Part shown: positions 1 to 64,000 of the stretch, one piece after another
Numbering within the stretch: position 1 is the first letter of the stretch
Layout: each line of letters starts with the position of its first letter
NCBI GenBank assembly: GCA_963765125.1
Contig: CAVXUZ010000005.1
Coordinates: 263,837 to 327,836, forward strand
Direction: 5' to 3'
Source: an uncultured candidate division WWE3 bacterium
GTDB lineage: Bacteria; Patescibacteriota; WWE3; UBA101185; UBA10185
Length of the DNA: 64,000 nucleotides
The notes under the pieces: model-generated
What the model saw: the letters and a program-made list of their open reading frames with translations, nothing else
What the model was told of the DNA's origin: nothing
The model's database searches: none
Position numbers and translations under genes: made by a program

Positions 1-1184
1 TTATCTATAGCGATGCCTAATGCGTCTTCATCTGATATTTTATTATTATCCTCACTAAGCATTGTGATTATTTGCGTCTCAGTCAGATCGCGAATTTCTT
101 TTTTATTTATGAATGTATTAAGTACTTTTTTTGCATCACTAGCTTTTGCAACAATTAATTTTGCTTTTTTTATATCTTCTAGTGTTAAAGCCTCAATTGC
201 TCTATTTTTTAGTTCGTTACCTATCTCAAAACTATTTAATATTTCTAATTTTTTGAATGAGTCGGTGTTTTTACTAAGCGCGTTAAACTCCTTTGAAAGT
301 TCTTTAAAATAAGCTTGATCAAACTCCATTGGCGGGATATCGGGTTCTGGAAAGTATCTATAATCTTGTGCGTTTTCTTTTGTTCTCTGGCTTACTGTAC
401 TATTTGTTGACTCTGTAAACCCTCTATTTTCTTGTATAGGCATTTCTCCTTTTTCGAGTAGTTCTCTTTGTCTTTTAATCTCTGCCAATACGGCCTTTTC
501 CATAAATTTAAATGAGTTAATGTTTTTTATTTCAACCTTGTATTTTGGAAGTTCGTTTTTAGCCCTCTGCTCGTCGGTTCTCAGCGAAATGTTTGGTTCT
601 AGCCTAAGTTGGCCCTTTTCCATGTCTGCTTCGCCAACACCGTATTCACGAACTACTTTTTGGACGTACTTTGCAAACTCTACCGCTTCGTCAATATCTT
701 CAAATATTGGTTTTGTTACAACCTCTATTAACGGCATCGAGCTCATATTGAAATCGATAAGAGTTTTGCCACCTTCGTGAATTGACTTAGCTGTGTCTTC
801 TTCTAAATGAATTCTGTCTAATAAAGCCTCTTTTCCAGAAGTTAACAGCATCTTGCCGCCTACACAAAACGGCTGTTTATATTGGCTGATTTGATATCCT
901 TTTGGCAAATCTGGGTAAAAATAATGTTTACGATCAAATTTTGAGTTCTCATTCAAATGACAACCAAAAACCATTCCCAAAAGTTGTGTTTTTCTTACAG
1001 CCTCTTCGTTAGGCACCGGCAACGCACCCGGCAAACCTAAACAAATAGGGCAAGTTACGGTATTTGGCTTTGCGTTATAAATATCTGTGCTACATCTGCA
1101 AAACATTTTTTTTGATGTATCAACATGCACGTGAATCTCTAAACCTAAAACTAAATTGTATTTACCTAATATCTCTTTATTCAT
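1..1184 (-). CDS. gatB: Asp-tRNA(Asn)/Glu-tRNA(Gln) amidotransferase subunit B (GatB), C-terminally truncated by the window edge
   Basis: Hand translation from the ATG at 1184..1182 gives MNKEILGKYNLVLGLEIHVHVDTSKKMFCRCS...HYFYPDLPKGYQISQ...YRYFPEPDIPPMEF. These are GatB hallmark motifs. The frame is still open at position 1. The start overlaps the upstream ORF by 8 nt. Confidence 0.85.
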   Translation of the reverse strand, partial: MNKEILGKYNLVLGLEIHVHVDTSKKMFCRCSTDIYNAKPNTVTCPICLGLPGALPVPNEEAVRKTQLLGMVFGCHLNENSKFDRKHYFYPDLPKGYQISQYKQPFCVGGKMLLTSGKEALLDRIHLEEDTAKSIHEGGKTLIDFNMSSMPLIEVVTKPIFEDIDEAVEFAKYVQKVVREYGVGEADMEKGQLRLEPNISLRTDEQRAKNELPKYKVEIKNINSFKFMEKAVLAEIKRQRELLEKGEMPIQENRGFTESTNSTVSQRTKENAQDYRYFPEPDIPPMEFDQAYFKELSKEFNALSKNTDSFKKLEILNSFEIGNELKNRAIEALTLEDIKKAKLIVAKASDAKKVLNTFINKKEIRDLTETQIITMLSEDNNKISDEDALGIAID

Positions 1185-1455
1185 CTTGCTTATCCTTTAT
1201 TATTTGAAGATCTTTACAGTCATAGGGCATTCCTAAACAATACGAGTCACCAACGCCTATTGCATTAGTACCTTTGGGAGTTGCCATTACCCCACCGCAT
1301 TTACATTCACGCAGGGTTCCTTCACGATATATTCGCGCAGGTTTAGGAAATATAAACGCCGCGATGGCAATAAAAGCAAATAATGCCAACAGTGGTCCGA
1401 TCAGATAAGTAAAATCAGACTTTCTATACTTTTTTATTTCTTGCGGTGTAATCAT
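1177..1455 (-). CDS. hypothetical small membrane protein (92 aa), one TM helix plus a Cys-rich C-terminus, inside the gat operon
   Basis: ORF-track ORF with a hydrophobic segment LIGPLLALFAFIAIAAFIF and a CKCGG...C...C motif. Its start shares 1 nt with the upstream ORF stop and its end overlaps the gatB start. Confidence 0.4.
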   Translation of the reverse strand: MITPQEIKKYRKSDFTYLIGPLLALFAFIAIAAFIFPKPARIYREGTLRECKCGGVMATPKGTNAIGVGDSYCLGMPYDCKDLQIIKDKQDE

Positions 1456-1847
1456 TAAACTCTTACTCCTAAAGTATTTACTGCTTTTCTAAACACTTCT
1501 ATTCCCGTAATTAGCATTGATTGGATTGGCTCGTAACCGCTTTCGTGTACTAACGCGTTTCTCATCTTGTGAGCCGCCCAAATTCTATCGTAATCTTCTT
1601 TTGTAAAAAGATCTTTTGCGTTTTTTAGTCTTTCTCCCATATTTTCACCAAAAACCTTGTCTCGTAATACGTTATCTAACGTTTTATCGGCAGATAAAAG
1701 AGCCTGTCTTAACTGGCTTGGACCTTTGCTTCTCACTAAAATTCCGATGTTATTCCACTCTTGTATAACGTTATCTCTAGTTGCGGGTTTTACTATCGAG
1801 CCGTTGGCGCCAATATTCTCAAATAACTTAAACAAATTAAAAACCAT
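1455..1847 (-). CDS. hypothetical 130-aa protein with an HEPN-like Rx4H motif (AAHKMRNALVHESGY), inside the gat operon
   Basis: The ORF is translationally coupled between gatA and gatB. The C-proximal R-N-A-L-V-H motif resembles the HEPN/HepT Rx4HxY signature. There is no other recognisable similarity. Confidence 0.4.
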   Translation of the reverse strand: MVFNLFKLFENIGANGSIVKPATRDNVIQEWNNIGILVRSKGPSQLRQALLSADKTLDNVLRDKVFGENMGERLKNAKDLFTKEDYDRIWAAHKMRNALVHESGYEPIQSMLITGIEVFRKAVNTLGVRV

Positions 1848-1848
1848 T

Positions 1849-2046
1849 TTATTTAAATATCTTTCTTACAATTAAGACTATTAACAAGCCTCCTAATGCG
1901 TGAGATAAGAACTGCACAAACGCGGGAAGCTCCGATGGTTTCATTCCAAACATTGCTGCAATTAAATAATTTCCAAGCGACACTGCTGCGATTATAAATA
2001 ATGCCAGCATTACTAACCCAAATATACTTGCAGGATTCATTTTCAT
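1849..2046 (-). CDS. hypothetical small membrane protein (65 aa, two predicted TM helices)
   Basis: Hydrophobic ORF whose start overlaps the gatA stop by 4 nt (ATGA-type overlap). Confidence 0.35.
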   Translation of the reverse strand: MKMNPASIFGLVMLALFIIAAVSLGNYLIAAMFGMKPSELPAFVQFLSHALGGLLIVLIVRKIFK

Positions 2047-3509
2047 ATTTTTATTTTATATATCTCCTTATGATATTTTGTAACTTTTTGATAGGCCATC
2101 GCTGCTGCGATTACCTTTGCTTCGTCAAACATATTTCCCATTATTTGTACACCTACCGGCAAACCATTTGAAAAACCGCAAGGTACTGAAGCACCGGTAA
2201 TTCCTGCTATTGAGCTTTGCTCTGCTAACACGTCCATTAATTCACCAAACATAGACGATTTCTGCGATTCTCCTAACGGTAACGCTACACACGGCATAGT
2301 GGGTCCAATTATTAGATCGACTTTTTTAAATGCGTTTTTCAAATCATCAATCAAAAGTGTTCTTACCTTTTGAGCTTTTGAATAATATGCGTCGTAGTAA
2401 CCAGAACTTAGAGTATACGCTCCCAGCATCATACGTTTTTTTGCTTCGTATCCAAAGTCTGTTCGTGGCCCGCCATACCTTATACCGTCAAGGCGAGAAA
2501 GATTAGAAGAAACTTCGGATCTTTGTAAGATTGTGTACACAGCTATTGAATATTTTGGGTCAATGAGATCTATGTCTATTATTTCTGCGCCGAGGTCTTT
2601 AAATACCTCTAAACTTTCTTCTACGTAACGTTTTACATCGTACTCTAGTTCGATTTCAAAATATGACTTCGGTTTGCCAATTTTTATACCCTTCATACTA
2701 ATTTTTTCTGCGTCTTTTAGATAATTCTTTACGGGTTCTTCTGAACTTGTAGCATCTCTAAAATCTTTACCTGCCACAACTTCTAAAACTAATGCTGCGT
2801 CCCTCATGGTTTTTGTAAGTGGACCTGGAGAATCAGTTGATGAAGCCATAGCAACAACACCATAACGGCTAACTCTGCCGTAAGTTGGTTTTAAGCCAGA
2901 AATACCAGACCATGCAGCGGGACCCCTAATACTCCCTGCGGTTTCACTTCCCATTGCGAAAATGCACATATTTGCTGCAACAGCGGCGGCTGAACCTCCT
3001 GAAGAGCCTCCCGGAGATCTTTTTAAATCAAAAGGATTTGCTGTTTTGAAAAAGTCTGATGTTTCTGTGCTCGAACCATGCGCAAATGCATCCATGTTTG
3101 TCTTTCCTAGAAGAACCGCGCCTGCTAGGTTTAACCTGTCAGTTACAGTCGATTCAAACGGAGGAACATAATCTTTTAATATTTTTGAGGACGCTGTTGT
3201 TTTAATACCTTTTGTAGAATAGTTATCTTTTGCTGCATAGGGCAAACCAAGAAGCGGGTATTTATCCCAAGCTTTTTCTTTTAATGACTTTATTACTGAG
3301 TCTGCCCACGAAGCTCTTTCTAAGGCAAATTCGTCGGTTACAGTGACAAAAGCTTTTACTTTGCTGTCTAATGCTTTTATGGTGTCTAAACAGGCGATTG
3401 TTAGCTCTGTCGAGGTGAATTTGCCCTCTTTGAGACCTTTTATTGATTCTTCGATTGTTAATTCATTAAGCTTTTTCATACTATCTTTCAAAAACTGCTT
3501 TTGTACCAA
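2043..3509 (-). CDS. gatA: Glu-tRNA(Gln) amidotransferase subunit A (GatA, amidase family)
   Basis: Amidase signature GGSSGGSAAAVAA. The length and position after gatC fit. The real start may be the internal MKKLNELTIEE at 3479. Confidence 0.9.
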   Translation of the reverse strand: MVQKQFLKDSMKKLNELTIEESIKGLKEGKFTSTELTIACLDTIKALDSKVKAFVTVTDEFALERASWADSVIKSLKEKAWDKYPLLGLPYAAKDNYSTKGIKTTASSKILKDYVPPFESTVTDRLNLAGAVLLGKTNMDAFAHGSSTETSDFFKTANPFDLKRSPGGSSGGSAAAVAANMCIFAMGSETAGSIRGPAAWSGISGLKPTYGRVSRYGVVAMASSTDSPGPLTKTMRDAALVLEVVAGKDFRDATSSEEPVKNYLKDAEKISMKGIKIGKPKSYFEIELEYDVKRYVEESLEVFKDLGAEIIDIDLIDPKYSIAVYTILQRSEVSSNLSRLDGIRYGGPRTDFGYEAKKRMMLGAYTLSSGYYDAYYSKAQKVRTLLIDDLKNAFKKVDLIIGPTMPCVALPLGESQKSSMFGELMDVLAEQSSIAGITGASVPCGFSNGLPVGVQIMGNMFDEAKVIAAAMAYQKVTKYHKEIYKIKI

Positions 3510-3783
3510 AATAATCTTTAATTCTCTCCCCCGTGCTAGATAAAGCCTCTTCTTTTGTTAAAGTCTCACTTTTTTCTTCTTCTTTTTGGAAAACGTTGGT
3601 TAAACCTGTAACTTGAAATGTTTCGGTAACTTTTGATGTGTCTAACTCTTCTAAAACCTTGATGTAGTCAATCGTCTCAGTTAATTTTTCACCAAGAGAG
3701 TCTTGCTCATCCTCAGAAAGCTTTAAATTACTTAGATTTGCTATGTATAAAACCTCTTCTCTTGATAATTTCTTAGTATTCAT
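3481..3783 (-). CDS. gatC: Glu-tRNA(Gln) amidotransferase subunit C (GatC)
   Basis: 100-aa acidic protein immediately upstream of gatA. The N-terminal LSREEVLYIANLSNLKLSEDE is typical of GatC. Confidence 0.8.
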   Translation of the reverse strand: MNTKKLSREEVLYIANLSNLKLSEDEQDSLGEKLTETIDYIKVLEELDTSKVTETFQVTGLTNVFQKEEEKSETLTKEEALSSTGERIKDYFGTKAVFER

Positions 3784-3804
3784 CTTATGTAATATAGCAC
3801 ACAG

Positions 3805-4689
3805 CTACATCGACTCTAAACGCCTTATGCGCTCTTCTATCGGTGGGTGCGTGTCAAAAAGTTTAAAAAACGACTGCATACGCAGGGGGTGGACAATGTA
3901 CATATGGGCTGTCGCACCATTAGCCTCTTCTAGGATCTGTGTGTCGTGGGCTAACTTTCTTAAAGCGTCAGCTAAACCCTCTGGATACCTTGTTAACAGC
4001 GCGGCGGTAGAATCAGCGAGAAATTCCCTTTTTCGACTAATTAGTGCCTTAATTAGAGCCGCAACTAGTGGACTTAGGATGATTAGGACTATACCTATAA
4101 GCACAAATGATCCGCCAAAGCTTGATCTTCTATCTCTACGCCCAAAAAATAATCCACGGGTAAAAAAATCGGCCACAAGAGTAATGGTACCTACCATAAC
4201 AGCCACAACAGTCATAACTAGTACATCGTAATTTTGTATATGCGATAGCTCGTGTGCAACTACACCCTCAAGTTCTCTTTTTTCTAGATGTTCAACTATT
4301 CCTCTAGTAAAGCAAATTACGCTGTGTTCAGGGTTTCGCCCCGTTGCAAATGCGTTCATTGCAGAATCATCAATCATATAAATCTGAGGTTTCTTTAAGC
4401 CAGAAGCGATGCATAGGTTGTCTACCAAATTGTGAAGTTCGGGATTTGCCTCATACTCCACCTTCTTTGCGCTTGAAATCATGAGAACAATTTTGTCTGA
4501 GTAATAGTAAGAAACAACGCTAGAAATGACTGCGTACACTGCTGCTACTACAATAAAATAATAGCCAGCTCCTGGTTCATACCATTCACCAATAAAATAT
4601 CCTAAAAATGAGATAAATATAATTGTCAAAAAGATGATAACTGCCGTATCGCGCTTATTGTTACTAATATGATTGTAGATATTTGGCAT
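3805..4689 (-). CDS. htpX: M48-family zinc metalloprotease HtpX
   Basis: HELSH zinc-binding motif, multiple TM helices, and adjacency to lemA. Confidence 0.85.
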   Translation of the reverse strand: MPNIYNHISNNKRDTAVIIFLTIIFISFLGYFIGEWYEPGAGYYFIVVAAVYAVISSVVSYYYSDKIVLMISSAKKVEYEANPELHNLVDNLCIASGLKKPQIYMIDDSAMNAFATGRNPEHSVICFTRGIVEHLEKRELEGVVAHELSHIQNYDVLVMTVVAVMVGTITLVADFFTRGLFFGRRDRRSSFGGSFVLIGIVLIILSPLVAALIKALISRKREFLADSTAALLTRYPEGLADALRKLAHDTQILEEANGATAHMYIVHPLRMQSFFKLFDTHPPIEERIRRLESM

Positions 4690-4779
4690 AACTGTATTTT
4701 AGCCTTTTATGCCTAAAGTTGTAAGGTTAAAAAAAGGACCCGCCGAAACGAGCCCTTTCTTTTTCATTTACTAATGATT

Positions 4780-5343
4780 TTATTGTTTTGCAGAAAAATC
4801 GACTTTGACGGCTTCTCTTTCTTCAGGAGCAGCTTCAAAAAATTCTTTTTCTTTAAATCCCATAATCATTGCAACCAAGTTTGATGGAACCATCACAATT
4901 TTTTGGTTGAAATCTCTGACCACGCTGTTATAAAACTGTCTTGAATAAGCGACCTTATCTTCAGTGTCTGAGAGCTCTCTTTGCAGGTTTAAAAATCCCT
5001 CTTGAGCTTTAAGATCTGGATAAGCCTCGGCAATAGCAAAAAGGCTCTTTAACGCGCCTGTTAGCATAGTATCAGCATCACCAGCCTCTTTTGGACTGTT
5101 TGCACTCATTAAAGCTGATCTTGCTTTTGTAACATTTTCGAAGACCTCTTTCTCATGAGTTGCGTAACCTTTAACGGTTTCCACAATGTTCGGTATCAAA
5201 TCAACTCTTCTTTTTAATTGAACGTCGATCTGACTCCACGCCTCTTGAATTTTTACTTTAAGAGATTGTAGAGCGTTAAAGATGCCTACTGCGTAAAGTA
5301 AAATTCCCGCAATAACTAAAATTGGTAAAAGTGTAAGATTCAT
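4780..5343 (-). CDS. lemA: LemA family protein
   Basis: N-terminal TM helix plus the conserved LemA core (QEAWSQIDVQLKRRVDLIPN), in the classic lemA-htpX pairing. Confidence 0.8.
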   Translation of the reverse strand: MNLTLLPILVIAGILLYAVGIFNALQSLKVKIQEAWSQIDVQLKRRVDLIPNIVETVKGYATHEKEVFENVTKARSALMSANSPKEAGDADTMLTGALKSLFAIAEAYPDLKAQEGFLNLQRELSDTEDKVAYSRQFYNSVVRDFNQKIVMVPSNLVAMIMGFKEKEFFEAAPEEREAVKVDFSAKQ

Positions 5344-5388
5344 AAATAATTCCTTTCTAAATAACTACGCTAATAGTATCAAAAAAAC

Positions 5389-7155
5389 TTACCTTGCAGA
5401 ACTCTTTTTTAGCTTTAAAAGAAAATCTTTAAGAGTAAGCGTGTTTACAATGTTAGAGGGCAAACACCAACCTCTACGGGCAACGTCAATTGCGTACTTC
5501 ATCAAATCTAGTTGTTCAATTGCGTGTGCGTCAGTACTGACCAGTAAGTCGATGCCTCTCTCTAACGCCTCTTCAACTAAATCCTCAGGTAAGTCTAGCC
5601 TGTTTGGTTGTCCGTTTATTTCTATAATCTTGTTGTTTTCTTTTGCAGCAACAAAAACCTCGCGCCAGTTTACATCGCAAGCCTCTCTTTCGTTTATTAG
5701 TCGCCCAGCCGGATGCGCGATTATATTAATATAGGGATTTTCTAGTGCAGAGATCAATCTTTTTGTTATAGTGTCGCGGTCTTGGTTAAAAGAAGTGTGA
5801 ATTCCACCTATCGCATAATCTAATTTTTTAAGGAGCTCGTCTGGTAACGCCATTTCTTTATCGGCTAGAATATTGACCTCATACCCATAAAGTACTTTTA
5901 TTTTATTTTGTGAGTGATTGAATTGGTCTATCGTCTCTCTAGTTTCGGTAATAATCTTTTCAACTTCTTCAAAACCTCTGCTTTGAATACTTGGTGAATG
6001 ATCAGAAACGCCGTAGTACTCGTAGTCTAGCGCGTTTGCGGCGCTTATCATTTCATGAAGTGTATTAATACCATCAGACGCAATGGTGTGCGTGTGAATA
6101 TCACCTTTTATATCACTACGCGAAATAAGATTGGGCAGTTCATTCTTTGACGCGAGTTCAACCTCGTTTTTACCTTGGCGAAGTTCTGGTGGAACATACT
6201 GTAAATCGAGAAATTTGTAAAAAGCGTCTTCTTCACCAAACTCGTGAAGAACGTTACCTTTTTTAATTCCATATTCTGAGAGAGAACACTTCTTTTTTTC
6301 TATCGCGTAGGTTCGTAGCGAAATGTTATGTGCCTTCGATCCGGTAAAATACTGCATCATGGAGCCATAATTTGAACTTGTGCATACTCTAATATCTACT
6401 TGAACATCATCACCCATAACAACTGACGCCCTCTGCTCACCTTTAACAAGAACTTCTTCTATTTCTTCGAATTTTAGAAAATAATTTATTGCTGCTTCAG
6501 GATTTGTTGTCTTTATAGCAATATCTAAATCACCCACCGTTGCACTTCGACGTCTTAATGACCCTAGTGCAATAGCATCCTCAATCTCTGGATGCCTCTC
6601 TAAATACGAAATAACGCGATCGGCAATTGTTTCAGCAGAAATAAGTAGCATTCTCTGTTTTTCACTTTTCGTCATTTTTATTTCTGAAATCGACTCGAGG
6701 ATTAATTTTTCAGACTTTTCAGCAAAACCAGGAAGAATTCGAATTCTACCCCCTTCTGCTGCCTTTTTTACTTCATCTAAAGCAGTTTCTCTTTTCTTTA
6801 AATTAAACGCCTGCGACAATTTATAAGCTTTTTTGGCTCCAATACCCCTTAGACCAATTAGAGCAAACATGCCCTGTGGTAAATCGTGCTTAATTGCTTC
6901 AAACTCAGTTACTTTTCCTGTGGTAAATAATTCTGTAAGATGCGCAATTAACGTACCTCCAACGCCTGGTATTTCGTCTAGTTTATTATTTTCCCAAAGG
7001 TTATAGACACTTCTTGTAAGACCTTCTATGGCACCAATTGCGTTTTGATATGCGCGAATTCTAAAAAAGTTAAACTCCTTAACCTCCATAGCCGCTAGAA
7101 CTTCTTTTAGCTGGGATACTATTTCTGAATTAGTAATTTTGAATGTTTTAGTCAC
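5389..7155 (-). CDS. polX: DNA polymerase X family protein with a C-terminal PHP phosphoesterase domain (PolX)
   Basis: Helix-hairpin-helix / pol-beta-like N-terminal region and a PHP domain with HTHTIASDG and histidine clusters. Length is about 588 aa. Confidence 0.85.
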   Translation of the reverse strand: MTKTFKITNSEIVSQLKEVLAAMEVKEFNFFRIRAYQNAIGAIEGLTRSVYNLWENNKLDEIPGVGGTLIAHLTELFTTGKVTEFEAIKHDLPQGMFALIGLRGIGAKKAYKLSQAFNLKKRETALDEVKKAAEGGRIRILPGFAEKSEKLILESISEIKMTKSEKQRMLLISAETIADRVISYLERHPEIEDAIALGSLRRRSATVGDLDIAIKTTNPEAAINYFLKFEEIEEVLVKGEQRASVVMGDDVQVDIRVCTSSNYGSMMQYFTGSKAHNISLRTYAIEKKKCSLSEYGIKKGNVLHEFGEEDAFYKFLDLQYVPPELRQGKNEVELASKNELPNLISRSDIKGDIHTHTIASDGINTLHEMISAANALDYEYYGVSDHSPSIQSRGFEEVEKIITETRETIDQFNHSQNKIKVLYGYEVNILADKEMALPDELLKKLDYAIGGIHTSFNQDRDTITKRLISALENPYINIIAHPAGRLINEREACDVNWREVFVAAKENNKIIEINGQPNRLDLPEDLVEEALERGIDLLVSTDAHAIEQLDLMKYAIDVARRGWCLPSNIVNTLTLKDFLLKLKKSSAR

Positions 7156-7158
7156 TGT

Positions 7159-7530
7159 TTAAAATTCAGTAACGCTTTCTTGAGCAGATCTTGATTGACC
7201 GTACGCGTCAAGCTTAGTTTGAAAGGAACTCAAAGTCATAAGTGTTGCAGTAGCAATGATAAGTGAAAGAAGCCAGATATTATTTTTTTTATGAGGTGTG
7301 AATTGGGTAATGCCTACAAATACGTTTAGAACGGCTAAAAACAGTATGGGTATAATATATGTGAATAGGTCAAAAGTAAGAATGTCTTGTATTGGGTAGT
7401 TTTGAAGTGACACCGAGAGCCTAAAGATCGTGATAAGTACCCATAAAACGATTATAAAATTAAATCCACCAAACAGTTTTCTTTCATCACCATGTTTCAT
7501 ATTAATTAAGTATATATTTGCTTTTAACAA
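7159..7530 (-). CDS. hypothetical membrane protein (123 aa), co-directional with and 4 nt upstream of polX
   Basis: ORF with 3-4 predicted TM segments and no recognisable motif. Confidence 0.4.
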   Translation of the reverse strand: MLKANIYLINMKHGDERKLFGGFNFIIVLWVLITIFRLSVSLQNYPIQDILTFDLFTYIIPILFLAVLNVFVGITQFTPHKKNNIWLLSLIIATATLMTLSSFQTKLDAYGQSRSAQESVTEF

Positions 7531-7550
7531 TTATCAATCATGCTAATTAA

Positions 7551-7580
7551 TTGACGCGTTAGCGCTTTATTTGTTAAGAT
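7551..7580 (+). promoter_or_regulatory. candidate sigma70-type promoter for tRNA-Asp (TTGACG, 17-18 nt spacer, TAAGAT)
   Basis: The hexamers sit about 30 nt upstream of the mature tRNA 5' end. Confidence 0.4.
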
Positions 7581-7608
7581 ATCAACGCGCCATTTAGGCA
7601 TATAACTG

Positions 7609-7685
7609 GGGGTGGTAGCTCAGCTGGTTAGAGCGCCTGCCTGTCACGTAGGAGGTCGCGGGTTCGAGTCCCGTCCATCCCGCCA
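7609..7685 (+). tRNA. tRNA-Asp (anticodon GTC), CCA encoded
   Basis: Hand-folded cloverleaf: acceptor GGGGTGG/CCATCCC, anticodon stem CCTGC/GTAGG, loop CTGTCAC, T-arm GCGGG-TTCGAGT-CCCGT. Length 77 nt. Confidence 0.85.
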
Positions 7686-7857
7686 GATTATTCTCATCTC
7701 ATATCTATAAAAGTCCTTGAAAAGGTTATTTCAAAAATGTAATACTATAACTGGTAGAACAAAACTATAAAGTTGTTACTGCTTTGTACTCTGCTCTACT
7801 CTGGATACTTTAAGAAGTATCAATAACGCCCCCACGCATAAGAGTATTTGGTTATGG

Positions 7858-7876
7858 GTTAAAACCTAGTTTTAAC
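7858..7876 (+). promoter_or_regulatory. perfect 8-bp inverted repeat (GTTAAAAC-cta-GTTTTAAC) in the 5' leader of the LysM gene, 4 nt before the SD sequence
   Basis: Read directly from the sequence. It could be a hairpin or a palindromic operator. Confidence 0.3.
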
Positions 7877-7888
7877 ACAGGAGAAAAA

Positions 7889-8428
7889 ATGACAAATTTT
7901 AAAAATAATAATAAGGGTTCTACCAATGACGGTTTGGCACTTATTGTTGGTGGGCTTTTTGTACTTGCTTTAGTATTCGCTACGTATTCATATTTCAATA
8001 GAACTCCTTCACAGGATAAAAATATTAAAGAAGATGCGGTATCAAAAAACGACAGCGCTGAAAAAGAGACTCTAAGTTTAGGTGAAAGAATCAAAGAATT
8101 ATTTAATACAGATTCCAAAAAAGGTGATATTAACGGCACAGGCGGTGCTATGGACGATAAATCAGTAGATAAATCACAGGTATTAGGAACAGGCGGTCCA
8201 AAAGTACTCTACAGCGTTTGGGAAGCAACAGACTATCAAAAGGGTGATATATCTGGCGGTTCTTACGTTGTTAAATCAGGCGACACCTTGTGGGAAATTG
8301 CTGAAGCAGTCTATGGTAATGGCGCAGAATGGACAAAGATATTAGAAGCAAATAGCTCAAGCGTTGGATATCTTCCAAGTGGCGAACAAGCACTCATAAT
8401 GGTTGGTCAAACAATAGTATTACCTTAA
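7889..8428 (+). CDS. membrane-anchored LysM (peptidoglycan-binding) domain protein
   Basis: N-terminal TM anchor. The C-terminal YVVKSGDTLWEIAEAVYGNGAEWTKILEAN matches the LysM consensus. Strong SD sequence AGGAGAAAAAATG. Confidence 0.7.
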   Translation: MTNFKNNNKGSTNDGLALIVGGLFVLALVFATYSYFNRTPSQDKNIKEDAVSKNDSAEKETLSLGERIKELFNTDSKKGDINGTGGAMDDKSVDKSQVLGTGGPKVLYSVWEATDYQKGDISGGSYVVKSGDTLWEIAEAVYGNGAEWTKILEANSSSVGYLPSGEQALIMVGQTIVLP

Positions 8429-8459
8429 TATAGGCTTTATTTTTAATAGAATAACTTGA

Positions 8460-8487
8460 AAACCCTCGTTTCGGTACGGGGGTTTTT
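8460..8487 (+). terminator. rho-independent terminator after the LysM gene, followed directly by a TATAAT box (8489..8494) for tRNA-Gly
   Basis: 9-bp stem (AAACCCTCG / CGGGGGTTT), 8-nt loop, then a T-run. Confidence 0.6.
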
Positions 8488-8521
8488 GTATAATAAAGGG
8501 CGCGCAACGGTAAAAACGTAT

Positions 8522-8596
8522 GCGGGTGTGGCTTAGTGGTAAAGCGTCTCCTTCCCAAGGAGAAGACCGCGGGTTCGAGTCCCGTCACCCGCTCCA
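8522..8596 (+). tRNA. tRNA-Gly (anticodon CCC), CCA encoded
   Basis: Hand-folded: acceptor GCGGGTG/CACCCGC, anticodon stem TCTCC/GGAGA, loop TTCCCAA, T-arm GCGGG-TTCGAGT-CCCGT. Length 75 nt. Confidence 0.85.
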
Positions 8597-8745
8597 TGAA
8601 GATGCACAGTAACCCGAAGGGTTAGTGGGCATATTCATAGGGAATAAGGGACGAGAATGCCGGAAGGCGCGTAAGCGACTGAGGCGGGGTCGAATGCTTT
8701 CAAATCTTAATGAGCTTGCGAATTTAGAGTTGAAAGACATGTGAC

Positions 8746-8766
8746 CGAGTCCCGTCACCCGCTCCA
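8746..8766 (+). repeat. 21-nt exact direct repeat of the tRNA-Gly 3' end (CGAGTCCCGTCACCCGCTCCA; first copy 8576..8596), an att-site-like duplication
   Basis: Identical 21-mer 149 bp downstream of the tRNA. The upstream context does not fold as a tRNA. Confidence 0.7.
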
Positions 8767-8772
8767 GCAAAT

Positions 8773-9195
8773 ATGTGTCCATTTTGCAATATAGACAAAG
8801 AAAAAAATAGAATTATAAAATCAGGAAAATATGTATGGGTTATTATGAGCAATCCACGTCTTGTTGAAGGACACCTCTTAGTAGTTCCAAAAAGACATGT
8901 GGAGAAACTTTCTGAATTGAATAACAAAGAAAAAGATGAACTGATAAACACCACAATTGAGTTTCAAGAACTAATACTAAAGAAGTATGCATCAGGGTGT
9001 GATATAAGACAGAACTGTAGACCCTTCCAAAAAGAAAGCAAATTAAAAGTAAATCATCTTCACCTACACCTACAGCCCAGAGAGCTATTTGACGAACTTT
9101 ACAAAGTATCACAGATTTATGAAAAAGAACTATTTAAGGATTTGGATGGTGGGGAGATTAAGAAATTCACTAAGTTATTCTCGAATATTAAGTAG
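8773..9195 (+). CDS. HIT (histidine triad) family nucleotide hydrolase/transferase
   Basis: Histidine-triad motif VNHLHLHLQP. N-terminal CPFC and the VVPKRH region are typical of HIT-fold proteins. 140 aa. Confidence 0.75.
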   Translation: MCPFCNIDKEKNRIIKSGKYVWVIMSNPRLVEGHLLVVPKRHVEKLSELNNKEKDELINTTIEFQELILKKYASGCDIRQNCRPFQKESKLKVNHLHLHLQPRELFDELYKVSQIYEKELFKDLDGGEIKKFTKLFSNIK

Positions 9196-9200
9196 GATTT

Positions 9201-9221
9201 CCCGACGCGGCTAACGCTCCA
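9201..9221 (+). repeat. degenerate third copy of the tRNA-Gly 3'-end repeat (CCCGACGCGGCTAACGCTCCA) directly after the HIT gene
   Basis: It shares the TCCCG...CGCTCCA ends with the 21-mer but has an internal insertion. Weak. Confidence 0.25.
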
Positions 9222-9354
9222 AATGTAGAAAATGAACTTGACGGTCACAAATCGTAGGTGGTGGGGTTACTCAATTTTGCTCAGACTAAGCATCAGGATG
9301 GGGTGAGATTAGAAAAACAGAAACACAAATGTTTGAATTTTTAGAAGCGACTGA

Positions 9355-10983
9355 CTACTGAGTAAACTTCACACTTTCCACAATAGGTTCCAAATCAATA
9401 TTTATAATATCAGGATAGTAATCTTCGTTTAACATGGTGCCGTATTCAATAATCAAAATATATTTTCGGTTTGGATCAAGAATATAGTAGCCCTGGCTTG
9501 AAAAGCCGCCCTCACTATAGCCAAATTTACAAACATGATTTATACCAATTTTTTGGGGAGCTGATATATTTTCCTTCTCATAGTTATAACAACCATTTTT
9601 GTTGGCATCATAACCCCCACCTCCCATAACATTTACCTCTCCCACTGATCCGAATGAAATAAGCTTAAGTAGTAGCTGAGATGGTTGATAAATTTGTGAG
9701 TTGATAAAAGTTATATCTAGGAACTCAGCCACTATATCGTTTGGTTCTTTCTCTTTAGGCTGGTGCTCGATTACGTTACCAGGAACTTGCAATGTAACAA
9801 TGTTAGATAGTGAGATAGAGTTAGTTTGGGTGGTTATAGTTTCAGCGTCTTTAATAGCTGGTGTTTCAATATATTTTATTGATGCAAAAATATTATCAAT
9901 TTCTTTCAAATTATTTTCTGAGGTAAGTGGAGAGTACAATGCATAATTTCTGCCTTTATCTACGTTTATTAGTGTACTTGATGCAAAGATAGCTCCTCCA
10001 ACATTGTTTACCTCATAGGGTTCTGTCCTATAATAAAACACACCAAGCTCTTGCGAGTTAGATTCACCACCAAGCCAATATCTTGAAAGGTAAGTGCCAT
10101 CCGATAATCTTAAGAAAACCATTCTTCGTGCTAAACCAGGTAAACGGCCACCAGATGCGTTGATATGTTCACGAGCAGTCTCAATTTCAAAAAGTGTTTG
10201 ATTGTTTCTTTTAGCCGTTACGATGGTTATAAAATCGTTGTAAATTTCATAAGTCTTTTCTATAACTTGAACATCTGGAGGGTAATTAAAACTTATTCCG
10301 CCTTTTTTGCTACTGTATTCTGGCCAATTGGCGTTATTGTTAAACAAAACAACATGGGCATCAACATCCCTGTAATATCCAATACCATCTTTCTGGTAGC
10401 GGAGGGTAGTAAAATATTCTTGCTCAGAATCGGAACAATCCAAGGTAACACGTCCTATCGCCAAATCATAAAATGAGCACAATTCCACTCCATCAAGTTT
10501 TTCGATTAAGGTAAAATCGTTATAACTATCAGTATAATAATCAAACTCTGTTCCGTCGCGTAGCCAAGTACTAAAACGGTAATTTGCATCTTGATAGGGC
10601 GTAAGTTTCAAAAAGCCCAACACATCTTGATCTCCATCGCCGTCAATATCGAAAAATCGCAAGGTATTTTCAACAATCTCAGGTTTAGAAAACTCGGTTT
10701 TTCCCATTAAATCTTGAAGTTGGAGGTATGTTGCGTGATCTACTGAAGAGCCAGTGTTATTTAAGGCTACAGGGTTTTGTTCAGATTCATCATTTATCGA
10801 AACCAAAGGAGCGGTTGTACCTTCTTTATTTATATTTGAGATAATAAAATAACCAGCCATAGTCATTATAAGTACAGCTATAAAAACACTTAATGGAAAC
10901 CAGAGTATTTTTTGTTTTTCGGCTGCAGGTTCTGGTGGTATATTTTGAGCGGAATCGACCATATTCCTTATTTCTTCATCCAC
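9355..10983 (-). CDS. hypothetical membrane-anchored extracytoplasmic protein (542 aa) with a DxDxDG-like motif (FDIDGDGDQD)
   Basis: Long ORF with an N-terminal TM anchor (ILWFPLSVFIAVLIMTMAGYFII). No catalytic motif recognised. Confidence 0.5.
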   Translation of the reverse strand: MDEEIRNMVDSAQNIPPEPAAEKQKILWFPLSVFIAVLIMTMAGYFIISNINKEGTTAPLVSINDESEQNPVALNNTGSSVDHATYLQLQDLMGKTEFSKPEIVENTLRFFDIDGDGDQDVLGFLKLTPYQDANYRFSTWLRDGTEFDYYTDSYNDFTLIEKLDGVELCSFYDLAIGRVTLDCSDSEQEYFTTLRYQKDGIGYYRDVDAHVVLFNNNANWPEYSSKKGGISFNYPPDVQVIEKTYEIYNDFITIVTAKRNNQTLFEIETAREHINASGGRLPGLARRMVFLRLSDGTYLSRYWLGGESNSQELGVFYYRTEPYEVNNVGGAIFASSTLINVDKGRNYALYSPLTSENNLKEIDNIFASIKYIETPAIKDAETITTQTNSISLSNIVTLQVPGNVIEHQPKEKEPNDIVAEFLDITFINSQIYQPSQLLLKLISFGSVGEVNVMGGGGYDANKNGCYNYEKENISAPQKIGINHVCKFGYSEGGFSSQGYYILDPNRKYILIIEYGTMLNEDYYPDIINIDLEPIVESVKFTQ

Positions 10984-11131
10984 AACTCTATTCTAACAAG
11001 TTTTACTATTTGTGAATATCCAACTGCTATAAAATCTCAAGATGGCATTGGCACTAAAGCCCGCTCCAAATATTTTAAACTCCAATACACGCCATACTAA
11101 TTAAAAATCTACTATAATATTAAGTATAAAC

Positions 11132-11602
11132 ATGCACCCAAAACCAGAAGAAATAAAAAATCAACTTAGAAAATTTAACCTAATGGGTTATTCAGATGAA
11201 ACTGTAAGGTATGAGGATAACGGTAAAAATGGAAAAATTCTAACAAGAGCAGATGGCGATTGGAAATACGAAGATGAATACTACGGAGGAGAGCCTTATT
11301 CAGGCAACGAAACACTTTGGTTCAATAAAAAAGACGTTTTTAGGTGTGTTTATATGGGAAAGGTAGCGCCCGGTGTTAATTTTTCGGATATTTATTCTTT
11401 TTTAAGAAAAGCATTCAAAGAAGAGCCAAACGGAAATTGTGTTCATAGAGGTCCAGAAAAGTATACAGAAGATAACTTAACCTATACAAATGAGTGTAAG
11501 GGAACTATTGAAGAGTTTTTACAAACCGAAAGAATCTTTCTTGATGGAAAGGAAGTTTATACAGCGTATTTTATGGGCGGAAGAGTGAACGTTCAAAAAT
11601 AG
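11132..11602 (+). CDS. hypothetical protein (156 aa)
   Basis: ORF with its own TATAAT box upstream and a convergent terminator downstream. No motif recognised. Confidence 0.45.
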   Translation: MHPKPEEIKNQLRKFNLMGYSDETVRYEDNGKNGKILTRADGDWKYEDEYYGGEPYSGNETLWFNKKDVFRCVYMGKVAPGVNFSDIYSFLRKAFKEEPNGNCVHRGPEKYTEDNLTYTNECKGTIEEFLQTERIFLDGKEVYTAYFMGGRVNVQK

Positions 11603-11646
11603 GTAGATTTTTCCAAATTCAATTGACACCCCAAAACGCCAAAGAA

Positions 11647-11680
11647 AAAGCCTCATATTATTTTTATGAGGCTTTGTTTG
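11647..11680. terminator. bidirectional rho-independent terminator between convergent genes
   Basis: 10-bp stem AAAGCCTCAT / ATGAGGCTTT with T-rich tracts on both sides. Confidence 0.6.
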
Positions 11681-11695
11681 TTACAAGCAAAATCG

Positions 11696-13078
11696 TTATT
11701 TTGTACTAGACCCATTACTTTCTGTTAGCTTTGCAATGTAGGTCGTATCCTTTTCGTTAATTATCTTTTGACCGTTTGTCGGGCGACCCATGGCAAAGTA
11801 GATAAATCCAGCTTCTTGAACAGTCTTTGGATCTAACATGTTGCGACCATCAAAAATCACCGGTTTTTTAAGCAATGACTTTACTCGGGTTAAGTCCAGG
11901 TTTTTAAACTCAGGCCAGTCTGTCAAAATTACTAACGCATCCACGCCGTCAATTGCTTCGTAAGGGTCATCGCAATATGTGATAGACGTTTCACCTAGAT
12001 CTTCCTTTGCTTTCTGTGTAGCTTCTGGGTCGTACGCATTAATATATGCACCACTTCCGCGCAAACGCATGATTACCTTTTTTGCCGGCGACTCGCGGGT
12101 GTCGTCAGTTCCAGCTTTGAACGCTAGACCTAACGCAGCAAATCTTTTTCCGTCAAGGTGGCCACCATAGAACTTCGCGATTTTACTCACAAAACGTTTG
12201 TGTACACGACGATTGGTATCCAAGGTTCCTTTTAGCAGTGGCAAAGGCAAAGACCTTTTTTCTGCCTCATAAGCTAGAGCCTGCACATCTTTAGGAAAGC
12301 ACGAACCGCCCCATCCTAAGCCTGCTTTTAAGAAGTAGGGTCCAATGCGGGGGTCTTTACCAACGGCGTACATCACGTTGAGCACATCAGCGCCAATGTC
12401 TTCGCAAAAATCAGCAATGAAATCTGCAAAAGAGATCTTTGTTGCCAGTAATGCGTTTGACGCGTACTTAATCAGTTCAGCCTCTGCCAAGTTACAACGT
12501 ACAATCTCGGCGGGCAAGTGCTCAAAGATCTTCGCTACGATATTTATAGCCTCTGCTGAATCAGAACCAATCACTGTGCGAGCGGAATGCTCCATGTCGT
12601 GGACCGACGTACCTTGCGCCAAAAATTCTGGACACGAAGCTACATCAAACTGTACACCCGGTTTCACTGTATCGTGTAATATTTTCTTTACACGCAGGTT
12701 GGTTCCCACCGGTACAGTACTTTTTGTTGTCACAACTGCATAGTGCTCGAGATGTAATCCAATTTGCCTAGCAACTTCCAGAACCGATGATAGATCTGCA
12801 TCGCCTGCTGCTCCTTGAGGGGTGCCTACACAGGTAAAAATCACTTCGGCGTCTTTAATCCCGTCTGCGAGTGAGTCTGTGAACCTTAAACTGCCGTTTT
12901 TCAAGCCTTCTTCAACTAAATCTTTTAAACCCGGCTCGTAAATCGGCATTACACCCGACTGGATCATATCCAACTTTGCTCGATCAACGTCAATGCCTAC
13001 AACTTTGTTTCCCCATTTTGAGAAAACAGCTGCGCCTACTAATCCAACATACCCTGTACCTATAACAGCGATTTTCAT
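11696..13078 (-). CDS. ugd: UDP-glucose 6-dehydrogenase family (UDP-glucose/GDP-mannose dehydrogenase)
   Basis: N-terminal Rossmann motif MKIAVIGTGYVGLV, the catalytic Cys region GGSCFPKD, and a length of about 460 aa. Confidence 0.85.
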   Translation of the reverse strand: MKIAVIGTGYVGLVGAAVFSKWGNKVVGIDVDRAKLDMIQSGVMPIYEPGLKDLVEEGLKNGSLRFTDSLADGIKDAEVIFTCVGTPQGAAGDADLSSVLEVARQIGLHLEHYAVVTTKSTVPVGTNLRVKKILHDTVKPGVQFDVASCPEFLAQGTSVHDMEHSARTVIGSDSAEAINIVAKIFEHLPAEIVRCNLAEAELIKYASNALLATKISFADFIADFCEDIGADVLNVMYAVGKDPRIGPYFLKAGLGWGGSCFPKDVQALAYEAEKRSLPLPLLKGTLDTNRRVHKRFVSKIAKFYGGHLDGKRFAALGLAFKAGTDDTRESPAKKVIMRLRGSGAYINAYDPEATQKAKEDLGETSITYCDDPYEAIDGVDALVILTDWPEFKNLDLTRVKSLLKKPVIFDGRNMLDPKTVQEAGFIYFAMGRPTNGQKIINEKDTTYIAKLTESNGSSTK

Positions 13079-13264
13079 TGTCTCTCCTTTTCTTTTTGTT
13101 CTATTTTAAAAGCATTTTAAGCAGTATTAGGCTCAAAATGACATTATTTTGTCTTTCCTCTAGCGCATAACGATTTTGCGAATGTCACTATACCAATTTA
13201 AAGTTAGGTGGTCAAAATCAGAAAGCCCCACAAGCTACTACGTACAAATAAAGCCTTTAATAGG

Positions 13265-13293
13265 TTGCCTAAAATTTGTCATCCCTATATAAT
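13265..13293 (+). promoter_or_regulatory. sigma70-type promoter (TTGCCT-17-TATAAT) for the 126-aa ORF
   Basis: Hexamers with 17-nt spacing, followed by the SD sequence AAAGGAG. Confidence 0.5.
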
Positions 13294-13321
13294 CACACAA
13301 AACACCTTAAAGGAGACTGTT

Positions 13322-13699
13322 ATGGACGGTGGTGAAACCAATATTCTTGAAGATGAGCATCAAGGTGAAGAGCAAGTAAAAAAATGGCAGGATTCCGTAG
13401 AAAGAGAAATTAGGAGAGAAGCTGCGGAATACAATCAATTGATTCGTAACGGTGTTATCTTTTCTGAGTTTGTAAGTCGATCAAACGGTCGCGGACGTAA
13501 AAAAAGAAAAAGACCACGCGAAGTTAGACTAGTTACTTTTTGTAACCATACTTACGCTATAGGAACTAGACTTACACGCAAACTTGAGTGGCTAATGAAA
13601 GACGTTTTTCCTGAGGAAGCTAATCGATTTGAGGAGTTGAGTTGGCTCGAAGCATTTGTTGTTGAGCTTAGACACAGCGAAAGATTAAAGAATGAATAA
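13322..13699 (+). CDS. hypothetical acidic/basic protein (126 aa from the ATG at 13322; the ORF track extends to 13208) with an RGRKKRKRPR basic patch
   Basis: SD sequence AAAGGAGACTGTT before the ATG, a terminator right after the stop, and somewhat higher GC than neighbours. Confidence 0.4.
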   Translation: MDGGETNILEDEHQGEEQVKKWQDSVEREIRREAAEYNQLIRNGVIFSEFVSRSNGRGRKKRKRPREVRLVTFCNHTYAIGTRLTRKLEWLMKDVFPEEANRFEELSWLEAFVVELRHSERLKNE

Positions 13700-13732
13700 T
13701 ACCCAGTTACTGCAACCGCTGGGTATTTTTTT
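13700..13732 (+). terminator. rho-independent terminator (TACCCAG...CTGGGTA + T7)
   Basis: 7-bp stem followed by TTTTTTT. Confidence 0.6.
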
Positions 13733-13777
13733 ATCTTGTCTGGCTTGACTAGCAAAGAGTATACTTTCAATTACAGT

Positions 13778-13853
13778 GCCAGTGTAGCTCAGTCGGTAGA
13801 GCAAGCCCTTCGTAAGGGTTAGGTCGACGGTTCGATTCCGTCCACTGGCTCCA
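13778..13853 (+). tRNA. tRNA-Thr (anticodon CGT), CCA encoded
   Basis: Hand-folded: acceptor GCCAGTG/CACTGGC, anticodon stem AGCCC/GGGTT, loop TTCGTAA, T-arm GACGG-TTCGATT-CCGTC. Length 76 nt. Confidence 0.85.
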
Positions 13854-13874
13854 TAAATTTGATAGAATTCTATT

Positions 13875-14603
13875 GTGACTACATACAGACCACGCAAAAA
13901 ATCTATAGATTCCGAAACATTAGAGATGCGAAGAAAGCTTTCTCTTTCTTTGGTAGGAATTTTTGGCTTTATAATTATTTCTCTAGTATCGCTTAGTTTC
14001 TTTGGGCCACAGATAGGCTCAATCTTCGGTTTTATTTCTATTAATAGAAATCAGCAAGTACCTGAAGCAAAAGCTACTATTGCACCACCTTCATTTGTGG
14101 CACTACCTAAAGCAACAAAAGAAAAGACACTTAAACTTGAAGGTTACTCAAACTCCGGCTCAACTGTAAAATTATTTGTTAACGGCCCTGAAAAAGGTTC
14201 TGTTCTTACTGCGGCTGATGGAAAGTTTGTCTTTGATTCAGTAGACCTTATTGACGGAAGAAACACTATATTTGCAAAGGCCGTTGACGAAAAGGGTAAC
14301 GAGAGTGAACGTTCGGAAACTCACACGATTACCATTGATACGAAAATTCCAAAGGTTACTATTACCGCACCGTCGAACGGTGAAACTGTTAAAAATCTTA
14401 ATGAGCGCGTTCTTGTTAAAGGTGAGGTAAGTGAAAAAGCAAAAATAACCGTCAATGGAAAACTCGCGGTGCAGCGTGCTGACCAATCATTTGAATATTT
14501 ACTAGGGGTAGACGATGGCGATGTAGAAATCAGCGTAGAGGCGGTCGATGAGGCTGGTAATTCATCAAAAGAAAAAATATTCATAAAGTACGAAAAAAAC
14601 TAA
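13875..14603 (+). CDS. signal-anchored cell-surface protein with bacterial Ig-like repeats
   Basis: N-terminal TM (LVGIFGFIIISLVSL) followed by beta-rich repeats of the BIg type. The start is probably the internal Met at about 13923. Confidence 0.45.
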   Translation: MTTYRPRKKSIDSETLEMRRKLSLSLVGIFGFIIISLVSLSFFGPQIGSIFGFISINRNQQVPEAKATIAPPSFVALPKATKEKTLKLEGYSNSGSTVKLFVNGPEKGSVLTAADGKFVFDSVDLIDGRNTIFAKAVDEKGNESERSETHTITIDTKIPKVTITAPSNGETVKNLNERVLVKGEVSEKAKITVNGKLAVQRADQSFEYLLGVDDGDVEISVEAVDEAGNSSKEKIFIKYEKN

Positions 14604-15793
14604 GAGTCTATTAACGCATACAAACTAATCCAAAAAAACATAATTTGCGGAAAAAACAGCGAATTGATGAATTGCGATTCTAAGATAAAGCTAAAAATAA
14701 TTGCTGCTGTAAAATAACTTGGGGCAGAAAGCAGCGGAAAGAAGAAGGCTAATATAAATATTATAAAACCAATGATTCCCGTAGTAGCCAGAACAAGCAG
14801 AAAGCTCGAGTCTGAGCCTGAAGCGCTGTGGTCCTCGAGGGTGTCTGGGGTTAAATAACCATAATTTACCTTCTCTGCCTTTAAATTGTTAAATCCCACC
14901 CCAAGTATTAAATTATCTTCTACTATCTCAAAAGTATTTCTCCAAGATATTAATCGAAAATGCGCTGAATCTGCGGGGTCAGTTAAGCCCGCCAACCTTG
15001 TTTGAATTCGTGGAATTGCAAAGTAAGCAGAAAAAATCAAAATTAAAGCCGCAAAGATAATAAACACTGATTTTTTCAACCCGTAAATAAATATTACAAC
15101 CGCAAACATCCCCCAAGCACTTCGTGAATATGTTAAGAACAATGCTAAAAGAGAAATTGCAAAAACAGCCCTAAAAAGTCTCTTTGAAAATATTTCTCTT
15201 TTGAATAATAAAACAGTAATGCAAAGCACTAAGTAGGCACCTAGAAAATTTGGGTCAAAAAAAGTACTAGCTAGTCGGTTTTTATGAGGATCCCAACCCA
15301 AGGACGGATCTAAGACCGTAAAATCGGGCAAAATAATCAGCTGTGCAAAACCTAAAACGCTTAAAATAACGCCTGAAATCACAAAGTATTTAAATAACTT
15401 AGCTACATCCAGATACTTATTTTTAACTGCAGAGAAAGTAACAACACCAGAAAGTAAATAAACTACCCATCGCACAAGATAAAAGAAAGCAAATAGTAAG
15501 TCTTCGCCAGAATTTTTAGAATATACGGGAATCAGAGATGCTGCAGCAATTATCGTAAACACTAGAAATAAAACAATATTTCTAGGAATTACTATTTTTT
15601 CCTTTTTTATCAAATATTGAAATATTCCTACAAAAGTGTACAAACCAACCAATAAATCAAAAAGATAGATTTTCTGCACTCCCCCGCCAAAAAGAAATGA
15701 AATATCAGAAAATTGGCTGAGAGTTAATGAGGCAAGAACAATAATAAATAACTTATTTAGCATAGTATGCTCGCCATGCCTTTCTGGCAGCAA
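14600..15793 (-). CDS. O-antigen ligase / polymerase-like (Wzy_C family) polytopic membrane protein
   Basis: About 10 predicted TM helices with a large periplasmic loop. It sits in the glycan cluster next to the flippase. Confidence 0.55.
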   Translation of the reverse strand: MLPERHGEHTMLNKLFIIVLASLTLSQFSDISFLFGGGVQKIYLFDLLVGLYTFVGIFQYLIKKEKIVIPRNIVLFLVFTIIAAASLIPVYSKNSGEDLLFAFFYLVRWVVYLLSGVVTFSAVKNKYLDVAKLFKYFVISGVILSVLGFAQLIILPDFTVLDPSLGWDPHKNRLASTFFDPNFLGAYLVLCITVLLFKREIFSKRLFRAVFAISLLALFLTYSRSAWGMFAVVIFIYGLKKSVFIIFAALILIFSAYFAIPRIQTRLAGLTDPADSAHFRLISWRNTFEIVEDNLILGVGFNNLKAEKVNYGYLTPDTLEDHSASGSDSSFLLVLATTGIIGFIIFILAFFFPLLSAPSYFTAAIIFSFILESQFINSLFFPQIMFFWISLYALIDS

Positions 15794-17030
15794 AGATTAG
15801 CATAAAAAATACTAGCAATTCTGAAATGTGGGTGGTTACAGTCGCACCATAAAGTGAATATCTTGGTATAACAACTAAATTAACTGCCAAGTTAAAAACA
15901 GCAGCAATAAAATATACCCAAGGAAGATATTTCTGCTTTTCTAGGGTTACAATAAGCCATGATAGTGGCTGGGTGAGGTAATAAATCACCAAACCACCTA
16001 AAAGAATTTGTAAGACTAAAACTGACTTTGTAAACTCCGCGCCGCCAAGAAACGAAATTGCAAAAGGTGACGCTACTATACCCACCATACCTGCAACAAT
16101 TCCCGCTGAAAAAAGAAACAAAAACACATTTTTTAACGTCTTTTTAATCTTGTCTTTACCTTCGAACAAATGCCTGACCATTACTGGGTAAACTGAATTC
16201 ATAAAAAAGGTCGGTACAACCAACGCAACTTCAAATATTTTGTATGGTAAAGAATAAACTGCGACAGTCTCGGTGTTATTAAGACCATACTTAGTTGGTA
16301 GTTTTAACACTGATAAAAGAATTTCGTCTTCTTTAAAGTTGAGCTGACTAAACACAAACATAATGCCTAGTGGTAAAGTCTGCGCCAAAAGATACCCAAT
16401 CAGCTTTTTATCGATTTCAAATTTAATTTGTACATCTAGGCGCTTCAACATCTTTAAAGCAATTAAAAATGTGAGAAAACCACCGAGAACATAGCTAAAG
16501 CTAATCCACAAGACATTTAGATTTAAGTATGAAAAAAGCAGCAATCCGGCAAGAACAATAATGTAACCCGCAACAAGAGCAACGGTTGATAGGTCATAAC
16601 GCATCTTTGTTTGAAACGCTATGTTTGTCGTAGTAAATAGAGATTGGGTTAAAATTAAAAATAGACTTAGTCGAATTCCAAATTTTAAACCCTCACTGTA
16701 TGGAAAAAACGTAAGAGCTCCCCACAATAGCGCAATAAAAAATACAGAAAATGCAATTCTGAGAAAAAGAATATTACCGAGGTATTTTCCTGCTTTAGAA
16801 AAATCTTTTGATAGTTCTCGGGTAGCAATTGCGTTTAATCCAAAGTCTGCAATTATAAATACTAGCGCCGGCCAACTTTGCATAAGACTAAATTCTCCAT
16901 ACGATTCCCTACCATAAAATCTCGTAATGAGAATTGTACCTAATACAGTAATTGACATTGTTGTCACCTTACCAATGATTTGGTAGATAGTATTACTGGC
17001 TATTTTTATTGTAGTGGCGCTTTTAATCAT
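15753..17030 (-). CDS. polysaccharide biosynthesis protein / Wzx-like flippase (MOP superfamily)
   Basis: 425-aa polytopic membrane protein with the typical Wzx N-terminal region (IYQIIGKVTTMSITVLGTILITRFYG). Confidence 0.6.
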   Translation of the reverse strand: MIKSATTIKIASNTIYQIIGKVTTMSITVLGTILITRFYGRESYGEFSLMQSWPALVFIIADFGLNAIATRELSKDFSKAGKYLGNILFLRIAFSVFFIALLWGALTFFPYSEGLKFGIRLSLFLILTQSLFTTTNIAFQTKMRYDLSTVALVAGYIIVLAGLLLFSYLNLNVLWISFSYVLGGFLTFLIALKMLKRLDVQIKFEIDKKLIGYLLAQTLPLGIMFVFSQLNFKEDEILLSVLKLPTKYGLNNTETVAVYSLPYKIFEVALVVPTFFMNSVYPVMVRHLFEGKDKIKKTLKNVFLFLFSAGIVAGMVGIVASPFAISFLGGAEFTKSVLVLQILLGGLVIYYLTQPLSWLIVTLEKQKYLPWVYFIAAVFNLAVNLVVIPRYSLYGATVTTHISELLVFFMLIFAARKAWRAYYAK

Positions 17031-17032
17031 GT

Positions 17033-18262
17033 TTATTCGCAGGACGAGAAATCTATATTCTCCACCGTTAAATGCGGAGGATTCCCGCTTATTTTATCAA
17101 GGGATTTCACTGCGTCAAAATGCTCATAAGGTACATTATCTTCGTTAATCCACGAAAAATGATCATAGGGAGCTTCATATTTTATAGTAAACGGTGTTAC
17201 TGCTCTTACACGATCATCTTTAAGCCACACTTCTTCGAATGCAATCTTTATATATTCAGAAACTGTCTTCGCATTTAAAAATGCTGAGCTGTAGTTTTTT
17301 CCTTCGGCGTGCGCCCAACCAGTCTCTGTAATAAATACTGGAAGTTCTTTTTTAACACCTAATTCGTTTTTTAGAAAATTAAGTTCATCTTCGTATGCGC
17401 GAATGCTCCATCTTCCTGTTGCCCTCGGACCACCACTAAAGTTTGGTTGAGGATAAGGGTGCGATGCCCAGCCATCAAGCCTGTTAAATATTCCTGGAAC
17501 TTTTTCATCCATTTTTTTCATGTATTCAAATGCATCCATATGTCTGTCGTCTGTTGGCGCAGTAATATTGAAAGCACCATTAATCATAAAGTACGTCGAA
17601 TTAGTATTTTTAAATGTTGTAATTGTGTAATCAAGAATTTCTGCGTACTCGCCTGGATAAACTCTGTCATACCAAAACCTCGAATCATTCATTTCGTTAT
17701 AAACGCTTACATATCTGTCTCGAATCGGCCAGGCAAACTTATTTAAAAACTCTGCGGCGTCTCTCGTTTGTTTTTCATATTCTTCAGTGTCAATATCCCA
17801 GAGCTGAATAATCGGTATAAGATGCTTGTTCCTAAGCTGATCAAACACTCTAAACCACTTAGAAAAATCTCTATCTTTAACGTTATAAGGTATTAAAACG
17901 TATCCCCAATCGCCTCCATTTGAATTAACAAGATTTTGTGCGGTTTCAAAGAAATCTTTATTTTCTGCGTAAATATACAACCCAAACTTATTATTTTTAT
18001 CCCAAGGGCTGTCTACATAAAAAGAATAATTAATACCTTGCGTAATGCCACAGTCTTGCTCTATAGGTGGCAAGCTATTATCTGACGCGGTAGGAGGCAG
18101 CGGCATAGGTTTTTCAAGCATACGTGAATCATCTCTCTTGTAGATTTGCGAAATCAGTTTTCTTCCCTTATCTGACGTAAGTAAACTATGCAGCCCTAAA
18201 AGTAGTCCAAAAACAACAATAAAGGACAATAAAATGTGCATAAGTTTAATCCTGTGCATCAA
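17033..18262 (-). CDS. signal-anchored putative clan GH-A (TIM-barrel) glycoside hydrolase
   Basis: N-terminal TM. A YNEMN acid/base-like motif and an ITETGW nucleophile-like motif are characteristic of GH-A-clan hydrolases. Family not assignable. Confidence 0.45.
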   Translation of the reverse strand: MMHRIKLMHILLSFIVVFGLLLGLHSLLTSDKGRKLISQIYKRDDSRMLEKPMPLPPTASDNSLPPIEQDCGITQGINYSFYVDSPWDKNNKFGLYIYAENKDFFETAQNLVNSNGGDWGYVLIPYNVKDRDFSKWFRVFDQLRNKHLIPIIQLWDIDTEEYEKQTRDAAEFLNKFAWPIRDRYVSVYNEMNDSRFWYDRVYPGEYAEILDYTITTFKNTNSTYFMINGAFNITAPTDDRHMDAFEYMKKMDEKVPGIFNRLDGWASHPYPQPNFSGGPRATGRWSIRAYEDELNFLKNELGVKKELPVFITETGWAHAEGKNYSSAFLNAKTVSEYIKIAFEEVWLKDDRVRAVTPFTIKYEAPYDHFSWINEDNVPYEHFDAVKSLDKISGNPPHLTVENIDFSSCE

Positions 18263-18319
18263 ATAATTTTATCATTTAATCATTAACCGATGTGGCTATG
18301 ATTACAAAATGAAGGTAAA

Positions 18320-19555
18320 ATGACTCCTGTGAATAAATCGGCATTTATTAAAATCGGTATTTCCGTTATAGCGTTAGCTCTTGTTATAACTGGTTTGGTG
18401 ATTTTTACAAAAAAACATAACGGAAACCTGAGTATTTTATCCCCACTTAGTAAAACCTTCAGTATCTTTTCATTCGCAGGCACCGGAGAGCCACCTATAA
18501 AAGAGGTTTACGGCTACCTTCCATACTGGACGATTATTGACTCGAAATACTTACAAATGGATAAGCTTACTGATATTGCCTATTTTGGGCTCCATATCAA
18601 CGAGGACGGTTCGTTTTTAAAAGTTGAAGATGGCGAACTTAATCCTGGGTACAACAACTGGAAAAACAATAAAGAACTACTTGAAGTAATCAAAAATGCA
18701 AAAAAACACAATGTAAAATTTGCCTTAACAGTAATTTCACACAGAGACGACGTTTCGGACAAATTTTTAGACTGTCGTGAATGTTGGGTTACCCTAACCG
18801 ATAATATAATCGCTGAGCTTTTAGACAAAGGGATCAAAGATGTAAATCTAAACTTTGAGTATGCAGAGTACACACCGATTGAAAAAGCAAAACAATTTAC
18901 GGAATTTACCAAATATATAAACGAAAGGCTCGATGAAACATTCGGCGACTCTAAAATCGTAGTATCATCTTTTGCCGACTCTATTGTAAAAGAAAGAGTG
19001 TCAGAAATTGAAGGGTTGAGTAAAGTTGCAGACCGAATATTTATCATGGCGTATGATTTTCACCGCCCAACTTCAGACACAGCAGGACCAGTTGCACCAA
19101 TGGGCGGAAAGGGAGTGCACGCAGAATACGATATCGAAACAATGATGAATGATTACCTATCAAAAGTCCCGCCAAATAAGCTACTACTCGGCGTACCTTA
19201 TTACGGATACAACTGGGTAGTTGAGAGCGAAGATCAATATTCAAAACGTATTGAAGGCACAGATGACAACGGCTTTTCACAATCGCAAACATACCAAAAT
19301 GTAATGGAAACAATACTCAAAGTTAAACCAGAACTAAGATGGGACGACCTAGCAAAAACTCCTTACTTTACATACATCAGCCCCGACACCGGATACACAC
19401 GTGAAGTCTATTTTGACAACGTCGAATCATTATCATTTAAATACAATATGGTAATTGAAAAAGATTTAGCGGGTATTGGTATTTGGGCACTGGGCTACGA
19501 TGGGGGTTACGACGATTTATGGAATCTGATTGATAGGTTTTTTAAAAGAAACTAA
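18320..19555 (+). CDS. signal-anchored GH18 family (chitinase-like) protein with a degenerate catalytic motif
   Basis: GH18 landmarks are present: YGYLPYW, MAYDFH and AGIGIWALGYDG. The DxxDxDxE box reads DVNLNFE. Confidence 0.55.
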   Translation: MTPVNKSAFIKIGISVIALALVITGLVIFTKKHNGNLSILSPLSKTFSIFSFAGTGEPPIKEVYGYLPYWTIIDSKYLQMDKLTDIAYFGLHINEDGSFLKVEDGELNPGYNNWKNNKELLEVIKNAKKHNVKFALTVISHRDDVSDKFLDCRECWVTLTDNIIAELLDKGIKDVNLNFEYAEYTPIEKAKQFTEFTKYINERLDETFGDSKIVVSSFADSIVKERVSEIEGLSKVADRIFIMAYDFHRPTSDTAGPVAPMGGKGVHAEYDIETMMNDYLSKVPPNKLLLGVPYYGYNWVVESEDQYSKRIEGTDDNGFSQSQTYQNVMETILKVKPELRWDDLAKTPYFTYISPDTGYTREVYFDNVESLSFKYNMVIEKDLAGIGIWALGYDGGYDDLWNLIDRFFKRN

Positions 19556-19733
19556 AAAAAATATGCAGAGATAAAAATAGATTGTTGGTATATAGATTTT
19601 GCAAAAACCAATCTCTTAATCGCATTTTCTAAGTATAATTTTTGTTATACAATTTTTATTTATTCTACAAGTAATTACACCTTAATACCTCGATATATCA
19701 AGCCTATTATAACTTCTCAAAAGTCAGTAGCAA

Positions 19734-19762
19734 TTGACACTATAGGTTATTTGTGTTAAAAT
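19734..19762 (+). promoter_or_regulatory. near-consensus sigma70 promoter (TTGACA-17-TAAAAT) driving the GC-rich cassette ORF
   Basis: Exact TTGACA at 19734..19739 and TAAAAT at 19757..19762. Confidence 0.6.
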
Positions 19763-19767
19763 ACTCA

Positions 19768-19780
19768 GGTTTGAGAGTTC
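19768..19780 (+). repeat. left arm of a 13-bp perfect inverted repeat (GGTTTGAGAGTTC) at the predicted transcription start
   Basis: Reverse complement of 20232..20244. Confidence 0.7.
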
Positions 19781-19843
19781 ATTAGGCCGTTTAATCAATA
19801 GGGACCTAAAATAAAGGACCCAACTACCAAATAAGGAGTTAGA

Positions 19844-20224
19844 ATGGCTACCTATATAAAAGGAAGCAATAACGGCGTAGTAGCAATCGTTACTGCGCGG
19901 ACTTACGATAAAATGGAGGTTCGCAATCAGCTTGTAGCTGAATGTGAAAAGAAGGGCATACCCCTTCCGCAACTCCCCCCGGTAACACCAGTATTCACCT
20001 TTTCGTCCGAGGAGCATCCAGCTTTCAAGTTTATGACCGGCAGCTTCGCATTACTCGAAAAGTTACTTAATGGGCATGACGTAAAGAACGGAAGTATTTG
20101 GGTGCCTTTTTCAAATGGTACTCAATGGGGGCACGATCCGGCGGCTCGTTGGGAACTTGATTTTATGACTTCCCTCGACGAGGTATTCGAAGCATTCGAT
20201 ATCAATGTAGCAATTAATCGCTAA
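19844..20224 (+). CDS. hypothetical protein (126 aa) in a GC-rich IR-flanked cassette
   Basis: SD sequence AAGGAGTTAGA before the ATG. Coding GC is visibly higher than surrounding DNA. Own promoter and terminator. No recognisable motif. Confidence 0.5.
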   Translation: MATYIKGSNNGVVAIVTARTYDKMEVRNQLVAECEKKGIPLPQLPPVTPVFTFSSEEHPAFKFMTGSFALLEKLLNGHDVKNGSIWVPFSNGTQWGHDPAARWELDFMTSLDEVFEAFDINVAINR

Positions 20225-20231
20225 TCTGATC

Positions 20232-20244
20232 GAACTCTCAAACC
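20232..20244 (+). repeat. right arm of the 13-bp perfect inverted repeat (GAACTCTCAAACC), 8 nt after the stop codon
   Basis: Exact reverse complement of 19768..19780. Confidence 0.7.
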
Positions 20245-20247
20245 AAG

Positions 20248-20296
20248 CGCCGTAAGCTATGGAATTTTACAATTCCCTCTATCTTACGGCGTTTTT
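20248..20296 (+). terminator. rho-independent terminator (nested double hairpin GCGCCGTAAG...CTTACGGCG + T5)
   Basis: 9-bp outer stem, inner GGAATT/AATTCC palindrome, and a T-run. Confidence 0.65.
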
Positions 20297-20340
20297 CGTT
20301 TTAACAAAAAGGTCCGCTTACCACCGTTGATGATAATCGG

Positions 20341-20417
20341 ACTTTTTGGTGGGCTCAACAGGATTCGAACCTGTGACCTCTCGAATGTGAATCGAACGCT
20401 CTAACCGGCTGAGCTAT
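20341..20417 (-). tRNA. tRNA-Val (anticodon CAC), CCA encoded
   Basis: The reverse complement folds: acceptor GGGCTCA/TGAGCCC, anticodon stem TTCGA/TCGAG, loop TTCACAT, T-arm ACAGG-TTCGAAT-CCTGT. Length 77 nt. Confidence 0.8.
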
Positions 20418-20529
20418 GAGCCCAAACATTGAACCAAAACAAATTTTACCCCATCACCAAACAAAAAACACTCTGTCTTGGCCTAAAAAACGTAATGCTA
20501 TTTTACATCATTTGCTCTAAAATTATTCT

Positions 20530-21084
20530 ATGCCTAAAGTTAAATTTAAAAAGTTTTCGGAGGCACTACTAGATTTTATTGAAATCTCGATTATCGGGGC
20601 AACTATTTTTATTCTTGTTTATCTTTTTGTCGGTCAGCTGCTGGAGGTTTCGGGAGATTCTATGCACCCTACGCTGGTTGACGGCGAGCAGATTATCGCC
20701 GAAAAGGTTTCTATGGCTGTAAAACCTCTTGAACGTGATGAGATTGTGATTTTTAGGCACCCTGAGAAGCAGGATAGATTGTTGATTAAACGCGTTATAG
20801 GACTGCCTGGCGATGTATTTAGGTTTGAAGATGGAATAGTAGTATTAAACGGTGAACCCCTCTTAGAACCCTATTTGGTTGACGCAGGGCATACATTTGG
20901 TAGTGATGTTTACAATAACGGTGAAGACTACTCTATCCAAGACGGGTCGTATCTATTACTAGGAGATAATCGTGAGGAAAGCGCAGATTCAAGATCTTTT
21001 GGTACTATAAAACAGGATTTGATTTTGGGAAGAGCTTTATTGGTATATCACCCAATTAAAAACTTTAGGGTAATCGAACATTAA
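20530..21084 (+). CDS. lepB: signal peptidase I
   Basis: S26 boxes: GDSMHPTL (catalytic Ser), the KRVIGLPGD region, and LLGDNREESADSRSFG. Confidence 0.85.
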   Translation: MPKVKFKKFSEALLDFIEISIIGATIFILVYLFVGQLLEVSGDSMHPTLVDGEQIIAEKVSMAVKPLERDEIVIFRHPEKQDRLLIKRVIGLPGDVFRFEDGIVVLNGEPLLEPYLVDAGHTFGSDVYNNGEDYSIQDGSYLLLGDNREESADSRSFGTIKQDLILGRALLVYHPIKNFRVIEH

Positions 21085-21322
21085 CCTTTTTCTTGGTCTT
21101 GTTTTTGAAAGCAAATTCAACTATTCCAGCGATTTTTGAAAATATTGTGAAGTCCTTGCCCATTGCAACGTTTTCACCAGGAAGATATTTCTGACCAATT
21201 TGTCTAACGATAATCTGACCAGGTTTTACCACTTCTCCACCGAAGGCTTTAATACCTCTTCTTTTTCCTGCTACATTCCCACCTTGTTTAGCCGATGCAC
21301 CACCGGCCTTTTTATGTGCCAT
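21065..21322 (-). CDS. rpmA: 50S ribosomal protein L27
   Basis: MAHKKAGGAS...GKRRGIKAFGGE...IIVRQIGQK is the canonical L27 N-terminus. Confidence 0.85.
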   Translation of the reverse strand: MAHKKAGGASAKQGGNVAGKRRGIKAFGGEVVKPGQIIVRQIGQKYLPGENVAMGKDFTIFSKIAGIVEFAFKNKTKKKVNVRLP

Positions 21323-21325
21323 ATA

Positions 21326-21838
21326 TTATTCTTGAACTTTCTTGGGTCGTCCCCTCTTTTTTGGTGATTCGACGGCCTCTTTAACTTTAACTTTAACGGG
21401 TTTTGCTTCTTTTTTTGGTGATGCTTTTGCAACAACCTTTTTCTCAACTTTTTCTGTTTTTACTGGCTTTTCAGCTTTTTCAGCTTTAATAGGTTTTTCT
21501 TTAACAATTGGCTGTTCTTTAGCAACTTCAACCTTTTTAGCACCTTTAAAAATACCTTTGACTTCGATTATGCTAATTGGTTGTTTGTGACCTTTTACTT
21601 TTCTGTAACGTGATTTTGCTCTAAATCTTCCTATTCTTATTTTTCTATCTCTTGTGTCTTCGAGCTTCTCTAACTGTACTGTGTAATCAGTTAAAACAGG
21701 TGTACCTACAACTACTTCTCCGTTTAAAGAGACAAGTACAACATCGGCATTAAGCTCTTGCTGCCTTTCAATTTTGATTTTAGTACCTTCCTGTACTTTA
21801 AATTGTCTTCCGCCAAGGCGGATTACTGCATAGTCCAT
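21326..21838 (-). CDS. rplU: 50S ribosomal protein L21 with a 65-aa Lys/Ala/Pro/Glu-rich C-terminal extension containing an AT-hook (PKKRGRPKK)
   Basis: MDYAVIRLGGRQFKVQEG is the L21 N-terminus. The C-terminal tail is a low-complexity KxEK repeat ending in an RGRP motif. Confidence 0.85.
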   Translation of the reverse strand: MDYAVIRLGGRQFKVQEGTKIKIERQQELNADVVLVSLNGEVVVGTPVLTDYTVQLEKLEDTRDRKIRIGRFRAKSRYRKVKGHKQPISIIEVKGIFKGAKKVEVAKEQPIVKEKPIKAEKAEKPVKTEKVEKKVVAKASPKKEAKPVKVKVKEAVESPKKRGRPKKVQE

Positions 21839-21882
21839 AGGAAACAGAATGAATAGTACTATATATGAGCCTTTGTTTCAAG

Positions 21883-22203
21883 CTAAAAGTAGTCAAATAC
21901 CTGTAGTTGTTCGACAAGGGGAAAACTGTCATCTCCTGCGATCCTGTTTTTCCTTATAAAACCGCACTTTTCACACTCATTAACAAGAACTTCTTCGCCG
22001 TCTGGTTTATAAATTTTACCCTTCGGACGCATTAAACCGTTACATTTTGACTTTCTATCGCCTGGCTCCTCATCAACATGCACTGAATATAGACAAAACG
22101 GACAATGATTACGATTTTTTGTTCCCGGTGCTTCTTGAGGAACTTTTTTGTTACATTTTTTGCAGGTAAAATACTTAGAGTTTTGCATCAGAACCAACAA
22201 CAA
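21883..22203 (-). CDS. zinc-ribbon protein with an RNHCPFC motif (RNHCP-domain-like)
   Basis: CKKC...RNHCPFC...CEKCG pattern with four Cys pairs. The likely start is the internal MQNSKYF. Confidence 0.45.
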   Translation of the reverse strand: MLLVLMQNSKYFTCKKCNKKVPQEAPGTKNRNHCPFCLYSVHVDEEPGDRKSKCNGLMRPKGKIYKPDGEEVLVNECEKCGFIRKNRIAGDDSFPLVEQLQVFDYF

Positions 22204-23524
22204 TTATTACATCGTATTGCGAGGTTTCTTCAAGGTCTGTTTGCACTACAACTGTAAAGGTGTCTTTCATACTTTCGGTAAGTATGGTTTGATAATCTTT
22301 CTTACTTCCTTTAAGTTTAATAAGCGTATCGGTACGTGCAGAATCTGTAGAATTGCCAATGGCTTCAACTTTGTAACCAGCTTTTTCTAAAAACTCTTGT
22401 GTTTTTGCAGCAATACCTGCAACGCCTGCACCATTCTCAACGCTGATTTTTAAATCTTCTTTTTTCAATTCTGATTTTGGCGCCTCAACTTGTGGCTCTG
22501 GTGTATTATTTGTTGCGTCTTGACTTAGAACCTCATTTTGTGCTGGTTGGGTTGGTGATTTATCAGGTTCGTTTGAACCCTTATTAAGCATGTTTAACCC
22601 AAATATTCCTGCAAATACAATGGCAAGAACGCCTCCCCCGATATATATGGGCACCAAGCTCTTATCTTTCTTAATTACTGGCACGGGCAAATGCGTAAGT
22701 AAGTTAATTTTTGAAAATACAGCTGCTGAGTCCTTTCCTACAGTCTGGCTAACTAAAAGGTGTAATTCGTAGCCTTTTGCCTCGGCTAAATCACTATTTG
22801 GAATCTCAACCTTTAGTACCTCATAACCTGGGTTAAGAGAAAAGCTATCATAGTTGTAAACGTATACTTTATTTATTGGCGAATTTCTTTTATAGATTGA
22901 GAGGTCGGTAATTAATTTTTGTAATTCTTCAGTTGATTTTTCTTTTTCGTATACTCCTGAGAAAAATACACCATTAAATTCTGACAGCGCGACGATTTGC
23001 TTGTCTGCAGATTTCGATATAAAGATTGCCGGGTCATTAATGCCAACCGTCTTTGGTAAAAATAATATCCAAGGGTAAACACCGCGCAAACCAATCCCCA
23101 ATTTATTTGAAACATCAATATACTTTTCTAAAATCTCTTTTCTTATCCCAATAAACTGATAGACAAATGGGGCAACCTTAAGATATGAAAAATACATTTC
23201 TTCGAGTGTTGTTTCTTTTACTTTTTCTCTTGTCTCCAAAGTTAGCTGGTCTTCTAAACTACCACCGTTTTTATTTACTGTTACGAACTTGAGAATCACG
23301 TCCTGGGGTTCAACAATAAAATTTAAACCTAAAGAACCAGTACCCTTTTTTGTGATCGTGGAGATTAAATCCCTCATCGCGGAGGTGAATTCTTCGATAT
23401 TAATAATCTCATGTCCCTTTACTACGTCAGTAGCAACACTGGCCGAAACGCCTTTAAATTCACCGTTTTCTACAGTGCTTATCTTTAGGGTGTTTTCGCT
23501 TACTGAGACTATTAAATCTTGCAT
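22175..23524 (-). CDS. bitopic protein with a LytR_C-type C-terminal domain and a cytoplasmic N-terminal domain of unknown function
   Basis: A single mid-protein TM (IYIGGGVLAIVFAGIFGL), a P/Q/E-rich linker, and a C-terminal VENGAGVAGIAAKTQEFLEKAGY...VVVQTD segment matching the LytR_C pattern. Confidence 0.5.
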   Translation of the reverse strand: MQDLIVSVSENTLKISTVENGEFKGVSASVATDVVKGHEIINIEEFTSAMRDLISTITKKGTGSLGLNFIVEPQDVILKFVTVNKNGGSLEDQLTLETREKVKETTLEEMYFSYLKVAPFVYQFIGIRKEILEKYIDVSNKLGIGLRGVYPWILFLPKTVGINDPAIFISKSADKQIVALSEFNGVFFSGVYEKEKSTEELQKLITDLSIYKRNSPINKVYVYNYDSFSLNPGYEVLKVEIPNSDLAEAKGYELHLLVSQTVGKDSAAVFSKINLLTHLPVPVIKKDKSLVPIYIGGGVLAIVFAGIFGLNMLNKGSNEPDKSPTQPAQNEVLSQDATNNTPEPQVEAPKSELKKEDLKISVENGAGVAGIAAKTQEFLEKAGYKVEAIGNSTDSARTDTLIKLKGSKKDYQTILTESMKDTFTVVVQTDLEETSQYDVIIVVGSDAKL

Positions 23525-23560
23525 GTTCTTAATATATCACACTAACATTGTTTGATAAAT

Positions 23561-24610
23561 TTATCTGGATTGCCAAATATTCTGGATAATACCGATACAA
23601 ATCATTGAAAGCAGCATCGAACTTCCGCCGTACGACACAAGCGGAAGTGTAACTCCCGTAACGGGCATGATCCCCATATTCATTCCAACATTCACCAAAA
23701 ATTGAATAAAGAAAATAAAAAATATTCCGATGCAAAGTAATCTTGCAAAACGATCTTCATTTCGATGAGCAATATAAAGAATCGTACTAAGCAAAACAAT
23801 AAAAAGAATTATGAGTGTGATTACGCCTAATAGTCCCCACTCTTCTGCAAATGCTGCAAATATAAAGTCCGTCCAATGCGCGGGGAGAAATTCTAAGCTT
23901 GCCTGGGTACCTCGACCAAAGCCTTTACCCAGTAATCCTCCTGAGCCAATTGCAATCATAGATTGAATAACGTTATAACCAGAACCCAAAACGTCTAATT
24001 CTGGATTTAAAAATACTAAGATTCTTTGTTTTTGGTAATCGTGAAGAATGCTCCAAATTGGCGCCGAAAATATACCAAATCCAAGAAACGCTGTTAAAAA
24101 ATAAAATATGCTCAAACCGGCAATAAACAGCATACCCACAAAAGTTCCTGCAATTACTATACCTGTACCCAAGTCTGGTTGAACTAAAACTAACCCTAAT
24201 ATAGGCATCAGCAAAGCAATCATCAAACCAAGTGTTTTTGGACTATTAACATTAATTTTTTCGTCAGAAAGCAATGAAGCAACAGCAATTATTAATGCCA
24301 GCTTAGCAAATTCAGACGGTTGCAGATTTAAAGACCCTATTTCTATCCAACGTGCTGAACCAAAACGTAATTCTGCAAATGCAAAAGTCACAATAAGCAA
24401 CAGCACAGCTACTCCAAAAATGTACTTCCAAATATATTTGTAAATTGAGTAGTCAATCTGTGAAAAAATGAAGTAAGCGACAAGACCCAGCACAAAAAAT
24501 ATTAATTGGGTTTTTACAAGATCTTTTGATGTCGAAAGCAAAGTTATAAATCCAATACAAAATAGTGCAAAAGTTATTATTAGTAATGATGGATTAAACT
24601 TTTTGATCAT
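23561..24610 (-). CDS. SEDS family peptidoglycan glycosyltransferase (RodA/FtsW-like)
   Basis: Ten-TM protein with a conserved C-terminal PLVSYGGSS motif. It is the second SEDS gene in the window. Confidence 0.8.
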   Translation of the reverse strand: MIKKFNPSLLIITFALFCIGFITLLSTSKDLVKTQLIFFVLGLVAYFIFSQIDYSIYKYIWKYIFGVAVLLLIVTFAFAELRFGSARWIEIGSLNLQPSEFAKLALIIAVASLLSDEKINVNSPKTLGLMIALLMPILGLVLVQPDLGTGIVIAGTFVGMLFIAGLSIFYFLTAFLGFGIFSAPIWSILHDYQKQRILVFLNPELDVLGSGYNVIQSMIAIGSGGLLGKGFGRGTQASLEFLPAHWTDFIFAAFAEEWGLLGVITLIILFIVLLSTILYIAHRNEDRFARLLCIGIFFIFFIQFLVNVGMNMGIMPVTGVTLPLVSYGGSSMLLSMICIGIIQNIWQSR

Positions 24611-24785
24611 TAAGATTAGCCAGTCTTAAATCGTGTTATACGTTGTTATAATAGCAATTTATCGGTCTGAAGTTAAGGAGTTTTGGTATACAAAATATTT
24701 ATCAGTCTGGTAGGCTCTTTTCACTAAAACACCGACACCAACAATTACGAATGCAACTAAAAAGATAAATAGGAATGTGCTTATT

Positions 24786-25322
24786 TTATTCGTCATTTTT
24801 CCAAATAATTTCCTTATGACCAGATTTAAAATTAACATACCGTGCGAGCACAAACAATAAATCTGAAAGCCTGTTCACATACTTGCCAACTTTATGGTAT
24901 TGCAGATGCATCTTTTCAGTTTTAAAAAGCTTAACTAGTTCACGTTCTAATCTTCTACAAATTACTCTGGCTGTATGTAAATAGTTTGCTTCTTGTGTTC
25001 CACCTTGCAAAATAAAGTTGCTCAGCTTTGGAAGTTTACTTTCATAGCTATCGATAATATTTTCAAGTTCTGTAGTCTTTTCTTCAAAGTCTAAACTTAC
25101 CTTAGCACCAGCAATTAGCGAGCCTAACCCCATTAAATCTTTTTGGAGGTTAATCACAAGTGTAACTAGCTTTTTTTCCTTATAGTTATGCAAAAACCCA
25201 AGTGACGCGTTAAGTTCATCCAGCGTACCTATAACCCAAAGTATTTGAGAAGACTTTTTTATTTTTTTACCCGTGGCGATAGTAGTTGACCCATTATCAC
25301 CATTTTTTGTATATATTTTCAT
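24786..25322 (-). CDS. PduO-type ATP:cob(I)alamin adenosyltransferase (the ORF track starts at 25361; the likely start is MKIYTKNGDNG at 25322)
   Basis: MKIYTKNGDNGST is the PduO/MMAB N-terminal signature, and the length is about 180 aa. Confidence 0.7.
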   Translation of the reverse strand: MKIYTKNGDNGSTTIATGKKIKKSSQILWVIGTLDELNASLGFLHNYKEKKLVTLVINLQKDLMGLGSLIAGAKVSLDFEEKTTELENIIDSYESKLPKLSNFILQGGTQEANYLHTARVICRRLERELVKLFKTEKMHLQYHKVGKYVNRLSDLLFVLARYVNFKSGHKEIIWKNDE

Positions 25323-25323
25323 C

Positions 25324-27816
25324 TCAGCATCTGCTATAGCCACACGAATAGCATTTTGCACAGCCTTCTTCTAAAACCAACGAGGCATTACCGCAGTCAG
25401 GACACATATCCGTGTGTGAAAAATAAGATACTTCATTCTTTTCCTCATGGACTACGTTTGCACCGTTTGATTTAACTGCGATTGAAAATTCTTCTGCAAG
25501 CTTCTTTGCGACGGCATCAGGTAGTGAACTTACTCTATTTTTACCAAATCCTACGGAAGTTGCACCGCCGATACCGATAAGTTGAACGATTATATCCTTG
25601 ACGGTATGGTTTCTATTTACTGACGATCTTAGCCACCCAGAAAGCATTCTACCTAGCGCTTCGGAAAGAGCTGCAACGTCTGAGCCTGCTTTACCAACGT
25701 TAATAAAAATTTCCAATGGATTACCAACATCGTCTTTATTTATTGTAATAAAGGCTTTTCCTTGAGGTGTTGCAACTCGATACGTTGTACCAGACAGTTT
25801 GTATCCGCGATCGCTTTCAGTTGACCCATTGCTTGTACCTTCAACGATTTGGACTTGAACGTCTTTTTGATCTTGTGTTTTGCTGTCTCTTGTTTCTTTT
25901 GTTTCAAGTACCACCTCTTGTCTGCTACCAGTTACGTATACTGTCAGACCCTTAACTTTGTGCTCCCATCCAAGCATATACACATCGGCGACATCTTTTT
26001 CTGTTGCAGTAGCGGGTAAGTTACAGGTTTTTGAAATTGAGTTATCAATAAATGCTTGTATCGCTGATTGCATTTTTATATGTTCAACGGCGGTAATGTC
26101 GGCAGAGACAACAAATACATCTCTTATAGATTTTGGAAGCTCCTCAATGTTTTGGCATGTGCCTGTTTCGATTATTTTATCGATTATTCGTTTTCTTATA
26201 TCACCAACAATACCTGCATTATCTAGAGCTTTCAAAAACGCTGGGCTTGTGTACGTTAGAGTTAAACCACCGTCATTACCAGCGGCTTGATAAACATTTC
26301 TATAGTAAGCCAATGCAAAAACAGGCTCGCACCCATAACCCTCGATACCGGCTACAGTCGAAATTGTTCCAGTTGGAGCGACTGTGGTTTGAGCTGCATT
26401 TCTAAGACCGTGATTTTTAATTCCAGAAACTACCAAATCCCAGTCTAATTCAGGCCTATCAAAATTGTGTGTATAGGCTTCAAATGGTTTAGGAGGTTCC
26501 CACACAAGGTTTTCTGGATCGTAAATACTACCTGTGATTTTTCTAAATGATCCACGTTCTTCAGCTAGTTTGATTGAGGTAAGCAAGCTGTGATAACGAA
26601 TAAACTCTGTTACCTGAGCTGCAAACTCTTGACCCTTTTTACTTCCGTATCTAATTCCCATTGTGTACATCAAATCAGCAAGACCCATAAAACCTAATCC
26701 AATTCTACGTGCATCCATCGCCGCCTCTCTTAATTGAGGTACAGCAGGTACATATTTGTTTGCTGTTACAACATTGTCTAAAAACCTTGTAGATAGCTCG
26801 ATTGTTTCCTGGAGCAGTTCCCAGTCAAGGTTACCATCAGCGTCACTGTGCTCTCCTAGATTTATTGAGCCTAAACAACAGTTCTCATAAGGGCCAAGCC
26901 ACTGCTCACCGCACGGGTTTGTTGCTTTTAGCTCGTAGAGGTGTGGTACTGGGTTATAACGATTTGCTTCGTCAACGAAAAGCACACCCGGTTCGCCGTT
27001 TTTATATGCATATTTTACTATCATATCGAATATTTCTCTGGCTCTTGGGCTTTCCACTGGCTCCTTTGTTCTCGGGTCAATGAGGTCGTAAGTAGTATCG
27101 TTCTTAACGGCTTCCATAAATTTGTCAGTAATCGCAACAGAGACATTAAAGTTTGATACCTTTCCTTCGTCAGATTTACATTTAATAAATTCACGTACAT
27201 CCGGATGGTCCACTTTTAATACTGCCATGTTTGCACCGCGTCTAACTCCACCCTGTGCAATCTCACCAAACGCTTTATCATATACTGACAAAAATCCTAC
27301 TGGTCCGGTTGCTCTTCCGTTGCTACTTGATACCAAGGCTCCGCACGATCGTAGATCTGAAAAAGAAAAACCATTACCACCCCCAACCTGCTGAATCAAA
27401 GCGGCATCTCTGAGAGTAGAAAATATACCGTCAGAGCGCTTACCCATATCGTCGGCAATAGGCAAAACAAAACAGGCGGCTAGTTGACCTAGTGGTGTAC
27501 CTGCTCCTGTAAATGTCGGTGAATTAGGAAAAAATCTTTTTGTAGAAAGTAAATTATAAAATTCGGTTTTTGTACGTTCTGAGTCTCTATAGGGCGCATC
27601 TGGTTCTGCCACAACATGCGCAACCCTTTCAAACATCTCCTCGGGTGTTTCCAATAATTCTCCGTCCTTATCTTTTCTGAGATACCTTTTTTCCAAAATA
27701 ACTCTTGAGTTATCGCTTAGGTCAAGCTTTGAGTTTTTGGAGCCCATATCACGAATTTTCTTACTTCGCACTCTAAGAGAAACATCAACGTTCTCATTGT
27801 CAGCTCTATCGGCCAT
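25324..27816 (-). CDS. nrdJ: class II (adenosylcobalamin-dependent) ribonucleotide reductase NrdJ with a C-terminal Zn-ribbon
   Basis: RNR barrel motifs ACFVLP and NPCGEQ. The C-terminus is CPDCG...CAKCYSCG. The ORF track starts at a TTG (27843); the first ATG is at 27816. Confidence 0.85.
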   Translation of the reverse strand: MADRADNENVDVSLRVRSKKIRDMGSKNSKLDLSDNSRVILEKRYLRKDKDGELLETPEEMFERVAHVVAEPDAPYRDSERTKTEFYNLLSTKRFFPNSPTFTGAGTPLGQLAACFVLPIADDMGKRSDGIFSTLRDAALIQQVGGGNGFSFSDLRSCGALVSSSNGRATGPVGFLSVYDKAFGEIAQGGVRRGANMAVLKVDHPDVREFIKCKSDEGKVSNFNVSVAITDKFMEAVKNDTTYDLIDPRTKEPVESPRAREIFDMIVKYAYKNGEPGVLFVDEANRYNPVPHLYELKATNPCGEQWLGPYENCCLGSINLGEHSDADGNLDWELLQETIELSTRFLDNVVTANKYVPAVPQLREAAMDARRIGLGFMGLADLMYTMGIRYGSKKGQEFAAQVTEFIRYHSLLTSIKLAEERGSFRKITGSIYDPENLVWEPPKPFEAYTHNFDRPELDWDLVVSGIKNHGLRNAAQTTVAPTGTISTVAGIEGYGCEPVFALAYYRNVYQAAGNDGGLTLTYTSPAFLKALDNAGIVGDIRKRIIDKIIETGTCQNIEELPKSIRDVFVVSADITAVEHIKMQSAIQAFIDNSISKTCNLPATATEKDVADVYMLGWEHKVKGLTVYVTGSRQEVVLETKETRDSKTQDQKDVQVQIVEGTSNGSTESDRGYKLSGTTYRVATPQGKAFITINKDDVGNPLEIFINVGKAGSDVAALSEALGRMLSGWLRSSVNRNHTVKDIIVQLIGIGGATSVGFGKNRVSSLPDAVAKKLAEEFSIAVKSNGANVVHEEKNEVSYFSHTDMCPDCGNASLVLEEGCAKCYSCGYSRC

Positions 27817-28072
27817 AATATATTCCAATGGCTTTTTGTTCAAAAACCTTACAACCTTGGCTAAATAAGGTTTCTACAACAAAAAAAACACATAAATTTT
27901 TTAACTAGAAAAATGCCTGGGCAGCGTACTTCTATAAGAACATATTTTTAAAAATAATACAATGAAATTTAGGTTAGAGTGTAATATTATGTATTTTTGC
28001 CACTACAACAACGTTATTAATAACAATAACGATTGCTATTAACCAATATTATACAAACTGCGTTAGTGTGAT

Positions 28073-29272
28073 TTATCTTCCTCTAAGAAAAGCTGGTATA
28101 TCGTACTTGCTGTCTGGGCCATCGTCGATGTTTGGAGTGCCCCAAGAATCGTTCTTTGGCTCCTCTTTATCGTTATCTTCTTCTTTGTCTAGGTCAACAA
28201 AGTCATCATCATCTTCGGCGAATGCTGGTTTTGTTGTGTCAACTCTTGCTGAAGGCATAACAAAAGAGTCTCTTCGATAAGCGTCATCTTTTGGATATCC
28301 GAGTTTTGTTCTAATGTCATCAGAGTCAAAACCTGTGGCGATAACTGTAATCTTTAATTGATCGGTCATTGACTCATCGATTGTCGTACCAAAGATTGTG
28401 TTTGCATCTGGGCTTGCGGCTTCAACAATAATCTTTGCGGCAATATCAACTTCTCTCATACTCAAGTCAGGTCCACCTGTTACATTGAATAAGATTCCGG
28501 TCGCGCCCTCGATTGAGATATCTAAGAGAGGCGAGGTAATAGCTGCTTTTGCTGCTAATGTTGCTCTTTCTTCACCTGTTCCAATACCTATTCCCATTAA
28601 AGCGGTCCCTGCGTTCTTCATAATAGTTTTAACATCGGCAAAATCGACGTTTATAAGTCCTGGCATGACGATTAGGTCAGAGATTCCTTGTACACCTTGG
28701 TTTAATACACTATCGCTAAGTTTAAACGCTTCAAGAACAGACATTTTTTCATCTGTAATTTCAAGCAGTCTTTGATTTGGTATGGTGATTAGCGCGTCTA
28801 CTTCTTTACTCAACTCTGCGATACCTTTTTCGGCGTTTTGCATTCGTTTGGCGCCTTCAAAAGCAAATGGTTTTGTAACAACGCCGATAGTCAATGCGCC
28901 TAATTCTCTCGCTAGTTTTGCAACAACTGGTGCTGCGCCTGTTCCCGTACCACCACCCATTCCTGCTGTAATGAAGACCATATCTGCACCTTCGAGGTTT
29001 GATTTTATTATGTCTAAATCCTCCTCAGCAGCTTTACGACCGACCTCAGGTTCAGCTCCAGCGCCTAAGCCACCGGTTAGTTTTTGTCCAATAGGGAGTT
29101 TTATATATGATTTGCTTATTGATAAATCTTGAGCGTCCGTGTTTACAGCAATAAATTCAACACCTTGTATCTGTTGTGACTCAATCATTGTGTTAATGAC
29201 GTTGCACCCGGCACCGCCAATTCCAACGACGCGAATTTTTGCAAATCTTTCAATTTCAGGCTTTATATGCAT
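28073..29272 (-). CDS. ftsZ: cell division GTPase FtsZ
   Basis: Tubulin signature [13 protein letters not shown] and the N-terminal [12 protein letters not shown]. Confidence 0.95.
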
Positions 29273-29285
29273 TTCTTATTATATT

Positions 29286-30542
29286 TTAGGGCAGGAAGTT
29301 TTTTAACTTACTAAAGAATCCACCAAACTTACTTGATATATTACCTCGACTTCTGTCAAAAGACAATAAGGAACCTGTCCTATATAATTCTGCTCCATAC
29401 AGGACTGCTCCTACAGTTGCGGCTGACTGAGGACCTTGTATTTCATCAATAAGGCCGGTGACTCCGGTAGGTTTACCAACTCTCACAGGTGCTTTTAAGA
29501 TATTTTGTACAACCTTTTCTACACCCGCAGTCATTGCACCACCACCAGTTACTACAACACCCGCTGGTAGTTTTCCTTTGAGGTTTGCTTTAGTAATTTC
29601 TAAGGCTATAAGACTAAATATTTCTTCCATTCTTGAGTCAATAATTCTGTAAAGAACTTTTGCTGGAATTTTATCAACGTCAAGATTAAATTCTGAAACA
29701 TCAAAATCTTCTTCACGATTATCTGTTTTTGATTTTTGTTGTAATTGGTAATCGTTGCTTAGTTTAATTTTTATATTTTCCGCATCTTCCATTCTCACTC
29801 TCAAACCAAATGCTAAATCGTTTGTTATATATTTTGCGCCGATTGGTATTACAGAAGCATGAATAGGGCTGCCTTCTAAGTATGCGATTATTGAAGTGGT
29901 ACCGCCACCAATATCTACAAGAAGTGTACCGAGCTCTCTCTCAGTATCAGTGAGCACAGACTCTGCAGATGCTATTCCTGTGTAAATCATATCTTCCACA
30001 GTTACACCAACTTGTTCTATACACTTTTTAAGATTTATCATTGCGGTAGCTGAGCCATGAATAATGTTTGTTTCAACCTCAAGCCTGTTTCCTGTCATTC
30101 CTACTGGATCTTTAATACCGTCTTGTGAGTCAACAACGAAGTCTCTCGGTATAACGTGTATTATTTCTCTCGTTGAAGGTAAAGATATTGCCTGGGCTGC
30201 CTCTATAACGCGCGCAACGTCGTCGCCTGAAATTTCAGAACTAAGGTGCGGTGATACAGCAACAACTCCGTGTGAGTTTCTTGTCTCTATGTGTGTTCCG
30301 TTAATTGTTGCAAATGCTGAGGATACTGAAACGCCTGCCATTCTTTCAGCTCTTTCGAGACTTGACGAAATAGCTTCAACTGCTTCGTCTATTTTAACAA
30401 CATTACCCTTCTTTATCCCTTTAGACTCAACATTTCCAGATACTCCTATGACGGATACCTTTTTGTCGCTAACTACTGCTACTGTTGTTGATATTTTTGT
30501 TGAACCGACATCGATTCCTGTAATAATTCTATCTTTAGCCAT
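29286..30542 (-). CDS. ftsA: cell division protein FtsA (actin-like ATPase)
   Basis: The GIDVGSTKISTTVA phosphate-1 motif, actin fold length, and its position upstream of ftsZ. Confidence 0.9.
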   Translation of the reverse strand: MAKDRIITGIDVGSTKISTTVAVVSDKKVSVIGVSGNVESKGIKKGNVVKIDEAVEAISSSLERAERMAGVSVSSAFATINGTHIETRNSHGVVAVSPHLSSEISGDDVARVIEAAQAISLPSTREIIHVIPRDFVVDSQDGIKDPVGMTGNRLEVETNIIHGSATAMINLKKCIEQVGVTVEDMIYTGIASAESVLTDTERELGTLLVDIGGGTTSIIAYLEGSPIHASVIPIGAKYITNDLAFGLRVRMEDAENIKIKLSNDYQLQQKSKTDNREEDFDVSEFNLDVDKIPAKVLYRIIDSRMEEIFSLIALEITKANLKGKLPAGVVVTGGGAMTAGVEKVVQNILKAPVRVGKPTGVTGLIDEIQGPQSAATVGAVLYGAELYRTGSLLSFDRSRGNISSKFGGFFSKLKNFLP

Positions 30543-30546
30543 ATAA

Positions 30547-31335
30547 TCACTTAAATAATACTATTACTTTATCATATCTTAAATCTATTTTCTGTATGTC
30601 TTTGTTTTCAACCTTTGCCTGCTTCATCAAAGCAGAAAGCGCTTTAACAGCCTCTAATTTGTTTTTCATCAAGCCTATAAGAACATTTTCTCCCCTGTCT
30701 AGATAAAAACTTACGTAATCAGGCTGAAAACTTACACTACTTACTTTGATATCCTCCGCGCTAAGCAGTTCGGTTAATTCCTGATACACGGGTACAATAT
30801 TTTTGTCGATAAATAATCCAACCGATATCTCTTTTTGGTAGTTAATTCTTGGCAATTCGTTATTTTCAGCGGATACGTAACCTAATACATACCCCTCCTT
30901 ATCAACCAGAAATTGATTTTCTTCATTTTTATAAACTATCGCAATCGGAACTCTCTCTTTTACAATGACTTTTATCGTTCGTGGAATCTTTTTTTCTAGC
31001 TCAATCGCATCTGCGCCTAAAAAATTGTCCTTTAATTTTTTCTCTAGTTCAAATTTTTTTAGAGTAAATATGTTTTTATCCATAATATTTGCTGACGCAA
31101 CTTCTCTAAGGTCAAGTGAACTTACAAATTTATCTGCACCGACTATATTAATATTTTTTACATTAAAAAATCCTGAATAGATAAATAGGTATGCTAGTCC
31201 AACTAATATAGCGAGCGCTGCAGTTATTTTTACAACCTTTAAAAAGTACTTTATGAATTTTCTTAAGAACACCTTTAGGTTAAAAGGTTCTTTTCTTCTA
31301 GTGACTTTTTGCCCTATAGGTTTTTTCGATTTCAT
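30547..31335 (-). CDS. ftsQ: FtsQ/DivIB-like cell division protein (bitopic, POTRA-type)
   Basis: Single N-terminal TM, about 260 aa, and synteny between murG and ftsA. Confidence 0.55.
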   Translation of the reverse strand: MKSKKPIGQKVTRRKEPFNLKVFLRKFIKYFLKVVKITAALAILVGLAYLFIYSGFFNVKNINIVGADKFVSSLDLREVASANIMDKNIFTLKKFELEKKLKDNFLGADAIELEKKIPRTIKVIVKERVPIAIVYKNEENQFLVDKEGYVLGYVSAENNELPRINYQKEISVGLFIDKNIVPVYQELTELLSAEDIKVSSVSFQPDYVSFYLDRGENVLIGLMKNKLEAVKALSALMKQAKVENKDIQKIDLRYDKVIVLFK

Positions 31336-32404
31336 CCACGATAATCTTTTTAGAATTTAATAGTTGTCTCTCTGTATTTTTTTGATATTTGGTTATGTTT
31401 AGAAGCATATTTTTAATCTCGGAGACTAAACGCGCAGAATTAAGTTCTGCCTCGTTTATAATGACTGCAAGACCTTCTTTAACCAACATTTCAGCATTTT
31501 TCTGCTGCTCTTTATGTGACACCCATGGAATTGGAATTAATACTGACGGTTTATTTAAATATAATAATTCTCCGCAAGTGTGTGCTCCAGCTCGTGCTAC
31601 TACTATTGAGGCTTTTGCATAAACCTCTCCTATTTCATCAGAATATATAAATTTTTTTGGAAAATATTTTCCATACGAGGAATCTTTAATCTTTAAATAT
31701 CTTTCTTCTAGTTTTTGGATATCGTTATAGATTGAATGGTCTCCGGTTTGGTGAATAGCATTACATATTTTTAATAATTCATCTAAACCATTAACAATTA
31801 CTTCGTTTATTATGTGAGAACCGGTTTTACCTGCAGTAATGTAAATGGTTGGAAGTGTCTCGTTAACAACAAAATTATTTGTTTTTTGTAATGAAATTTC
31901 CTCTCTCAACGGCAAACCCGAAAATACTACATTTTTATTTTTTAAAAACTCTCTCGATGACTCCCATGAAATTAAAACCTTATCTGCAACTTGCGCAATT
32001 AATTTGTTTGCATAACCCAAGACGGCTGTCTGCTCGTGCGTGATTGAAGGAATGCCTAATACTTTTGCAGCTAATACAGTAGGCACAGCTAGGTACCCTC
32101 CAAAAGACAGTACTATTTCTGGCTTTAACTTTATTAATAGGGCTAAAGCTTGAAAATATCCGTATGGGATTTTTAGCAATCTTATCGGATCGTAGGTTTT
32201 ATAGAATTTCCCAGCTTTTAAATCAAAGAATGGAATATTTAAATCTGTAATCTCCTTATACTCTAAAGTGTCATTCTTATCGCCCTTAACGCTGTGTTTA
32301 TGACCAAACCAATACAACTCAATTTCAGGGTAACGACTTTTTAACTCGTTTATTACTGGAAGTGCTGAGCTATGGTGACCACCTGTTATTACAACTTTTT
32401 TCAT
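31298..32404 (-). CDS. murG: undecaprenyldiphospho-muramoylpentapeptide beta-N-acetylglucosaminyltransferase MurG
   Basis: N-terminal ITGGHHSSALPV (GT28 G-loop), length and synteny. Confidence 0.85.
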   Translation of the reverse strand: MKKVVITGGHHSSALPVINELKSRYPEIELYWFGHKHSVKGDKNDTLEYKEITDLNIPFFDLKAGKFYKTYDPIRLLKIPYGYFQALALLIKLKPEIVLSFGGYLAVPTVLAAKVLGIPSITHEQTAVLGYANKLIAQVADKVLISWESSREFLKNKNVVFSGLPLREEISLQKTNNFVVNETLPTIYITAGKTGSHIINEVIVNGLDELLKICNAIHQTGDHSIYNDIQKLEERYLKIKDSSYGKYFPKKFIYSDEIGEVYAKASIVVARAGAHTCGELLYLNKPSVLIPIPWVSHKEQQKNAEMLVKEGLAVIINEAELNSARLVSEIKNMLLNITKYQKNTERQLLNSKKIIVDEIEKTYRAKSH

Positions 32405-32431
32405 GTACTTAGATTTTAGCAGAATTTAGTT

Positions 32432-33604
32432 TTAGCTTTGCCTTTTAATGTTATTAAGAATACCTAACGAGATTAGTGTAAAAACAATACTTGAGCCACC
32501 GTAGGAAATGAGAGGTATGGGCACCCCTGTAAGCGGTATGATTCTCGTCATTGCAGATACGTTGATAAAAAACTGAATGGCTATCCACGACGTAATACCA
32601 GTTGCAAGCATTCTCCCAAGTAAATCTGGTGCACCTCTAGCTATTTTAAACCCAAGATAGATTAGATAACCAAAAGCTAATATAACAACAGTAGTTCCAA
32701 CAAATCCAAATTCTTCGCCAATTATTGCAAATATGGAATCAGATGAAACTTCTGGCAAATATTGATATTTTTGTCGAGACTGTCCAAATCCAACACCAAA
32801 TAAACCACCTGATCCTAACGCAATCATTATTTGCCTAATGTGATAACCAGCTTCTTGTGCGGCGTTTGATTCAAAACCCAAAAGAGTTAATAATCTGGCG
32901 CGTCTATAGACAGAGCTTAAAATTATTCCAAGACTGAGTAGCCCCATCACCGGTGCTGATAGGTAGAGCGGTAGAAGCGTGAATCCTGACACAAAGTAAA
33001 CAACCGTGGCAATCGTTAAAACTAGAATAGCCGTTGACATATTTGGTTGTAATATCAACAAAATAACCATTAGTATCGATGTAACAATGTATACAAAGAA
33101 AGGGTCATTTTTGGACTTTAACCCCTTTTCAAACTTTGATAGCTGTGTGGCAAGATATATGATAATCGCTAACTTAGCTAACTCTGCGGGCTGAAATCCA
33201 ACTACACCAATTAACGGAAGGGGTGGCAACGGAGCTGGATTTAAATAAAGCCATCGGCTTGCTCCGTTAATACAGGGTGCAAAAATAATACCTACATCCT
33301 GAGTGTTTCTGCATAAAAATACACCTACGAATGCGAGTAAGAATAAAAATACAATGCTTGTCACGTATAATAAAAAACCAACATGTTTAAGTTTCTGATA
33401 AGGTAGTTTCGAAAAAACACTGAAAGCAAAAAGTCCAATTACTATCCAAAGAACTTGCAAAACAACAAATCTAAAAGGATTACCAAATGTAAATTGTGAG
33501 TAGTACGCAGTCGCATTATAAATTATTAACAACCCAATGGTTATTAGGGCTAAAATAACAATGATTAATGATTTGTCACCAATTTTATTTGTATTGTTAG
33601 ACAT
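32432..33604 (-). CDS. ftsW: SEDS family protein FtsW
   Basis: Polytopic; conserved PLISYGGSS; located in the dcw block upstream of murG. Confidence 0.85.
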   Translation of the reverse strand: MSNNTNKIGDKSLIIVILALITIGLLIIYNATAYYSQFTFGNPFRFVVLQVLWIVIGLFAFSVFSKLPYQKLKHVGFLLYVTSIVFLFLLAFVGVFLCRNTQDVGIIFAPCINGASRWLYLNPAPLPPLPLIGVVGFQPAELAKLAIIIYLATQLSKFEKGLKSKNDPFFVYIVTSILMVILLILQPNMSTAILVLTIATVVYFVSGFTLLPLYLSAPVMGLLSLGIILSSVYRRARLLTLLGFESNAAQEAGYHIRQIMIALGSGGLFGVGFGQSRQKYQYLPEVSSDSIFAIIGEEFGFVGTTVVILAFGYLIYLGFKIARGAPDLLGRMLATGITSWIAIQFFINVSAMTRIIPLTGVPIPLISYGGSSIVFTLISLGILNNIKRQS

Positions 33605-33615
33605 AATTATTTATT

Positions 33616-34944
33616 TTACGAAGGGTTAATTATTCTTGCACCAAGTTTGCTTAGTTTTTCAAAAAACCTTTCGTGTGTAACAATCATGTTGTCTACTCCA
33701 ATCAATTCACTTTTTCCGTCTGCGCTCAGCGCGGCGATCACCAAAGTTGAATCAAATCTGCAGTCATCCATATTTAACCTTGCGCCTTTAAGCTTTGAAG
33801 GACCTTTTACTACAGCCAGCGTTTTAGGTTCACCTAGGTTAGCGTAATCATACGTTTCGTCACTTATTGCACACTGAATTCCTTCTTCTGACGGTCTAAC
33901 TAGCTCTATGTCGGCGCCCATTCTGTTGAAGTCTTGTATATATCCGAAGCGGTCAACATAGACTGTATTGTGAACTTTACTTCTACCGTTTGTGTAAACT
34001 AACAGTAAAGTTGCATACGGTAGCCAATCGGCTAAAAATCCTGGGGCAGGCGAACTCTCGATTATTGCTGGGCTAAATTCTTCGCCTCCATACCACACAT
34101 TGAGAGAGTCTCTATTGTATTCGTATCTCGCACCAATCTTGGTCAGAAAATTAACGTATGAGGTAAGTTGCAATTTTTTTATGCCATTAATTGTTACATT
34201 ACCCTTTGTAATTAACGCCCCCGTTACAAAAGCAATTGCCTCAATATTGTCAGGCTGAACTTCAAAATAACATCCCTTAAAAATGTTTTTACCAACAATT
34301 CTTATTCTCCTCGGCTCAACCCTCTCAGCCTCACCACCAATTAAATTTATAAAATCTAATAAATCATCGACCTCTGTCTCCTCGGCAGCGTTATTTATAA
34401 AAGTCTCTTCTGGTATTATCGTCGCGGTTAAAATCGCGTTTGCTGTTCCTGTATGTGTACTGATTTTAAAATTTATGTTTGCACCCTTGAAATTCTCCGC
34501 TTCTAAAATAATTTTTGTCTTTTCATTAACTACTTTTATTCCCATTGCTTCCCAGCTATCAACCCATCTATTTACAGGCTGTACTGGAACATCTTTAACA
34601 ATTTTTTTTGGTAGCTCAGCTTTTCTAAAACGAAACAACAGCGGTCCAGCAAGCAATAACGTAAATCTAGATTTTCCACCAATTTCATCAGGAACAATGT
34701 GTGTATTTATTCCCTGACCGTTTATTAACAATTTGTTATCAGCGATCCATTTTATTGAACCACCAATAGACGTCACAATATCAATCATTGTTTCTATATC
34801 ATTAGTTTTTGGAATATTTTCTAATACGACGTCTTCGTTTGAAAACAAAGATGCGATTATTACTTTTATAGCGGAGTCTTTGCTCCCTGAAGGTTTAACA
34901 ACCCCCTCTAAGGGATGCCCACCCTCAATATACATAACTGACAT
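33616..34944 (-). CDS. murA: MurA-like enolpyruvyl transferase (UDP-GlcNAc 1-carboxyvinyltransferase family), divergent catalytic loop
   Basis: EPSP-synthase-fold length. The N-terminus SGSKDSAIKVIIASL resembles the MurA SGAKNAALPILFAAL better than the AroA equivalent. No Cys is seen in the expected active-site loop. Confidence 0.55.
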   Translation of the reverse strand: MSVMYIEGGHPLEGVVKPSGSKDSAIKVIIASLFSNEDVVLENIPKTNDIETMIDIVTSIGGSIKWIADNKLLINGQGINTHIVPDEIGGKSRFTLLLAGPLLFRFRKAELPKKIVKDVPVQPVNRWVDSWEAMGIKVVNEKTKIILEAENFKGANINFKISTHTGTANAILTATIIPEETFINNAAEETEVDDLLDFINLIGGEAERVEPRRIRIVGKNIFKGCYFEVQPDNIEAIAFVTGALITKGNVTINGIKKLQLTSYVNFLTKIGARYEYNRDSLNVWYGGEEFSPAIIESSPAPGFLADWLPYATLLLVYTNGRSKVHNTVYVDRFGYIQDFNRMGADIELVRPSEEGIQCAISDETYDYANLGEPKTLAVVKGPSKLKGARLNMDDCRFDSTLVIAALSADGKSELIGVDNMIVTHERFFEKLSKLGARIINPS

Positions 34945-34945
34945 A

Positions 34946-35164
34946 CTATCCTAAAAAGACAAGAACTAGTGAATTTACTACTAGTACGACTGAAAGGATT
35001 ATTGTAATTATAAATATTATTTTTTCTAAACCACGTCTTGAACGGTAAAAGCTAATTGAACTACCAATTCCAGATGCGAGTCCGCCACCCTTTGACTGTA
35101 TAAGTACAAGAATAACAAGCAGAATTGAGACGATTATTTGTAATGACTGTAATAGTACTTTCAT
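34946..35164 (-). CDS. secG: preprotein translocase subunit SecG
   Basis: 72-aa two-TM protein with a central GGG-rich loop (QSKGGGLASGIGSS) typical of SecG. Confidence 0.6.
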   Translation of the reverse strand: MKVLLQSLQIIVSILLVILVLIQSKGGGLASGIGSSISFYRSRRGLEKIIFIITIILSVVLVVNSLVLVFLG

Positions 35165-35165
35165 A

Positions 35166-35579
35166 TTATTTCTTCTTTATTTCACAAAGCCAATTGAAAA
35201 ACATCATTAAAACCGAAATTAGTAACGCCGAAAATGTAGCCGACCAAATGACGTTTAAATGTTTTGATGGTAGCACAAACCCGAAAATTATCAACTCTGA
35301 TATCGTTGTAGCTCTAAGTGAAAACAAAGGAATAAAGAGCGTAAGTACATAGGTTAACACACCGGTAACGACAAAGCTCATAAATAGGTATCCAACTCCA
35401 TGATCAGGCATTCCCACAAGAGCCAGCAAAGGACGCATAAAAAAATACAAAATAGTCATGGCCACAAGAAAAAGCGTCATTGATGAAATATGTCCAAAAA
35501 AGTAACTGCCAATTACGTACTGTGCTAAGTTGAGTGAAATCGCACTAAATATTGCGAGTCGAATTAAAGTTTTGAACAC
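35166..35579 (-). CDS. hypothetical membrane protein (137 aa, 4 TM)
   Basis: ORF adjacent to and co-directional with secG. Confidence 0.4.
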   Translation of the reverse strand: MFKTLIRLAIFSAISLNLAQYVIGSYFFGHISSMTLFLVAMTILYFFMRPLLALVGMPDHGVGYLFMSFVVTGVLTYVLTLFIPLFSLRATTISELIIFGFVLPSKHLNVIWSATFSALLISVLMMFFNWLCEIKKK

Positions 35580-35621
35580 ACTATTATTATATAGTAACCA
35601 AGTGATAATTTTCCAAGCAAT

Positions 35622-36962
35622 CTACTTTATATTTTTAAGTCTCAGCTTGTGGTGATAACTCTGAGCAAACCTATGTGCCTCGTCTCGTAGAGTTATTAAA
35701 AGTTTAAGTCCAGAATTATTCTTTGGTAATTTCAAGCTAACAAACTCGTTGTCCTGAAGAAATATTATCGTTTCTTCTTTTTTTGCTAAACCTATTAGCG
35801 GTATGTCTATACTCTGCGCATTTAATTCATCTAGGACTGCAGAGACCTGCCCTTTGCCGCCGTCAATCACCAACAAGGCTGGAATTTCCCAACCCCCATC
35901 CTCATTACCATAACTATTTAATAGTCTGCGTCTAGTTACCTCTTTAAGCATAAAATAGTCGTCAGGTGTGTTTTTTGTTTTTATTTTAAATCTTCTATAC
36001 TCTTTCTTTTCCAAAAGGCCGTTAACAGCCACAACCATTGATCCTACAGCGTCAGCGCCAGAAATGTTTGAAATGTCGTAACATTCAATCCTCTTTGGCT
36101 TTTTAACTATCGATGGAATATTTTTTACAAGCTCATCGAGCGCCTGTTCTGCTAAATCTTCAACTAGATTTGGGTTGTCGATATATTGACTCGCGCTTTT
36201 ATAGTTTTCTCTAACATATTGTAATTTTCTCAAAATATCTCTGTATTCTGCAGCCAGTTCATAATTTTGCGATTTTGAAGCGGCTTGCATTTTTTTCTGA
36301 TATTCGTTTACGAGCTTCTCACCAAGTCCACTCAAGAATTTTGATAGCTGCTTGATCTCTTTTTTGTATAAATTAGGATCGTAATTATTTATGCACGGTG
36401 CTTGACATAAACCAATGTGCCCAAAAAGACACGACTTATTTAATTTCGAGTACTTATTGAACTTTTGAGTGGAACAATCTCTAAACGGAAATATTTTTCT
36501 CAAAAGCTTTAAAACAGTGCGAGTGTCGTTTGTACTTGGGTAAGGACCAAAAGTAATATCATTTGGTTTAAGATCGGAATTTCTTGCTGTAAATATTTTT
36601 GGTAAATCAACTTTTTTTTCGTTACGTGTCACAACTTCATTACGAATTACAATATATAGGTAAGATCTATCGTCCTTAAGCGCAATATTATATTTTGGAC
36701 GATATTTCTTAATTAATTCCGCCTCAAGAATTAAAGCGTCGATCTCTGAGTTGGTTTTTATCGTTTCAAGACTGCGAATTCGTGATACTAACGCCTGTGT
36801 CTTTGTTCCAAGCTTTATGTCGTCTTGAAAATAGGAAGATACTCGGATTTTTAGTAATTTGGCTTTTCCTACGTAAATAACGCTTTTTTGTGCATTTCGG
36901 AATATGTATACCCCTGGGCTTAAAGGTAATTCTTTTGCTTGCTGTCGCGCATCCTCTTTCAT
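35622..36962 (-). CDS. uvrC: excinuclease ABC subunit C (short form lacking the C-terminal HhH region)
   Basis: GIY-YIG N-terminus (GVYIFRN...VIYVGKAKLLKIRVSSYF), the UvrC Cys box CLFGHIGLCQAPC, and an RNaseH-like endonuclease region. Only 446 aa. Confidence 0.75.
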   Translation of the reverse strand: MKEDARQQAKELPLSPGVYIFRNAQKSVIYVGKAKLLKIRVSSYFQDDIKLGTKTQALVSRIRSLETIKTNSEIDALILEAELIKKYRPKYNIALKDDRSYLYIVIRNEVVTRNEKKVDLPKIFTARNSDLKPNDITFGPYPSTNDTRTVLKLLRKIFPFRDCSTQKFNKYSKLNKSCLFGHIGLCQAPCINNYDPNLYKKEIKQLSKFLSGLGEKLVNEYQKKMQAASKSQNYELAAEYRDILRKLQYVRENYKSASQYIDNPNLVEDLAEQALDELVKNIPSIVKKPKRIECYDISNISGADAVGSMVVAVNGLLEKKEYRRFKIKTKNTPDDYFMLKEVTRRRLLNSYGNEDGGWEIPALLVIDGGKGQVSAVLDELNAQSIDIPLIGLAKKEETIIFLQDNEFVSLKLPKNNSGLKLLITLRDEAHRFAQSYHHKLRLKNIK

Positions 36963-37009
36963 GCGGTAATTTTAACACTCAAACCTTGGTATTCGTGTAA
37001 AATAGTCAT

Positions 37010-38896
37010 ATGTTTAAAAAGTTACTTGTGTTTATTTTCATCTGCTTTATTTGGGTTGGTGATACATACGCGCTCGATGAGTTTAAGACTTCTTACTTTG
37101 TAACTTACGATAACAATGTCGACGGAGAGTCTACTGTTATACAAAAAATTCAATTAACTAATCTAAAAGATGACGTCGTCGCCACAAACTACTCAATCTC
37201 ACTAAAACAACTTCAAATTTACGATGTCGAGGCTACCGACGAAAAGGGCGCGATGGAAGTGGAACAAACTACTGCTGAAGACACAACCACAGTTATTGCA
37301 ACTTTTAATGAAAATATGGTTGGCAGAGGCAGGGTAAGCGAATTTACAATAAAATATAAAACAAAAAATATTGTTACTAAACTGGGAGAAATTTACACAA
37401 TAAAAATTCCAAAAGTTGCAGGGCTCATAAACGTCAGAGATTACAATGTAGAACTAATTATTCCTGATACCTTCGGACCACGTGTTTTTATAACACCTGA
37501 GCCAACAAAATTAAGAGAAGAGAGCAGTAAAACAGCGTATGTTTTCGAAAAAGAGCAGCTTGAAGATAGCGGTATTTCCGCAAGTTTTGGAAAATACCAA
37601 GTATTAAACTACAAGCTTATATATCAACTAGAAAATAAATATCCAATATCAACACTTCAAGAAATTGCTCTTCCTCCTGATATACAAGAAAGGCAGTATG
37701 TAAGCCACAAACAAATTACTCCTGAACCGAAAAGAATCTACACAGATGACGACGGTAACCTGGTTGCGCAGTACATTGTCAAACCAAATAATAATTTAGA
37801 AATTGAACTCGTCGGATCAGTAAGAATTCTTGGCAAACAGATTAATCCAGATCTCGGAGGAAGATTCACAGACATCGATACAAAACTTGTTAAAAAATAT
37901 ACAAAAGAAAAAATATTCTGGGAAACAAAATCACCTGAAATTCAAGCTGTAAAAAATAAATTATTCGAACCAGATTCAAATGTTACAAAAAATGCAAAAA
38001 ATATTTATAACTATGTTGTAGGAGAATTGAATTACGACCGCACAGTCATTGAAAAAGATTACGTTGAAAGATACGGCGCCACAAAAACACTCAGCCCAGA
38101 CACACCTGCCGCCTGTATGGAATTTACTGACCTTTTTATTGCCCTAGCAAGATCTATGGGAATACCAGCACGCGAGCTTAACGGCTATGCTATCAATGTT
38201 TATCAAAAGGTGTCATTACCGCTCTCTATCAAATTGAAATCGGGTGATCTGCTCCACTCTTGGCCCGAATTCTATGATCCAAACTTTGGCTGGGTTCCTG
38301 TCGATCCAACCTGGGGAAACACCTCAAAACTTGATTTCTTTTCAAAACTTGATAACAGTCATTTTGTTTTTGCAATCAAGGGTAACTCCTCCGAATATCC
38401 CCTACCAGCTGGTCTCTACAGAAAAGACAGCGATGCGCAGCTTGTGTCAGTCGAAGTATCACAAATTGATTCTGAAAATGATTTTCAACATTACGCTGCA
38501 TTTTATAAAAGATTAAATCTTAATCCTATAAAACTAATTATGGGTAAGGATAAATACTATGTAAAAAATCTTGGGGGTACCTATATTTATAATCTAAGTG
38601 GAAATACAATTTTACCTTACGAAGTTAAAACGATTTTCCTCGACAAGAACCTCGATGAAATTCAATATCAAGATGGAAACGGAAAAATTCATTCACAAAG
38701 TATTATTTTGTTGGATAAAAATCCTAAAACGTTTATTGTTAATCCCTTTTCTGTAATCTTTTCAACTCTCTTAGGGCTTCTGCTGTGTAGCTTGTCTTAT
38801 TATTTACTAATTCTGAAAGGCTACCTGAAAAAACTACCTCTCCTCCACCTGCGCCACCCTCAAGACCAAGATCAAAAACAAAGTCAGAATTCTTGA
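37010..38896 (+). CDS. secreted/anchored transglutaminase-like (papain-fold Cys-His-Asp) domain protein
   Basis: N-terminal signal, a TGase core with the Cys in TPAACMEFTDLFIALARSMGIPAR, and a C-terminal TM helix. Confidence 0.65.
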   Translation: MFKKLLVFIFICFIWVGDTYALDEFKTSYFVTYDNNVDGESTVIQKIQLTNLKDDVVATNYSISLKQLQIYDVEATDEKGAMEVEQTTAEDTTTVIATFNENMVGRGRVSEFTIKYKTKNIVTKLGEIYTIKIPKVAGLINVRDYNVELIIPDTFGPRVFITPEPTKLREESSKTAYVFEKEQLEDSGISASFGKYQVLNYKLIYQLENKYPISTLQEIALPPDIQERQYVSHKQITPEPKRIYTDDDGNLVAQYIVKPNNNLEIELVGSVRILGKQINPDLGGRFTDIDTKLVKKYTKEKIFWETKSPEIQAVKNKLFEPDSNVTKNAKNIYNYVVGELNYDRTVIEKDYVERYGATKTLSPDTPAACMEFTDLFIALARSMGIPARELNGYAINVYQKVSLPLSIKLKSGDLLHSWPEFYDPNFGWVPVDPTWGNTSKLDFFSKLDNSHFVFAIKGNSSEYPLPAGLYRKDSDAQLVSVEVSQIDSENDFQHYAAFYKRLNLNPIKLIMGKDKYYVKNLGGTYIYNLSGNTILPYEVKTIFLDKNLDEIQYQDGNGKIHSQSIILLDKNPKTFIVNPFSVIFSTLLGLLLCSLSYYLLILKGYLKKLPLLHLRHPQDQDQKQSQNS

Positions 38897-41747
38897 TTAT
38901 ATCAAGGTTGTGCTCAATAACCACGACAGTATTTCCTCTAGCAGTAAGTCTTTTTATTATGGTTATAAGCCTTTCTAGGTCAGCAAAATGTAAACCAGTA
39001 GTAGGCTCATCTAGAATATAAAGTGTTGAGCCTGTTGACCGTTTTGATAACTCTAGCGCAAGCTTTACTCTTTGTGCTTCTCCTCCAGAAAGTGTTGGAG
39101 CAGGTTGTCCTAGTCTAATGTAACTTAATCCTACATCATGAAGTGTTTGTATTTTTCTTCTAAGGATCGGGATATTTTCAAAAAACTGCAGTGCCTCGTC
39201 AACGGTCATATCTAAAACATCGCTAATATTTTTTCCTTTATATAATATTTCCAAAGCTTCTCTGTTATATCTTTTACCTCCACATACTTCACAGCTCACG
39301 TATACATCCGGCATGAACTGCATTTCTATCTTTATTTGCCCCTCCCCACCACAAGATTCACACCTACCGCCTTTAACATTAAAACTGAATCTACCCATTT
39401 TATAGCCGCGTATCTTTGCCTCCTCTGTTTTTGAAAATAGCTCTCTTATGTGGTCAAACGTTTTTGTATATGTTGCTGGATTTGATTTTGGAGTTCTCCC
39501 AATAGGACTTTGGTCTATCGCGATTAGTTTGTCGAGATTATTTGCTCCAATAATATCTACGTACGGTTCTGGTCTTTCATCATTTTTAAGGCCGAAATGC
39601 TGCCTCAAAGCGCGGTAAAACGTATCCATCACAAGTGTTGATTTTCCGCTTCCTGATACGCCAGTAACACAAATAAATTTACCGAGTGGAATCTCAAAAT
39701 CTATATTTTTAAGGTTTCTACCCGAAGCTCCAACAAGTTTTATACTTTTGCCATCCAACTTCTTTGATAACTTATGGTTCATCTCATCGTCTAGTAATTC
39801 ATCTATGCTTTGTTGAATTTTAATATCATTTTTTCCTACAACTTTCTTACCGGATAAATATTGTCCAGTTATAGAAATTTTATTTTTTATTATCTCTTCA
39901 GGCGTACCTTCGGCAATTACTTGACCGCCGTGCTCGCCAGCGCCAGGGCCAAAATCAAAAATATAATCACACTCCAACATAGTATCCATATCGTGTTCAA
40001 CAACTACGACTGTATTTCCTAAATCGCGCAAATATTTTAATGTTCTGATTAATTTTCCTTGGTCGCGCTGATGCAAACCAATTGAAGGCTCGTCTAAAAC
40101 GTACAAAACTCCAGAAAGACCAGAACCGATTTGTGAGGCAAGTCTAATTCTTTGGGCCTCTCCTCCTGATAGTTGTGACGATGATCTGGATAAAGTTAAA
40201 TAGCCTAGCCCGACATCCATCAAAAACTTTACTCTATAATTAATTTCTTTTAACAACGCGTCGGCTATCTGTTTCTCTCTAATAGTTAGTTTGTCTGGAA
40301 GTTCAATAAACCAGCTTTGTAGCACAGTTATAGGCAATTCTGATATTTCATAAATATTCTTTTTATCAATTACTACAGAGAGTGGTTCCCTTTTTAATCT
40401 CGTGCCTTTACACTCTGGGCATTCATCACGAACCATGTATTTCTCAATTTCACGCCTTATAAAATCAGATTTTGTTTCTTTGTATCTACGTTCAAGATTT
40501 GGAATAACCCCCTCAAATCTAGCTTTAAATTTGTGGTCATTTCCATCACCATCCCGATAACCAACTGTAAATCTTTGATTTTCTGGAGCACCGTAGAGAA
40601 TTATTTCTACTTCTTCTTTCTTTAAATCTTTTATTGGCGTGTTTACTGAAAAGTTATATTCCTTTGTTACTGCATCGACTACTTTTGAAATCCATGTTGT
40701 GTGTTCAAAGATTCTTGTCCAAGGAAATATTCCACCTTCTGAAATTGAGAGCTCAGGATTATAAATTGTGTTTTTATCAATTTCGAGCTGTGTACCTAAA
40801 CCGTCACACTTTAAACACGCTCCATGAGGCGAGTTAAATGAAAAAGTCCTCGGCTCTATGTCAGCAAGTGAGATGTTACAAACTGGGCATGCAAAATTTT
40901 CTGAAAAAAGATGATCTTCAACATTTTTAGGATTCTCCGAAAATTCAAATTCCTTATCTTTTACAATCGATAAGACTATGTTTCCGTTAGCCAGTCGCAG
41001 CGCTGTTTCAATATTCTGATATAGCGTACTACGAAACTCAGCGGCGTATTCTTTCACGCTCATTCTTTTTTTATTTACTACAGACCTTGTTATAAGAGCC
41101 TCAATCGTATGTTTATTTGTCTTTAGTAACGCAATATCTTCACCAACTCCCCTAATTACGTTGTCTATTCTTGCCCTTATGATTCCTTGTTTTTTGAGAT
41201 TATCAAATAGGCTTGAATATTCACCTTTTCGGTCTCTTATAATTGGCGCCAAAATTATAAATCTAACGCCTCTCTCACTAGAGTAGTCTTCGTCTTGGAT
41301 TAGTAATTTTTCTGTTTGTTCGGCGATCTCTTGCGCTGATTGTCTTTGAATCTCTCTTCCGCACTCAGGACAATGTGGATGACCAACTCGTGCAAAAAGT
41401 AATCTCATAAAATCGTAAATTTCTGTAATTGTACCAACCGTTGATCTTGGATTTCTTGAGGTTGTTTTTTGATCTATGGCAATTGCGGGTGATAATCCTT
41501 CTATCGTATCTACATCGGGTTTATCCATCACGCCTAAAAATTGACGAGCGTAAGCAGATAAACTTTCTACATAGCGTCTTTGCCCATCGGCGTATATTGT
41601 ATCCATCGCAAGTGAAGACTTACCAGATCCTGAAACACCGGTAAAAACGATAAATTTATTTTTTGGAATCTCAATATCAACATTTTTTAAATTATGCTGT
41701 CTTGCTCCTTTTACGATAATGTGGCTTAGCGCTGATTTATCAATCAT
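38739..41747 (-). CDS. uvrA: excinuclease ABC subunit A
   Basis: Two ABC ATPase modules (GVSGSGKSSLA and GVSGSGKSTL) and Zn-finger Cys pairs. 1002 aa. Confidence 0.95.
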   Translation of the reverse strand: MIDKSALSHIIVKGARQHNLKNVDIEIPKNKFIVFTGVSGSGKSSLAMDTIYADGQRRYVESLSAYARQFLGVMDKPDVDTIEGLSPAIAIDQKTTSRNPRSTVGTITEIYDFMRLLFARVGHPHCPECGREIQRQSAQEIAEQTEKLLIQDEDYSSERGVRFIILAPIIRDRKGEYSSLFDNLKKQGIIRARIDNVIRGVGEDIALLKTNKHTIEALITRSVVNKKRMSVKEYAAEFRSTLYQNIETALRLANGNIVLSIVKDKEFEFSENPKNVEDHLFSENFACPVCNISLADIEPRTFSFNSPHGACLKCDGLGTQLEIDKNTIYNPELSISEGGIFPWTRIFEHTTWISKVVDAVTKEYNFSVNTPIKDLKKEEVEIILYGAPENQRFTVGYRDGDGNDHKFKARFEGVIPNLERRYKETKSDFIRREIEKYMVRDECPECKGTRLKREPLSVVIDKKNIYEISELPITVLQSWFIELPDKLTIREKQIADALLKEINYRVKFLMDVGLGYLTLSRSSSQLSGGEAQRIRLASQIGSGLSGVLYVLDEPSIGLHQRDQGKLIRTLKYLRDLGNTVVVVEHDMDTMLECDYIFDFGPGAGEHGGQVIAEGTPEEIIKNKISITGQYLSGKKVVGKNDIKIQQSIDELLDDEMNHKLSKKLDGKSIKLVGASGRNLKNIDFEIPLGKFICVTGVSGSGKSTLVMDTFYRALRQHFGLKNDERPEPYVDIIGANNLDKLIAIDQSPIGRTPKSNPATYTKTFDHIRELFSKTEEAKIRGYKMGRFSFNVKGGRCESCGGEGQIKIEMQFMPDVYVSCEVCGGKRYNREALEILYKGKNISDVLDMTVDEALQFFENIPILRRKIQTLHDVGLSYIRLGQPAPTLSGGEAQRVKLALELSKRSTGSTLYILDEPTTGLHFADLERLITIIKRLTARGNTVVVIEHNLDIIKNSDFVFDLGLEGGAGGGEVVFSGSLSELVNNKTSYTAEALRELKRLQKRD

Positions 41748-41782
41748 CTTTCTTTTCTATATAAAAATAACAAAATACATAA

Positions 41783-41801
41783 TACGGGATTTATTCGGGT
41801 T
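41783..41801 (-). promoter_or_regulatory. candidate operator: GGGAT-N6-GGGTT direct repeat (TACGGGATTTATTCGGGTT) 36-54 nt upstream of the uvrA ATG
   Basis: 16/19 identity to a motif upstream of uvrB/lexA. Confidence 0.4.
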
Positions 41802-41827
41802 TGTGAAGTGTGAGAGTAATCTTAGCC

Positions 41828-44050
41828 CTAGTCTCTGTCCGCTTCGTCTTTTTTCTCTTCTGGGCATAGTCTTTCTGGTATTTTAGTCCCTTTCGCGAAA
41901 ATGTCGCCTCTTCCACACTTTTCATCATATTTCTCAAATATGCTGTCAGGTTTTTGCATTAGTTCATCCTGCTTATCCTTCAAAACTGCGGTCATAATCT
42001 TATTCCAGATTGGAGCTGCGCCGCTTAACCCTGATGCAAGATTACGATGCAATGGCGAGTTATCATTGTTTCCAACCCATACTCCAACAACATAACTCGG
42101 CGTGTAACCCATCGTAAAATTATCACGTATGTTGTCGGTCGTTCCCGTCTTTACAGCTACTTTTTTTCCATTAATTACCAAAGAATTGTGTGTACCAAAC
42201 GCAGGAACTCTTGCATTATTATCAGATAAAATATGCCAGATCATATACGCTGACTCCGGAGAAACAATTTTCTGCTCCTGATTGTTGTTGCGGTAAAGTT
42301 CAAAGCCTTTGTTGTCTTTAATAGAAATGAATGGTGTCGTAGGTTTATATTTACCTAGTCGTGCTAATGAAGCATAAAAGTTTGTATGGTCTAACAACCT
42401 TACTTCTTTTCCGCCCAGCGTAATTGACAAACCATAACTTCCATCAACTTTCCAATTTGATAATCCAAATTCCTGACCAAGTTTAACAATATTGTCTGGC
42501 CCAAGACGATGCGCCAACCTCACTGCAGGAATGTTATAAGAGTTTGCAAGTGCAGTTCTAAGTGTTACGTCACCGTGATCTTTTCCATCATAGTTTTTAG
42601 GTGTGTAAGGTGCTTGTCCTGAAAATTTGTACGTAATTGGTTCATCTTTTAAAATCGATGAGGTTGTAAAACCCTTCTCTAAAGCTAAAACGTAGGTTAG
42701 CGGTTTAATTGAAGATCCGGGCTGTCTGTATGCGCTCGCAACGTCAAAAGCGCCCCAACCCTCTTTGAAATAGTCAGTCGAGCCGACATAAGCAAGAATT
42801 TCTCTATTTACCGCGTCTAAGACAACGGCGGCACCGTTTGAGATTAGTAAACCCGAGCTAGCGGCAACTTCTTCTGTTACGATCTTCTGTGCCTCGTCTT
42901 GAAGATCCAAATCTAAAGTTGTGTGAATCGTCAAACCGCCAAGTTCAACAAATCTTTTTCCATATGTTTTTTCAAGCTCGCTCCTTACATACGCAACAAA
43001 ATGTGGAGCTCTTATATATTCTACCTGCGTTACAAAATTTAATTTTTTATTAAACGCTTCATCAGCCTCGTTAGTTGTTATGTAACCAAGCTGCTGCATT
43101 CTTTCTAATACATATTTTTGTCTAGATTTAGCTAACGACTGATCTCCTGAAAGAGGTGAATAGGTTGAGGGGGAAGACGGTAACCCGGCGAGAAGTGCTG
43201 ATTCTGCAAGGTCTAAATCCCAAACATTTTTTCCAAAGAATTTTTGTGAAGCTGACTGCACACCCCACGCAGTTCCACCATAAGAAATGTTGTTTAGATA
43301 CATTTCGAGAATCTCCTCTTTTGAATATTTTGCTTCTGCTAAAACTGAGAGAATTAGCTCCTTTATTTTTCTTGAAACTGTTCTTTCTGGTGATAACAAC
43401 ACATTTTTTATTAATTGTTGGGTGATTGTTGAACCGCCTTCTAACTTATCTTCGATAAATATTGATTTAGCAGCCCTGATCATACTAAGCGGATCAAACC
43501 CCGCATGTTTATAGAATTTGTCATCTTCGACAGCGATTGTTGCATTAACAAAATGTTTAGGAATTACCTCCAGTTTTACAGGCTCATATCGTTTATCAAT
43601 AAATATCTCAAATAAAAGTCTGCCCTTTCTATCAAGAATTTTACTTGGAGTAGGTACGTCTTTCGTCACGAGCAGCTCTGGGCTTGGTAATGTTTCTAAC
43701 CACAGTATTATTTGTAACGGGATGCCAATAAAAACTACGCAGCACACTACCCCTAGAAGAAATATTCTTACTTTTGAAAATGACGCACGCTTTATTCTTC
43801 TTACTGATGTTTCTGCATATTTTGGACGCCATTTTTGATTTTCTTTTTCTTCGTAAACTTCTGGTTTGTCTTTATTTTTAATTTTATTGTTAATAAATTC
43901 AGCAATTAAGCAATATTTTTGCTTTAGCTCAGACAGACCAGTATTACTAATAAGTTTTCTAAAATAATGGATAACGCTTTTAGTGTAGTGGATTAGAAAG
44001 TTACCAATTATTATAAATACCCTTTTTATAAGGTTTACTATGTTTTTCAC
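41828..44050 (-). CDS. class A penicillin-binding protein (GT51 transglycosylase + transpeptidase), PBP1A-like
   Basis: GT51 motifs EDDKFYKHAGFD and GGSTITQQL, and the transpeptidase SxxK region. Confidence 0.85.
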   Translation of the reverse strand: MKNIVNLIKRVFIIIGNFLIHYTKSVIHYFRKLISNTGLSELKQKYCLIAEFINNKIKNKDKPEVYEEKENQKWRPKYAETSVRRIKRASFSKVRIFLLGVVCCVVFIGIPLQIILWLETLPSPELLVTKDVPTPSKILDRKGRLLFEIFIDKRYEPVKLEVIPKHFVNATIAVEDDKFYKHAGFDPLSMIRAAKSIFIEDKLEGGSTITQQLIKNVLLSPERTVSRKIKELILSVLAEAKYSKEEILEMYLNNISYGGTAWGVQSASQKFFGKNVWDLDLAESALLAGLPSSPSTYSPLSGDQSLAKSRQKYVLERMQQLGYITTNEADEAFNKKLNFVTQVEYIRAPHFVAYVRSELEKTYGKRFVELGGLTIHTTLDLDLQDEAQKIVTEEVAASSGLLISNGAAVVLDAVNREILAYVGSTDYFKEGWGAFDVASAYRQPGSSIKPLTYVLALEKGFTTSSILKDEPITYKFSGQAPYTPKNYDGKDHGDVTLRTALANSYNIPAVRLAHRLGPDNIVKLGQEFGLSNWKVDGSYGLSITLGGKEVRLLDHTNFYASLARLGKYKPTTPFISIKDNKGFELYRNNNQEQKIVSPESAYMIWHILSDNNARVPAFGTHNSLVINGKKVAVKTGTTDNIRDNFTMGYTPSYVVGVWVGNNDNSPLHRNLASGLSGAAPIWNKIMTAVLKDKQDELMQKPDSIFEKYDEKCGRGDIFAKGTKIPERLCPEEKKDEADRD

Positions 44051-44123
44051 AAAATTCTTAAAAATAAATAAATGTGGCAGGTGATTTAGCTGATTCTAAC
44101 GCCAAAAAACGAGGTCGTCAAGA

Positions 44124-46208
44124 CTAATTCAAATTAGCTATTTTTTTAATTGCACGAATTCTATCTCGTAATTCAGCGGCTGTTTCGAAATTTAGCATCT
44201 CCGCCTCTTCCTTCATCGCCTGTTCAAGAGCTTTAATTTCTTTTTTCAACTCAATCGGGGGTAGAAGATAATAGTCTGTTTCGGACTTAAATTTGTGTTT
44301 TCCTTTGCCCGCTGTTAGATGCTCCTCAATTACTTCATCAATTAACTTTTCTCGAATTGGTTTAATAATTTGCTGTGGCGTAATATTGTGATCCTGATTG
44401 TATTTTAACTGTACCTCACGCCTTCTTGTCACCTCACCTATTGCCCTTTGCATACTTCCTGTTATAACGTCAGCGTACATTATAACTTCTCCATGTACGT
44501 GTCTTGATGCTCTTCCCATTGTTTGAATAAGCGCCGATTCGGAACGTAAAAATCCCTCCTTGTCTGCGTCTAAAATGGCGACAAGCGATACTTCTGGAAG
44601 ATCCAATCCTTCTCTGAGAAGGTTAATTCCCACTAATACATCATAGTTTCCTTTGCGTAGATCGTCTAAAATATTGGTCCTTTCGAGTGTGTCAATGTCA
44701 GAATGAAGATACGTAACTTTTAAACCTTGCTCAATCAGGTATGACGCAAGCTCCTCTGCCATTCTCTTTGTTAGTGTTGTTACCAAAACCCTTTGCTTTA
44801 GAGCAATTTTTTCGTTTATACGCTTTGTAAGGTCGCCTATTTGCCCATCTGTCGGCTTTATCTCAACCAATGGATCAACAATTCCGGTTGGTCTGAGAAG
44901 CTGTTCGACCACTTTACCTTCGGACATACTCAGTTCCCAATCAGTCGGTGTTGCACTTACAAAAATATCCTGATTAATTCGGCGCATAAACTCTTCAAAA
45001 TTTAACGGCCTATTATCTAGCGCTGAAGGCAGCCTAAAACCATAATCGATTAAAGTCTGCTTTCTTGTCCTATCGCCGTTGTACATTCCTCTTACTTGCG
45101 GAATTGTTATATGTGATTCGTCTATAACAAGAAGGTAGCCTTTCGGAAAAAACTCCATTAATGAATACGGTGCATCACCTGGTTGCCTACCATCAAAATA
45201 TCTCGAATAATTTTCGATTCCTTTACAATAACCAATCTCTTTAAGCATCTCTAAGTCATACTTCGTTCTTTGCTGCAGCCTGTATGCTTCAATCGCTTTT
45301 CCAACATCTTTCAATTCTTTTAATCTTTTTTCTAGGTCTTCTTCAATCTGCTTTATTGCATCTTCATGTTTTTCTTGCGCGGTAACATAGTGTTTTGCAG
45401 GAAATATTGAAATCGGTCCGTTGTTCTTGATACTTGAAATAATAAAATCTTGTTCTTTTTGGGTTAGTGATTTTGAGCTACTGCCTTGCCTTTGCTCAGG
45501 AAGTCCATCATAGCTTAGTGTATTACCTGTTAACGGATCGAAACAAGTCACATCAACAAGCACATCGTCCAAAAACTCCAATCTAAGTGCAAAATCGACG
45601 TATGCAGGGTAAATATCAACGACATCTCCTCGCACTCTATACGTTGCGCGTTTAAATTCAAACTCGGACCTTTCGTAATAGATTTGACTCAGCCTCTTCA
45701 TTAAATCGACTTTTCTCAACTTCATCCCTTTTCTGATTTCTATTGCAAATTTTGAATATTCAGCGGGTGAACCTAGATTGTATATACACGAAACAGACGA
45801 AACTACGATCACGTCTTTTCTCGTCATTAACGATGTTGTGGCAGAAAGTCTTAAACGATCAATTTGTTCGTTTATATCAGCATCTTTTTCTATATAAGTG
45901 TCCGTCGAAGGAAGATAACTTTCTGGTTGATAATAATCATAATAGCTGACAAAATACTCAACAGCGTTATCCGGAAAAAATTCTTTAAACTCTTGGTATA
46001 GTTGCGCAGCTAGAGTTTTGTTGTGTGAAAGTATAAGCGTAGGTTTATCAATATTTTTTATAACATTAGCAACTGTGAAGGTCTTACCGCTTCCAGTCAC
46101 TCCTAATAGTGTTTGGTGCTTTGCACCCTTTACAATATTTTCTGTTAGCTTTTCGATTGCTTGTGGTTGATCACCGGTAGGTGAAAAGTCCGCTTTCAGA
46201 TTAAACAT
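44124..46208 (-). CDS. uvrB: excinuclease ABC subunit B
   Basis: PTGDQPQAI, the helicase motif I GVTGSGKTF, and a C-terminal UvrB/UvrC interaction motif. Confidence 0.95.
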   Translation of the reverse strand: MFNLKADFSPTGDQPQAIEKLTENIVKGAKHQTLLGVTGSGKTFTVANVIKNIDKPTLILSHNKTLAAQLYQEFKEFFPDNAVEYFVSYYDYYQPESYLPSTDTYIEKDADINEQIDRLRLSATTSLMTRKDVIVVSSVSCIYNLGSPAEYSKFAIEIRKGMKLRKVDLMKRLSQIYYERSEFEFKRATYRVRGDVVDIYPAYVDFALRLEFLDDVLVDVTCFDPLTGNTLSYDGLPEQRQGSSSKSLTQKEQDFIISSIKNNGPISIFPAKHYVTAQEKHEDAIKQIEEDLEKRLKELKDVGKAIEAYRLQQRTKYDLEMLKEIGYCKGIENYSRYFDGRQPGDAPYSLMEFFPKGYLLVIDESHITIPQVRGMYNGDRTRKQTLIDYGFRLPSALDNRPLNFEEFMRRINQDIFVSATPTDWELSMSEGKVVEQLLRPTGIVDPLVEIKPTDGQIGDLTKRINEKIALKQRVLVTTLTKRMAEELASYLIEQGLKVTYLHSDIDTLERTNILDDLRKGNYDVLVGINLLREGLDLPEVSLVAILDADKEGFLRSESALIQTMGRASRHVHGEVIMYADVITGSMQRAIGEVTRRREVQLKYNQDHNITPQQIIKPIREKLIDEVIEEHLTAGKGKHKFKSETDYYLLPPIELKKEIKALEQAMKEEAEMLNFETAAELRDRIRAIKKIANLN

Positions 46209-46228
46209 TATTCGATTGTATCACGCGT

Positions 46229-46247
46229 TACGGGTTTTGTATGGGTT
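46229..46247 (-). promoter_or_regulatory. candidate operator: GGGTT-N6-GGGTT direct repeat (TACGGGTTTTGTATGGGTT) 21-39 nt upstream of the uvrB ATG, in the uvrB-lexA divergent region
   Basis: Read from the sequence. It overlaps the -35 region of a TGnTACAAT extended -10 box for uvrB. Confidence 0.4.
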
Positions 46248-46348
46248 ATTTAGAAATCGTAGCTATTGACATCTTCGGTTAATATTCGTTAACATATAAA
46301 TACCCAAAGAAAATACAAAGTAGCAAATTCTTTGGTAGAAAGAATAAA

Positions 46349-46978
46349 ATGAGCCCTATCACCTTATATAGAAAGCAAAGACAGATTTTAGATTATATTT
46401 CACAATATATACAACTTAACGGCACTTCTCCTACCCTACAAGAAATTGCTAACGCAATGGGCCTTTCTTCTCTTGCTACAGTCCATGAGCATCTTCAAAC
46501 ACTTCAAAAAAAAGGTGTAATTAAGAGATTTGAGGGCATGGTACGTGGAATTGAGATAGTTGATGACGCTTTTAGCACCGAACTTCACGCAATAGAACTC
46601 CCTGTAATAGGTTTCATTGCCGCAGGAGAGCCAATTGACGCCATTGAAAATCCAATTGATTCGGTCCTTGTATCAGCTGATTTGGTTTCAAAATCGAAAA
46701 GATGCTACGTTTTACAGGTCAGAGGCGACTCAATGATTTTAGAAGGTATTTTTGATGGTGATAATGTTGTAATACAGCAACAAGACACAGCTAATGATGG
46801 AGATATTATCGTGGCGTTACTAGACAACGGTTTTGCAACATTAAAAAAATTCTACAGAGAAAGCCCAACACAGGTGAGGCTGCAGCCAGCAAACGACTCT
46901 ATGGATCCAATCTACGTGCACCCAAAGGATTTAAAAATTCAAGGCAAGGTTTCAGGAATTATCAGACGATATAACTAG
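46349..46978 (+). CDS. lexA: LexA repressor (wHTH + S24 peptidase)
   Basis: The N-terminal wHTH segment LTxRQxQILDYISQYIQLNGTSPTLQEIANAMGL and the S24 catalytic region VRGDSMI...Lys. Confidence 0.85.
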   Translation: MSPITLYRKQRQILDYISQYIQLNGTSPTLQEIANAMGLSSLATVHEHLQTLQKKGVIKRFEGMVRGIEIVDDAFSTELHAIELPVIGFIAAGEPIDAIENPIDSVLVSADLVSKSKRCYVLQVRGDSMILEGIFDGDNVVIQQQDTANDGDIIVALLDNGFATLKKFYRESPTQVRLQPANDSMDPIYVHPKDLKIQGKVSGIIRRYN

Positions 46979-47742
46979 ACTTTATACTTAAAGAATATTT
47001 TTAGTCTTTCCAATATCTTTTCATGAATACTCTTTTTGTTTTCTTTGTAAATATGCCAAATCGGTGGTGCAACTGAAACAATTATTATCAATAGTACTAT
47101 TGGTAGTAAATATTTATCGACATTAGGAATTACGCTTCCCAGGTAGTACCCCGCCCAAGTCATTCCCCATGTCCATAAAGTACCACCAAGAAAATTATAA
47201 AAAGTAAACTTCTTATGATCCATCTTACCTATGCCCGCGACAATTGGAACAAAGGTACGTACCACAGGTATAAACCTCGCCAACGTAATAGCCTTTCCAC
47301 CATGCTTTTCATAAAATTCTTGCGCCTTAATAACGTTTTTCGGATTAAACAAAAATGATTCTTTTTTTCTAAATAGCTGACTTCCAACTCTTTTTCCAAA
47401 TTCATAACCTACATTGTCACCTACAACTGCAGCTATCCATGCGCCAATTACAAGTGGCCAGATTTTAAATAGAGAAAAAGCCGGTGATGATAAAAGCCCA
47501 GCAGTAAAAAGAAGGCTGTCGCCAGGTAAAAAGAAACCTACTAAAAGTCCGGATTCAGCGAAAACAACTCCCCAAACACCAAAAATACCTATCAACTCAA
47601 CAAAAGCCATAATATCGTGGCTAATAAAAGCGTTTATGATTTCTTGCATAAGATTGATGATATCATATCTTATGCTAATATTTAGACATGGATTTAACTG
47701 CCCTCTATCAACAATACTCCAAAGAAAAAGTAGATGACGCAT
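46975..47742 (-). CDS. DedA/SNARE-associated family membrane protein
   Basis: DedA core GVWGVVFAESGLLVGFFLPGDSLLFTAG. The real start is probably the internal MQEIINAF at about 47649. Confidence 0.7.
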   Translation of the reverse strand: MRHLLFLWSIVDRGQLNPCLNISIRYDIINLMQEIINAFISHDIMAFVELIGIFGVWGVVFAESGLLVGFFLPGDSLLFTAGLLSSPAFSLFKIWPLVIGAWIAAVVGDNVGYEFGKRVGSQLFRKKESFLFNPKNVIKAQEFYEKHGGKAITLARFIPVVRTFVPIVAGIGKMDHKKFTFYNFLGGTLWTWGMTWAGYYLGSVIPNVDKYLLPIVLLIIIVSVAPPIWHIYKENKKSIHEKILERLKIFFKYKV

Positions 47743-48377
47743 TAGAAATTTTAAATTATAAAAAGCCCATCGACCCTTTACCTAAAGACGAAGATGACAA
47801 TCTGCCTACTATCTATATATTTCGACATGGCCAATCTGAAGATAACCTTGAAATGAAATTTAGCGGGTGGAGAGACCCCGGCCTCACAGATAAAGGTCGA
47901 GAGGGTGCTGAGGCACTTGCTGAATTATTAAAAGATAAAAAGTTTGGAATGTTAATTTCGTCTACTCAAAAAAGAGCAATTGAAACTATGCAAATTGCAG
48001 TTTCAAAAAACGCATTAGCGAAGGATTTAGAAATAGTTAAAGACGAGCGACTCCGTGAAAGAAATTACGGAGTTCTTAACGGCTACAGCAAACTTGAACT
48101 ATTTTTATGGAATGAAAAACTTCTTGAGGCATTTCGCCGTGGTTTTGATATTATTCCGCCAGAAGGGGAAAGTTTAAAAATGGTGTGTGAAAGAGTTGCA
48201 AATTTTTGTGACGAAATTGTACCTCTAATTAAATCTAATGGGTTTGATGTTGCTATATCGTGCCACGGTAATTCAATAAGAGGATTTAGAAAATATTTTG
48301 AGAAGTTAAGCGACGATGAGGTTACAGAATTCGAAACACCACTAGCAAAAGATTATCTTGCATATACATTAAGATAA
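47688..48377 (+). CDS. histidine phosphatase superfamily (phosphoglycerate mutase-like) protein
   Basis: Catalytic RHG motif (IYIFRHGQSEDN) and the downstream His of branch 1. Confidence 0.65.
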   Translation: MDLTALYQQYSKEKVDDALEILNYKKPIDPLPKDEDDNLPTIYIFRHGQSEDNLEMKFSGWRDPGLTDKGREGAEALAELLKDKKFGMLISSTQKRAIETMQIAVSKNALAKDLEIVKDERLRERNYGVLNGYSKLELFLWNEKLLEAFRRGFDIIPPEGESLKMVCERVANFCDEIVPLIKSNGFDVAISCHGNSIRGFRKYFEKLSDDEVTEFETPLAKDYLAYTLR

Positions 48378-48438
48378 TTTTATTTTTCTTTTAATTGGTG
48401 TAGAATACCCCATATCTTACGTAAAAGGAGAGTGAAGT

Positions 48439-48696
48439 ATGGGTGAATTTTGTAAGCAGTGCGGAAAAGAGCTTTTTACAGACTTTTCTGAGATTAACAA
48501 GGCTATTAAGCGTATGCAAAATCGCAGAACCAGCAACGACTCAACGTTGCCAAAGGGCGCTAAAATTTATGCTTACCCTTGCCGCTATCATAAAGGAGCA
48601 AAGCATTTAACCAGCAAACCACCGCGAGCTAAAAGAACAAAGGGAAGAAAAGAAGACGCTGTTAAAAAAACAATTATGGAAGAGTTATCAATCTAA
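48439..48696 (+). CDS. hypothetical small basic Cys-containing protein (85 aa; CKQCG...YPCRYH)
   Basis: Strong SD sequence AAAAGGAGAGTGAAGT before the ATG and a terminator hairpin directly after the stop. Confidence 0.4.
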   Translation: MGEFCKQCGKELFTDFSEINKAIKRMQNRRTSNDSTLPKGAKIYAYPCRYHKGAKHLTSKPPRAKRTKGRKEDAVKKTIMEELSI

Positions 48697-48723
48697 GGAC
48701 CATTTTAAAAAGTGGTCCTTTTT
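48696..48723 (+). terminator. rho-independent terminator (AGGACCA...TGGTCCT + T-run), shared with the convergent eno
   Basis: 7-bp stem with a T5 tail. Confidence 0.6.
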
Positions 48724-48724
48724 C

Positions 48725-49957
48725 TTAACCAAAAATCTCAGCAAAGATATCAAGAAGTCTATTGTATTTAACTACACGTTCACCTCTTACCGGTGCGCCA
48801 GCTTTCAAAAACTCTGCGCCGACTGCTAACGCTAAATCACTTATGAATGTATCTTCGGCGTTATCACCACTTCTATGAGATACAACTATTTGCATTCTGT
48901 TCTTCTGTGCCATTCTAATAAAGTCGAATGTTTCTGTTAGTGACCCAACTTGATTTGGTTTTACAATGACAGCGTTTGCCAATTTTTTTTCAACTGCTTT
49001 TTCAAGATATTTCACATTTGTCACAACAAGATCATCCGCAACAACCATTAGCTTGTTTGAAAATCTATTAAAAAACATTTCCCAACCGTCGAAGTCACGT
49101 TCATAGAAAGGGTCTTCAACATAAATAAGCGGGTATTTCTTTATCAACTCATTATAGTAATCGGTAAATTGTGAATCGTTAAGTTCAAGATCCTCTTCAG
49201 AAATCTTGTATAGTTCGTGCTCTACAAAAGACTCAGCCGCTACGTCCATACCCAAAAACACCTCTTCGCCTACTTTATAGTTCTTTGAAGCTGCTGCGAC
49301 AATAGAATCAAGCGCCTTGTGCGCGTTGAAATTTGAGGGTGCAAAACCCCCCTCATCACCAACACCAACACCATAACCCTCATTAAAAAGCTGCTCTTTT
49401 AGAGCAAGGTAGGTGTTTACTCCCATCTCCATCTGTTTCATAAAATTTAAATTCGGCGCAGGTATGATCATAAATTCCTGAAACGATAGATTGTTAGCTG
49501 CGTGTTTACCGCCATTTAAAATATTAAAAACGGGTGTCGGAAATTTTAGATTGCGATCCTTTTTTACGTTAGAACCGTACAATTCCCCCAAATATTCAAA
49601 AAGTTGTATTCCCCTGCTCATCGCGCTCACTTGAGCTACACACATTGAAACCGACAAAATTGTATTTCCTCCGAGATTTTTCTTTGTGGGTGTTCCATCC
49701 ATATCCAGTAGGATTTTATCTATTTTTGCCTGATCGTAACAGTCCTCACCAACCAACGCATCATTAACTGCTGTCGATAACAATGAAATAGCTTTTTCCA
49801 CAGGAACATAAACTGCCTCATTTTCACCTCTCGATGCACCACCAGGGACTGTCTGTTCATAGTAAATGCCGTTATCGAGAGTTACACGAGTGTCAACCGT
49901 CCATGTTCCACGGGAATTGATTATCTTATGAGCCTTTATTTCTTGTATTTTAGGCAT
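48725..49957 (-). CDS. eno: enolase (phosphopyruvate hydratase)
   Basis: N-terminal IxAxxILxSRG-type start and the enolase C-terminal signature region (SHRSGDNAEDTFISDLAVA). 410 aa. Confidence 0.9.
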   Translation of the reverse strand: MPKIQEIKAHKIINSRGTWTVDTRVTLDNGIYYEQTVPGGASRGENEAVYVPVEKAISLLSTAVNDALVGEDCYDQAKIDKILLDMDGTPTKKNLGGNTILSVSMCVAQVSAMSRGIQLFEYLGELYGSNVKKDRNLKFPTPVFNILNGGKHAANNLSFQEFMIIPAPNLNFMKQMEMGVNTYLALKEQLFNEGYGVGVGDEGGFAPSNFNAHKALDSIVAAASKNYKVGEEVFLGMDVAAESFVEHELYKISEEDLELNDSQFTDYYNELIKKYPLIYVEDPFYERDFDGWEMFFNRFSNKLMVVADDLVVTNVKYLEKAVEKKLANAVIVKPNQVGSLTETFDFIRMAQKNRMQIVVSHRSGDNAEDTFISDLALAVGAEFLKAGAPVRGERVVKYNRLLDIFAEIFG

Positions 49958-49970
49958 GGGCAGCCTTCTT

Positions 49971-52262
49971 CTACTTTTTCTTAGAAGTGTGCTTTGTTTT
50001 GTGGTTTACACCCAAAACTTTTTTCTCCATTTCGTAAACAATCATTCTTGTTTTATCGATAACATCGGGACTGAGCGAAACTGACGTAATACCCCAATCT
50101 ACAAGCTTTTCTACGAGTTCCGGATAGACAGATGGCGCCTGACCGCAAATTGACGAGGTAATACCACGTTTTTTTGCTGTCTTTACTATTTTTTCAAGAC
50201 TGTTGAGTACTGCAGGATCCATTTCTGAGTAAAATCCAGCTATTCTTTCGTTGTCTCGATCAACACCTAGTGTAAGCATTGTGAGATCATTCGTACCAAC
50301 CGATACGCCGTCAATTCCAATATCGATGAATTCATCTAGCAAAATTACATTCGCAGGAATTTCGACCATCATCCAAACTTTAAACGAACCGCTTCTCTTT
50401 AGACCATATGATGCCATTAATTTTTTAACGTTAATGAGCTCGTCTAAGGTTCTAACAAATGGGAACATCACATGCAGATTTTTATAACCTTTTTTGTTTC
50501 TTACATTCTGAATTGCCTCAATCTCTAGTTTAAAAACTTCTGCGTCTTCTAGGTAACGTCCGGTTCCTCTAAAACCAATCATCGGATTTGCTTCATCCAT
50601 TTCGAATTCTTCGCCGCCTTTTAATCCTTTGTACTCGTTAGATCTAAAATCTGTAAAACGATAGACAACTGGTCTAGGACTAAATGCAGCTACAAAGGTT
50701 TCTAAACCCTCAGTCAGCTGATTGATAAAATCTTTTTCTTTACCTTCTTTTATAAACGCCCTTGGATGTTTACCAATGTTTGCAATCATAAACTCAGCTC
50801 TTAACAAACCAATTCCGTCGACGTTTAATGCCGCCATCTCGCCTGCCAACTGAGGTTCTGCAAGGTTCATATAGATCTTTGTGGCTGTTTTAATGTTTGA
50901 GGTATCAATTTTCTCTGCCTTTACAGTCATTGTTAAATCACCCTCATATACCTTGCCAGATTCGCCATCAACCGTGATTAACTCATCATTTTTTAACATT
51001 TTTGTCGCGTGCAACGACCCTACTATCGCTGGAACACCTAATTCTCTGGATACAATAGCTGCGTGGCTCGTTCTTCCACCCTCGTCGGTTACAATTGCAG
51101 CTGCTCTTTTCATTGCAGGTACAAAGTCAGGGTTGGTCATAACAGCAACCAAAATATCACCCTCTTTTACTTTGTCGATTTCTTCAGAACTTTGAAGAAT
51201 CTTTACCGGTCCGTGTGTAACACCTGGGGATGCGCCTAATCCTTCAAGAATTAATTTACCCTTCTTAGCGGGGTCGACTTTTTCAACCGTATCTCTGTTG
51301 TTGGCTGATACTTTAAGGGTTGTTACAGGTCTTGATTGAACAATATAGAGCTTTCCATCTTCCATACCCCATTCAATATCTTGTGGGTGCTTATAATGCT
51401 CCTCGATCTTCATACCAATTTTGGCGAGCTCAACAACAAGACTATTTTTCATCTTTTGAACCTTCTGATATTTCTTTGAGATGGGTACTTTCTTTTCAAT
51501 TGTAAACTGCCATGTTTGCGTAGAAATATTTTTTGACGTTATCTCTTGTGATTTTTTGTTGACGATGTACTGATCTGGGGTTAACTCTCCTGATACAACT
51601 GGTTGACCAAGACCAAAAGCAGCTTCGACAGACACTTCTGCTGGATTGTTTGTCATCGGATTTACTGTAAACATAATTCCAGAGATTTCTGATTGAACCA
51701 TCATCTGTACTGGAACCGCAATACCAACTTTAAAATGATCAAAACCCTTTTCTGTTCTATAGAATATTGCTCTTGAGGTAAACAAAGACGCCCAACACAT
51801 TTGAACGTGTTTAACAACGTCTTGCCATCCTGATACGTTAAGGTAAGTGTCTTGCTGACCCGCAAATGACGCGTCTGGCAAGTCTTCTGCTGTTGCTGAT
51901 GATCTTACTGCAACATATCTATCATGCTCGCCACATAAATTGTGGTAAGCCTCTTTAATTTGTCCAGCCAACTCATCTGGCATGTCAGCAGCGAGTATTG
52001 CTGTTTGAATATTTTTTGATGCTTCTTGAAGTTTTTTTGAATCGTTCATATCCAAACCAGTAAGCTCGGTTAATATTTTTTGACGAAGCGAGGTGAGATC
52101 TAAAAAGTCATAATACGCTTTTGCGGTGACTATAAATCCATCAGGTACAGGTATTCCGGCATTAATCATCTCACCGAGATTTGCGCCTTTGCCGCCAACG
52201 AGCGGGATATCAGTTTTTCCAACTTGATCGAAACGGAGTATTTGGGCAGTTTGTTTATTCAT
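49971..52262 (-). CDS. ppsA: phosphoenolpyruvate synthase (pyruvate, water dikinase)
   Basis: An ATP-grasp N-terminus, the phospho-His mobile domain GGRTSHAAIVSRELGVPAIVG, and a PEP-utilising TIM-barrel C-terminus. 763 aa. Confidence 0.85.
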   Translation of the reverse strand: MNKQTAQILRFDQVGKTDIPLVGGKGANLGEMINAGIPVPDGFIVTAKAYYDFLDLTSLRQKILTELTGLDMNDSKKLQEASKNIQTAILAADMPDELAGQIKEAYHNLCGEHDRYVAVRSSATAEDLPDASFAGQQDTYLNVSGWQDVVKHVQMCWASLFTSRAIFYRTEKGFDHFKVGIAVPVQMMVQSEISGIMFTVNPMTNNPAEVSVEAAFGLGQPVVSGELTPDQYIVNKKSQEITSKNISTQTWQFTIEKKVPISKKYQKVQKMKNSLVVELAKIGMKIEEHYKHPQDIEWGMEDGKLYIVQSRPVTTLKVSANNRDTVEKVDPAKKGKLILEGLGASPGVTHGPVKILQSSEEIDKVKEGDILVAVMTNPDFVPAMKRAAAIVTDEGGRTSHAAIVSRELGVPAIVGSLHATKMLKNDELITVDGESGKVYEGDLTMTVKAEKIDTSNIKTATKIYMNLAEPQLAGEMAALNVDGIGLLRAEFMIANIGKHPRAFIKEGKEKDFINQLTEGLETFVAAFSPRPVVYRFTDFRSNEYKGLKGGEEFEMDEANPMIGFRGTGRYLEDAEVFKLEIEAIQNVRNKKGYKNLHVMFPFVRTLDELINVKKLMASYGLKRSGSFKVWMMVEIPANVILLDEFIDIGIDGVSVGTNDLTMLTLGVDRDNERIAGFYSEMDPAVLNSLEKIVKTAKKRGITSSICGQAPSVYPELVEKLVDWGITSVSLSPDVIDKTRMIVYEMEKKVLGVNHKTKHTSKKK

Positions 52263-52278
52263 GTTTATTTTAAAAATC

Positions 52279-53667
52279 CTAAAAATTTATATTTAACTTA
52301 ACTATACTAACATTTTTTATTGCGTCACGTACTATCTGAAGTAAGTGATTTTTCTCTTCTTCATCCTTACCTTCGACTCTAATACTAAGGTATGGTGATG
52401 TATTTGACGCCCGAATTAGAAACCAACCTGTCTTGGTCACGAGCACTCTAATTCCATCGATATCAACCATTTTTTGGTACTTATGGTTATTCATAACGTC
52501 AATTTTTATGAGATTAATGACCTTAAACTTATCCTCATCAGGACAATCTACCTTAATTTCATTCGTAGAGTACCTTTTTGGATATTCAGCCATCATTTCT
52601 GAAAGCTTTTTCTTAGATTTGTCGAGTATTTCGACAAGTCTTAACGACGCATAGAGTCCGTCATCATAGCCAAAATACCTGTCGGAGAAATAAATATGGC
52701 CAGAATATTCGGCTCCGAGAATCGCGTTATCTTCAACCTCATCGGCAAAGTAAGGATGACCTGTACGCATTACTTTTGGTATACCTTTGTATTTAGTTAT
52801 ATACTCATCAACAATAGATGAACACTTAACATCGTACACGACTGTTTTTCCGGGATTTTTTTGAAGAACGTGCTTCGCGTAAAGCAAAAGTAATATGTCG
52901 GTATCATAAACTACGCCTTTATCGTCTACCATTCCAAAGCGATCACCGTCAGTATCGTATGCAAGACCAACGTCGGCACCATTTTCTAATACGTAATGCC
53001 TTAAATCTTCCATGTATAATTTATTTTCCGGATCAGGGACACCTTTTGGAAAATTACTATCATATCTACAGTAAACTGGAAAAATATGACAATTCATATT
53101 TTCAAACAACTTTGTTGCAATTTCACTCGTTGCGCCGCTTCCACAATCGATTACTACCTTAAGATTTTTTTTAAAACTAAACTGCTTTTTCAAATACTCA
53201 ATATATTTTTTATTAAGGTCTGCTACCTCAAGATCTCCTGTGCCATATGTGTAATCCCCGTGGTCAACTATAAACCTAATCATCAGTAAAAGGTCGCCGT
53301 AAAATGATCTTGCGTTACGATAATCGATTCTAAACCCATTAAATTCTTTAGGATTATGACTCGCAGTAACGTTAATACCCATATCAAAATCTTCTTTGAT
53401 CGTAAAAAAGTGCATAGCTGGAGTGACAGATATTCCTGTGTCAGTAACGTGGCAACCAGCGCTCAACAAGCCTTTTATTAAATGCTCAGATAGCGATGGA
53501 GAACTTTCACGGTCATCTCTACAAACAACAACTCTAGGAAACTCAAATTTTTTTCTTAGAAGCGTGCCAAAAGCTCTTCCTAGATGCAAAGCTACATCTT
53601 CGTTAATCTCCGTAGGGTATACCCCTCTAATATCGTAATTTCTAAATATATTTTTTGAAACCTGCAT
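52279..53667 (-). CDS. alpha-D-phosphohexomutase (phosphoglucomutase/phosphomannomutase family)
   Basis: Active-site Ser loop VTASHNPKEFNGF and a metal-binding DTDGDR loop. Confidence 0.8.
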   Translation of the reverse strand: MQVSKNIFRNYDIRGVYPTEINEDVALHLGRAFGTLLRKKFEFPRVVVCRDDRESSPSLSEHLIKGLLSAGCHVTDTGISVTPAMHFFTIKEDFDMGINVTASHNPKEFNGFRIDYRNARSFYGDLLLMIRFIVDHGDYTYGTGDLEVADLNKKYIEYLKKQFSFKKNLKVVIDCGSGATSEIATKLFENMNCHIFPVYCRYDSNFPKGVPDPENKLYMEDLRHYVLENGADVGLAYDTDGDRFGMVDDKGVVYDTDILLLLYAKHVLQKNPGKTVVYDVKCSSIVDEYITKYKGIPKVMRTGHPYFADEVEDNAILGAEYSGHIYFSDRYFGYDDGLYASLRLVEILDKSKKKLSEMMAEYPKRYSTNEIKVDCPDEDKFKVINLIKIDVMNNHKYQKMVDIDGIRVLVTKTGWFLIRASNTSPYLSIRVEGKDEEEKNHLLQIVRDAIKNVSIVKLNINF

Positions 53668-53675
53668 AACTTACC

Positions 53676-54521
53676 TCAATTTGTTGGCAGCGTGAAGGCA
53701 AACGTCGCCCCATAGGGCTTGGTGTCCTCAATCCAAATTCCACCACCGTGCGCCTCAATAATTGCTTTAGCAATAAATAGACCTAAACCGGTACCTTTTT
53801 GTTCAGTTTTTCTTTTTGATTCAACTTGAACATATTTGTTAAATAATTTTTCTTTCATTGGGTCAGGTATACCATCACCAGTGTCTGCAACACTCACTTG
53901 CACGTTTCCATCAGCCATAAGTTTTGACGATATTTTTACTGATTCGCCTTTAGGAGTAAATTTCAACGCATTAGATAAAAGATTATTCATAACGTGTTTA
54001 ATTCTGTCATCGTCAAATTCGAATTGTTTAATATTTTCATCAAGCTCTGTCTCAACTTTTAGTTCTTTCTCAAGTGCCAGAGTTGTATAGTAGGTGGTTT
54101 CGTTTTTCAATAAGGTATTTAAATCACCAACCCTTTTATGAAGCTCGAATCTTCCGGATTCAATTTTTGAGACATCCAAAATATCGTTTACAATAGCTAG
54201 CAAATCGGACGCCGACTCTTTAATTTGCGAAAGCATTGTAAACTTTTGGTCAGGACTCAACGCCTTTTCTTCACGAATTACGAGATCTGCTGAACCTTTA
54301 ATTACTGACAACGGCGACCTTAACTCGTGCACCATCATCGCTACGTAGTCATCTCTTTGTTTACCAATCTTGAATTGCTCTGACTCAGTCTTCAACAAAT
54401 GCTCAAATCTACCTTTAAGCTCAGAATTTTCTTTTTCTTTTATAAAATAGAGGATAATAAAAATCACTAAAATTAGAGCCATTATGCCTATTAGTGTTGT
54501 AACAAGGGCAGTACTTATCAT
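53676..54521 (-). CDS. sensor histidine kinase (single TM, HisKA + HATPase_c)
   Basis: H-box MVHELRSPLSVI, N-box LLSNALKFT, and G-boxes DTGDGI / GTGLGL. Confidence 0.8.
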   Translation of the reverse strand: MISTALVTTLIGIMALILVIFIILYFIKEKENSELKGRFEHLLKTESEQFKIGKQRDDYVAMMVHELRSPLSVIKGSADLVIREEKALSPDQKFTMLSQIKESASDLLAIVNDILDVSKIESGRFELHKRVGDLNTLLKNETTYYTTLALEKELKVETELDENIKQFEFDDDRIKHVMNNLLSNALKFTPKGESVKISSKLMADGNVQVSVADTGDGIPDPMKEKLFNKYVQVESKRKTEQKGTGLGLFIAKAIIEAHGGGIWIEDTKPYGATFAFTLPTN

Positions 54522-54531
54522 ATTTGGTGAT

Positions 54532-54933
54532 TTATCCGGTTAGCGATACTCCGGATTCTGATGCCTCGCCAATGTAAGAAGCGATCTTCTCCGGGAGCTC
54601 AGAGGGAACAAGATTATATTTCATCAGATAATCATCGGCGCCAAGCTCAACTGCTTTAGATATATTGTCGTCTGTTCCAAAGTTTGTAAGCATAATCACC
54701 GGTATTGAAACTGTCTCTTCTGCCTCTTTAAGCTCTTTTAAAATGTCTAAACCATTAATTCCTGGGAGAATAATATCAAGCAGAATAAGGTCAGGGTTTT
54801 CTTCTCTTATTCTTGATACAGCCATATTACCGTCTGCAACGTGAACAACGTTATGCCCCTTTAATTTCAACTCTGTTGCGCATAAATTAAAAAATGATTG
54901 GTCATCTTCAACAATAAGTATCTTTTTCGCCAT
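54532..54933 (-). CDS. single-domain response regulator (CheY-like receiver only)
   Basis: Receiver motifs KILIVEDD, LILLDIILPG and conserved Lys. No output domain. 133 aa. Confidence 0.8.
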   Translation of the reverse strand: MAKKILIVEDDQSFFNLCATELKLKGHNVVHVADGNMAVSRIREENPDLILLDIILPGINGLDILKELKEAEETVSIPVIMLTNFGTDDNISKAVELGADDYLMKYNLVPSELPEKIASYIGEASESGVSLTG

Positions 54934-55022
54934 AGGTTAATGTTACAAGAACAACAGCCAATCTTCAAGGGGAACACAAATATATATTGTTAAATCATTC
55001 TAAATAAACTATTCTTCACTTT

Positions 55023-56042
55023 ATGTGGAAATTTGTTGTTACAGCGCTAATAGTGTTATCAGTATTCACTATGGGGTTTGTTGTAATTAAAACCAACAGG
55101 TCATTGACCGAGGCTGGTATGGAAAAAATCGAGCTAAGTCCGTTTATTAAAAAGGCTGATGAGGCAGGGGGAAAAATAGAAGAGGATACCCAGCCGAGCA
55201 ATATTGACGCTAAAAGTCTAGATCTGATGTTATTTGGTATTGACCGCAGAAGTAGAGAAGAATTTGGCTACAGAACTGACATTATGGTACTTGTCTCAAT
55301 CGATCTCACAACAAAGCAAACAACCTTGACGTCACTCCCACGTGACTTATGGTGGGACGGAGGCAGATTAAATGCAGTTTTTCTTGGAAGTGGCTGGGAG
55401 AGCATGCAAAACGCAGTAGAAACTATAACGGGCAGAAGACCGGAGAAATATATACTTACAGATTTTAAAGACTTTTCTTGGATTGTTGACGCTATGGGTG
55501 GAGTTCCAGTTGAAGTTGAAACAACATTCTCTGATTCAGAATACCCAATAGATGAAACATTTGAGTATCAAACAGTTACATTCAACCAAGGCGCCGAATT
55601 GCTTACTGGAGAACGAGCACTTATATTTTCTAGATCAAGAAAAGGAACTAACGGAGAAGGAAGCGATTGGATGAGAATGCGTCGCCAACACAAAATTTTA
55701 AAGGGTATGCTTACGGCTGTACTTTCACCTAAAAGTATTTTTAATCCAATGGTAATCGAAAACGCATTCAAAACCGTGACAACAGCAAAAATGGACACAA
55801 ACCTTTCGCTAGAAGACGCAAAATACATTTGGGACCTATACAAAAATAGAGAGCTGTACAACATCTCGTCACTTTTTCTCGACAGCGCCTATCTGCACTC
55901 ACCACCGATGGAAGAATACGGAGGTGCGTGGGTTCTTGTACCGACCACTGGTTCGTATACTGAATTTCAAAATGTGTTGTCAGCCACTTTAAAAGGCCAG
56001 GTTTTAGAAACCCCTATTACAGAAACCGCACCACAAGAGTAA
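55023..56042 (+). CDS. LytR-CpsA-Psr (LCP) family protein
   Basis: N-terminal TM and the LCP core (RTDIMVLVSID...SLPRDLWW). Confidence 0.75.
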   Translation: MWKFVVTALIVLSVFTMGFVVIKTNRSLTEAGMEKIELSPFIKKADEAGGKIEEDTQPSNIDAKSLDLMLFGIDRRSREEFGYRTDIMVLVSIDLTTKQTTLTSLPRDLWWDGGRLNAVFLGSGWESMQNAVETITGRRPEKYILTDFKDFSWIVDAMGGVPVEVETTFSDSEYPIDETFEYQTVTFNQGAELLTGERALIFSRSRKGTNGEGSDWMRMRRQHKILKGMLTAVLSPKSIFNPMVIENAFKTVTTAKMDTNLSLEDAKYIWDLYKNRELYNISSLFLDSAYLHSPPMEEYGGAWVLVPTTGSYTEFQNVLSATLKGQVLETPITETAPQE

Positions 56043-56045
56043 ATG

Positions 56046-56393
56046 CTAGCTAATTAAACAAAATTTGACTCTTATTCCAGAATCTAGTTTGTAGATATAT
56101 AATGCCGCAATTTTCCAACCGCAGTGCTCACCTGTAAAGCTGTCTAAAAATTGGTAAATTGTTCTTCTCAATTTTCTTAGTTTATATTTTGATATTATCG
56201 GGTACTTTTTTCGAAAACCGTTTAAGACCCTGTACTTTACCTCAACAAAAACTAAAATATCATTCTTTTTTGTAACTAGATCAATTTCCCCAAATCTGCA
56301 TCTCCAATTTCTGTCGATTACATCGTAACCACATGACGTCAAAATCCTTGAAGCGATCTTCTCACCATAAATCCCTTTTTCAGTCGTACTCAT
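56046..56393 (-). CDS. YraN/UPF0102 family endonuclease-like protein
   Basis: GExIAxxxLxxxGYxIIxRNWRCRxGEIDLV...VFVEVKYR pattern. Confidence 0.7.
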   Translation of the reverse strand: MSTTEKGIYGEKIASRILTSCGYDVIDRNWRCRFGEIDLVTKKNDILVFVEVKYRVLNGFRKKYPIISKYKLRKLRRTIYQFLDSFTGEHCGWKIAALYIYKLDSGIRVKFCLIS

Positions 56394-56439
56394 AAGGGAA
56401 ATATATTTAATATAATTGAAGAATTAAAGATTGAATATT

Positions 56440-58251
56440 CTAATGAGAAGAGACTTCTCTATCGGGAGCAATGCCGTAGTACTTAACAAGCTCTGATGCG
56501 ATCTCCATCCAAAGTGGTACAGCAGTTTCAGCAGCAAAAATACTGGACTGTGGCTCCTCTAATCGGACTATCATTGAAAACTTCTTTGTTCCAGCTAAAA
56601 ATCCCACAAACGTTGCATTAGTCTTTTCTGGGTCGTATTTACCTCCTACTGGTATCTGAGCTGTCCCTGTTTTTCCTGCAATTCTATAGTTTTTTAAGAC
56701 AAAATACTTCGCCTCACCGCTGCTGGCTGCATTTTCTAAAAGGTTAACCATTGTTTCAGATGTTCCTTTAGAAATTACGCGTTTTACTTGTTTTGTCGGC
56801 GTCTCAATTACCTTTTCCCCATCAATAACCTTATTTACGATTTTTGGCTGTAAAAGAAACCCACCATTCGCAATCGCGTTAAAAGAGTTTAAAACTTGAA
56901 GTGGTGTTGCAGAAACTCCCTGACCAAATGATATGTTTGCAACGTCGATATCTGTGAGTGTTGCTGCTTCTCTAAGCGAACCCGTGTCCTCTCCTTCGAG
57001 CTCAATGTCGGTTTTTCTTCCTATACCAAACTCGCTAAAAAACTTTGAAAGTTGGTTTCCGCCAACCTGATGACCAACCCAAGCAGCTCCAATGTTGTTT
57101 GATTTCTCTAACAATTGAGTGACCGTTTGAATTCCATGATGTTTTCCATCCCAGTTATCAATAATATAATCTGAATACTGTACGGGACCACGATCGTCGA
57201 ATGTAGTTTCTGGTGTCACTTTTCCAAGCTCAATCGCAGATGAAACGGTAAGAGGTTTTATAACTGAACCTGGTTCGTAAGTTTCAGTTATACATAAATT
57301 CTTTCTCTCTTGGTTCTTTCTTTCTGTATTTTCTGCTATTACCTCTTCGAAATTAAAATTATCGGGGTCGTAGGATGGATAATTAGCCATTGCAACAATT
57401 TCCCCAGTAAATGGATCCATCACAATAACTGAACCTGATTTTGCATTGTAGTTCTCAACACCATTTTTCAGACTTTTTTCAACAATAAATTGAACCGATC
57501 TGTTTATCGAAAGTACTATGTCTCTTCCTTTAATAGACTCTGATTTTTTGTAAGAACCTACGAGAATCGGGTTACCTAAAGCGTCTCTTTCTTCTAAAAC
57601 CCTGCCCGGTTTACCTTTGAGGTCGTCGTTGAATTTTCCCTCTATACCAAAGTAACCTTGTTTTTCTCCTTGCTCATTAAACGCCACAAATCCGAGTACA
57701 TGCGATGCGAGAGAGCCTTCAGGGTAATACCTCACCGGCTCTTCTTCAAAACCAATCCCCGCAAGTTGCAGTTCCTCAATCTCCTCCTTTTGAACAGGCG
57801 TAATGTTATGCTGTAAAACTGTCCAGTAAAGATTTGAATTAACACCTTCGTAAATATCGTCGTAAATTAATTTATAAATGCTGTCTTTTTTCTCTTGGAG
57901 CTCTTCAGGTTTAATATCATTAATTCTTTCAATTTCATATTTGGTTAGAACTTCGGATAGTCTGTGTGCTACCTCATATGTATTGGCTACTTTTTTTGGT
58001 TCAGCAAAAAGTAAATAGTGCGTTTGAGTACCTGCTAAAATAAAATTATCTGCGCTGATAACATCACCTCTTTTTGCAGGGATTACTGAGAGATTCCAAT
58101 ATTGATCCTGCGCCTGAGCAGTGTACTTGCCGTGGTTTAGAACTTGTATTGAAAATAATCTAGCAATAAAAATCATCAACACAATAAAAAAAGTAATAAA
58201 AAGGGTATTTAAGCGTAAATTTTGTTTTGCGTGTACTTTTTGTAAAACCAT
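56440..58251 (-). CDS. ftsI: class B penicillin-binding protein (FtsI/PBP2-like transpeptidase)
   Basis: N-terminal TM, a dimerisation domain, transpeptidase SxxK/SxN/KTG motifs (KTGTA present), and its position after ftsL. Confidence 0.85.
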   Translation of the reverse strand: MVLQKVHAKQNLRLNTLFITFFIVLMIFIARLFSIQVLNHGKYTAQAQDQYWNLSVIPAKRGDVISADNFILAGTQTHYLLFAEPKKVANTYEVAHRLSEVLTKYEIERINDIKPEELQEKKDSIYKLIYDDIYEGVNSNLYWTVLQHNITPVQKEEIEELQLAGIGFEEEPVRYYPEGSLASHVLGFVAFNEQGEKQGYFGIEGKFNDDLKGKPGRVLEERDALGNPILVGSYKKSESIKGRDIVLSINRSVQFIVEKSLKNGVENYNAKSGSVIVMDPFTGEIVAMANYPSYDPDNFNFEEVIAENTERKNQERKNLCITETYEPGSVIKPLTVSSAIELGKVTPETTFDDRGPVQYSDYIIDNWDGKHHGIQTVTQLLEKSNNIGAAWVGHQVGGNQLSKFFSEFGIGRKTDIELEGEDTGSLREAATLTDIDVANISFGQGVSATPLQVLNSFNAIANGGFLLQPKIVNKVIDGEKVIETPTKQVKRVISKGTSETMVNLLENAASSGEAKYFVLKNYRIAGKTGTAQIPVGGKYDPEKTNATFVGFLAGTKKFSMIVRLEEPQSSIFAAETAVPLWMEIASELVKYYGIAPDREVSSH

Positions 58252-58265
58252 CTTAATTACGTAAC

Positions 58266-58592
58266 TTACTGTCTATAAAGTGAAGCTAGTGATGGTGTGG
58301 TGATGAGTGTTAATGGCTCTTTCATTTCAACAAATCCTAATTGGCGAGCTCTAGCTTCTACATTAGTGAGAGACGAAAGATTTGAATCTTCAAACTGAAG
58401 ATACGCGATATCCTTTTCAAGCTGCTGCTTACGCTCATTAAGTTCTCTAAAGTCTTTTCCTTTAAGCGCCGTGGTATTTGATACGTACATTTGTACAACA
58501 AGGCTCGTTATAAAACCGCAAAAGCAGAAAAAACACGCATATTTATAGATTTTTATTATTTTATATTCGTTCATAAACTCGTAACTTGGCAC
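58266..58592 (-). CDS. ftsL: FtsL/DivIC-like septum formation protein
   Basis: Small bitopic protein with a coiled-coil and the conserved NVEARARQLGFVEMKEP-type motif, in the mraZ-rsmH-ftsL-ftsI order. Confidence 0.5.
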   Translation of the reverse strand: MPSYEFMNEYKIIKIYKYACFFCFCGFITSLVVQMYVSNTTALKGKDFRELNERKQQLEKDIAYLQFEDSNLSSLTNVEARARQLGFVEMKEPLTLITTPSLASLYRQ

Positions 58593-59439
58593 TACGAGAT
58601 CTAGAATTTTGTCTTACCTCTTGCTCTGATGGCACAATCGGCTTCTTTGTTACTGCCCTTAAACTAGGCTGCGCGCTTTTAGCAAAATCTTTTACAATTT
58701 TGTCTTCTAACGAATGAAAGGTTATAACCAGTATTCGTCCACCAGGCTGTAAGAGGCGCGCAGCCTGAGGCAGTGCATTACTTAAATTTTCAAGTTCATC
58801 GTTCACAGCGATTCGCAACGCTTGAAACGTTCTCGTCGCAGGATTAATCCTGCCATTCTCATAATTTGAAGGAGCTACACCAGCTAAAAGATCTGATAAA
58901 TCTTTAGTTGTTTGAAACCTCTTCACCCCACGAGCTTTTACAATTGCTGCTGTAAAAGATTTTGCCATTCTCTCACCGCCGTATGCCCCAATAATCTGCG
59001 CAAGTTGTGTTTCCGGTAAGCTATTTACCAGATCTGCTGCGGTTACGCTAAGATTTTTGTCAAGCCTCATATCGAGAGGTCCGTCGCTTTGAAATGACAA
59101 ACCTATACCTGCGTCTTCTAGTTCATATGAGCTGTAACCAAGATCGAGTAATATTCCATTGACCTTGTTAAATCCGCTCTCATTTACTATTTTTTCTAAA
59201 TTTTTAAAGTTCCCTATCTTGCCTACAAAATTCTGCGTAACTAGCTCGGCGGCAAATCTTTCTTCTGCTCTATGAATTGCAGCCTCATATACATCTATTC
59301 CCAGCACCCTTGAACCTTTTTTCAAAAGTTCTAATGAATGCCCACCATCTCCTAGTGTGCAATCAACAAAACTTTTGCCCTCCTCAGGCTGCATAAACTC
59401 CACAGTCTCCTTAAGCATTACAGGTTCGTGGTATTTCAT
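58561..59439 (-). CDS. rsmH: 16S rRNA (cytosine1402-N4)-methyltransferase RsmH (MraW)
   Basis: HEPVMLKE start, a SAM-binding GxGxH motif (DCTLGDGGHS), and the MraW C-terminal region. Confidence 0.9.
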   Translation of the reverse strand: MKYHEPVMLKETVEFMQPEEGKSFVDCTLGDGGHSLELLKKGSRVLGIDVYEAAIHRAEERFAAELVTQNFVGKIGNFKNLEKIVNESGFNKVNGILLDLGYSSYELEDAGIGLSFQSDGPLDMRLDKNLSVTAADLVNSLPETQLAQIIGAYGGERMAKSFTAAIVKARGVKRFQTTKDLSDLLAGVAPSNYENGRINPATRTFQALRIAVNDELENLSNALPQAARLLQPGGRILVITFHSLEDKIVKDFAKSAQPSLRAVTKKPIVPSEQEVRQNSRSRSAKLRVYERI

Positions 59440-59855
59440 TCAGAAAGTTCTTTAGTAATTTTTTCTAAATGTAAATTCCAATTGTCAAAATTCCATATTT
59501 CTACACGGTTACCGACTCCTACTAAAGACGTTTTGCCGTCTATTTGGGCATACGCCAATAAACCTGCAGGAATTACAATACGCCCCTGTGTATCGATAGA
59601 GACTTCTAACGCCGAAGCATAAACAAAACGCTCAAGATCCCTAATCTTTGATTCTTGAGAGTCTACTTTTGAACTGTCAATGTACTTCTGAGCTTGTTCC
59701 GCCCAATCATTTCTATCGTAAATATAAACGCACTTTTCAAAACCTTTTGTTAAAACAACAGAGTCTCCGTCTATTTGCTCCCTAATTCTCTTAGGTAGCG
59801 CCAGTCGGCTGCCCTCAGTTATATTCGGATTGTATTCTCCTAAAAACATTTTCAT
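59436..59855 (-). CDS. mraZ: transcriptional regulator MraZ
   Basis: Duplicated SpoVT/AbrB-like halves, MFLGEYNPNITEGSRLALPKRIR and the second-half RIVIPAGL. Confidence 0.85.
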   Translation of the reverse strand: MKMFLGEYNPNITEGSRLALPKRIREQIDGDSVVLTKGFEKCVYIYDRNDWAEQAQKYIDSSKVDSQESKIRDLERFVYASALEVSIDTQGRIVIPAGLLAYAQIDGKTSLVGVGNRVEIWNFDNWNLHLEKITKELSE

Positions 59856-59862
59856 ATACCCA

Positions 59863-59897
59863 GAGAAATGGTGAAGGGGCAGTTTTCACCATTTCTC
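59863..59897 (-). promoter_or_regulatory. 13-bp perfect inverted repeat (GAGAAATGGTGAA-N9-TTCACCATTTCTC) abutting the mraZ start codon in its 5' leader
   Basis: Read from the sequence. It lies downstream of a TTGACG-17-CAAAAT candidate promoter (59912..59940) and ends 8 nt before the ATG. Confidence 0.5.
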
Positions 59898-59942
59898 ACC
59901 ATTCTATGTACATTTTGCTCCATAGGGAATCCAGCGTCAAGA

Positions 59943-59970
59943 CAAATAAAACCCGAAGTCCTATTCAGGT
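59943..59970 (-). terminator. rho-independent terminator for glyQS (ACCTGAA...TTCGGGT + TTTATTTG)
   Basis: 7-bp stem including one G-U pair, followed by a T-rich tract on the minus strand. Confidence 0.45.
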
Positions 59971-59995
59971 TACTGTTAAATGCTTTTTTGGATGG

Positions 59996-61357
59996 TTATT
60001 TTATAAGAACGTTATATAGGTCATCTATTGATACACGAATTTGCGCCATTGTATCTCTATCCCTGATTGTAACCGTACCGTCATCAAGTGTTTGAAAATC
60101 AATAGTTATACAATTCGGCGTCCCCACCTCGTCTTGTGAAAGATATCTTTTACCTATATTGCCGCGATCGTCCCAAGCCGTCGATATGCCCTTACCAACC
60201 AACATCTTAAACACTTCGTCGGCTTTTTCTACCAATTGTGGTTTGTTCTTAAGTAATGGAAATACTGCAGCTCGGTAAGGCGCGATGTTCTTATCAAGTT
60301 TAAGCACAACCCTCTCATCTTCTTCGGTATAGGCGTTATCTAACAGGCTGTAGACGATACGGTCGATACCCATTGAAATCTCTATTACGTTGGGTATGAA
60401 TTCCTCGTTAGTGAATGGGTCTCTATAGACCATACTTTGACCGCTGTGATTTTGATGGCTTAGTAAATCCCAGTCGCCTCTGTGATTTAAAGGAGAAAGC
60501 TCAAACCATTTACCACTAGATGATTTAAATTCAAAATCTTTTTGAATTTTTGCATAATGTGACATTTCTTCTTTTGGTATTTCACGATAGCGAAAGTTAT
60601 TTTTAGATAAACCAAGTTCTGTAGTTATCCAATTGAGCATTTCGTCTTCAAAATGTTTGTACCATTTATCTGCTTCGTTAGGATTTACAAAAAACTCCAA
60701 CTCCATCTGTGAAAATTCCCTCATGCGATAAATAAAATCTTTTGTGGTGATTTCGTTTCTGAACACCTTACCGATTTGAGCAATACCAAATGGTATTTTT
60801 GCTCTCATAGAATCCATAACGTTAAGGTATTGTAAAAATATTATCTGGCAGGTCTCTCCTCGCAAGTACGCTTTTTCTTTGTTTTGATCTGTAGACCCAA
60901 GCTCTGCCTCAACTAACAAATTGAATGATTTTAGCTCTGTAAGCTCGTTTCCTTCTGGACTTTTGATATTGTGCTCTTTAAGCAACTTTGCCATCTCATC
61001 AAAACTCATTTTAGATGTGTCAATCTTGAGGTTTTCTTCTAATAAATGATCAGCGCGGTATCTAACATGGCTTACCCTATCCTCTACCAAAGGGTCATTA
61101 AATGAGCCCACGTGACCGCTTGCTACCCAAGTCTGGGGATGACAAAATATTGCACCTTCTAACCCGTAAACGTCTTGCCTTTTTTCAACAAAGTATCTCC
61201 ACCAAGAATCTTTAATGTTTTTTATTAATTGAGCACCTAATGGGCCGTAATCGTATGTAGAAGAAAATCCACCATATATTTCGCTTGAAGGATAAACAAA
61301 TCCTCGTCTTTTTGCTAAACTGATGATTTTTTGCTGAAGATTCTCTGCCATATGCAT
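59996..61357 (-). CDS. glyQS: glycine--tRNA ligase, single-chain (alpha2) type
   Basis: Class II aaRS motifs plus the GlyRS-specific N-terminus (RRGFVYPSSEIYGG...YDYGPLG). The ORF track starts at 61423; the likely start is M(H)MAENL at 61357 or 61351. Confidence 0.85.
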   Translation of the reverse strand: MHMAENLQQKIISLAKRRGFVYPSSEIYGGFSSTYDYGPLGAQLIKNIKDSWWRYFVEKRQDVYGLEGAIFCHPQTWVASGHVGSFNDPLVEDRVSHVRYRADHLLEENLKIDTSKMSFDEMAKLLKEHNIKSPEGNELTELKSFNLLVEAELGSTDQNKEKAYLRGETCQIIFLQYLNVMDSMRAKIPFGIAQIGKVFRNEITTKDFIYRMREFSQMELEFFVNPNEADKWYKHFEDEMLNWITTELGLSKNNFRYREIPKEEMSHYAKIQKDFEFKSSSGKWFELSPLNHRGDWDLLSHQNHSGQSMVYRDPFTNEEFIPNVIEISMGIDRIVYSLLDNAYTEEDERVVLKLDKNIAPYRAAVFPLLKNKPQLVEKADEVFKMLVGKGISTAWDDRGNIGKRYLSQDEVGTPNCITIDFQTLDDGTVTIRDRDTMAQIRVSIDDLYNVLIK

Positions 61358-61373
61358 TGAGTATACTTGTTTT

Positions 61374-61964
61374 TTACACGAGCTCCAAGCTCTTGATCTC
61401 TTCACCAACCATCTCACGCACAAAATTTTTTATCAACCTATTTGCCGAATTGATATCTTTATTTCTCATATTTTCTTGCCACAGATTTAGAAGTGAGGTT
61501 GGCGGCTGATAACCAAGTAGTTGCATAAATTTAATTTCAAAACGGTTTTCAATAACAATTATATTTTCCTTTGCTATATCTAGTTTTTCTAAAGTCTCGC
61601 TCACTAGTTGAAAGATCTCCTGCGCATGCTCATCTTCTTTAGTCATTTTTGATATTAGCTCCGCAATATAAAATCCATGTTTTACGCTATCGTAATTATT
61701 TTTAAGATTTTTGAATGGATTTATTAATACAACCTCGGAAAGGTACAGTTGCCCGCTTTCGTGCTCAGATGCTTTTATACTCACCGAATTAAAACTATCC
61801 ATACTGCCGCTGCGCCGTGAGCTTATTTTTCTCACTCCAGCCCCAATTACAGAAATTTTACCTCGATCTTGCGAGTACAAAGTATATATTTTATCGGAAT
61901 CTTTATATTTAATATTTTTTAAAACTATAGCAGTAGTATTAAAGCTGCGTTGAGAATTTCTCAT
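61374..61964 (-). CDS. recO: DNA repair protein RecO
   Basis: The N-terminal OB-fold pattern (TAIVLKNIKYKDSDKIYTLYSQDRGK) and a length of about 196 aa. Confidence 0.7.
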   Translation of the reverse strand: MRNSQRSFNTTAIVLKNIKYKDSDKIYTLYSQDRGKISVIGAGVRKISSRRSGSMDSFNSVSIKASEHESGQLYLSEVVLINPFKNLKNNYDSVKHGFYIAELISKMTKEDEHAQEIFQLVSETLEKLDIAKENIIVIENRFEIKFMQLLGYQPPTSLLNLWQENMRNKDINSANRLIKNFVREMVGEEIKSLELV

Positions 61965-63852
61965 CTTTAGTTAATTCTATTGTGGTGGTTGTACCGCCTA
62001 CAATTATAGTGTGTTGCTCCGCGTCAATTCCGGATTGTTTTTGAATTAACAAATTGTATCTGTTGTCTTTGATTACATCATCGGGCAAATAATATTTATA
62101 AACAATTTTCTTTGTTTCTGTTGGTGCTAGTTCAACATAAGCTTCGAATACTTTTTTTCCAAGATCCTCAGATTGATTTGTTCCGTCTTCGCTACCCTCA
62201 ATTGAAATCAACTCAGAACCTGCGGGAACATAAAGGCGAGCCCAATCCCTAAACCTTTTTACAAAAGGGCTAAACTCTTCACCTGGTTGTGGGTACATGT
62301 AAGTTGCGGTTACTGTTCTCATCCATCTTCCATCAACCTTCTCAAGCTTATGTTCAACTGTTTTATCAACAAACCAGTTTGTTTTGTCACCACCTAAGTT
62401 TGTAGAAACATAAAGAGCATAATCGCCGGCAACCTCTTGATTCACTTTTCCTCCCAGTCCATACCTCTCAACAAGCTGCTGAGCCTCTGGATCGAATAAA
62501 TAAACTTGTATATGCTTTCTTACCCCAAGATCAACTGCCTTATCAATTAGCTTGCTCCAGACTGCAACCTCTGACTCAAACACGTTAATGAGCATCTCCT
62601 CCATCAAATCACCAAGCACACCCTTTCTATTAATCTGGTCTTGTACATTAAGTGAAGCAATCCTCTCAAGTTCTAGAACAACGTTGCTGGAATCGTAAGT
62701 GACGCCGTTTACCGTAACTGGACCTGTAATTTCCATCAACTCTTCAATAACTCTAGTATCGATAGTAATAATACCGTCGACTGGTTTTATATCGTAAGGC
62801 GAATATTTCTGAGCCATATCGTAATAGAATTTAAAATTATTGATTGATGATGGTAAATCGGGTGAACTGTTGGTATCGCGCGCATACCACCTCTCAACTT
62901 TCAAGTATTTTGTATATGCTGGTGGCGCGTCAGGAAAATCATAATATGCGTCAACAATATCAATTGCGTAGTCAACGCTGTAGAAATCTTTTGATGTGAA
63001 GTCTGACTGCAATAACCCGTTAAGTATTTTAAATGTCGCATAGTTTGTCCAAAAACCACCTGTAGGCCTTAACTCTTTGTCATTCTGCATAATAACCATA
63101 TATCTTTTTGCGATTGAGCTATCAGTTCCAAGGAGTCTGGGTACTATTGTAAGGGCTCTTTTTATGTCTGGCGCGTAAACGTCGGCGTCGCCTAGATTTG
63201 TTTTAACAAATATAACTGAGTCTCTAAGTGGAAACCCTCTAACATTTTCAGGGTATTTTGATGCATCTATCGGCTCCAACTCGTCACCTATTTGAGATAT
63301 TATTGCAATAACACCGTCCATTTGGTCTGCTACTTGAGGCATTATTGACACCCAAGATTGAAACGCTTCCATTAGACCTTCGTGCTGAACTACTTCCTGA
63401 TCAGCAGAAACCCTTAAACCTGCTGCGTCAGAGAATGGCGTAACTATACGGGAAGTTTCTCTTAATGCATCTATTGAGAGCTGCGCTGCTTTCATAAACC
63501 TGTCTGAATCTGAATAAAATTCGCTGATTTTAAATAGTTTAAGATTTCTTGCCCATCCAAATTTCTCTTCCCTCGTATTTCTTAAGGCTGACAGGTCTCT
63601 CTCGGTTTCCTTTAGCGTTTCTTCGAGAGTAACAAGATCTCTTGCCGTAAGTGCTTCGGAAATGTTTGTCGCGTCAGCTTTTAATGCTTTTACTCTTGAG
63701 GCTACGGATATAGCTGGGTTTACAATAAAAATATAGAGTATAAGAGCGAACAAGCTTGCTGCTGCAAGCGATACAACGCCTGTTATTCCAAATCCTTTAA
63801 GAAGTCCTAGTTTTTTGTCGTTTTTTGGTAAGTTAAAGTTATCTTTCATCAT
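61939..63852 (-). CDS. hypothetical membrane-anchored extracytoplasmic protein (637 aa), DUF4012-like
   Basis: N-terminal TM, then a large domain with a conserved LRPTGGFWTNYA block as seen in DUF4012-type proteins. Assignment is from memory, not searched. Confidence 0.45.
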   Translation of the reverse strand: MMKDNFNLPKNDKKLGLLKGFGITGVVSLAAASLFALILYIFIVNPAISVASRVKALKADATNISEALTARDLVTLEETLKETERDLSALRNTREEKFGWARNLKLFKISEFYSDSDRFMKAAQLSIDALRETSRIVTPFSDAAGLRVSADQEVVQHEGLMEAFQSWVSIMPQVADQMDGVIAIISQIGDELEPIDASKYPENVRGFPLRDSVIFVKTNLGDADVYAPDIKRALTIVPRLLGTDSSIAKRYMVIMQNDKELRPTGGFWTNYATFKILNGLLQSDFTSKDFYSVDYAIDIVDAYYDFPDAPPAYTKYLKVERWYARDTNSSPDLPSSINNFKFYYDMAQKYSPYDIKPVDGIITIDTRVIEELMEITGPVTVNGVTYDSSNVVLELERIASLNVQDQINRKGVLGDLMEEMLINVFESEVAVWSKLIDKAVDLGVRKHIQVYLFDPEAQQLVERYGLGGKVNQEVAGDYALYVSTNLGGDKTNWFVDKTVEHKLEKVDGRWMRTVTATYMYPQPGEEFSPFVKRFRDWARLYVPAGSELISIEGSEDGTNQSEDLGKKVFEAYVELAPTETKKIVYKYYLPDDVIKDNRYNLLIQKQSGIDAEQHTIIVGGTTTTIELTKDEKFSTQL

Positions 63853-64000
63853 ATTTTGCTATCGCTAGTGAGGGCAGAGGTTCAGAGCCTATATTTAACT
63901 CAAAACTTACTCTTTTGTCAAACTTGAAAAGCAGCTTCATCTTTATATTCAGCAATCAAATATTATACAGAGCCTTTCTGAGAAATCACAGCGAACGGAG

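Follow-up and report, generated by a model that had tools for sequence, protein, structure and literature searches.

A predicted HEPN-fold gene held between gatA and gatB in the amidotransferase operon of Patescibacteria

Most bacteria can make Gln-tRNAGln and/or Asn-tRNAAsn only by way of GatCAB, which to our knowledge has hitherto been regarded as a closed three-subunit enzyme. An operon with further genes between gatA and gatB raises the question of what these genes encode and whether they belong to the amidotransferase. Such an operon lies at the start of the window, a stretch of 64,000 nucleotides from an uncultured candidate division WWE3 bacterium (contig CAVXUZ010000005.1), in which three small open reading frames (o65, o130 and o92) separate the two genes. 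A sequence-only reading of this DNA had described them as a trio inserted into gatCAB, with a HEPN-like middle protein reminiscent of HepT RNases and a possibly toxin-like role. The features of the locus are, from upstream to downstream:

4780-5343, minus strand: lemA (Pfam name in the gene tables)
3805-4689, minus strand: htpX-like M48 peptidase gene (Pfam name in the gene tables)
3481..3783, minus strand: gatC, 100 aa (Pfam GatC, 7.5e-10, and TIGR00135)
2043..3479, minus strand: gatA, 478 aa when started at the ATG at 3479 (TIGR00132 gatA; Pfam Amidase, 8e-121)
1849..2046, minus strand: o65, a 65-aa two-TM hairpin protein (two hydrophobic segments)
1455..1847, minus strand: o130, a 130-aa protein of predicted HEPN fold, the conserved core of the finding
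1821..1847, minus strand: part of o130 that encodes its short hydrophobic N-terminus, MVFNLFKLF
1542..1571, minus strand: o130 codons for H93-K-M-R96-N97-A-L-V-H101-E102, where helix 3 ends and the active site of a HEPN ribonuclease is predicted
1177..1455, minus strand: o92, a 92-aa single-pass membrane protein with a four-Cys C-terminal domain
1..1184, minus strand: gatB, N-terminal 394 codons, continuing past the window start (Pfam GatB_N, 1.7e-97, and NF004012 GatB)

The order gatC-gatA-o65-o130-o92-gatB and the four coupled junctions are as the sequence-only reading had them, and can be read directly from the sequence. The genes gatA and o65 have an ATGA in common (2043-2046), o65 and o130 are separated by a 1-nt gap at 1848, o130 and o92 share one nucleotide (TAATG, 1453-1457), and the end of o92 overlaps gatB, whose ATG is at 1184-1182, by 8 nt. 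The open frame of gatA continues to a TTG at 3509, and the gene callers of the source contig give the 478-aa form. A promoter-like site lies on the minus strand at 3820-3791, upstream of gatC, and no terminator-like site was found on that strand within the gat cluster. The htpX-like and lemA genes recur in 54 and 57 related loci, respectively; they are conserved upstream neighbors in WWE3, and possibly part of the same transcription unit as gat.

The nearest relative, L161, has an identical layout with the same junction geometry. Because synonymous sites are saturated against this closest available relative, dN/dS cannot be computed properly, and pN is instead given beside pS. Across the three open reading frames pN is 0.14–0.27, far below the saturated pS of 0.73–0.90 (o65: pN 0.26, pS 0.90; o92: pN 0.27, pS 0.74), and for o130 the pN of 0.14 is below those of gatA, gatB, and gatC. 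The matching layout and junctions, together with pN far below pS, show that o65, o130, and o92 are real genes rather than chance open frames.

The middle protein is HEPN-like by predicted fold, by the position of its motif and by the conservation of that motif, as had been suggested. By definition, helix 3 of a HEPN domain ends in an Rx4-6H motif whose arginine is directly followed by a polar residue (N, D, or H) (PMC3710099). The predicted helices of o130 span residues 21-40, 43-64, 83-101, and 109-125, with an insert helix at 70-76, and their order and the motif position agree with this definition: the peptide AAHKMRNALVHESGY occupies residues 91-105, and R96-N97-A-L-V-H101 closes helix 83-101 with N97 as the polar residue. 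Helix 43-64 carries the acidic helix-2 element, typically Ex3[KR] in HEPN domains, as D58-N-V-L-R62. Neither alignment A1 nor A2 shows any variation in the predicted active-site motif, W90, H93, R96, N97, and H101 being unchanged among the 122 diverse family members of A2. All of the 154 locus copies have H-x-x-R-N-x3-H, as do 148 of 150 representatives. D58, an Asp in place of the typical Glu, does not vary in A1 and reaches at least 90% conservation in A2, and the insert G-x-T-M-G-E-R-L is strongly conserved. Because o130 keeps all the elements of a HEPN ribonuclease site, namely R-N-x3-H, the helix-2 D-x3-R/K, and this insert, we take it to be a probable endoribonuclease of the metal-independent type, or at the very least a module that binds RNA. 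The proposed likeness to the HepT motif Rx4HxY stands for its Rx4H part, where R and H are invariant, but not for its tyrosine: Y105 (in H101-E-S-G-Y105) varies between Y and F within WWE3, and the consensus of the wider family has no conserved Tyr.

The o130 family is large, with about 2,200 cluster representatives, and consists of small proteins of predicted HEPN fold that have no model in the protein-family libraries searched. Scans of o65, o130, and o92 against Pfam, NCBIfam, PADLOC, and PHROG gave no match at threshold, and for o130 together with 65 and 122 relatives no Pfam or NCBIfam match, to a curated HEPN model or any other, reached threshold. The two families that the sequence-only reading had named for such a search, HEPN (PF05168) and DUF86 (PF01934), are absent from the families listed in the scans of o130 and its relatives. 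The sole repeated Pfam matches are to Swt1-like PF18731, RiboL-PSP PF18735, and Cthe_2314 PF18730, in 8, 5, and 5 of 122 relatives, all of them weak (best E 0.009–0.025) and well under the gathering scores; these families have contexts different from a gat operon, namely eukaryotic RNA surveillance and conflict systems. When A1 and A2 served as profiles against PDB sequences, no HEPN match emerged. The only matches, weak ones to Avr3a and ribosomal protein bS20, are probably compositional and were set aside.

The closest solved structures to o130 include HepT toxins. The minimal single-domain HEPN proteins used for comparison (the HEPN-T protein AF0298, 2hsb; the HepT toxins SO_3166, 5yep/7bxo, and 7ae2; YutE, 1ylm) share only 7–14% sequence identity with o130, which differs from them in its hydrophobic N-terminus and in lacking an MNT partner and a conserved HxY tyrosine, the residue that is AMPylated in HepT. 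Neither does an MNT gene lie adjacent: the neighbors in the o130 family are gatA, gatB, and small membrane proteins, with an SDR gene or aspS in some loci. Whereas minimal HEPN and HepT proteins belong to mobile toxin–antitoxin or defense loci, o130 is vertically inherited in a housekeeping operon. A possible architectural parallel is offered by the DUF4145-like membrane HEPN proteins with a "WP" TM helix (PMC3710099), in which a single N-terminal TM or hydrophobic helix leads into a HEPN domain that lies in the cytoplasm and bears a motif of the R-N-x3-H type. Some relatives of o130 end their N-terminal helix in [LW]P[FWY]; o130 of the window differs in having no TM helix. The name "DUF4145" on members of the o130 family comes from ProtNLM and not from Pfam. 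PF13643 gave no hmmscan match at E <= 10 for o130, for P0101 (named DUF4145 in UniRef), or for six further members, nor is it among the families listed in the A1 and A2 scans. No gat linkage was reported for DUF4145-like HEPN proteins by Anantharaman et al. 2013 (PMC3710099).

The unit that matters is the HEPN gene rather than the three-gene set. Among 160 fetched loci from Patescibacteria (WWE3, Saccharimonadia, and others), 128 have the order gatA..HEPN..gatB, and a further 20 are incomplete yet consistent with it. In most loci the HEPN gene stands alone between gatA and gatB; elsewhere SDR, aspS, o65, or o92 genes can intervene between it and gatA or gatB, the gene for aspartyl-tRNA synthetase (aspS) being found within the gat cluster of L040. 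The HEPN stop codon overlaps the expected gatB start or falls within 20 nt of it in 87 of 141 loci, and the linkage persists where GatB is only ~40% identical to that of the window. With its position between gatA and gatB, usually overlapping or abutting gatB, the HEPN protein should thus be made together with the tRNA-dependent amidotransferase, and conserved co-location and predicted co-expression with gatA, gatB, and gatC, as expected of an extra GatCAB subunit, are indeed what is found. The arrangement is kept in relatives, with the middle gene rather than the trio as its constant part: o65-like genes are accessory and present only in some lineages, and o92 occurs only in a narrow WWE3 subclade (L001, L002, L003 (also L114), L004, L013, L161, and L162). 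A few homologues lie beyond gat operons (L082, L083, L084, L086, and L099), for example after a class-I glutaminase gene (L082), between recF and an SDR gene (L084 and L086), or next to an S1 gene, so the protein is apparently able to work without adjacent gatCAB. We also considered that the HEPN protein might replace a lost tail domain of GatB, and rejected this: GatB retains its GatB_Yqey domain, which is shortened in WWE3 and full-length in distant lineages that also carry the HEPN gene.

The HEPN gene co-diverges with gatA and gatB. HEPN distances follow those of GatB (Mantel r 0.88, p 0.001; Spearman 0.81; compared with 0.86 for GatA against GatB), and over deep distances the HEPN core is somewhat faster, with a mean p-distance of 0.55 versus 0.47 for GatA and 0.44 for GatB. 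A tblastn search of phage genomes gave no match to the HEPN family, and structural matches in BFVD were weak only. The idea of an insertion into gatCAB is not borne out: judged from these comparisons, the HEPN gene alone is an ancient, fixed, and vertically inherited part of the gatCAB operon across deep lineages of Patescibacteria. Its link to this operon seems not to have been described before, as literature searches found nothing on GatCAB with HEPN, gatA/gatB in Patescibacteria, or DUF4145 with amidotransferase, and nothing relevant on HEPN in the Candidate Phyla Radiation or on the transamidosome with membrane and RNase.

A likely counterpart exists in Saccharibacteria. SEML1_0535 of Southlakia epibionticum is a 139-aa gene between gatA and gatB, listed as "core" and "Patescibacteria-enriched", with a Tn-seq call of GD/GD/ES, that is, growth-defective/essential (PMC10633639 Table S1). 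ECOD assigns it a 1wty-like (HEPN-type) domain, and it is matched to o130 by this assignment and by its position between gatA and gatB. Polarity on gatB may account for its Tn-seq phenotype.

Membrane features recur around the HEPN gene. A simple hydropathy window predicts a hydrophobic, TM-like segment for 73 of 150 representatives, mostly right where the protein begins. Within the first 60 residues, 23 of 150 have an amphipathic [LW]P[FWY] helix, and only 7 have WP. The o130 protein itself has no TM helix, only the 9-residue peptide MVFNLFKLF, which is conserved as M-x-x-F-x-x-L-F in WWE3 homologues and modelled with low pLDDT; more distant relatives have a TM helix or the [LW]P[FWY] amphipathic helix at this position, and the peptide is possibly a membrane- or partner-binding element. 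The earlier descriptions of o65 as a two-TM protein and of o92 as a TM/Cys-rich one are upheld, with two and one TM segments by hydropathy, respectively, and with FPKP, C51, C53, C73, and C80 of o92 invariant in alignment A4. A single-sequence AF2 model of o92 (pLDDT 57) was unusable and is not drawn on here. Word-index homology searches with o65 and o92 returned the query only, and their relatives were taken from the fetched loci, 23 of which have a two-TM open reading frame of 60–70 aa at the o65 position. Of 86 TM-less HEPN genes, 22 have a small two-TM gene upstream, versus 1 of 51 TM-bearing ones (Fisher p = 2e-4), which makes o65 a candidate for a separate protein that anchors the HEPN protein to the membrane in trans.

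How might such a protein serve the cell? Our preferred reading, which we hold tentatively and at a little short of an even chance, is that o130 is a membrane-associated housekeeping HEPN ribonuclease or RNA-binding partner tied to GatCAB, and not a toxin. The protein would most likely be dimeric and sit at the cytoplasmic face of the membrane, held there in most lineages by its own N-terminal TM or amphipathic helix, and in the WWE3 clade of the window by the short hydrophobic N-terminal peptide, aided by the separate two-TM protein o65; o92 would be a later, subclade-specific membrane accessory. Its most likely role would be the handling, checking, or cleaving of tRNAGln/tRNAAsn or their mischarged forms, with processing of the gat transcript as an alternative housekeeping role. 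Two known systems show parts of this logic. GatF (PF20977) of the fungal mitochondrial GatFAB shows that a tRNA-dependent amidotransferase can gain a small protein restricted to one clade; it takes the place of GatC and has neither a HEPN fold nor a nuclease motif, whereas gatC is kept in the operon of the window, and the likeness is one of functional logic only. RNase Y of Firmicutes has a TM helix, starting from residue 1, that keeps its cytoplasmic RNase domain at the membrane, but the protein is much larger, is built from KH and HD domains with a catalytic domain unrelated to HEPN, and has no link to gatCAB.

Alternatively, the intact catalytic motif and an N-terminal anchor without an extracellular domain could belong to an independent housekeeping membrane endoribonuclease for general RNA decay or processing, analogous to the N-terminally anchored RNase Y, which merely shares an ancient transcription unit with gatCAB, with neither a physical nor a substrate link to it. 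The homologues that survive beyond gat operons fit this explanation, as does the position of the WWE3 gat cluster inside a longer frozen block of functionally unrelated genes, lemA-htpX-gat-polA. We nevertheless consider it unlikely, if a serious contender, because in the 128 loci the gene keeps its internal place between gatA and gatB, and not one at the edge of the operon, across lineages without wider synteny, because start/stop overlap with gatB is frequent, and because aspS joins the same cluster in L040. The operon position and translational coupling are also typical of complex subunits, and many HEPN domains are not nucleases, among them the substrate-binding domains of nucleotidyltransferases (PMC3710099), so that the protein, with its hydrophobic N-terminus, might be an accessory subunit without catalytic activity, an adaptor of HEPN fold that attaches GatCAB or the transamidosome to the membrane or assists in holding the tRNA, in the manner of lineage-specific subunits such as GatF. 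This we think improbable, given that non-catalytic HEPN domains usually lack Rx4-6H (PMC3710099) whereas R, N, and H are invariant here in all copies examined, and that some homologues have no adjacent gatCAB.

Conflict systems often carry HEPN domains (PMC3710099), and the HepT toxins among the closest solved structures likewise recall the toxin-like role envisaged at the outset: a selfish or defensive HEPN toxin (of HepT-like toxin–antitoxin or abortive infection type) lodged in an essential operon, with o65 and/or o92 as immunity partners. The evidence speaks against it, and we regard it as very improbable. Neither an MNT nor any other antitoxin gene is adjacent, the HEPN gene being mostly alone between gatA and gatB; PADLOC and PHROG gave no matches and phages no sequence or structure relatives; the gene diverges in step with GatA and GatB, and in tiny genomes it is subject to strong purifying selection; the HepT tyrosine is absent; and insertions in the likely Southlakia counterpart are depleted rather than tolerated. 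The housekeeping reading preferred above can be taken further into a joint one, to which we assign a minor though not negligible probability: that Patescibacteria have a four-component amidotransferase, in which a predicted active, membrane-anchored HEPN ribonuclease is a stoichiometric partner of GatCAB. The HEPN protein might then destroy Glu-tRNAGln or Asp-tRNAAsn that escapes transamidation, as a nuclease-based fidelity checkpoint, or might place indirect Gln/Asn-tRNA synthesis at the membrane, with o65 and o92 as dedicated membrane adaptors in some WWE3 lineages.

The natural competence of Southlakia epibionticum, and the apparent presence of the gene there, make these ideas directly testable. 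In hundreds of species from a major bacterial radiation, a fourth gene has kept its place between gatA and gatB, and its intact HEPN site, together with an apparent fitness need in the one genetically tractable member, suggests an unrecognized RNA-handling or quality-control step in indirect tRNA aminoacylation. This would be a clear case of a HEPN protein with a core housekeeping role rather than one in conflict systems. At minimum, the family represents a conserved, Patescibacteria-enriched predicted ribonuclease in hosts whose RNA metabolism is almost uncharted.

The three small open reading frames o65, o130 and o92 are located between gatA and gatB, and all four junctions match the sequence-only reading exactly: gatA and o65 overlap by ATGA (2043-2046), o65 and o130 are separated by a 1-nt gap (position 1848), o130 and o92 have one nucleotide in common (TAATG at 1453-1457), and o92 with its stop codon overlaps gatB, whose ATG lies at 1184-1182, by 8 nt.

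Genes of the gat cluster and tRNA genes in the window
3481-3783, minus strand: gatC (Pfam and NCBIfam)
2043-3479, minus strand: gatA, ATG start (Pfam Amidase, 8e-121; NCBIfam)
1849-2046, minus strand: o65, 65 aa
1455-1847, minus strand: o130, 130 aa
1177-1455, minus strand: o92, 92 aa
1184 to window start, minus strand: gatB, 394 codons visible (Pfam GatB_N, 1.7e-97; NCBIfam)
7609-7685, 8522-8596, 13778-13853 (+), 20347-20423 (-): tRNA genes Asp-GTC, Gly-CCC, Thr-CGT and Val-CAC (Rfam/ARAGORN)

The mechanical gatA frame begins at TTG 3509 on the minus strand and overlaps gatC; gene callers and relatives choose the ATG at 3479 (478 aa), leaving a 1-nt gap after gatC. A promoter-like site lies upstream of gatC, and no terminator-like sites were seen on the minus strand inside the cluster. 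The gene geometry shows co-transcription and translational coupling of the HEPN gene with gatA and gatB. The Rfam and ARAGORN matches in the window consist of the four tRNA genes only, and these scans revealed no tRNAGln or tRNAAsn gene near the gat cluster.

The closest relative recovered, locus L161, has the order lemA, htpX, gatC, gatA, 66 aa, 131 aa, 92 aa, gatB, polA, with gene order and junction geometry identical to those of the window. Between the two, synonymous sites are saturated (pS 0.73-0.90) and non-synonymous divergence is low (0.14 for o130, 0.22 for gatB, 0.26 for gatA and o65, 0.27 for gatC and o92), which indicates that purifying selection acts on o65, o130 and o92. Between these two loci, o130 shows tighter constraint than GatA, GatB and GatC. 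Absence from close relatives or high dN/dS would have refuted the initial reading; instead, all three frames are present in L161, change little at the protein level and are real genes.

The suggestion that the middle protein is HEPN-like was borne out by its predicted fold, by Foldseek, and by the position and conservation of its motif. Structure prediction with AlphaFold2 from a 65-sequence alignment gave a confident HEPN fold (pLDDT 90.1, pTM 0.82), for which Foldseek returned HEPN superfamily structures, the best few with probability 0.97-1.0 and TM ~0.65. The model agrees with the published HEPN domain definition (PMC3710099):

Elements of the o130 model
Residues 21-40: helix 1
Residues 43-64: helix 2, holding D58-x3-R62
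Residues 70-76: insert, a short helix
Residues 83-101: helix 3, terminating in R96-N97-x3-H101
Residues 109-125: helix 4, preceded by a loop

The polar N97 right behind R96 is the classical catalytic arrangement. The profile search was less yielding: no curated family in Pfam, NCBIfam, PADLOC or PHROGs matches o130, nor its relatives in scans of 65 and 122 sequences and of individual members, but sub-threshold Pfam matches among the 122 recur on HEPN models (Swt1-like 8, RiboL-PSP 5, Cthe_2314 5, pEK499_p136 3). PF13643 (DUF4145) was unmatched in every member scanned individually and unlisted in both alignment scans; the name 'DUF4145' on one UniRef entry stems from ProtNLM, with no Pfam match behind it. 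Over the first two helices (residues ~26-90), the profile of the 122 relatives also gives a weak match to PDB chains of ribosomal protein bS20 (E ~0.009), which probably stems from similar composition or helicity.

By word-index search, 178 o130 homologues were recovered, every one from WWE3 or Patescibacteria. When 1.84 billion cluster representatives were searched exhaustively by profile, 2,188 matched at E <= 1e-3, 684 of them at E <= 1e-10. H-K-x-R-N-x3-H(-E) is retained in 148 of the 150 best representatives of these 2,188, and H-x-x-R-N-x3-H in all 154 full-length copies from fetched loci. Among 122 diverse members, W90, H93, R96, N97 and H101 are invariant, and conservation is 90% or higher at D54, D58, G67, G71, R73, L74, Y86 and K94. 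Motif-retaining HEPN domains are RNases according to the rule drawn in PMC3710099, from which o130 is predicted to be an active metal-independent endoribonuclease; for the family, we consider RNase activity somewhat probable.

Gat genes were scored by tblastn, using the Gat proteins of the window, at 80 loci from species-representative genomes (of 185 matched) and 80 further loci from metagenomes, for which distant, TM-bearing family members served as query.

Arrangement at the 160 loci
128 loci: gatA..HEPN..gatB
20 loci: consistent, cut by a contig end
4 loci: both flanks too short to judge
8 loci: one or both gat genes undetected despite at least one flank of >= 1.5 kb (L058, L082, L083, L084, L086, L099, L109, L148)

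The linkage persists where GatB is only ~40% identical to that of the window and the wider synteny differs, including in genomes labelled Saccharimonadia, and at 87 of 141 loci the HEPN stop is no more than 20 nt away from where gatB is expected to start, frequently overlapping it. Pairwise HEPN distances correlate with GatB distances (Spearman 0.81; Mantel r 0.88, p 0.001) and with GatA distances (0.78; GatA versus GatB, 0.86), indicating vertical co-inheritance rather than repeated insertion; the gene has been passed on together with the operon through deep lineages of Patescibacteria. Over this deep range the HEPN core has diverged somewhat further, with a mean p-distance of 0.55 against 0.47 for GatA and 0.44 for GatB. 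Both the HEPN fold of o130 and its conserved operon membership are, in our judgement, nearly certain.

The gatA-x-x-x-gatB arrangement that was to be checked in relatives held for the HEPN gene but not for its companions: the gene content between gatA and gatB varies, so that the full o65-o130-o92 trio marks only a small subclade of WWE3.

Genes beside the HEPN gene
Before HEPN, 23 loci: 60-70-aa two-TM hairpin ORF (o65-like)
Before HEPN, 1 locus (L040): aspartyl-tRNA synthetase gene
After HEPN, 17 loci: ~230-aa short-chain dehydrogenase (SDR)
After HEPN, 8 loci (L001, L002, L003, L004, L013, L114, L161, L162; L114 closely similar to L003): o92-type protein with one TM, FPKP and four invariant Cys

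The synthetase gene (587 aa, L040:3184-4947) sits between gatA and HEPN, so that the enzyme that would supply Asp-tRNA to the Asn branch is encoded in the gat cluster. The SDR gene separates HEPN from gatB in 17 WWE3 loci (L005:4731-5420 and 16 others), and directly follows HEPN in two loci without gat genes (L084:2899-5170, L086:2490-4781). In WWE3, lemA - htpX (M48 peptidase) - gatC - gatA - HEPN - gatB - polA forms a frozen block in 54-68 related loci (in the window, htpX and lemA occupy 3805-5343, minus strand); it was not seen in distant lineages. WWE3 GatB is short (427-447 aa; L001:5628-6971, L006:5365-6666, L029:5358-6680, L064:5347-6630), its GatB_Yqey tail profile being matched only from position 45-83 on; the tail is complete in distant lineages that carry HEPN (L079, L134).

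By a simple hydropathy window, 73 of the 150 best representatives carry a hydrophobic TM-like segment, mostly beginning at the first residues. In another 23 (among P0137-P0265) the N-terminus forms a hydrophobic, amphipathic helix with the pattern ...G-hydrophobic-W-W-L-I-x-[LW]-P-[FWY]-[RK], whose ending recalls the 'WP' TM signature of membrane DUF4145-like HEPN proteins (PMC3710099). The WWE3 proteins, including o130, have just a short conserved hydrophobic peptide, M-x-x-F-x-x-L-F. Where gatA lies upstream, a small two-TM gene is found ahead of 22 of 86 HEPNs without a TM but of just 1 of 51 with one (Fisher p = 2e-4). A small TM protein thus complements the hydrophobic N-termini in cases that lack an anchor, a skew that fits o65 providing the anchor in trans, as we infer. 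With essentially no extracytoplasmic part, the N-terminal helix has the look of an anchor and not of a sensor.

A very probable counterpart exists in the saccharibacterium Southlakia epibionticum, where SEML1_0535, a 139-aa 'hypothetical protein', lies between gatA (SEML1_0536) and gatB (SEML1_0534), overlapping them by 4 nt and 1 nt (PMC10633639 Tables S1, S2; SEML1_0534-0537). It is flagged as a core, Patescibacteria-enriched family, has no Pfam match and the ProtNLM name 'DUF4145' in Table S2, and is assigned by DPAM, over residues 26-135, to an ECOD 1wty-type 'nucleotidyltransferase substrate binding' (HEPN) domain (PMC10633639). Its Tn-seq calls are GD/GD/ES (growth-defective/essential), with normalised reads falling from 127 to 5.9 to 2.8 across three time points (PMC10633639). 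Position, size and fold make it very probably the same family as o130; the phenotype may reflect polarity on gatB.

The sequence-only reading had also considered a toxin-like addition. A HepT-like toxin or defence module is, however, highly improbable, because no antitoxin partner is present, defence and phage matches are absent (PADLOC, PHROGs, phage sequence and structure searches), and the HEPN gene co-diverges with the gat operon and is kept by purifying selection even though the genomes are reduced. A non-catalytic tether or adaptor subunit, which would accommodate the membrane connection, is also improbable in a family that keeps its motif.

An unrelated housekeeping membrane RNase that merely shares an old transcription unit with gatCAB is unlikely, though less so. 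Among the eight loci with undetected gat genes, L109 has almost no upstream flank, and neighbours were read at five. The HEPN gene is flanked by recF and the SDR gene at L084 and L086, lies downstream of GtrA and an MBL-fold hydrolase gene at L099, and stands between cyclophilin and ribosomal protein S1 genes at L083. At L082 (region 1040-2019) the gene for a 188-aa class-I glutamine amidotransferase (PF00117) ends in a 4-nt overlap with the HEPN gene (1603-2019), which is thus again behind a glutaminase gene as it is behind gatA elsewhere. The HEPN protein is therefore apparently not absolutely dependent on adjacent gatCAB.

We tentatively favor a direct functional or physical link of the HEPN protein to GatCAB or tRNA, which we hold to be possible. 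[quoted passage not shown] HEPN domains as such are familiar, and earlier work has pointed out a DUF4145-like group anchored in the membrane (PMC3710099). We found no published account in which a HEPN gene is a conserved part of gatCAB operons, the sole trace being the supplementary-table entry SEML1_0535, which the main text of PMC10633639 does not mention. What is new here is an uncurated HEPN family in a housekeeping, translation-linked context.

Follow-up and report, generated by a model that had tools for sequence, protein, structure and literature searches.

Integrons hold genes in cassette arrays with folded attC sites, with IntI beside the attachment site and RYYYAAC/GTTRRRY cores. The pdif modules of Acinetobacter plasmids are small gene modules located between dif-like XerC/XerD sites and apparently moved by a host enzyme. 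In tmRNA and the bacterial YrlA/Y RNAs, a T-stem-equivalent helix leads into an acceptor 3' strand and NCCA. The tycheposons of Prochlorococcus are tRNA-targeted elements equipped with a recombinase of the tyrosine or large serine type and, as a rule, with replication genes (bioRxiv 10.1101/2020.12.28.424599).

Members of the CPR have tiny genomes with few recognised mobile elements, and their acquisition of accessory genes is poorly understood. The window, that is, the whole 64,000-nt stretch of WWE3 DNA analysed here, contains an inserted interval (8597-13777) that sets tRNA-Gly(CCC) and tRNA-Thr(CGT) 5.2 kb apart. We interpret this interval as an integron-like cassette array, probably assembled through site-specific recombination at the 3' end of the tRNA by a recombinase acting in trans, a reading to which we assign a probability of roughly 60%. 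The features of the interval and its borders are the following.

8522..8596, plus strand: tRNA-Gly(CCC), the anchor or putative attachment site (ARAGORN; Rfam tRNA 73.8 bits)
8576-8596, plus strand: repeat copy 1, the final 21 nt of tRNA-Gly(CCC), from T-loop C56 to CCA (repeat family D2)
8597..8637, plus strand: stable hairpin directly 3' of the tRNA CCA (MFE fold; flank comparison)
8646..8745, plus strand: structured "scaffold" element (composition, consensus fold, CM R1 match, covariation)
8746..8766, plus strand: repeat copy 2, exact (repeat family D2); C8746 closes P3
8749-8756, plus strand: P1 3' strand inside repeat copy 2, GTCCCGTC (consensus fold)
8757-8766, plus strand: unpaired tail of repeat copy 2, ACCCGCTCCA (consensus fold)
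8773..9195, plus strand: HIT-family gene, 140 aa, cargo cassette (Pfam PF01230, E=2.9e-10)
9198..9221, plus strand: cassette-end motif ("pseudo-copy"), TTTCCCGACGCGGCTAACGCTCCA (alignments with L096/L097 and L119; motif family)
9222..9245, plus strand: weak, tentative "B" leader remnant, AATGTAGAAAATGAACTTGACGG, compare RATGTTTGAAGTTCCGA... (local alignment, low score)
9355..10983, minus strand: 542-aa ORF, no family above threshold
11059..11131, plus strand: tRNA-Gly 3'-end fragment GCCCGCTCCA (11059-11068) and B-like leader, 5' of DUF5680 (alignment to L118)
11132..11602, plus strand: DUF5680 gene (Pfam; 83-86% aa identity to the copies of relatives)
11696..13078, minus strand: UDP-glucose dehydrogenase gene (Pfam)
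13778..13853, plus strand: tRNA-Thr(CGT), right boundary of the inserted interval (ARAGORN; adjoins tRNA-Gly in the nearest relatives)

Upstream of the tRNA-Gly anchor lie LysM, tRNA-Asp (0.9 kb upstream) and PolX. The last 21 nt of the tRNA gene, CGAGTCCCGTCACCCGCTCCA (8576-8596), are exactly duplicated at 8746-8766 after a spacer of 149 nt, as an earlier note made from the sequence alone had reported. This repeat is real and non-random: with up to three mismatches allowed, its 20-mer occurs at just two sites in the 64 kb, and none of 100 shuffled sequences gave any match. The tRNA gene itself is left intact beside its partial copy, retaining its tRNA score of 73.8 bits. At the second copy neither ARAGORN nor Rfam calls a tRNA, in line with the earlier note. 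Both programs are equally silent across 8597-8772, which does not present the cloverleaf, both acceptor strands and T-arm of a tRNA or tmRNA, and ARAGORN found no tmRNA. Within the window, only four tRNAs reach Rfam 15 gathering scores. A further tRNA-Gly copy, sought as a distal attR beside tRNA-Thr at the right island end, was not detected.

The spacer is non-coding and consists of a hairpin followed by a three-helix element of ~100 nt, the scaffold. In position, the hairpin (8597..8637) matches hairpin A of the Gly-type units and the terminator hairpin of the Asp-type units of related loci. The scaffold is composed of the P1 5' strand (8646-8652), the P2 hairpin (~8659-8685) and the long P3 hairpin (8688-8746), and its closing helix, P1, is completed by the T-stem strand that the displaced tRNA end supplies. 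Its GC content is ~50-57% compared to ~35% in the genome, the fold z-score is -3.7, and the match of the window scaffold to CM R1 reaches 113 bits (E ~1e-26); genuine T-arms are aligned by the model as nothing more than P1 with a 7-nt loop, at ~7 bits. Rfam searches of the window, 8400-9400 and 8597-8775, at the gathering threshold and at E<=10, yielded only tRNAs and chance-level matches, the best sub-threshold match of spacer plus copy being Clostridiales-1 with 11.5-18.5 bits against a gathering score of 48. The scaffold is a previously undescribed, conserved non-coding element without an Rfam match.

Further full-length scaffolds were recovered with the CM at 108-133 bits, the range that includes the window copy, in the related loci L096 (two copies), L097, L110, L111, L114, L115 (two copies), L116, L119 (two copies), L120 and L121. 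In all, nine distinct full-length copies are available, from metagenome assemblies of one clade. Every full-length scaffold sits just 5' of a resident tRNA 3'-end copy, either Gly or Asp, in the orientation of the tRNA, and the scaffold ends read GACGGGAY...RTCCCGTC. Each of the two scaffold subtypes is found with Gly and with Asp tails, indicating that the tail follows the resident tRNA. Paired cells account for 93.5% among the full-length scaffolds, and double changes occur at 12 scaffold pairs, where shuffles give 5.1+/-1.5 (0/500) and slid controls no more than 2; with nine scaffolds from one clade, several of these compensatory changes may go back to few events. P1 changes from GGGAC/GTCCC to GGGAT/ATCCC together with the T-loop variant of the tRNA. 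The scaffold is a conserved folded module with covariation, and it may act as RNA or as folded DNA. G.U cells outnumber A.C cells 15:5 overall and 6:5 minus one invariant pair, a G.U pair on the plus strand that weakly favours this strand as the folding strand.

Promoter and terminator scans around the element gave no signal above shuffles. In the window, no terminator lies between the tRNA promoter and HIT, so that the element would be transcribed. Asp-type units carry a terminator-like hairpin with a U-run between tRNA and scaffold, leaving 5-7 nt for a promoter, and after tRNA-Asp in L097 there are tandem units with an identical tRNA end and hairpin. Most cassette junctions have no scaffold, so that it cannot be a requirement of every insertion. 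A CM run with filters off found no decayed scaffold 3' of HIT in the window.

The HIT ORF begins 6 nt 3' of repeat copy 2. Its histidine triad (HxHxHxx) reads HLHLHLQ, with H95, H97 and H99 invariant in 30 homologs, which agrees with the assignment of the earlier note. In its title, that note also had the gene bracketed by the repeats; the exact copies instead flank the 149-nt non-coding unit, and HIT lies between copy 2 and the degenerate motif. At 92-94% aa and 84% nt identity, HIT is shared with lineages in which PolX is only 57% and LysM only 48% identical. Both HIT and DUF5680 resemble their counterparts in more distant WWE3 lineages far more closely than the flanking core genes do; HIT is therefore imported cargo with a history unlike that of its core neighbours, as had been supposed. 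The DUF5680 gene and the segment in front of it (11059..11131) align to the tRNA-Gly end, leader and DUF5680 of L118, and GCCCGCTCCA has G where the window's own tRNA has A, which is the donor-type variant. This cassette adjoins tRNA-Gly in L114, L115 and L118 and is found inside the array in L119. Exact-protein look-ups with P0001 and with the HIT and LysM of the window returned no record. Among 80 CPR/DPANN loci that carry HIT homologs, the tRNA-Gly context and the scaffold are both lacking throughout, which indicates that the arrangement is clade-specific.

The motif behind HIT, TTTCCCGACGCGGCTAACGCTCCA, is the window's diverged version of TTTCCAGACTCGAnnnGyGCTCCA. Taken alone it is weak, as aligning it to the tRNA end needs a 5-nt indel; comparison reveals it to be homologous to a conserved motif 3' of cargo ORFs in related genomes. 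A degenerate tRNA end had been noticed here previously, with a start at 9201 that has to be corrected: TCCCG begins at 9200, and the fuller motif spans 9198-9221. Followed by RATGTTTGAAGTTCCGA, the motif forms a junction consensus of ~60 nt. In L119, GACTCGAnnnGyGCTCCA occurs six times, always on the plus strand and 3' of an ORF, against a chance expectation of 0.01; L114 and L115 hold three motif copies each. The junction of CTCCA with RATGTTTRAAGTTCCGA was found 16 times in 8 related loci and nowhere in the remainder of the 122 loci. As cargo at the two tRNA genes we find HIT, DUF5680, nucleotide kinases, ThyX, methyltransferases and NUDIX; past these lie R-M and RT genes, namely a type I R-M system in L096 and an RT in L097. 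Cassettes are common to lineages whose core genes are only ~50-60% identical. Judged from these comparisons, the arrays appear integron-like in architecture, with small units on the plus strand and a conserved end motif.

The tRNA-Gly site is unoccupied in several related genomes. In L099 and L101-L103, tRNA-Gly is followed by tRNA-Thr after 1-15 nt, with neither HIT nor an extra repeat copy, and HIT is absent at the tRNA-Gly locus throughout L099-L104. Judged by core genes, the nearest relatives (PolX 68-72% aa) are those with the two tRNA genes adjacent. In L096, HIT stands directly 3' of tRNA-Gly. L004/L097 carry a different insert at this site, a 200-aa kinase flanked by a 24-nt repeat that bears that lineage's own acceptor variant. 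All compared sequences are metagenome assemblies.

These observations leave the earlier reading largely right: the empty sites it had proposed to look for are present, and the serial insertions it suggested are supported by the arrays of tRNA-3'-end-derived junctions. Besides the bracketing, one correction concerns its picture of decayed scars, since the spacer holds a conserved structured element with covariation and the degenerate motif is a conserved cassette-end motif. A conserved structured RNA had been set against insertion; a structured element was indeed found, yet the insertion reading also holds.

Among the tested ORFs of the window island (8597-13777), Pfam and PHROGs identified no integrase or transposase, consistent with the remark of the earlier note that no integrase remains. 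The tested ORFs of related arrays likewise contained no recombinase (Pfam/PHROGs), and PHROGs uncovered no hidden integrases among the cargo ORFs of unknown function. At the tRNA-Asp site of L108, an element carries a replication initiator and a 63-aa serine-integrase fragment. No circular or excised form was seen. In IMG/VR, the 21-mer occurs only in phage tRNA-Gly(TCC) genes within tRNA arrays; two scaffold and two junction patterns gave one chance-looking match (L098) or nothing in viral contigs. The spacer had no blastn match in phage records, a comparison the earlier note had called for, and the tRNA-Asp-linked scaffold copy of L096 had none in plasmid records. As the 21-mer, scaffold and junction patterns are without relevant matches in viral, phage and plasmid data, we rejected a phage or plasmid origin. 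Split-tRNA, intron, ribozyme and tmRNA readings were set aside for want of their defining features. A retroviral-PBS-like reading on the minus strand was also set aside; the window island has no RT, and the invariant G.U pair favours the plus strand, weakly.

We postulate that tRNA-Gly(CCC) and tRNA-Asp serve as recombination hotspots in one WWE3 (CPR) clade. DNA would have inserted into the 3' end of tRNA-Gly(CCC), with the 21-nt repeat as the duplication left behind. The first unit of the window array is ORF-less, comprising the hairpin, the ~100-nt three-helix scaffold and the displaced tRNA 3' end. Later units are, in order, the HIT cassette ending in GCTCCA, the 542-aa gene and the DUF5680 cassette, in front of which stands a piece of tRNA-Gly end of foreign type; other genes come after it. 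Cassettes may be swapped between lineages, inserting at the ...GCTCCA ends of the tRNA or its copies, and the outcome would be integron-like arrays with tRNA-3'-end derivatives as junctions. In the closing helix, scaffold sequence takes the place of the T-stem 5' strand, and the module thereby mimics a T-arm plus acceptor 3' strand. The scaffold would belong to the recombination site, where this module, an arm or a stretch of folded DNA, would restore the tRNA target and so allow more insertions; transcription of the scaffold from the tRNA promoter is also conceivable. The recombinase would act in trans. Site-specific recombination, this scaffold role and the "integrase-mediated" origin given in the earlier note are all inferred, the last because no recombinase could be tied to the system. 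In principle, homologous recombination between the junction modules (~60-250 nt) could also reshuffle the arrays, with no need of a dedicated enzyme.

The scaffold and its tRNA-end copy could alternatively constitute a non-coding RNA gene that mimics a T-arm and acceptor 3' strand, with the cassette arrays as a separate matter. The RNA would share the transcript of the tRNA and be processed at CCA. Selection would preserve its identity with the tRNA end, for instance because a tRNA 3'-end enzyme recognises it or because it directs the processing or stability of flanking cassette mRNAs. The covarying three-helix structure, a GC content raised as in structural RNAs of AT-rich genomes, the invariant plus-strand G.U pair, the complementarity of P1 to the tRNA-derived strand even across the T-loop variant, the terminator-free path from the tRNA promoter to HIT in the window and the constant tRNA orientation all speak for it. 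Against these stand the terminator-like hairpin and U-run ahead of Asp-type scaffolds with only 5-7 nt for a promoter, the missing Rfam match, a tRNA-like fold that cannot be completed because the 5' acceptor strand is missing, and a strand signal that is weak (6:5) after removing the invariant pair. We regard this explanation, which is compatible with recombination at the tRNA end, as doubtful but worth serious attention. Another idea is that the scaffold belongs to a guide RNA of the TnpB omega-RNA or Cas12k homing-crRNA type, in which the 21-nt tRNA end would be a 3' guide to the tRNA gene and the T-loop GGTT a PAM/TAM-like motif. A ~100-nt scaffold with ~20 nt behind it that are identical to a GGTT-preceded tRNA segment has a geometry that we take to resemble those systems; yet 9 of the 21 "guide" bases are engaged in pairs within the element (C8746 in P3; 8749-8756 in P1, with covariation), and no RuvC, TnpB, Cas or transposase gene is present among the tested ORFs of the window and the related loci examined in detail, which makes this idea scarcely credible.

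In the account proposed by the earlier note, the repeats are the attL/attR scars of a former island, an integrative element that has simply decayed, with the spacer as non-functional leftover DNA and the third motif as random decay. The direct repeat from T-loop to CCA has the classic geometry, empty sites are present and no integrase is left among the tested ORFs. This account is nonetheless contradicted and improbable, because the spacer family is kept across lineages and two different tRNAs with compensatory changes, and because the supposedly decayed motif has its own consensus in many cassettes, unlike the tRNA sequence, a pattern that independent decay would not give. Local duplication, through slipped replication or an unequal crossover at the T-arm hairpin, would need no mobile DNA at all. 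It would suit the tandem units of L097, and the pairing of both scaffold subtypes with both tails could be explained by gene conversion within a genome. For multiplication of scaffold units within one genome it is possible; for the whole array it is contradicted and very improbable, as it explains neither the foreign genes between the tRNAs, nor the phylogenetic discordance of HIT and DUF5680, nor the donor-type tRNA fragment at 11059-11068, nor the different inserts at the same site in different lineages.

On the array reading, strings of small cassettes would dock at two neighbouring tRNA genes. Should the junction motifs and the structured element be genuine recombination sites, they would amount to a compact, integron-analogous form of gene capture built on tRNA ends, and also to a new structured nucleic-acid motif that is directly searchable. 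More specifically, and only tentatively, WWE3 might possess an integron-like gene-capture platform not described before, on tRNA-Gly-CCC/Asp-GTC, with single-gene cassettes bearing tRNA-end-derived sites of ~60 nt, a T-arm-mimicking ~100-nt module that restores the tRNA target as folded single-stranded site or RNA cofactor, and a recombinase encoded elsewhere in the very small genome. Read conservatively, the locus offers a clear, testable case of how an island is assembled on tRNA genes in a CPR lineage, together with a new conserved non-coding element absent from Rfam.

Set beside the known systems, the arrays resemble integrons in their small, mostly single-ORF and mostly co-oriented cassettes, each with a conserved end motif and some of them ORF-less; the small-cassette array with conserved end site and single orientation is seen in L119 and in L114 and L115. 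Entry likewise appears to take place at a fixed attachment site 3' of a promoter, here that of a tRNA gene, and the recombination-associated site is conserved more in structure than in sequence. In contrast to integrons, no IntI gene lies at the attachment site, the upstream neighbours being LysM, tRNA-Asp and PolX; RYYYAAC/GTTRRRY cores, judged by eye, are absent from the junctions and scaffold ends, the attachment site is a tRNA 3' end, and the structured element is present at some junctions only. With pdif modules the arrays share small units without their own recombinase, short conserved sites and an enzyme apparently acting in trans, whereas the WWE3 sites are tRNA 3'-end derivatives and not dif-like XerC/XerD pairs, and the arrays are chromosomal and anchored on tRNA genes. 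The scaffold unit, like tmRNA and YrlA/Y RNA, has a T-stem-like helix followed by acceptor 3' strand and NCCA, but it is devoid of the 5' acceptor strand and the T-loop. As in tRNA-targeted islands generally, a direct repeat accompanies an intact tRNA, an unoccupied site is found and the cargo has a discordant history, while an integrase gene within the element is missing from the tested ORFs. Tycheposons also insert at the 3' part of a tRNA, leaving partial-tRNA direct repeats and an intact tRNA gene; with each new insertion, older ones move further into the island, remnants of partial tRNAs lie dispersed there, and niche or defence cargo is carried, of which the type I R-M of L096 and the RT of L097 are WWE3 examples. 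Unlike tycheposons, the WWE3 arrays have no recombinase in or beside any array among the tested ORFs, their units are mostly single genes of 0.2-1 kb, their junctions have a conserved ~60-nt consensus of their own, and a structured ~100-nt element is attached to those copies that most resemble the tRNA.

The tRNA-Gly(CCC) gene of the window ends in a 21-nt sequence, CGAGTCCCGTCACCCGCTCCA, whose first base is T-loop position 56 and whose last three are the encoded CCA. As the earlier note had stated, this end is duplicated. The second occurrence, at 8746-8766, is exact, and a 20-mer search allowing up to 3 mismatches found these two sites only in the 64-kb window and matches in 0 of 100 shuffles. 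Neither ARAGORN nor Rfam calls a tRNA at the second copy. The features concerned are as follows:

8522-8596, tRNA-Gly(CCC), called by ARAGORN and Rfam
8773-9195, ORF with a HIT domain, starting 6 nt past the second repeat copy
11132-11602, DUF5680 gene

The HIT gene had been described as bracketed by the repeats; the exact copies instead enclose 149 nt of non-coding DNA, and HIT lies outside them. The degenerate third version does exist, running from TCCCG at 9200 to a GCTCCA end at 9221.

Through PolX homologs with source names, the window was assigned to candidate division WWE3 (Patescibacteria/CPR). Its closest core-gene relatives (loci L099 and L101-L104; PolX 68-72%, LysM 55-62% identical) share the order PolX, tRNA-Asp, LysM, tRNA-Gly(CCC), tRNA-Thr(CGT), and they provide the empty-site alleles: the Gly and Thr genes lie 1-15 nt apart, with no HIT and no additional copy of a tRNA end. 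A single glycosyltransferase gene separates the two tRNAs in L100. In the window the interval extends from the tRNA-Gly end at 8596 to the first base of tRNA-Thr(CGT) at 13778, and synteny with the relatives is restored past tRNA-Thr (Glucodextran_B/Big_13, Wzy_C, Polysacc_synt, GH18). An insertion has thus added 5.2 kb between the two tRNA genes.

HIT occupies the tRNA-Gly site in three lineages, namely the window, L004-L013/L097 and L094-L096. The window HIT is 92-94% identical to the other two at the amino acid level and about 84% at the nucleotide level; the corresponding values are 57% for PolX and 48% for LysM, making these lineages more distant from the window than the HIT-less relatives and bearing out the earlier description of HIT as cargo. 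No content 3' of HIT is shared among the three. Past HIT, L096 carries HARE-HTH, a DUF2779/Cas4-like protein and a type I R-M system, and L097 a reverse transcriptase, HisRS and ThyX. Defence-type genes occur in this DNA, comprising the type I R-M system (HsdM, a Bro-N protein, HsdS), the DUF2779/Cas4-like nuclease and the HARE-HTH protein at L096:8115-11472, and a 402-aa RVT_1 reverse transcriptase (L097:8454-9662) in the L097/L004 DNA. HIT homologs 45-70% identical to that of the window are found in many CPR bacteria and in MAGs labelled as DPANN archaea (L014-L093). Several of them have a tRNA gene, of varying specificity, no more than about 70 nt away (e.g. L018, L020, L029, L087, L089, L093), a hint of either a broader link between HIT and tRNA genes or frequent transfer.

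The DUF5680 protein is 83-86% identical to those encoded directly 3' of tRNA-Gly in L114, L115 and L118. Upstream of the gene, 11059-11068 reads GCCCGCTCCA and, together with a leader, is homologous to the tRNA-Gly end plus leader of L118. Since this fragment bears G, the acceptor variant of other lineages, where the window tRNA-Gly has A, a piece of a foreign tRNA-Gly end must have travelled with the DUF5680 cassette. Both HIT and DUF5680 are thus imported cargo.

What separates tRNA-Gly from HIT also differs between lineages: 6 nt in L096, the 149-nt unit in the window, and in L004/L097 a gene for a 200-aa PRK-like kinase, flanked by a 24-nt repeat, AGTCCCGTCGCCCGCTCCATGAAA, bearing that lineage's own acceptor variant. 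The repeat copy matches the resident tRNA in every lineage (three tRNA-Gly and two tRNA-Asp variants), except for one copy in L120/L121 with a single mismatch. A mirror-image arrangement was observed 5' of tRNA-Gly at L096:1093-1280 and L004:2944-3235 (= L097:4626-4917), where copies of the first 18 nt of tRNA-Gly (GCGGGCGTGGCTTAGTGG) precede an insert of 120-150 nt, after which come tRNA positions 19-28 or 19-56. This insert consists of two tandem hairpin modules with a compensatory difference (ATAGTAC/GTACTAT versus ATAGTGC/GCACTAT). In L004, moreover, a tRNA 5' piece that breaks off within the T-loop (..GCGGGTTCG|GTTAATTTTGAAAATAA) is present twice in tandem.

The integrations had been read as decayed. 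The 149-nt spacer has a GC content of 50-57%, compared with about 35% for the genome, its folding z-score is -3.7, and it comprises a hairpin (8597-8637) and an element of about 100 nt, the scaffold, without an Rfam match. L096 contains two homologs, one 3' of tRNA-Asp terminating in a tRNA-Asp 3'-end copy, the other 3' of HIT terminating in a tRNA-Gly 3' end. A covariance model based on four scaffold copies detects truncated scaffolds and, at 108-133 bits, full-length members in L096 (two), L097, L110, L111, L114, L115 (two), L116, L119 (two), L120, L121 and the window; the comparison sequences are metagenome assemblies throughout, and all locus and scaffold counts are to be read as "at least". 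The model finds no scaffold in 80 HIT loci of other CPR/DPANN genomes. Truncated or variant scaffolds lie at L095:6127-6218 (= L096 about 7356-7447), L096:308-377 and L097:983-1180, and one variant (32 bits) has no tRNA copy at all. In the L097 variant, GTGACCGA is separated from a decayed tRNA-Asp end by a mini-hairpin insert of 32 nt; the kinase cassette of L004 has an insert of this type (GCGGG..tttcgcagagcaaaa..GTCCCGTC) as its right junction.

The consensus fold comprises three helices: P1 (GACGGGAY x RTCCCGTC), in which the scaffold's 5' end pairs with the T-stem strand contributed by the tRNA copy; P2, a short hairpin; and P3, a long hairpin with GGTYG.../...TGACC as its closing pairs. 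The 10-nt acceptor strand and NCCA stay outside the helices. Paired cells amount to 93.5%, versus 84% in shuffles (10 distinct sequences), and two-sided changes occur at 12 pairs, where shuffles give 5.1+/-1.5 (0/500 as high) and slid controls no more than 2. The full-length scaffolds amount to 9 distinct ones, all of a single clade, and their model-derived alignment is biased towards the model's own structure. P1 is GGGAC/GTCCC where the tRNA T-loop reads GAGTCCC and GGGAT/ATCCC where it reads GAATCCC. Because the model fits genuine T-arms as a P1 helix with a loop of 7 nt, the scaffold can formally be described as a T-arm whose loop is exchanged for about 100 structured nucleotides. Gly tails as well as Asp tails are found on each of the two scaffold subtypes, and tRNA-Gly and tRNA-Asp have an identical T-arm; the mixed tails could stem from movement between the two tRNAs or from gene conversion. 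On this evidence the spacer is a conserved structured element.

Such an element might act as RNA, a live alternative because the window scaffold lies inside the tRNA-HIT transcription unit with no terminator predicted in between; terminator-like hairpins directly 5' of the Asp-type scaffolds argue against it. An extended -10-like element, TGTATAAT, lies ~27 nt 5' of tRNA-Gly (8487-8494); from there to HIT no terminator is predicted, and HIT has no obvious Shine-Dalgarno sequence at its start (8773). The HIT start codon falls exactly 6 nt past a ...CTCCA end in all lineages, which suggests expression from the tRNA promoter.

The scaffold recurs in cassette arrays. In the group of L114, L115, L119, L120 and L110, a string of mostly single-gene units follows tRNA-Gly, with cargo including DUF5680, Tmk-ThyX, an NTP_transf_5 protein, a hydrolase, a methyltransferase, NUDIX, HIT and unknowns. 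The motif TTTCCAGACTCGAnnnGyGCTCCA comes after every ORF (six copies in L119, all on the + strand, versus 0.01 expected) and directly adjoins the leader of the next unit, RATGTTTGAAGTTCCGA..., itself looking like another degenerate tRNA 3' piece. Of the 122 loci, only 8 contain this junction, 16 times altogether. Units of hairpin, scaffold and exact tRNA copy are inserted at the GCTCCA| of some junctions and also directly 3' of the genuine tRNA in L110, L119 and L120. Cargo ORFs that lie between tRNA-Asp and LysM terminate in an Asp-type counterpart, TTCTGTATTTCGTCCC...CCCCGCCA. Because window positions 9198-9221 align with the cassette-end motif, as well as with the sequence after HIT in L096 and L097, the window HIT is a cassette between the second tRNA copy and this motif. 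The degenerate repeat and the spacer are conserved, functional-looking modules of a cassette-array system, not decay.

Repeats that extend from T-loop to CCA, empty sites, different occupants at one site, a strict orientation of all junction motifs and an imported tRNA fragment lead us to infer recombination-mediated insertion at the tRNA 3' end. We postulate that cassettes enter at GCTCCA ends through a recombinase acting in trans, newer units appearing to push older ones downstream, and that scaffold plus copy would re-create the T-arm/acceptor target or serve as an arm or folded-DNA site. Pfam and PHROGs searches revealed no recombinase among the tested ORFs of any array, in agreement with the earlier statement that no integrase is left. 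The sole trace is a 63-aa fragment matching large serine integrases, within an element at the tRNA-Asp site of L108. This element (L108:1-4590, at least 4.5 kb) encodes a replication-initiator homolog, DNA-binding proteins and a 521-aa unknown protein, and its right junction is an Asp-type cassette-end motif joined to native flank; the element may be an autonomous relative of the cassettes.

The earlier reading of an insertion at a tRNA attB with HIT as cargo and the integrase gone was largely right, and missed the conserved spacer and degenerate-repeat modules. As a whole, we regard the system as tRNA-anchored integrative islands plus an undescribed structured element, with a substantial chance of its being a separate, integron-like platform for gene capture in CPR bacteria. 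The arrays resemble integrons in architecture, but they lack IntI and attC cores (the latter judged by eye). In tRNA-anchored islands built by tycheposons, newer insertions push older ones downstream (bioRxiv 10.1101/2020.12.28.424599), and the WWE3 arrays appear to share this displacement of older units; they differ from such islands in that no recombinase was found, in the very small size of their units, and in having junctions with their own consensus together with a structured module.

What the first reader, a model, noticed from the sequence alone, without database searches (positions are those of the whole stretch)
19734..20340. GC-rich single-gene cassette next to tRNA-Val with a consensus promoter, double-hairpin terminator and perfect 13-bp inverted repeats at both transcript ends
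The 126-aa ORF at 19844..20224 is visibly GC-richer than its surroundings. It has an exact TTGACA-17-TAAAAT promoter, an SD sequence, and a strong nested terminator. The 13-mer GGTTTGAGAGTTC begins at about the predicted +1 (19768..19780). Its exact reverse complement lies 8 nt after the stop codon (20232..20244). The whole unit sits immediately 3' of tRNA-Val(CAC) on the opposite strand. Two readings fit. The terminal IRs may mark a small mobile or horizontally acquired cassette. Alternatively, the mRNA may form a 5'-3' panhandle that encloses the entire coding region, for RNase III processing, stability control or circularisation. The protein has no recognisable motif.
Basis: seen in the sequence. 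Interest (0 to 1): 0.65.

Follow-up and report, generated by a model that had tools for sequence, protein, structure and literature searches.

The report
End-paired mRNA of orphan CPR gene
A small stand-alone gene of an uncultivated (Patescibacteria) bacterium makes an mRNA whose first bases pair with the bases just after its stop codon, a feature kept by compensating changes in relatives, and it encodes a protein family with no known function or matching fold.

Summary
A near-consensus promoter, a Shine-Dalgarno site, a 126-aa ORF, a nested terminator and a perfect 13-bp inverted repeat (19768-19780 / 20232-20244) sit beside tRNA-Val, and the gene is GC-rich for its genome.

The repeat is an mRNA feature, not a mobile-element end. 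Homologues in other Patescibacteria keep the promoter, 5'UTR and terminator. Their 5'/3' arms differ in sequence but stay complementary: cognate duplexes average -22.5 kcal/mol, non-cognate -13.8 (permutation p about 5e-6). Full-length folds predict the pairing with probability 0.69-1.0 in 10 loci. The 5' arm starts at the predicted +1 and the 3' arm ends 2-9 nt before the terminator.

The closest known analogue is the 14-nt 5'/3'-UTR interaction of Bacillus subtilis hbs mRNA. The hok mRNA end-pairing is similar.

Every family 5'UTR also carries a GGACC-loop-GGACC hairpin found nowhere else in the loci.

The unit is accessory. Three syntenic relatives lack it at the GH18/tRNA-Val site, and no neighbour is shared between loci. 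Excess GC occurs in all 14 loci, so it does not date the acquisition.

The protein is acidic, restricted to Patescibacteria where named, unannotated, and models at pLDDT 97 with no PDB or viral fold match. Function remains inferred.

The parts
19734..19762 (+). Sigma-70-type promoter. It consists of -35 TTGACA (19734-19739), a 17-nt spacer with a conserved CTATAGG (19740-19746) and TGTG (19752-19755), and -10 TAAAAT (19757-19762). The predicted +1 is about 19768-19770.
   Evidence: It scores 11/12 with a TG extended -10. TTGACACTATAGG...TGnTAnAAT is kept in L001, L009, L010, L011 and L020 although synonymous sites are near saturation. The motif is unique as a promoter in the window.
19768..19785 (+). 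5' arm of the long-range helix. It comprises the 13-nt perfect part (19768-19780) and a 5-nt inner extension (19781-19785), and it begins at the predicted transcript start.
   Evidence: The pairing probability with the 3' arm is 1.0 in the full-length fold. Homologues show compensatory changes.
19801..19821 (+). Family-specific 5'UTR hairpin, GGGACC-loop-GGACCC. The stem is two-fold symmetric with a central A.A mismatch.
   Evidence: GGACC-N5-10-GGACC occurs once in the window, against 0.11 expected. In the 25 family loci that hold the motif, it lies only in the family 5'UTR. Loops vary (GAAA, UUCG-like, A-rich) while the stem sequence is fixed.
19833..19838 (+). Shine-Dalgarno AAGGAG, 5 nt before the ATG.
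   Evidence: Read directly from the sequence. It is conserved in homologues.
19844..20224 (+). Coding sequence for a 126-aa acidic protein (pI 5.3) of an unannotated family found in Patescibacteria.
   Evidence: Eight close homologues were found, and 121 representative clusters at 50% identity. Third-codon-position changes total 1050, against 461 and 379 at positions 1 and 2. The AF2 model has pLDDT 97.1. There is no hit in Pfam, NCBIfam, PHROGs, PADLOC or PDB. There is no fold match.
20226..20244 (+). 3' arm of the long-range helix. It comprises the inner part (20226-20230), a bulged C at 20231 and the perfect 13-mer (20232-20244). It starts 2 nt after the stop codon and ends 2 nt before the terminator stem.
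20245..20298 (+). Extended intrinsic terminator: an outer stem, a conserved asymmetric internal loop, an inner GGAAUU/AAUUCC stem, then a T-run.
   Evidence: The MFE fold shows it. RNAalifold on 5 loci predicts 19 pairs, 4 of them with compensatory double changes. Eight cells are G.U and none is A.C.
20311..20347 (.). Weak hairpin (GGTCCG...CGGAC) flanked by an A-run and a T-run. It may act as a bidirectional terminator shared with the convergent tRNA-Val.
   Evidence: Read from the sequence. It was not picked up by the terminator scan and is not conserved in other loci.
20347..20423 (-). tRNA-Val(CAC), convergent with the unit. It is native to this site in relatives.
   Evidence: ARAGORN and Rfam detect it. 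The same tRNA lies between the GH18 gene and the signal-peptidase gene in L030 and L031.
19556..20346 (.). DNA present here but absent from the syntenic site of relatives. It consists of a 178-nt AT-rich spacer plus the promoter-to-terminator unit, on the 3' side of tRNA-Val.
   Evidence: In L030 the tRNA-Val starts 1 nt after the GH18 stop. In L029 the signal-peptidase gene starts 17 nt after the GH18 stop. L031 has a different insert of about 1 kb at the same spot.

Best explanation
This is a self-contained, strongly expressed single-gene transcription unit. It encodes a small acidic protein of unknown function from a family seen, where organisms are named, only in Patescibacteria.

Its mRNA is closed by base pairing. 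The first nucleotides (+1 to about +18) pair with the nucleotides that follow the stop codon. That helix sits directly against the terminator hairpin, so both RNA ends are buried in one structured domain.

The most likely role of this end-pairing is to protect the 5' end and leader from 5'-end-dependent and leader-cleaving ribonucleases. This would give a long-lived mRNA, as shown experimentally for the 14-nt 5'/3'-UTR interaction of Bacillus subtilis hbs mRNA.

A second conserved element is a symmetric GGACC/GGACC hairpin upstream of the ribosome binding site. In some relatives it contains the ribosome binding site or the start codon. It is probably a binding site for an unknown trans-acting factor that controls translation.

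What is shown:
- the anatomy;
- that the gene is coding;
- conservation and covariation of the pairing;
- predicted folding;
- the accessory status of the unit.

What is inferred:
- the transcript ends;
- the stabilising effect;
- the role of the hairpin;
- high expression.
For: **Anatomy.**

**Conservation of non-coding parts.** The promoter, 5'UTR and terminator are conserved in L001, L009, L010, L011 and L020, while third codon positions differ at 55-60%.

**Covariation of the arms.**
- The arm sequences differ between loci but stay complementary: GGUUUGAGAGUUC, ACUGAGUGG, ACUGAGGAGUUCGG, AUGGCU, CCUAGAAG, GGUGGGG and GGCGGG.
- Cognate duplexes average -22.5 kcal/mol against -13.8 for non-cognate pairs. 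The permutation p is about 5e-6 over 13 loci.
- Among 7 loci of similar GC, 2 of 5040 exact permutations reach the observed sum.
- Against composition-preserving shuffles, z is -2.3 to -5.6 in 9 loci.
- In-register compensatory changes occur at 5 helix positions.

**Predicted folding.** Full-length partition-function folds give P(5' arm: 3' arm) of 0.69-1.0 in 10 loci. The window transcript has MFE z = -5.85.

**Position of the arms.**
- The 5' arm begins at +1 to +4 of the predicted start in the window, L001, L009, L010, L011, L012, L019 and L020.
- The 3' arm ends 2-9 nt before the terminator stem.
- In L014 and L015, which lack the pairing, the predicted transcript starts directly at the GGACC hairpin. 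The 5' end is therefore structured in both designs.

**Terminator.** It shows 4 compensatory pairs.

**Experimental precedent.** The hbs long-range interaction is 14 nt and fully complementary. It lies just upstream of the terminator and was confirmed by compensatory mutants to restrict RNase Y cleavage and to stabilise the transcript (PMC5737220).
Against: - No transcript ends, RNA probing or half-life data exist for this organism.
- Strand asymmetry of the pairing is weak. The summed duplex energy is -253 kcal/mol on the plus strand against -240 on the minus strand, and 18 of 201 pairs are G.U. Sequence alone therefore does not exclude a DNA-level inverted repeat.
- Helix length varies from 6 to 18 bp. 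The pairing is absent in the more distant L014, L015 and L016, so it is not essential to the family.
- In the window and L019 the 3' arm starts 2 nt after the stop codon, so terminating ribosomes would open the helix.
- Whether this lineage has RNase J or RNase Y was not checked.
- The protein is acidic (pI about 5), which argues against simple autoregulation through the GGACC hairpin.
Confidence: 0.6

Rival explanations
1. hok-like translational control by mRNA end-pairing. The full-length end-paired mRNA would be a stable but poorly translated store. It would become active only after 3' trimming or ribosome-driven opening of the helix, and the unit would behave as a selfish or addiction-type module.
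For: - Pairing of the very 5' end with the 3' end, kept by covariation, is the defining feature of the hok fold-back inhibition element (literature listed).
- The unit is accessory, stand-alone and sits in variable, tRNA-adjacent places.
- In L021, L023 and L016 a GGACC hairpin contains the Shine-Dalgarno site or the AUG.
Against: - The protein is 110-190 aa, soluble and acidic, not a small membrane toxin.
- The panhandle does not sequester the Shine-Dalgarno site, which lies about 50 nt away.
- No conserved antisense promoter or overlapping leader ORF was seen, and flanks beyond the terminator are not conserved.
- There is no PADLOC hit.
Confidence: 0.12
2. RNase III processing stem. The long-range helix would be cut on both strands, as at the stems flanking 16S and 23S rRNA. 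This would release a mature mRNA without its 5' triphosphate end and terminator.
For: - In the window the helix is 18 bp with one bulge and encloses the whole coding region, as rRNA processing stems do.
- 5'/3'-UTR duplexes are RNase III targets in S. aureus icaR (PMC3868564).
Against: - In most loci the continuous helix is only 6-11 bp with internal loops (L001 9+5, L012 6, L019 8, L013 7). That is short of the roughly two helical turns RNase III usually needs (general knowledge).
- Cutting would remove the conserved terminator hairpin that protects the 3' end.
- The helix starts at +1, so there is no 5' flank to remove.
Confidence: 0.12
3. DNA-level inverted repeats. Either they are the ends of a small transposable cassette, or they are recombination sites of an invertible segment that flips the coding region relative to its fixed promoter (phase variation).
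For: - A perfect 13-bp inverted repeat flanks the gene.
- The unit is accessory and found in different contexts.
- A large serine recombinase gene lies 343 nt downstream in L001-L008.
- Strand asymmetry of the pairing is weak.
Against: - The conserved unit extends beyond both arms, with the promoter to the left and the terminator to the right.
- The arms diverge faster than the flanking regulatory DNA.
- Helices contain bulges, internal loops and G.U pairs.
- There is only one copy in the window, no target duplication and no recombinase near it in the window.
- All 10 independently assembled contigs of the P0005 type have the gene in the promoter-sense orientation.
- There are no phage, plasmid or viral-contig matches.
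Confidence: 0.06
4. Chance inverted repeat with no function.
For: Perfect 13-nt inverted repeats within 600 nt occur about 0.9 times per shuffled window. Three others exist in this window, inside ORFs.
Against: Complementarity is retained with different sequences in at least 9 independent homologous loci, at the same two positions of the transcript.
Confidence: 0.02

Closest known systems
5'/3'-UTR long-range interaction of Bacillus subtilis hbs mRNA (Braun, Durand and Condon 2017, PMC5737220)
   Same: - A monocistronic mRNA for a small protein, with a strong Shine-Dalgarno site and a structured leader.
- A 13-14-nt fully complementary pairing between the 5'UTR and the sequence just upstream of the intrinsic terminator.
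- Similar predicted duplex energy: about -19 kcal/mol for hbs and -21 to -27 here in the low-GC loci.
   Different: - In hbs the 5' partner lies inside the leader, after two hairpins, and overlaps an RNase Y site. Here it starts at the first transcribed nucleotides.
- Here the support is natural covariation across genomes, not mutants.
- The protein is unrelated to HBsu, and the host lineage is Patescibacteria.
- An extra GGACC hairpin is present.
Fold-back inhibition (fbi) end-pairing of hok-family mRNAs (type I toxin-antitoxin)
   Same: The extreme 5' end pairs with the 3' end of an mRNA of about 400-500 nt. The pairing is kept by covariation among homologues, and the units are stand-alone and accessory.
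   Different: The product is not a small hydrophobic toxin. No antisense RNA gene or overlapping leader ORF was found. The pairing abuts a terminator rather than a 3' tail that is trimmed.
icaR mRNA 5'/3'-UTR pairing in Staphylococcus aureus (PMC3868564)
   Same: An intramolecular 5'UTR-3'UTR duplex in a bacterial mRNA.
   Different: In icaR the 3'UTR pairs with the Shine-Dalgarno region, blocks translation and recruits RNase III. Here the Shine-Dalgarno site is not part of the duplex.
5'-terminal stabiliser stem-loops (ompA, aprE and ermC type; general knowledge)
   Same: A base-paired 5' terminus with at most a few unpaired nucleotides. In L014 and L015 a local 5' hairpin takes the place of the panhandle.
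   Different: In those cases the partner strand is local. Here it lies about 460 nt downstream, next to the terminator.

Membership tests
Bacterial mRNAs with a 5'/3'-UTR long-range interaction (hbs type) | Complementary segments in the 5'UTR and in the 3'UTR just upstream of the terminator of the same transcript. | tested here: met
   The pairing joins 19768-19785 with 20226-20244, and the 3' arm ends 2 nt before the terminator stem. The same layout occurs in 9-10 homologous loci.
Bacterial mRNAs with a 5'/3'-UTR long-range interaction (hbs type) | The pairing is functional: compensatory changes restore it. | tested here: met
   Only natural covariation could be tested. Cognate versus non-cognate permutation gives p about 5e-6 and 2 of 5040. 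In-register double changes occur at 5 positions. Engineered mutants were not possible.
Bacterial mRNAs with a 5'/3'-UTR long-range interaction (hbs type) | The pairing alters ribonuclease access and mRNA half-life. | not testable with these tools
   This needs half-life measurements in wild-type and RNase-mutant reporter hosts.
hok/sok-type type I toxin-antitoxin mRNA | 5'-end to 3'-end pairing of the full-length mRNA. | tested here: met
hok/sok-type type I toxin-antitoxin mRNA | The product is a small (under 60 aa) hydrophobic membrane toxin. | tested here: not met
   The product is 126 aa, with GRAVY -0.14 and pI 5.3, and folds as a soluble alpha/beta protein.
hok/sok-type type I toxin-antitoxin mRNA | A cis-encoded antisense RNA with its own promoter. 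| tested here: inconclusive
   Only weak minus-strand promoter-like sites (9/12) were found near the 3' end. Flanks beyond the terminator are not conserved between loci.
Transposable element or MITE with terminal inverted repeats | The inverted repeats form the outer boundary of the conserved or mobile unit. | tested here: not met
   Conservation runs from the -35 box to the terminator T-run, outside both arms.
Transposable element or MITE with terminal inverted repeats | Target-site duplication and multiple copies. | tested here: not met
   No flanking direct repeat was found. There is a single copy of the 13-mer and of the gene in the window.
Invertible DNA segment (inverton) | Both orientations are present in populations, with a nearby invertase. 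| tested here: inconclusive
   Ten assembled contigs of one homologue all show the same orientation. There is no recombinase near the unit in the window. Raw reads could not be examined.
RNase III processing stem | A continuous double-stranded helix of roughly two turns. | tested here: not met
   The window has 18 bp with a bulge, but most homologues have 6-11 bp plus short secondary helices.
tRNA-adjacent genomic islet | Present or absent at a conserved syntenic site next to a tRNA gene. | tested here: met
   L029 and L030 lack it. L031 has a different insert at the same place.
tRNA-adjacent genomic islet | An integrase, and a duplicated tRNA 3' end (att repeats). | tested here: not met
   There is no integrase ORF next to the unit and no repeat of the tRNA 3' end. 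A large serine recombinase is adjacent only in L001-L008.
Any described RNA family (Rfam 15) | A covariance-model match. | tested here: not met
   Only tRNAs pass the gathering threshold. Nothing relevant appears at E <= 10 in 19700-20350.
Any described protein family or fold | A profile or structural match. | tested here: not met
   [not shown]

The most novel reading that the evidence does not exclude
The promoter-to-terminator unit may be a new kind of relocating single-gene module of Patescibacteria. Its features would be:
- a protein with a previously unseen fold;
- an mRNA kept as a closed, long-lived molecule by covarying end-pairing;
- a symmetric GGACC operator hairpin that gates translation;
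- a tendency to settle at tRNA-adjacent hot spots, with no recombinase of its own in this window.

Such a module could be a selfish, addiction-type or anti-defence element with hok-like RNA logic but a soluble effector.
Probability: 0.12. Interest if true: 0.8.

Novelty: new member of a known kind. Interest (0 to 1): 0.52.

Why it matters
Experimentally supported 5'/3'-UTR pairings in bacterial mRNAs are few; hbs, icaR and the hok family are the examples found here. None of them is from the Candidate Phyla Radiation. None of the organisms named for this family is a cultured isolate, so gene-expression signals here are known almost only from sequence.

This case gives the clearest kind of comparative evidence. 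The arm sequence has turned over completely while complementarity is retained, at fixed positions of the transcript. It therefore offers a ready-made natural mutant series for testing how end-pairing controls mRNA decay.

It also flags three further things:
- a family-specific RNA hairpin that probably binds an unknown factor;
- a confidently modelled protein family with no structural relative in the PDB;
- an insertion hot spot beside tRNA-Val.

Tried and rejected
**Searches that found nothing**
- Rfam at gathering and at E <= 10 gave nothing but tRNAs.
- Pfam, NCBIfam, PHROGs, PADLOC and PDB sequence searches gave no family.
- The afdb50 library was not available.
- Viral contigs, the phage collection and the plasmid collection hold no relative.

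**Modelling**
- The first AlphaFold run, with 8 sequences, was poor (pLDDT 52.6). It was replaced by a run with 91 sequences.

**Ideas tested and dropped**
- A structured non-coding RNA (RNase P or tmRNA-like) mis-read as an ORF. The codon-position substitution pattern and the conserved protein family reject this.
- A retron-like a1/a2 repeat. No reverse transcriptase is present.
- An integron cassette. The unit has its own promoter and no attC-like site was looked for beyond the repeat scan.
- A conserved partner gene. No neighbour is shared between loci.

**Checks that were negative or inconclusive**
- Other copies of the 13-mer or of the promoter: none functional. The match at 55486 lies inside an ORF.
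- att-type repeats of the tRNA 3' end: none.
- Plus versus minus strand duplex energies to prove RNA-level pairing: inconclusive.
- Resemblance of the 3' arm to a tRNA-Val segment (14/16): judged to be chance.
- The other perfect 13-nt-or-longer inverted repeats of the window: they lie inside ORFs and are not comparable.
Full report
**1. Observation**

The region reads as the first stage described.
- The promoter is TTGACA (19734-19739), a 17-nt spacer, then TAAAAT (19757-19762). It scores 11 of 12 and has a TG extended -10.
- AAGGAG (19833-19838) lies 5 nt before the ATG at 19844. The ORF ends at 20224 and encodes 126 aa.
- GGTTTGAGAGTTC (19768-19780) has its exact reverse complement at 20232-20244.
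- In the minimum-energy fold the helix continues inward for 5 more pairs across one bulged C. It is followed at once by a nested terminator hairpin and a T-run.
- tRNA-Val(CAC) lies at 20347-20423 on the minus strand.
- The gene is a compositional outlier among 43 long ORFs of the window. Its GC is 46% against 37.7% (z = +3.4). Its GC3 is 45% against 30.8% (z = +4.2). Its codon-choice likelihood is below that of every other ORF (z = -3.8).

A perfect 13-nt inverted repeat within 600 nt is not remarkable on its own. The window holds four distinct ones, and shuffles give about 0.9. The case therefore rests on comparative evidence.

**2. It is a real protein gene of a conserved, unannotated family**

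- Eight close homologues at 59-100% identity were found.
- A profile search of 1.84 billion representatives found 121 clusters.
- A second word-indexed search found 126 proteins. All are 'hypothetical', and every source name that identifies an organism is a Patescibacteria lineage: WWE3, Saccharibacteria, Magasanikbacteria, Vogelbacteria or Woykebacteria.
- Conserved motifs are NNGV(T/V)A, P(I/V)FTF, TG, (W/Y)VPFSNG and TT..E..E.FG.
- Between close homologues, third codon positions carry 1050 differences against 461 and 379 at positions 1 and 2. The sequence is therefore coding, and synonymous sites are near saturation.
- The proteins are acidic, with pI about 4.3-6.9.
- With a 91-sequence alignment, AlphaFold2 gives pLDDT 97.1 and pTM 0.88.
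- Pfam, NCBIfam, PHROGs, PADLOC and PDB sequence searches are all empty.

**3. The whole transcription unit is conserved, not just the ORF**

Several non-coding parts are nearly invariant in L001, L009, L010, L011 and L020, despite saturated synonymous sites:
- the promoter, TTGACACTAT(A/G)GG...TGnTAnAAT;
- a 5'UTR block, AGGGACC-loop-GGACC(C/T)AACTACCAAA(A)TAAGGAG;
- the terminator, with the conserved inner part TATGGAA...TTCCCTCTATCTT.

Similarity stops a few bases upstream of the -35 box and at the terminator T-run. In the terminator, RNAalifold finds 19 pairs. Four have compensatory double changes, and there are eight G.U cells and no A.C cell.

**4. The 5'/3' pairing covaries**

The arms are the variable part of the non-coding sequence, yet they remain complementary.

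| Locus | 5' arm | 3' arm |
|---|---|---|
| window | GGUUUGAGAGUUC | GAACUCUCAAACC |
| L001 | ACUGAGUGG (plus GGGUC) | CCACUCAGU (plus GACCC) |
| L009 | ACUG(A)GGAGUUCGG | CCGAACGCCCAGU |
| L010 | ACUGAGAGUUU | AGAACUCUCAGU |
| L011 | CUGAGAGUUCG (plus GGUCG) | CGGACUCUCAG (plus CGGCC) |
| L012 | AUGGCU | AGCCAU |
| L019 | CCUAGAAG | CUUCUAGG |
| L013 | GGUGGGG | CCCCACC |
| L021 | GGCGGG, GCAG, GCAAGC | their complements |

(Sequences.)

- Among the four loci whose arms are alignable without gaps, double changes that keep the pair occur at five helix positions.
- Cognate 5'/3' segments form duplexes of mean -22.5 kcal/mol, against -13.8 for non-cognate combinations. None of 200,000 random permutations reached the observed sum (p about 5e-6).
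- GC differences between loci could inflate that test, so I repeated it exactly on seven loci of similar GC. Two of 5040 permutations reach the observed sum.
- Composition-preserving shuffles give z = -2.3 to -5.6 in nine loci.
- In partition-function folds of the full transcripts of about 500-630 nt, the arms pair with each other with mean probability 0.69-1.0 in all ten loci tested.

**5. Geometry**

- Where a clear -10 box exists, the 5' arm begins at the predicted +1 to +4. This holds for the window, L001, L009, L010, L011, L012, L019 and L020.
- The 3' arm begins 2-20 nt after the stop codon and ends 2-9 nt before the terminator stem. The helix can therefore stack on the terminator, and both RNA ends are held in one structured domain.
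- The more distant L014/L015 (about 48% identity) and L016 (about 45%) lack the pairing.
- In L014 and L015 the predicted transcript starts directly at the GGACC hairpin, so a local 5'-terminal stem-loop replaces the panhandle.

This substitution is what one expects if the selected property is a base-paired 5' terminus.

**6. A second conserved RNA element**

- GGACC-N5-10-GGACC occurs once in the window, against 0.11 expected.
- It occurs once in each of 23 family loci and twice in L021 and L023. It lies only in the family 5'UTR and nowhere else in the fetched loci.
- It folds as GG(G)ACC-loop-GGACC(C): a two-fold symmetric stem with a central A.A mismatch.
- The stem sequence is fixed, while the loop varies between GAAA, UUCG-like, AAAC and 7-9 nt A-rich forms.
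- In L021 and L023 the second copy carries the Shine-Dalgarno site in its loop. In L016 the hairpin includes the AUG.

A fixed, symmetric stem with free loops suggests recognition by a dimeric trans-acting factor, that is, a translational operator. This is inference. The acidic product is not an obvious candidate.

**7. Accessory status**

- The neighbouring GH18 protein has homologues at 64-73% identity.
- Their contigs keep the window's gene order: polysaccharide genes, GH18, signal peptidase S26, L27, L21, RNHCP, LytR.
- In L030, tRNA-Val(CAC) starts 1 nt after the GH18 stop.
- In L029 the S26 gene starts 17 nt after the GH18 stop.
- In L031 the same gap holds a different insert of about 1 kb with two small membrane ORFs.
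- Window 19556-20346 is therefore extra DNA on the 3' side of tRNA-Val.
- No neighbour gene is shared between any two family loci or with the window.
- In L011 a tRNA-Arg lies 200 nt downstream.
- In L001-L008 a large serine recombinase starts 343 nt downstream and its 3' end overlaps tRNA-Glu, where L001 and L003 diverge.
- There is no phage, plasmid or viral-contig relative.

The unit therefore relocates or is gained and lost, but the inverted repeats are not its ends. The mechanism of movement is unknown.

**8. GC-richness**

- The gene exceeds its flanks by 3.5-16 percentage points in all 14 loci, across host GC of 34-49%.
- The ribosomal protein genes L27 and L21 in the window are not GC3-rich.
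- The excess is therefore a property of the family. It may reflect selection on the mRNA, or a shared mobile gene pool. It is not a mark of recent arrival in this genome.
- The coding regions fold slightly better than synonymous-codon shuffles in 12 of 12 loci (mean z = -1.76). This is modest evidence for selection on RNA structure.

**9. Mechanism and comparison**

The closest experimentally characterised system is the B. subtilis hbs mRNA.
- It has a 14-nt fully complementary interaction between the 5'UTR and the sequence just upstream of the terminator (-19 kcal/mol).
- Single and compensatory mutants showed that the interaction exists in vivo, restricts RNase Y cleavage of the leader and affects the stability of the transcripts (PMC5737220).

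The present unit shares that layout. It differs in that the 5' partner is the very 5' end, as in the fold-back inhibition of hok mRNAs (literature listed).

I therefore favour end protection giving a long-lived mRNA (confidence about 0.6 for the whole statement, and about 0.85 for the narrower claim that the pairing is a selected feature of the RNA). The rivals are:
- hok-like translational latency (0.12);
- an RNase III processing stem (0.12), disfavoured by the short, interrupted helices in most loci;
- a DNA-level repeat for transposition or inversion (0.06), disfavoured by the boundaries, the single copy and the constant orientation in ten contigs, but not excluded because strand asymmetry is weak;
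- chance (0.02).

**10. Verdict**

- The panhandle reading is supported.
- The reading of the repeats as mobile-element ends is rejected.
- The accessory nature of the unit is supported.

The RNA feature is a new member of a known but sparsely populated kind, found in a lineage with no experimental RNA biology. It comes with two unexplained extras: the GGACC hairpin and a protein with no structural match in the PDB or among predicted viral protein structures.

Noticed in passing
L031:3647-4668 (the syntenic equivalent of window 19556-20346): A relative has a different insert of about 1 kb, with two small membrane-protein ORFs, at the same GH18/tRNA-Val gap. The insert begins with a promoter that resembles the cassette's (CTATAGG...TGTGTTATAATACTC). 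The gap looks like an insertion hot spot, perhaps with a shared promoter module.
   Followed up: partly
L001:4718-6503 (also L002-L008, L017, L018): A large serine recombinase gene (583-609 aa) starts 343 nt after the homologous cassette. Its 3' end overlaps tRNA-Glu on the minus strand. L001 and L003 are 99.8% identical up to position 6450 and unrelated beyond it. In L002 and L004 the recombinase gene looks disrupted.
   Followed up: partly
L011:1262-1337: In another locus the homologous cassette is again convergent with a tRNA gene, tRNA-Arg(GCG), which lies 200 nt after the stop codon.
   Followed up: no
window 39564-39578 / 40114-40128, and 58682-58696 / 58951-58965: Two other perfect 15-nt inverted repeats with gaps under 600 nt. 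Both lie inside long ORFs (1002 aa and 292 aa on the minus strand).
   Followed up: partly
window 20229-20244 versus 20391-20406: The 3' arm with its flank (ATCGAACTCTCAAACC) is 14/16 identical to a D-arm/anticodon-stem segment of the neighbouring tRNA-Val gene. The resemblance is not seen in other loci and is probably chance.
   Followed up: partly
window 19733-19706 (minus strand): A promoter-like site, TTGCTA-16-TATAAT (10/12), lies back to back with the cassette promoter. It points into the 178-nt AT-rich spacer and the 3' end of the GH18 gene.
   Followed up: no
window 19824-19831; L001, L009, L011, L019, L027 5'UTRs: The ACTACC(AA) motif between the GGACC hairpin and the Shine-Dalgarno site recurs in L019. 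It also recurs in the distant homologue L027 (30% protein identity), which lacks the GGACC motif.
   Followed up: no
L021:1603-1645, L023:1273-1325, L016:4966-4980: GC-richer family members carry two GGACC hairpins, the second holding the Shine-Dalgarno sequence in its loop. In L016 the single hairpin includes the start codon.
   Followed up: partly
[not shown]
   Followed up: no
window 14600-23524: The gene order around the unit is shared with WWE3-like relatives at 64-73% GH18 identity: Wzy/polysaccharide genes, GH18, signal peptidase S26, L27, L21, RNHCP, a LytR-like gene and FtsW. This places the window in that part of the Patescibacteria.
   Followed up: partly
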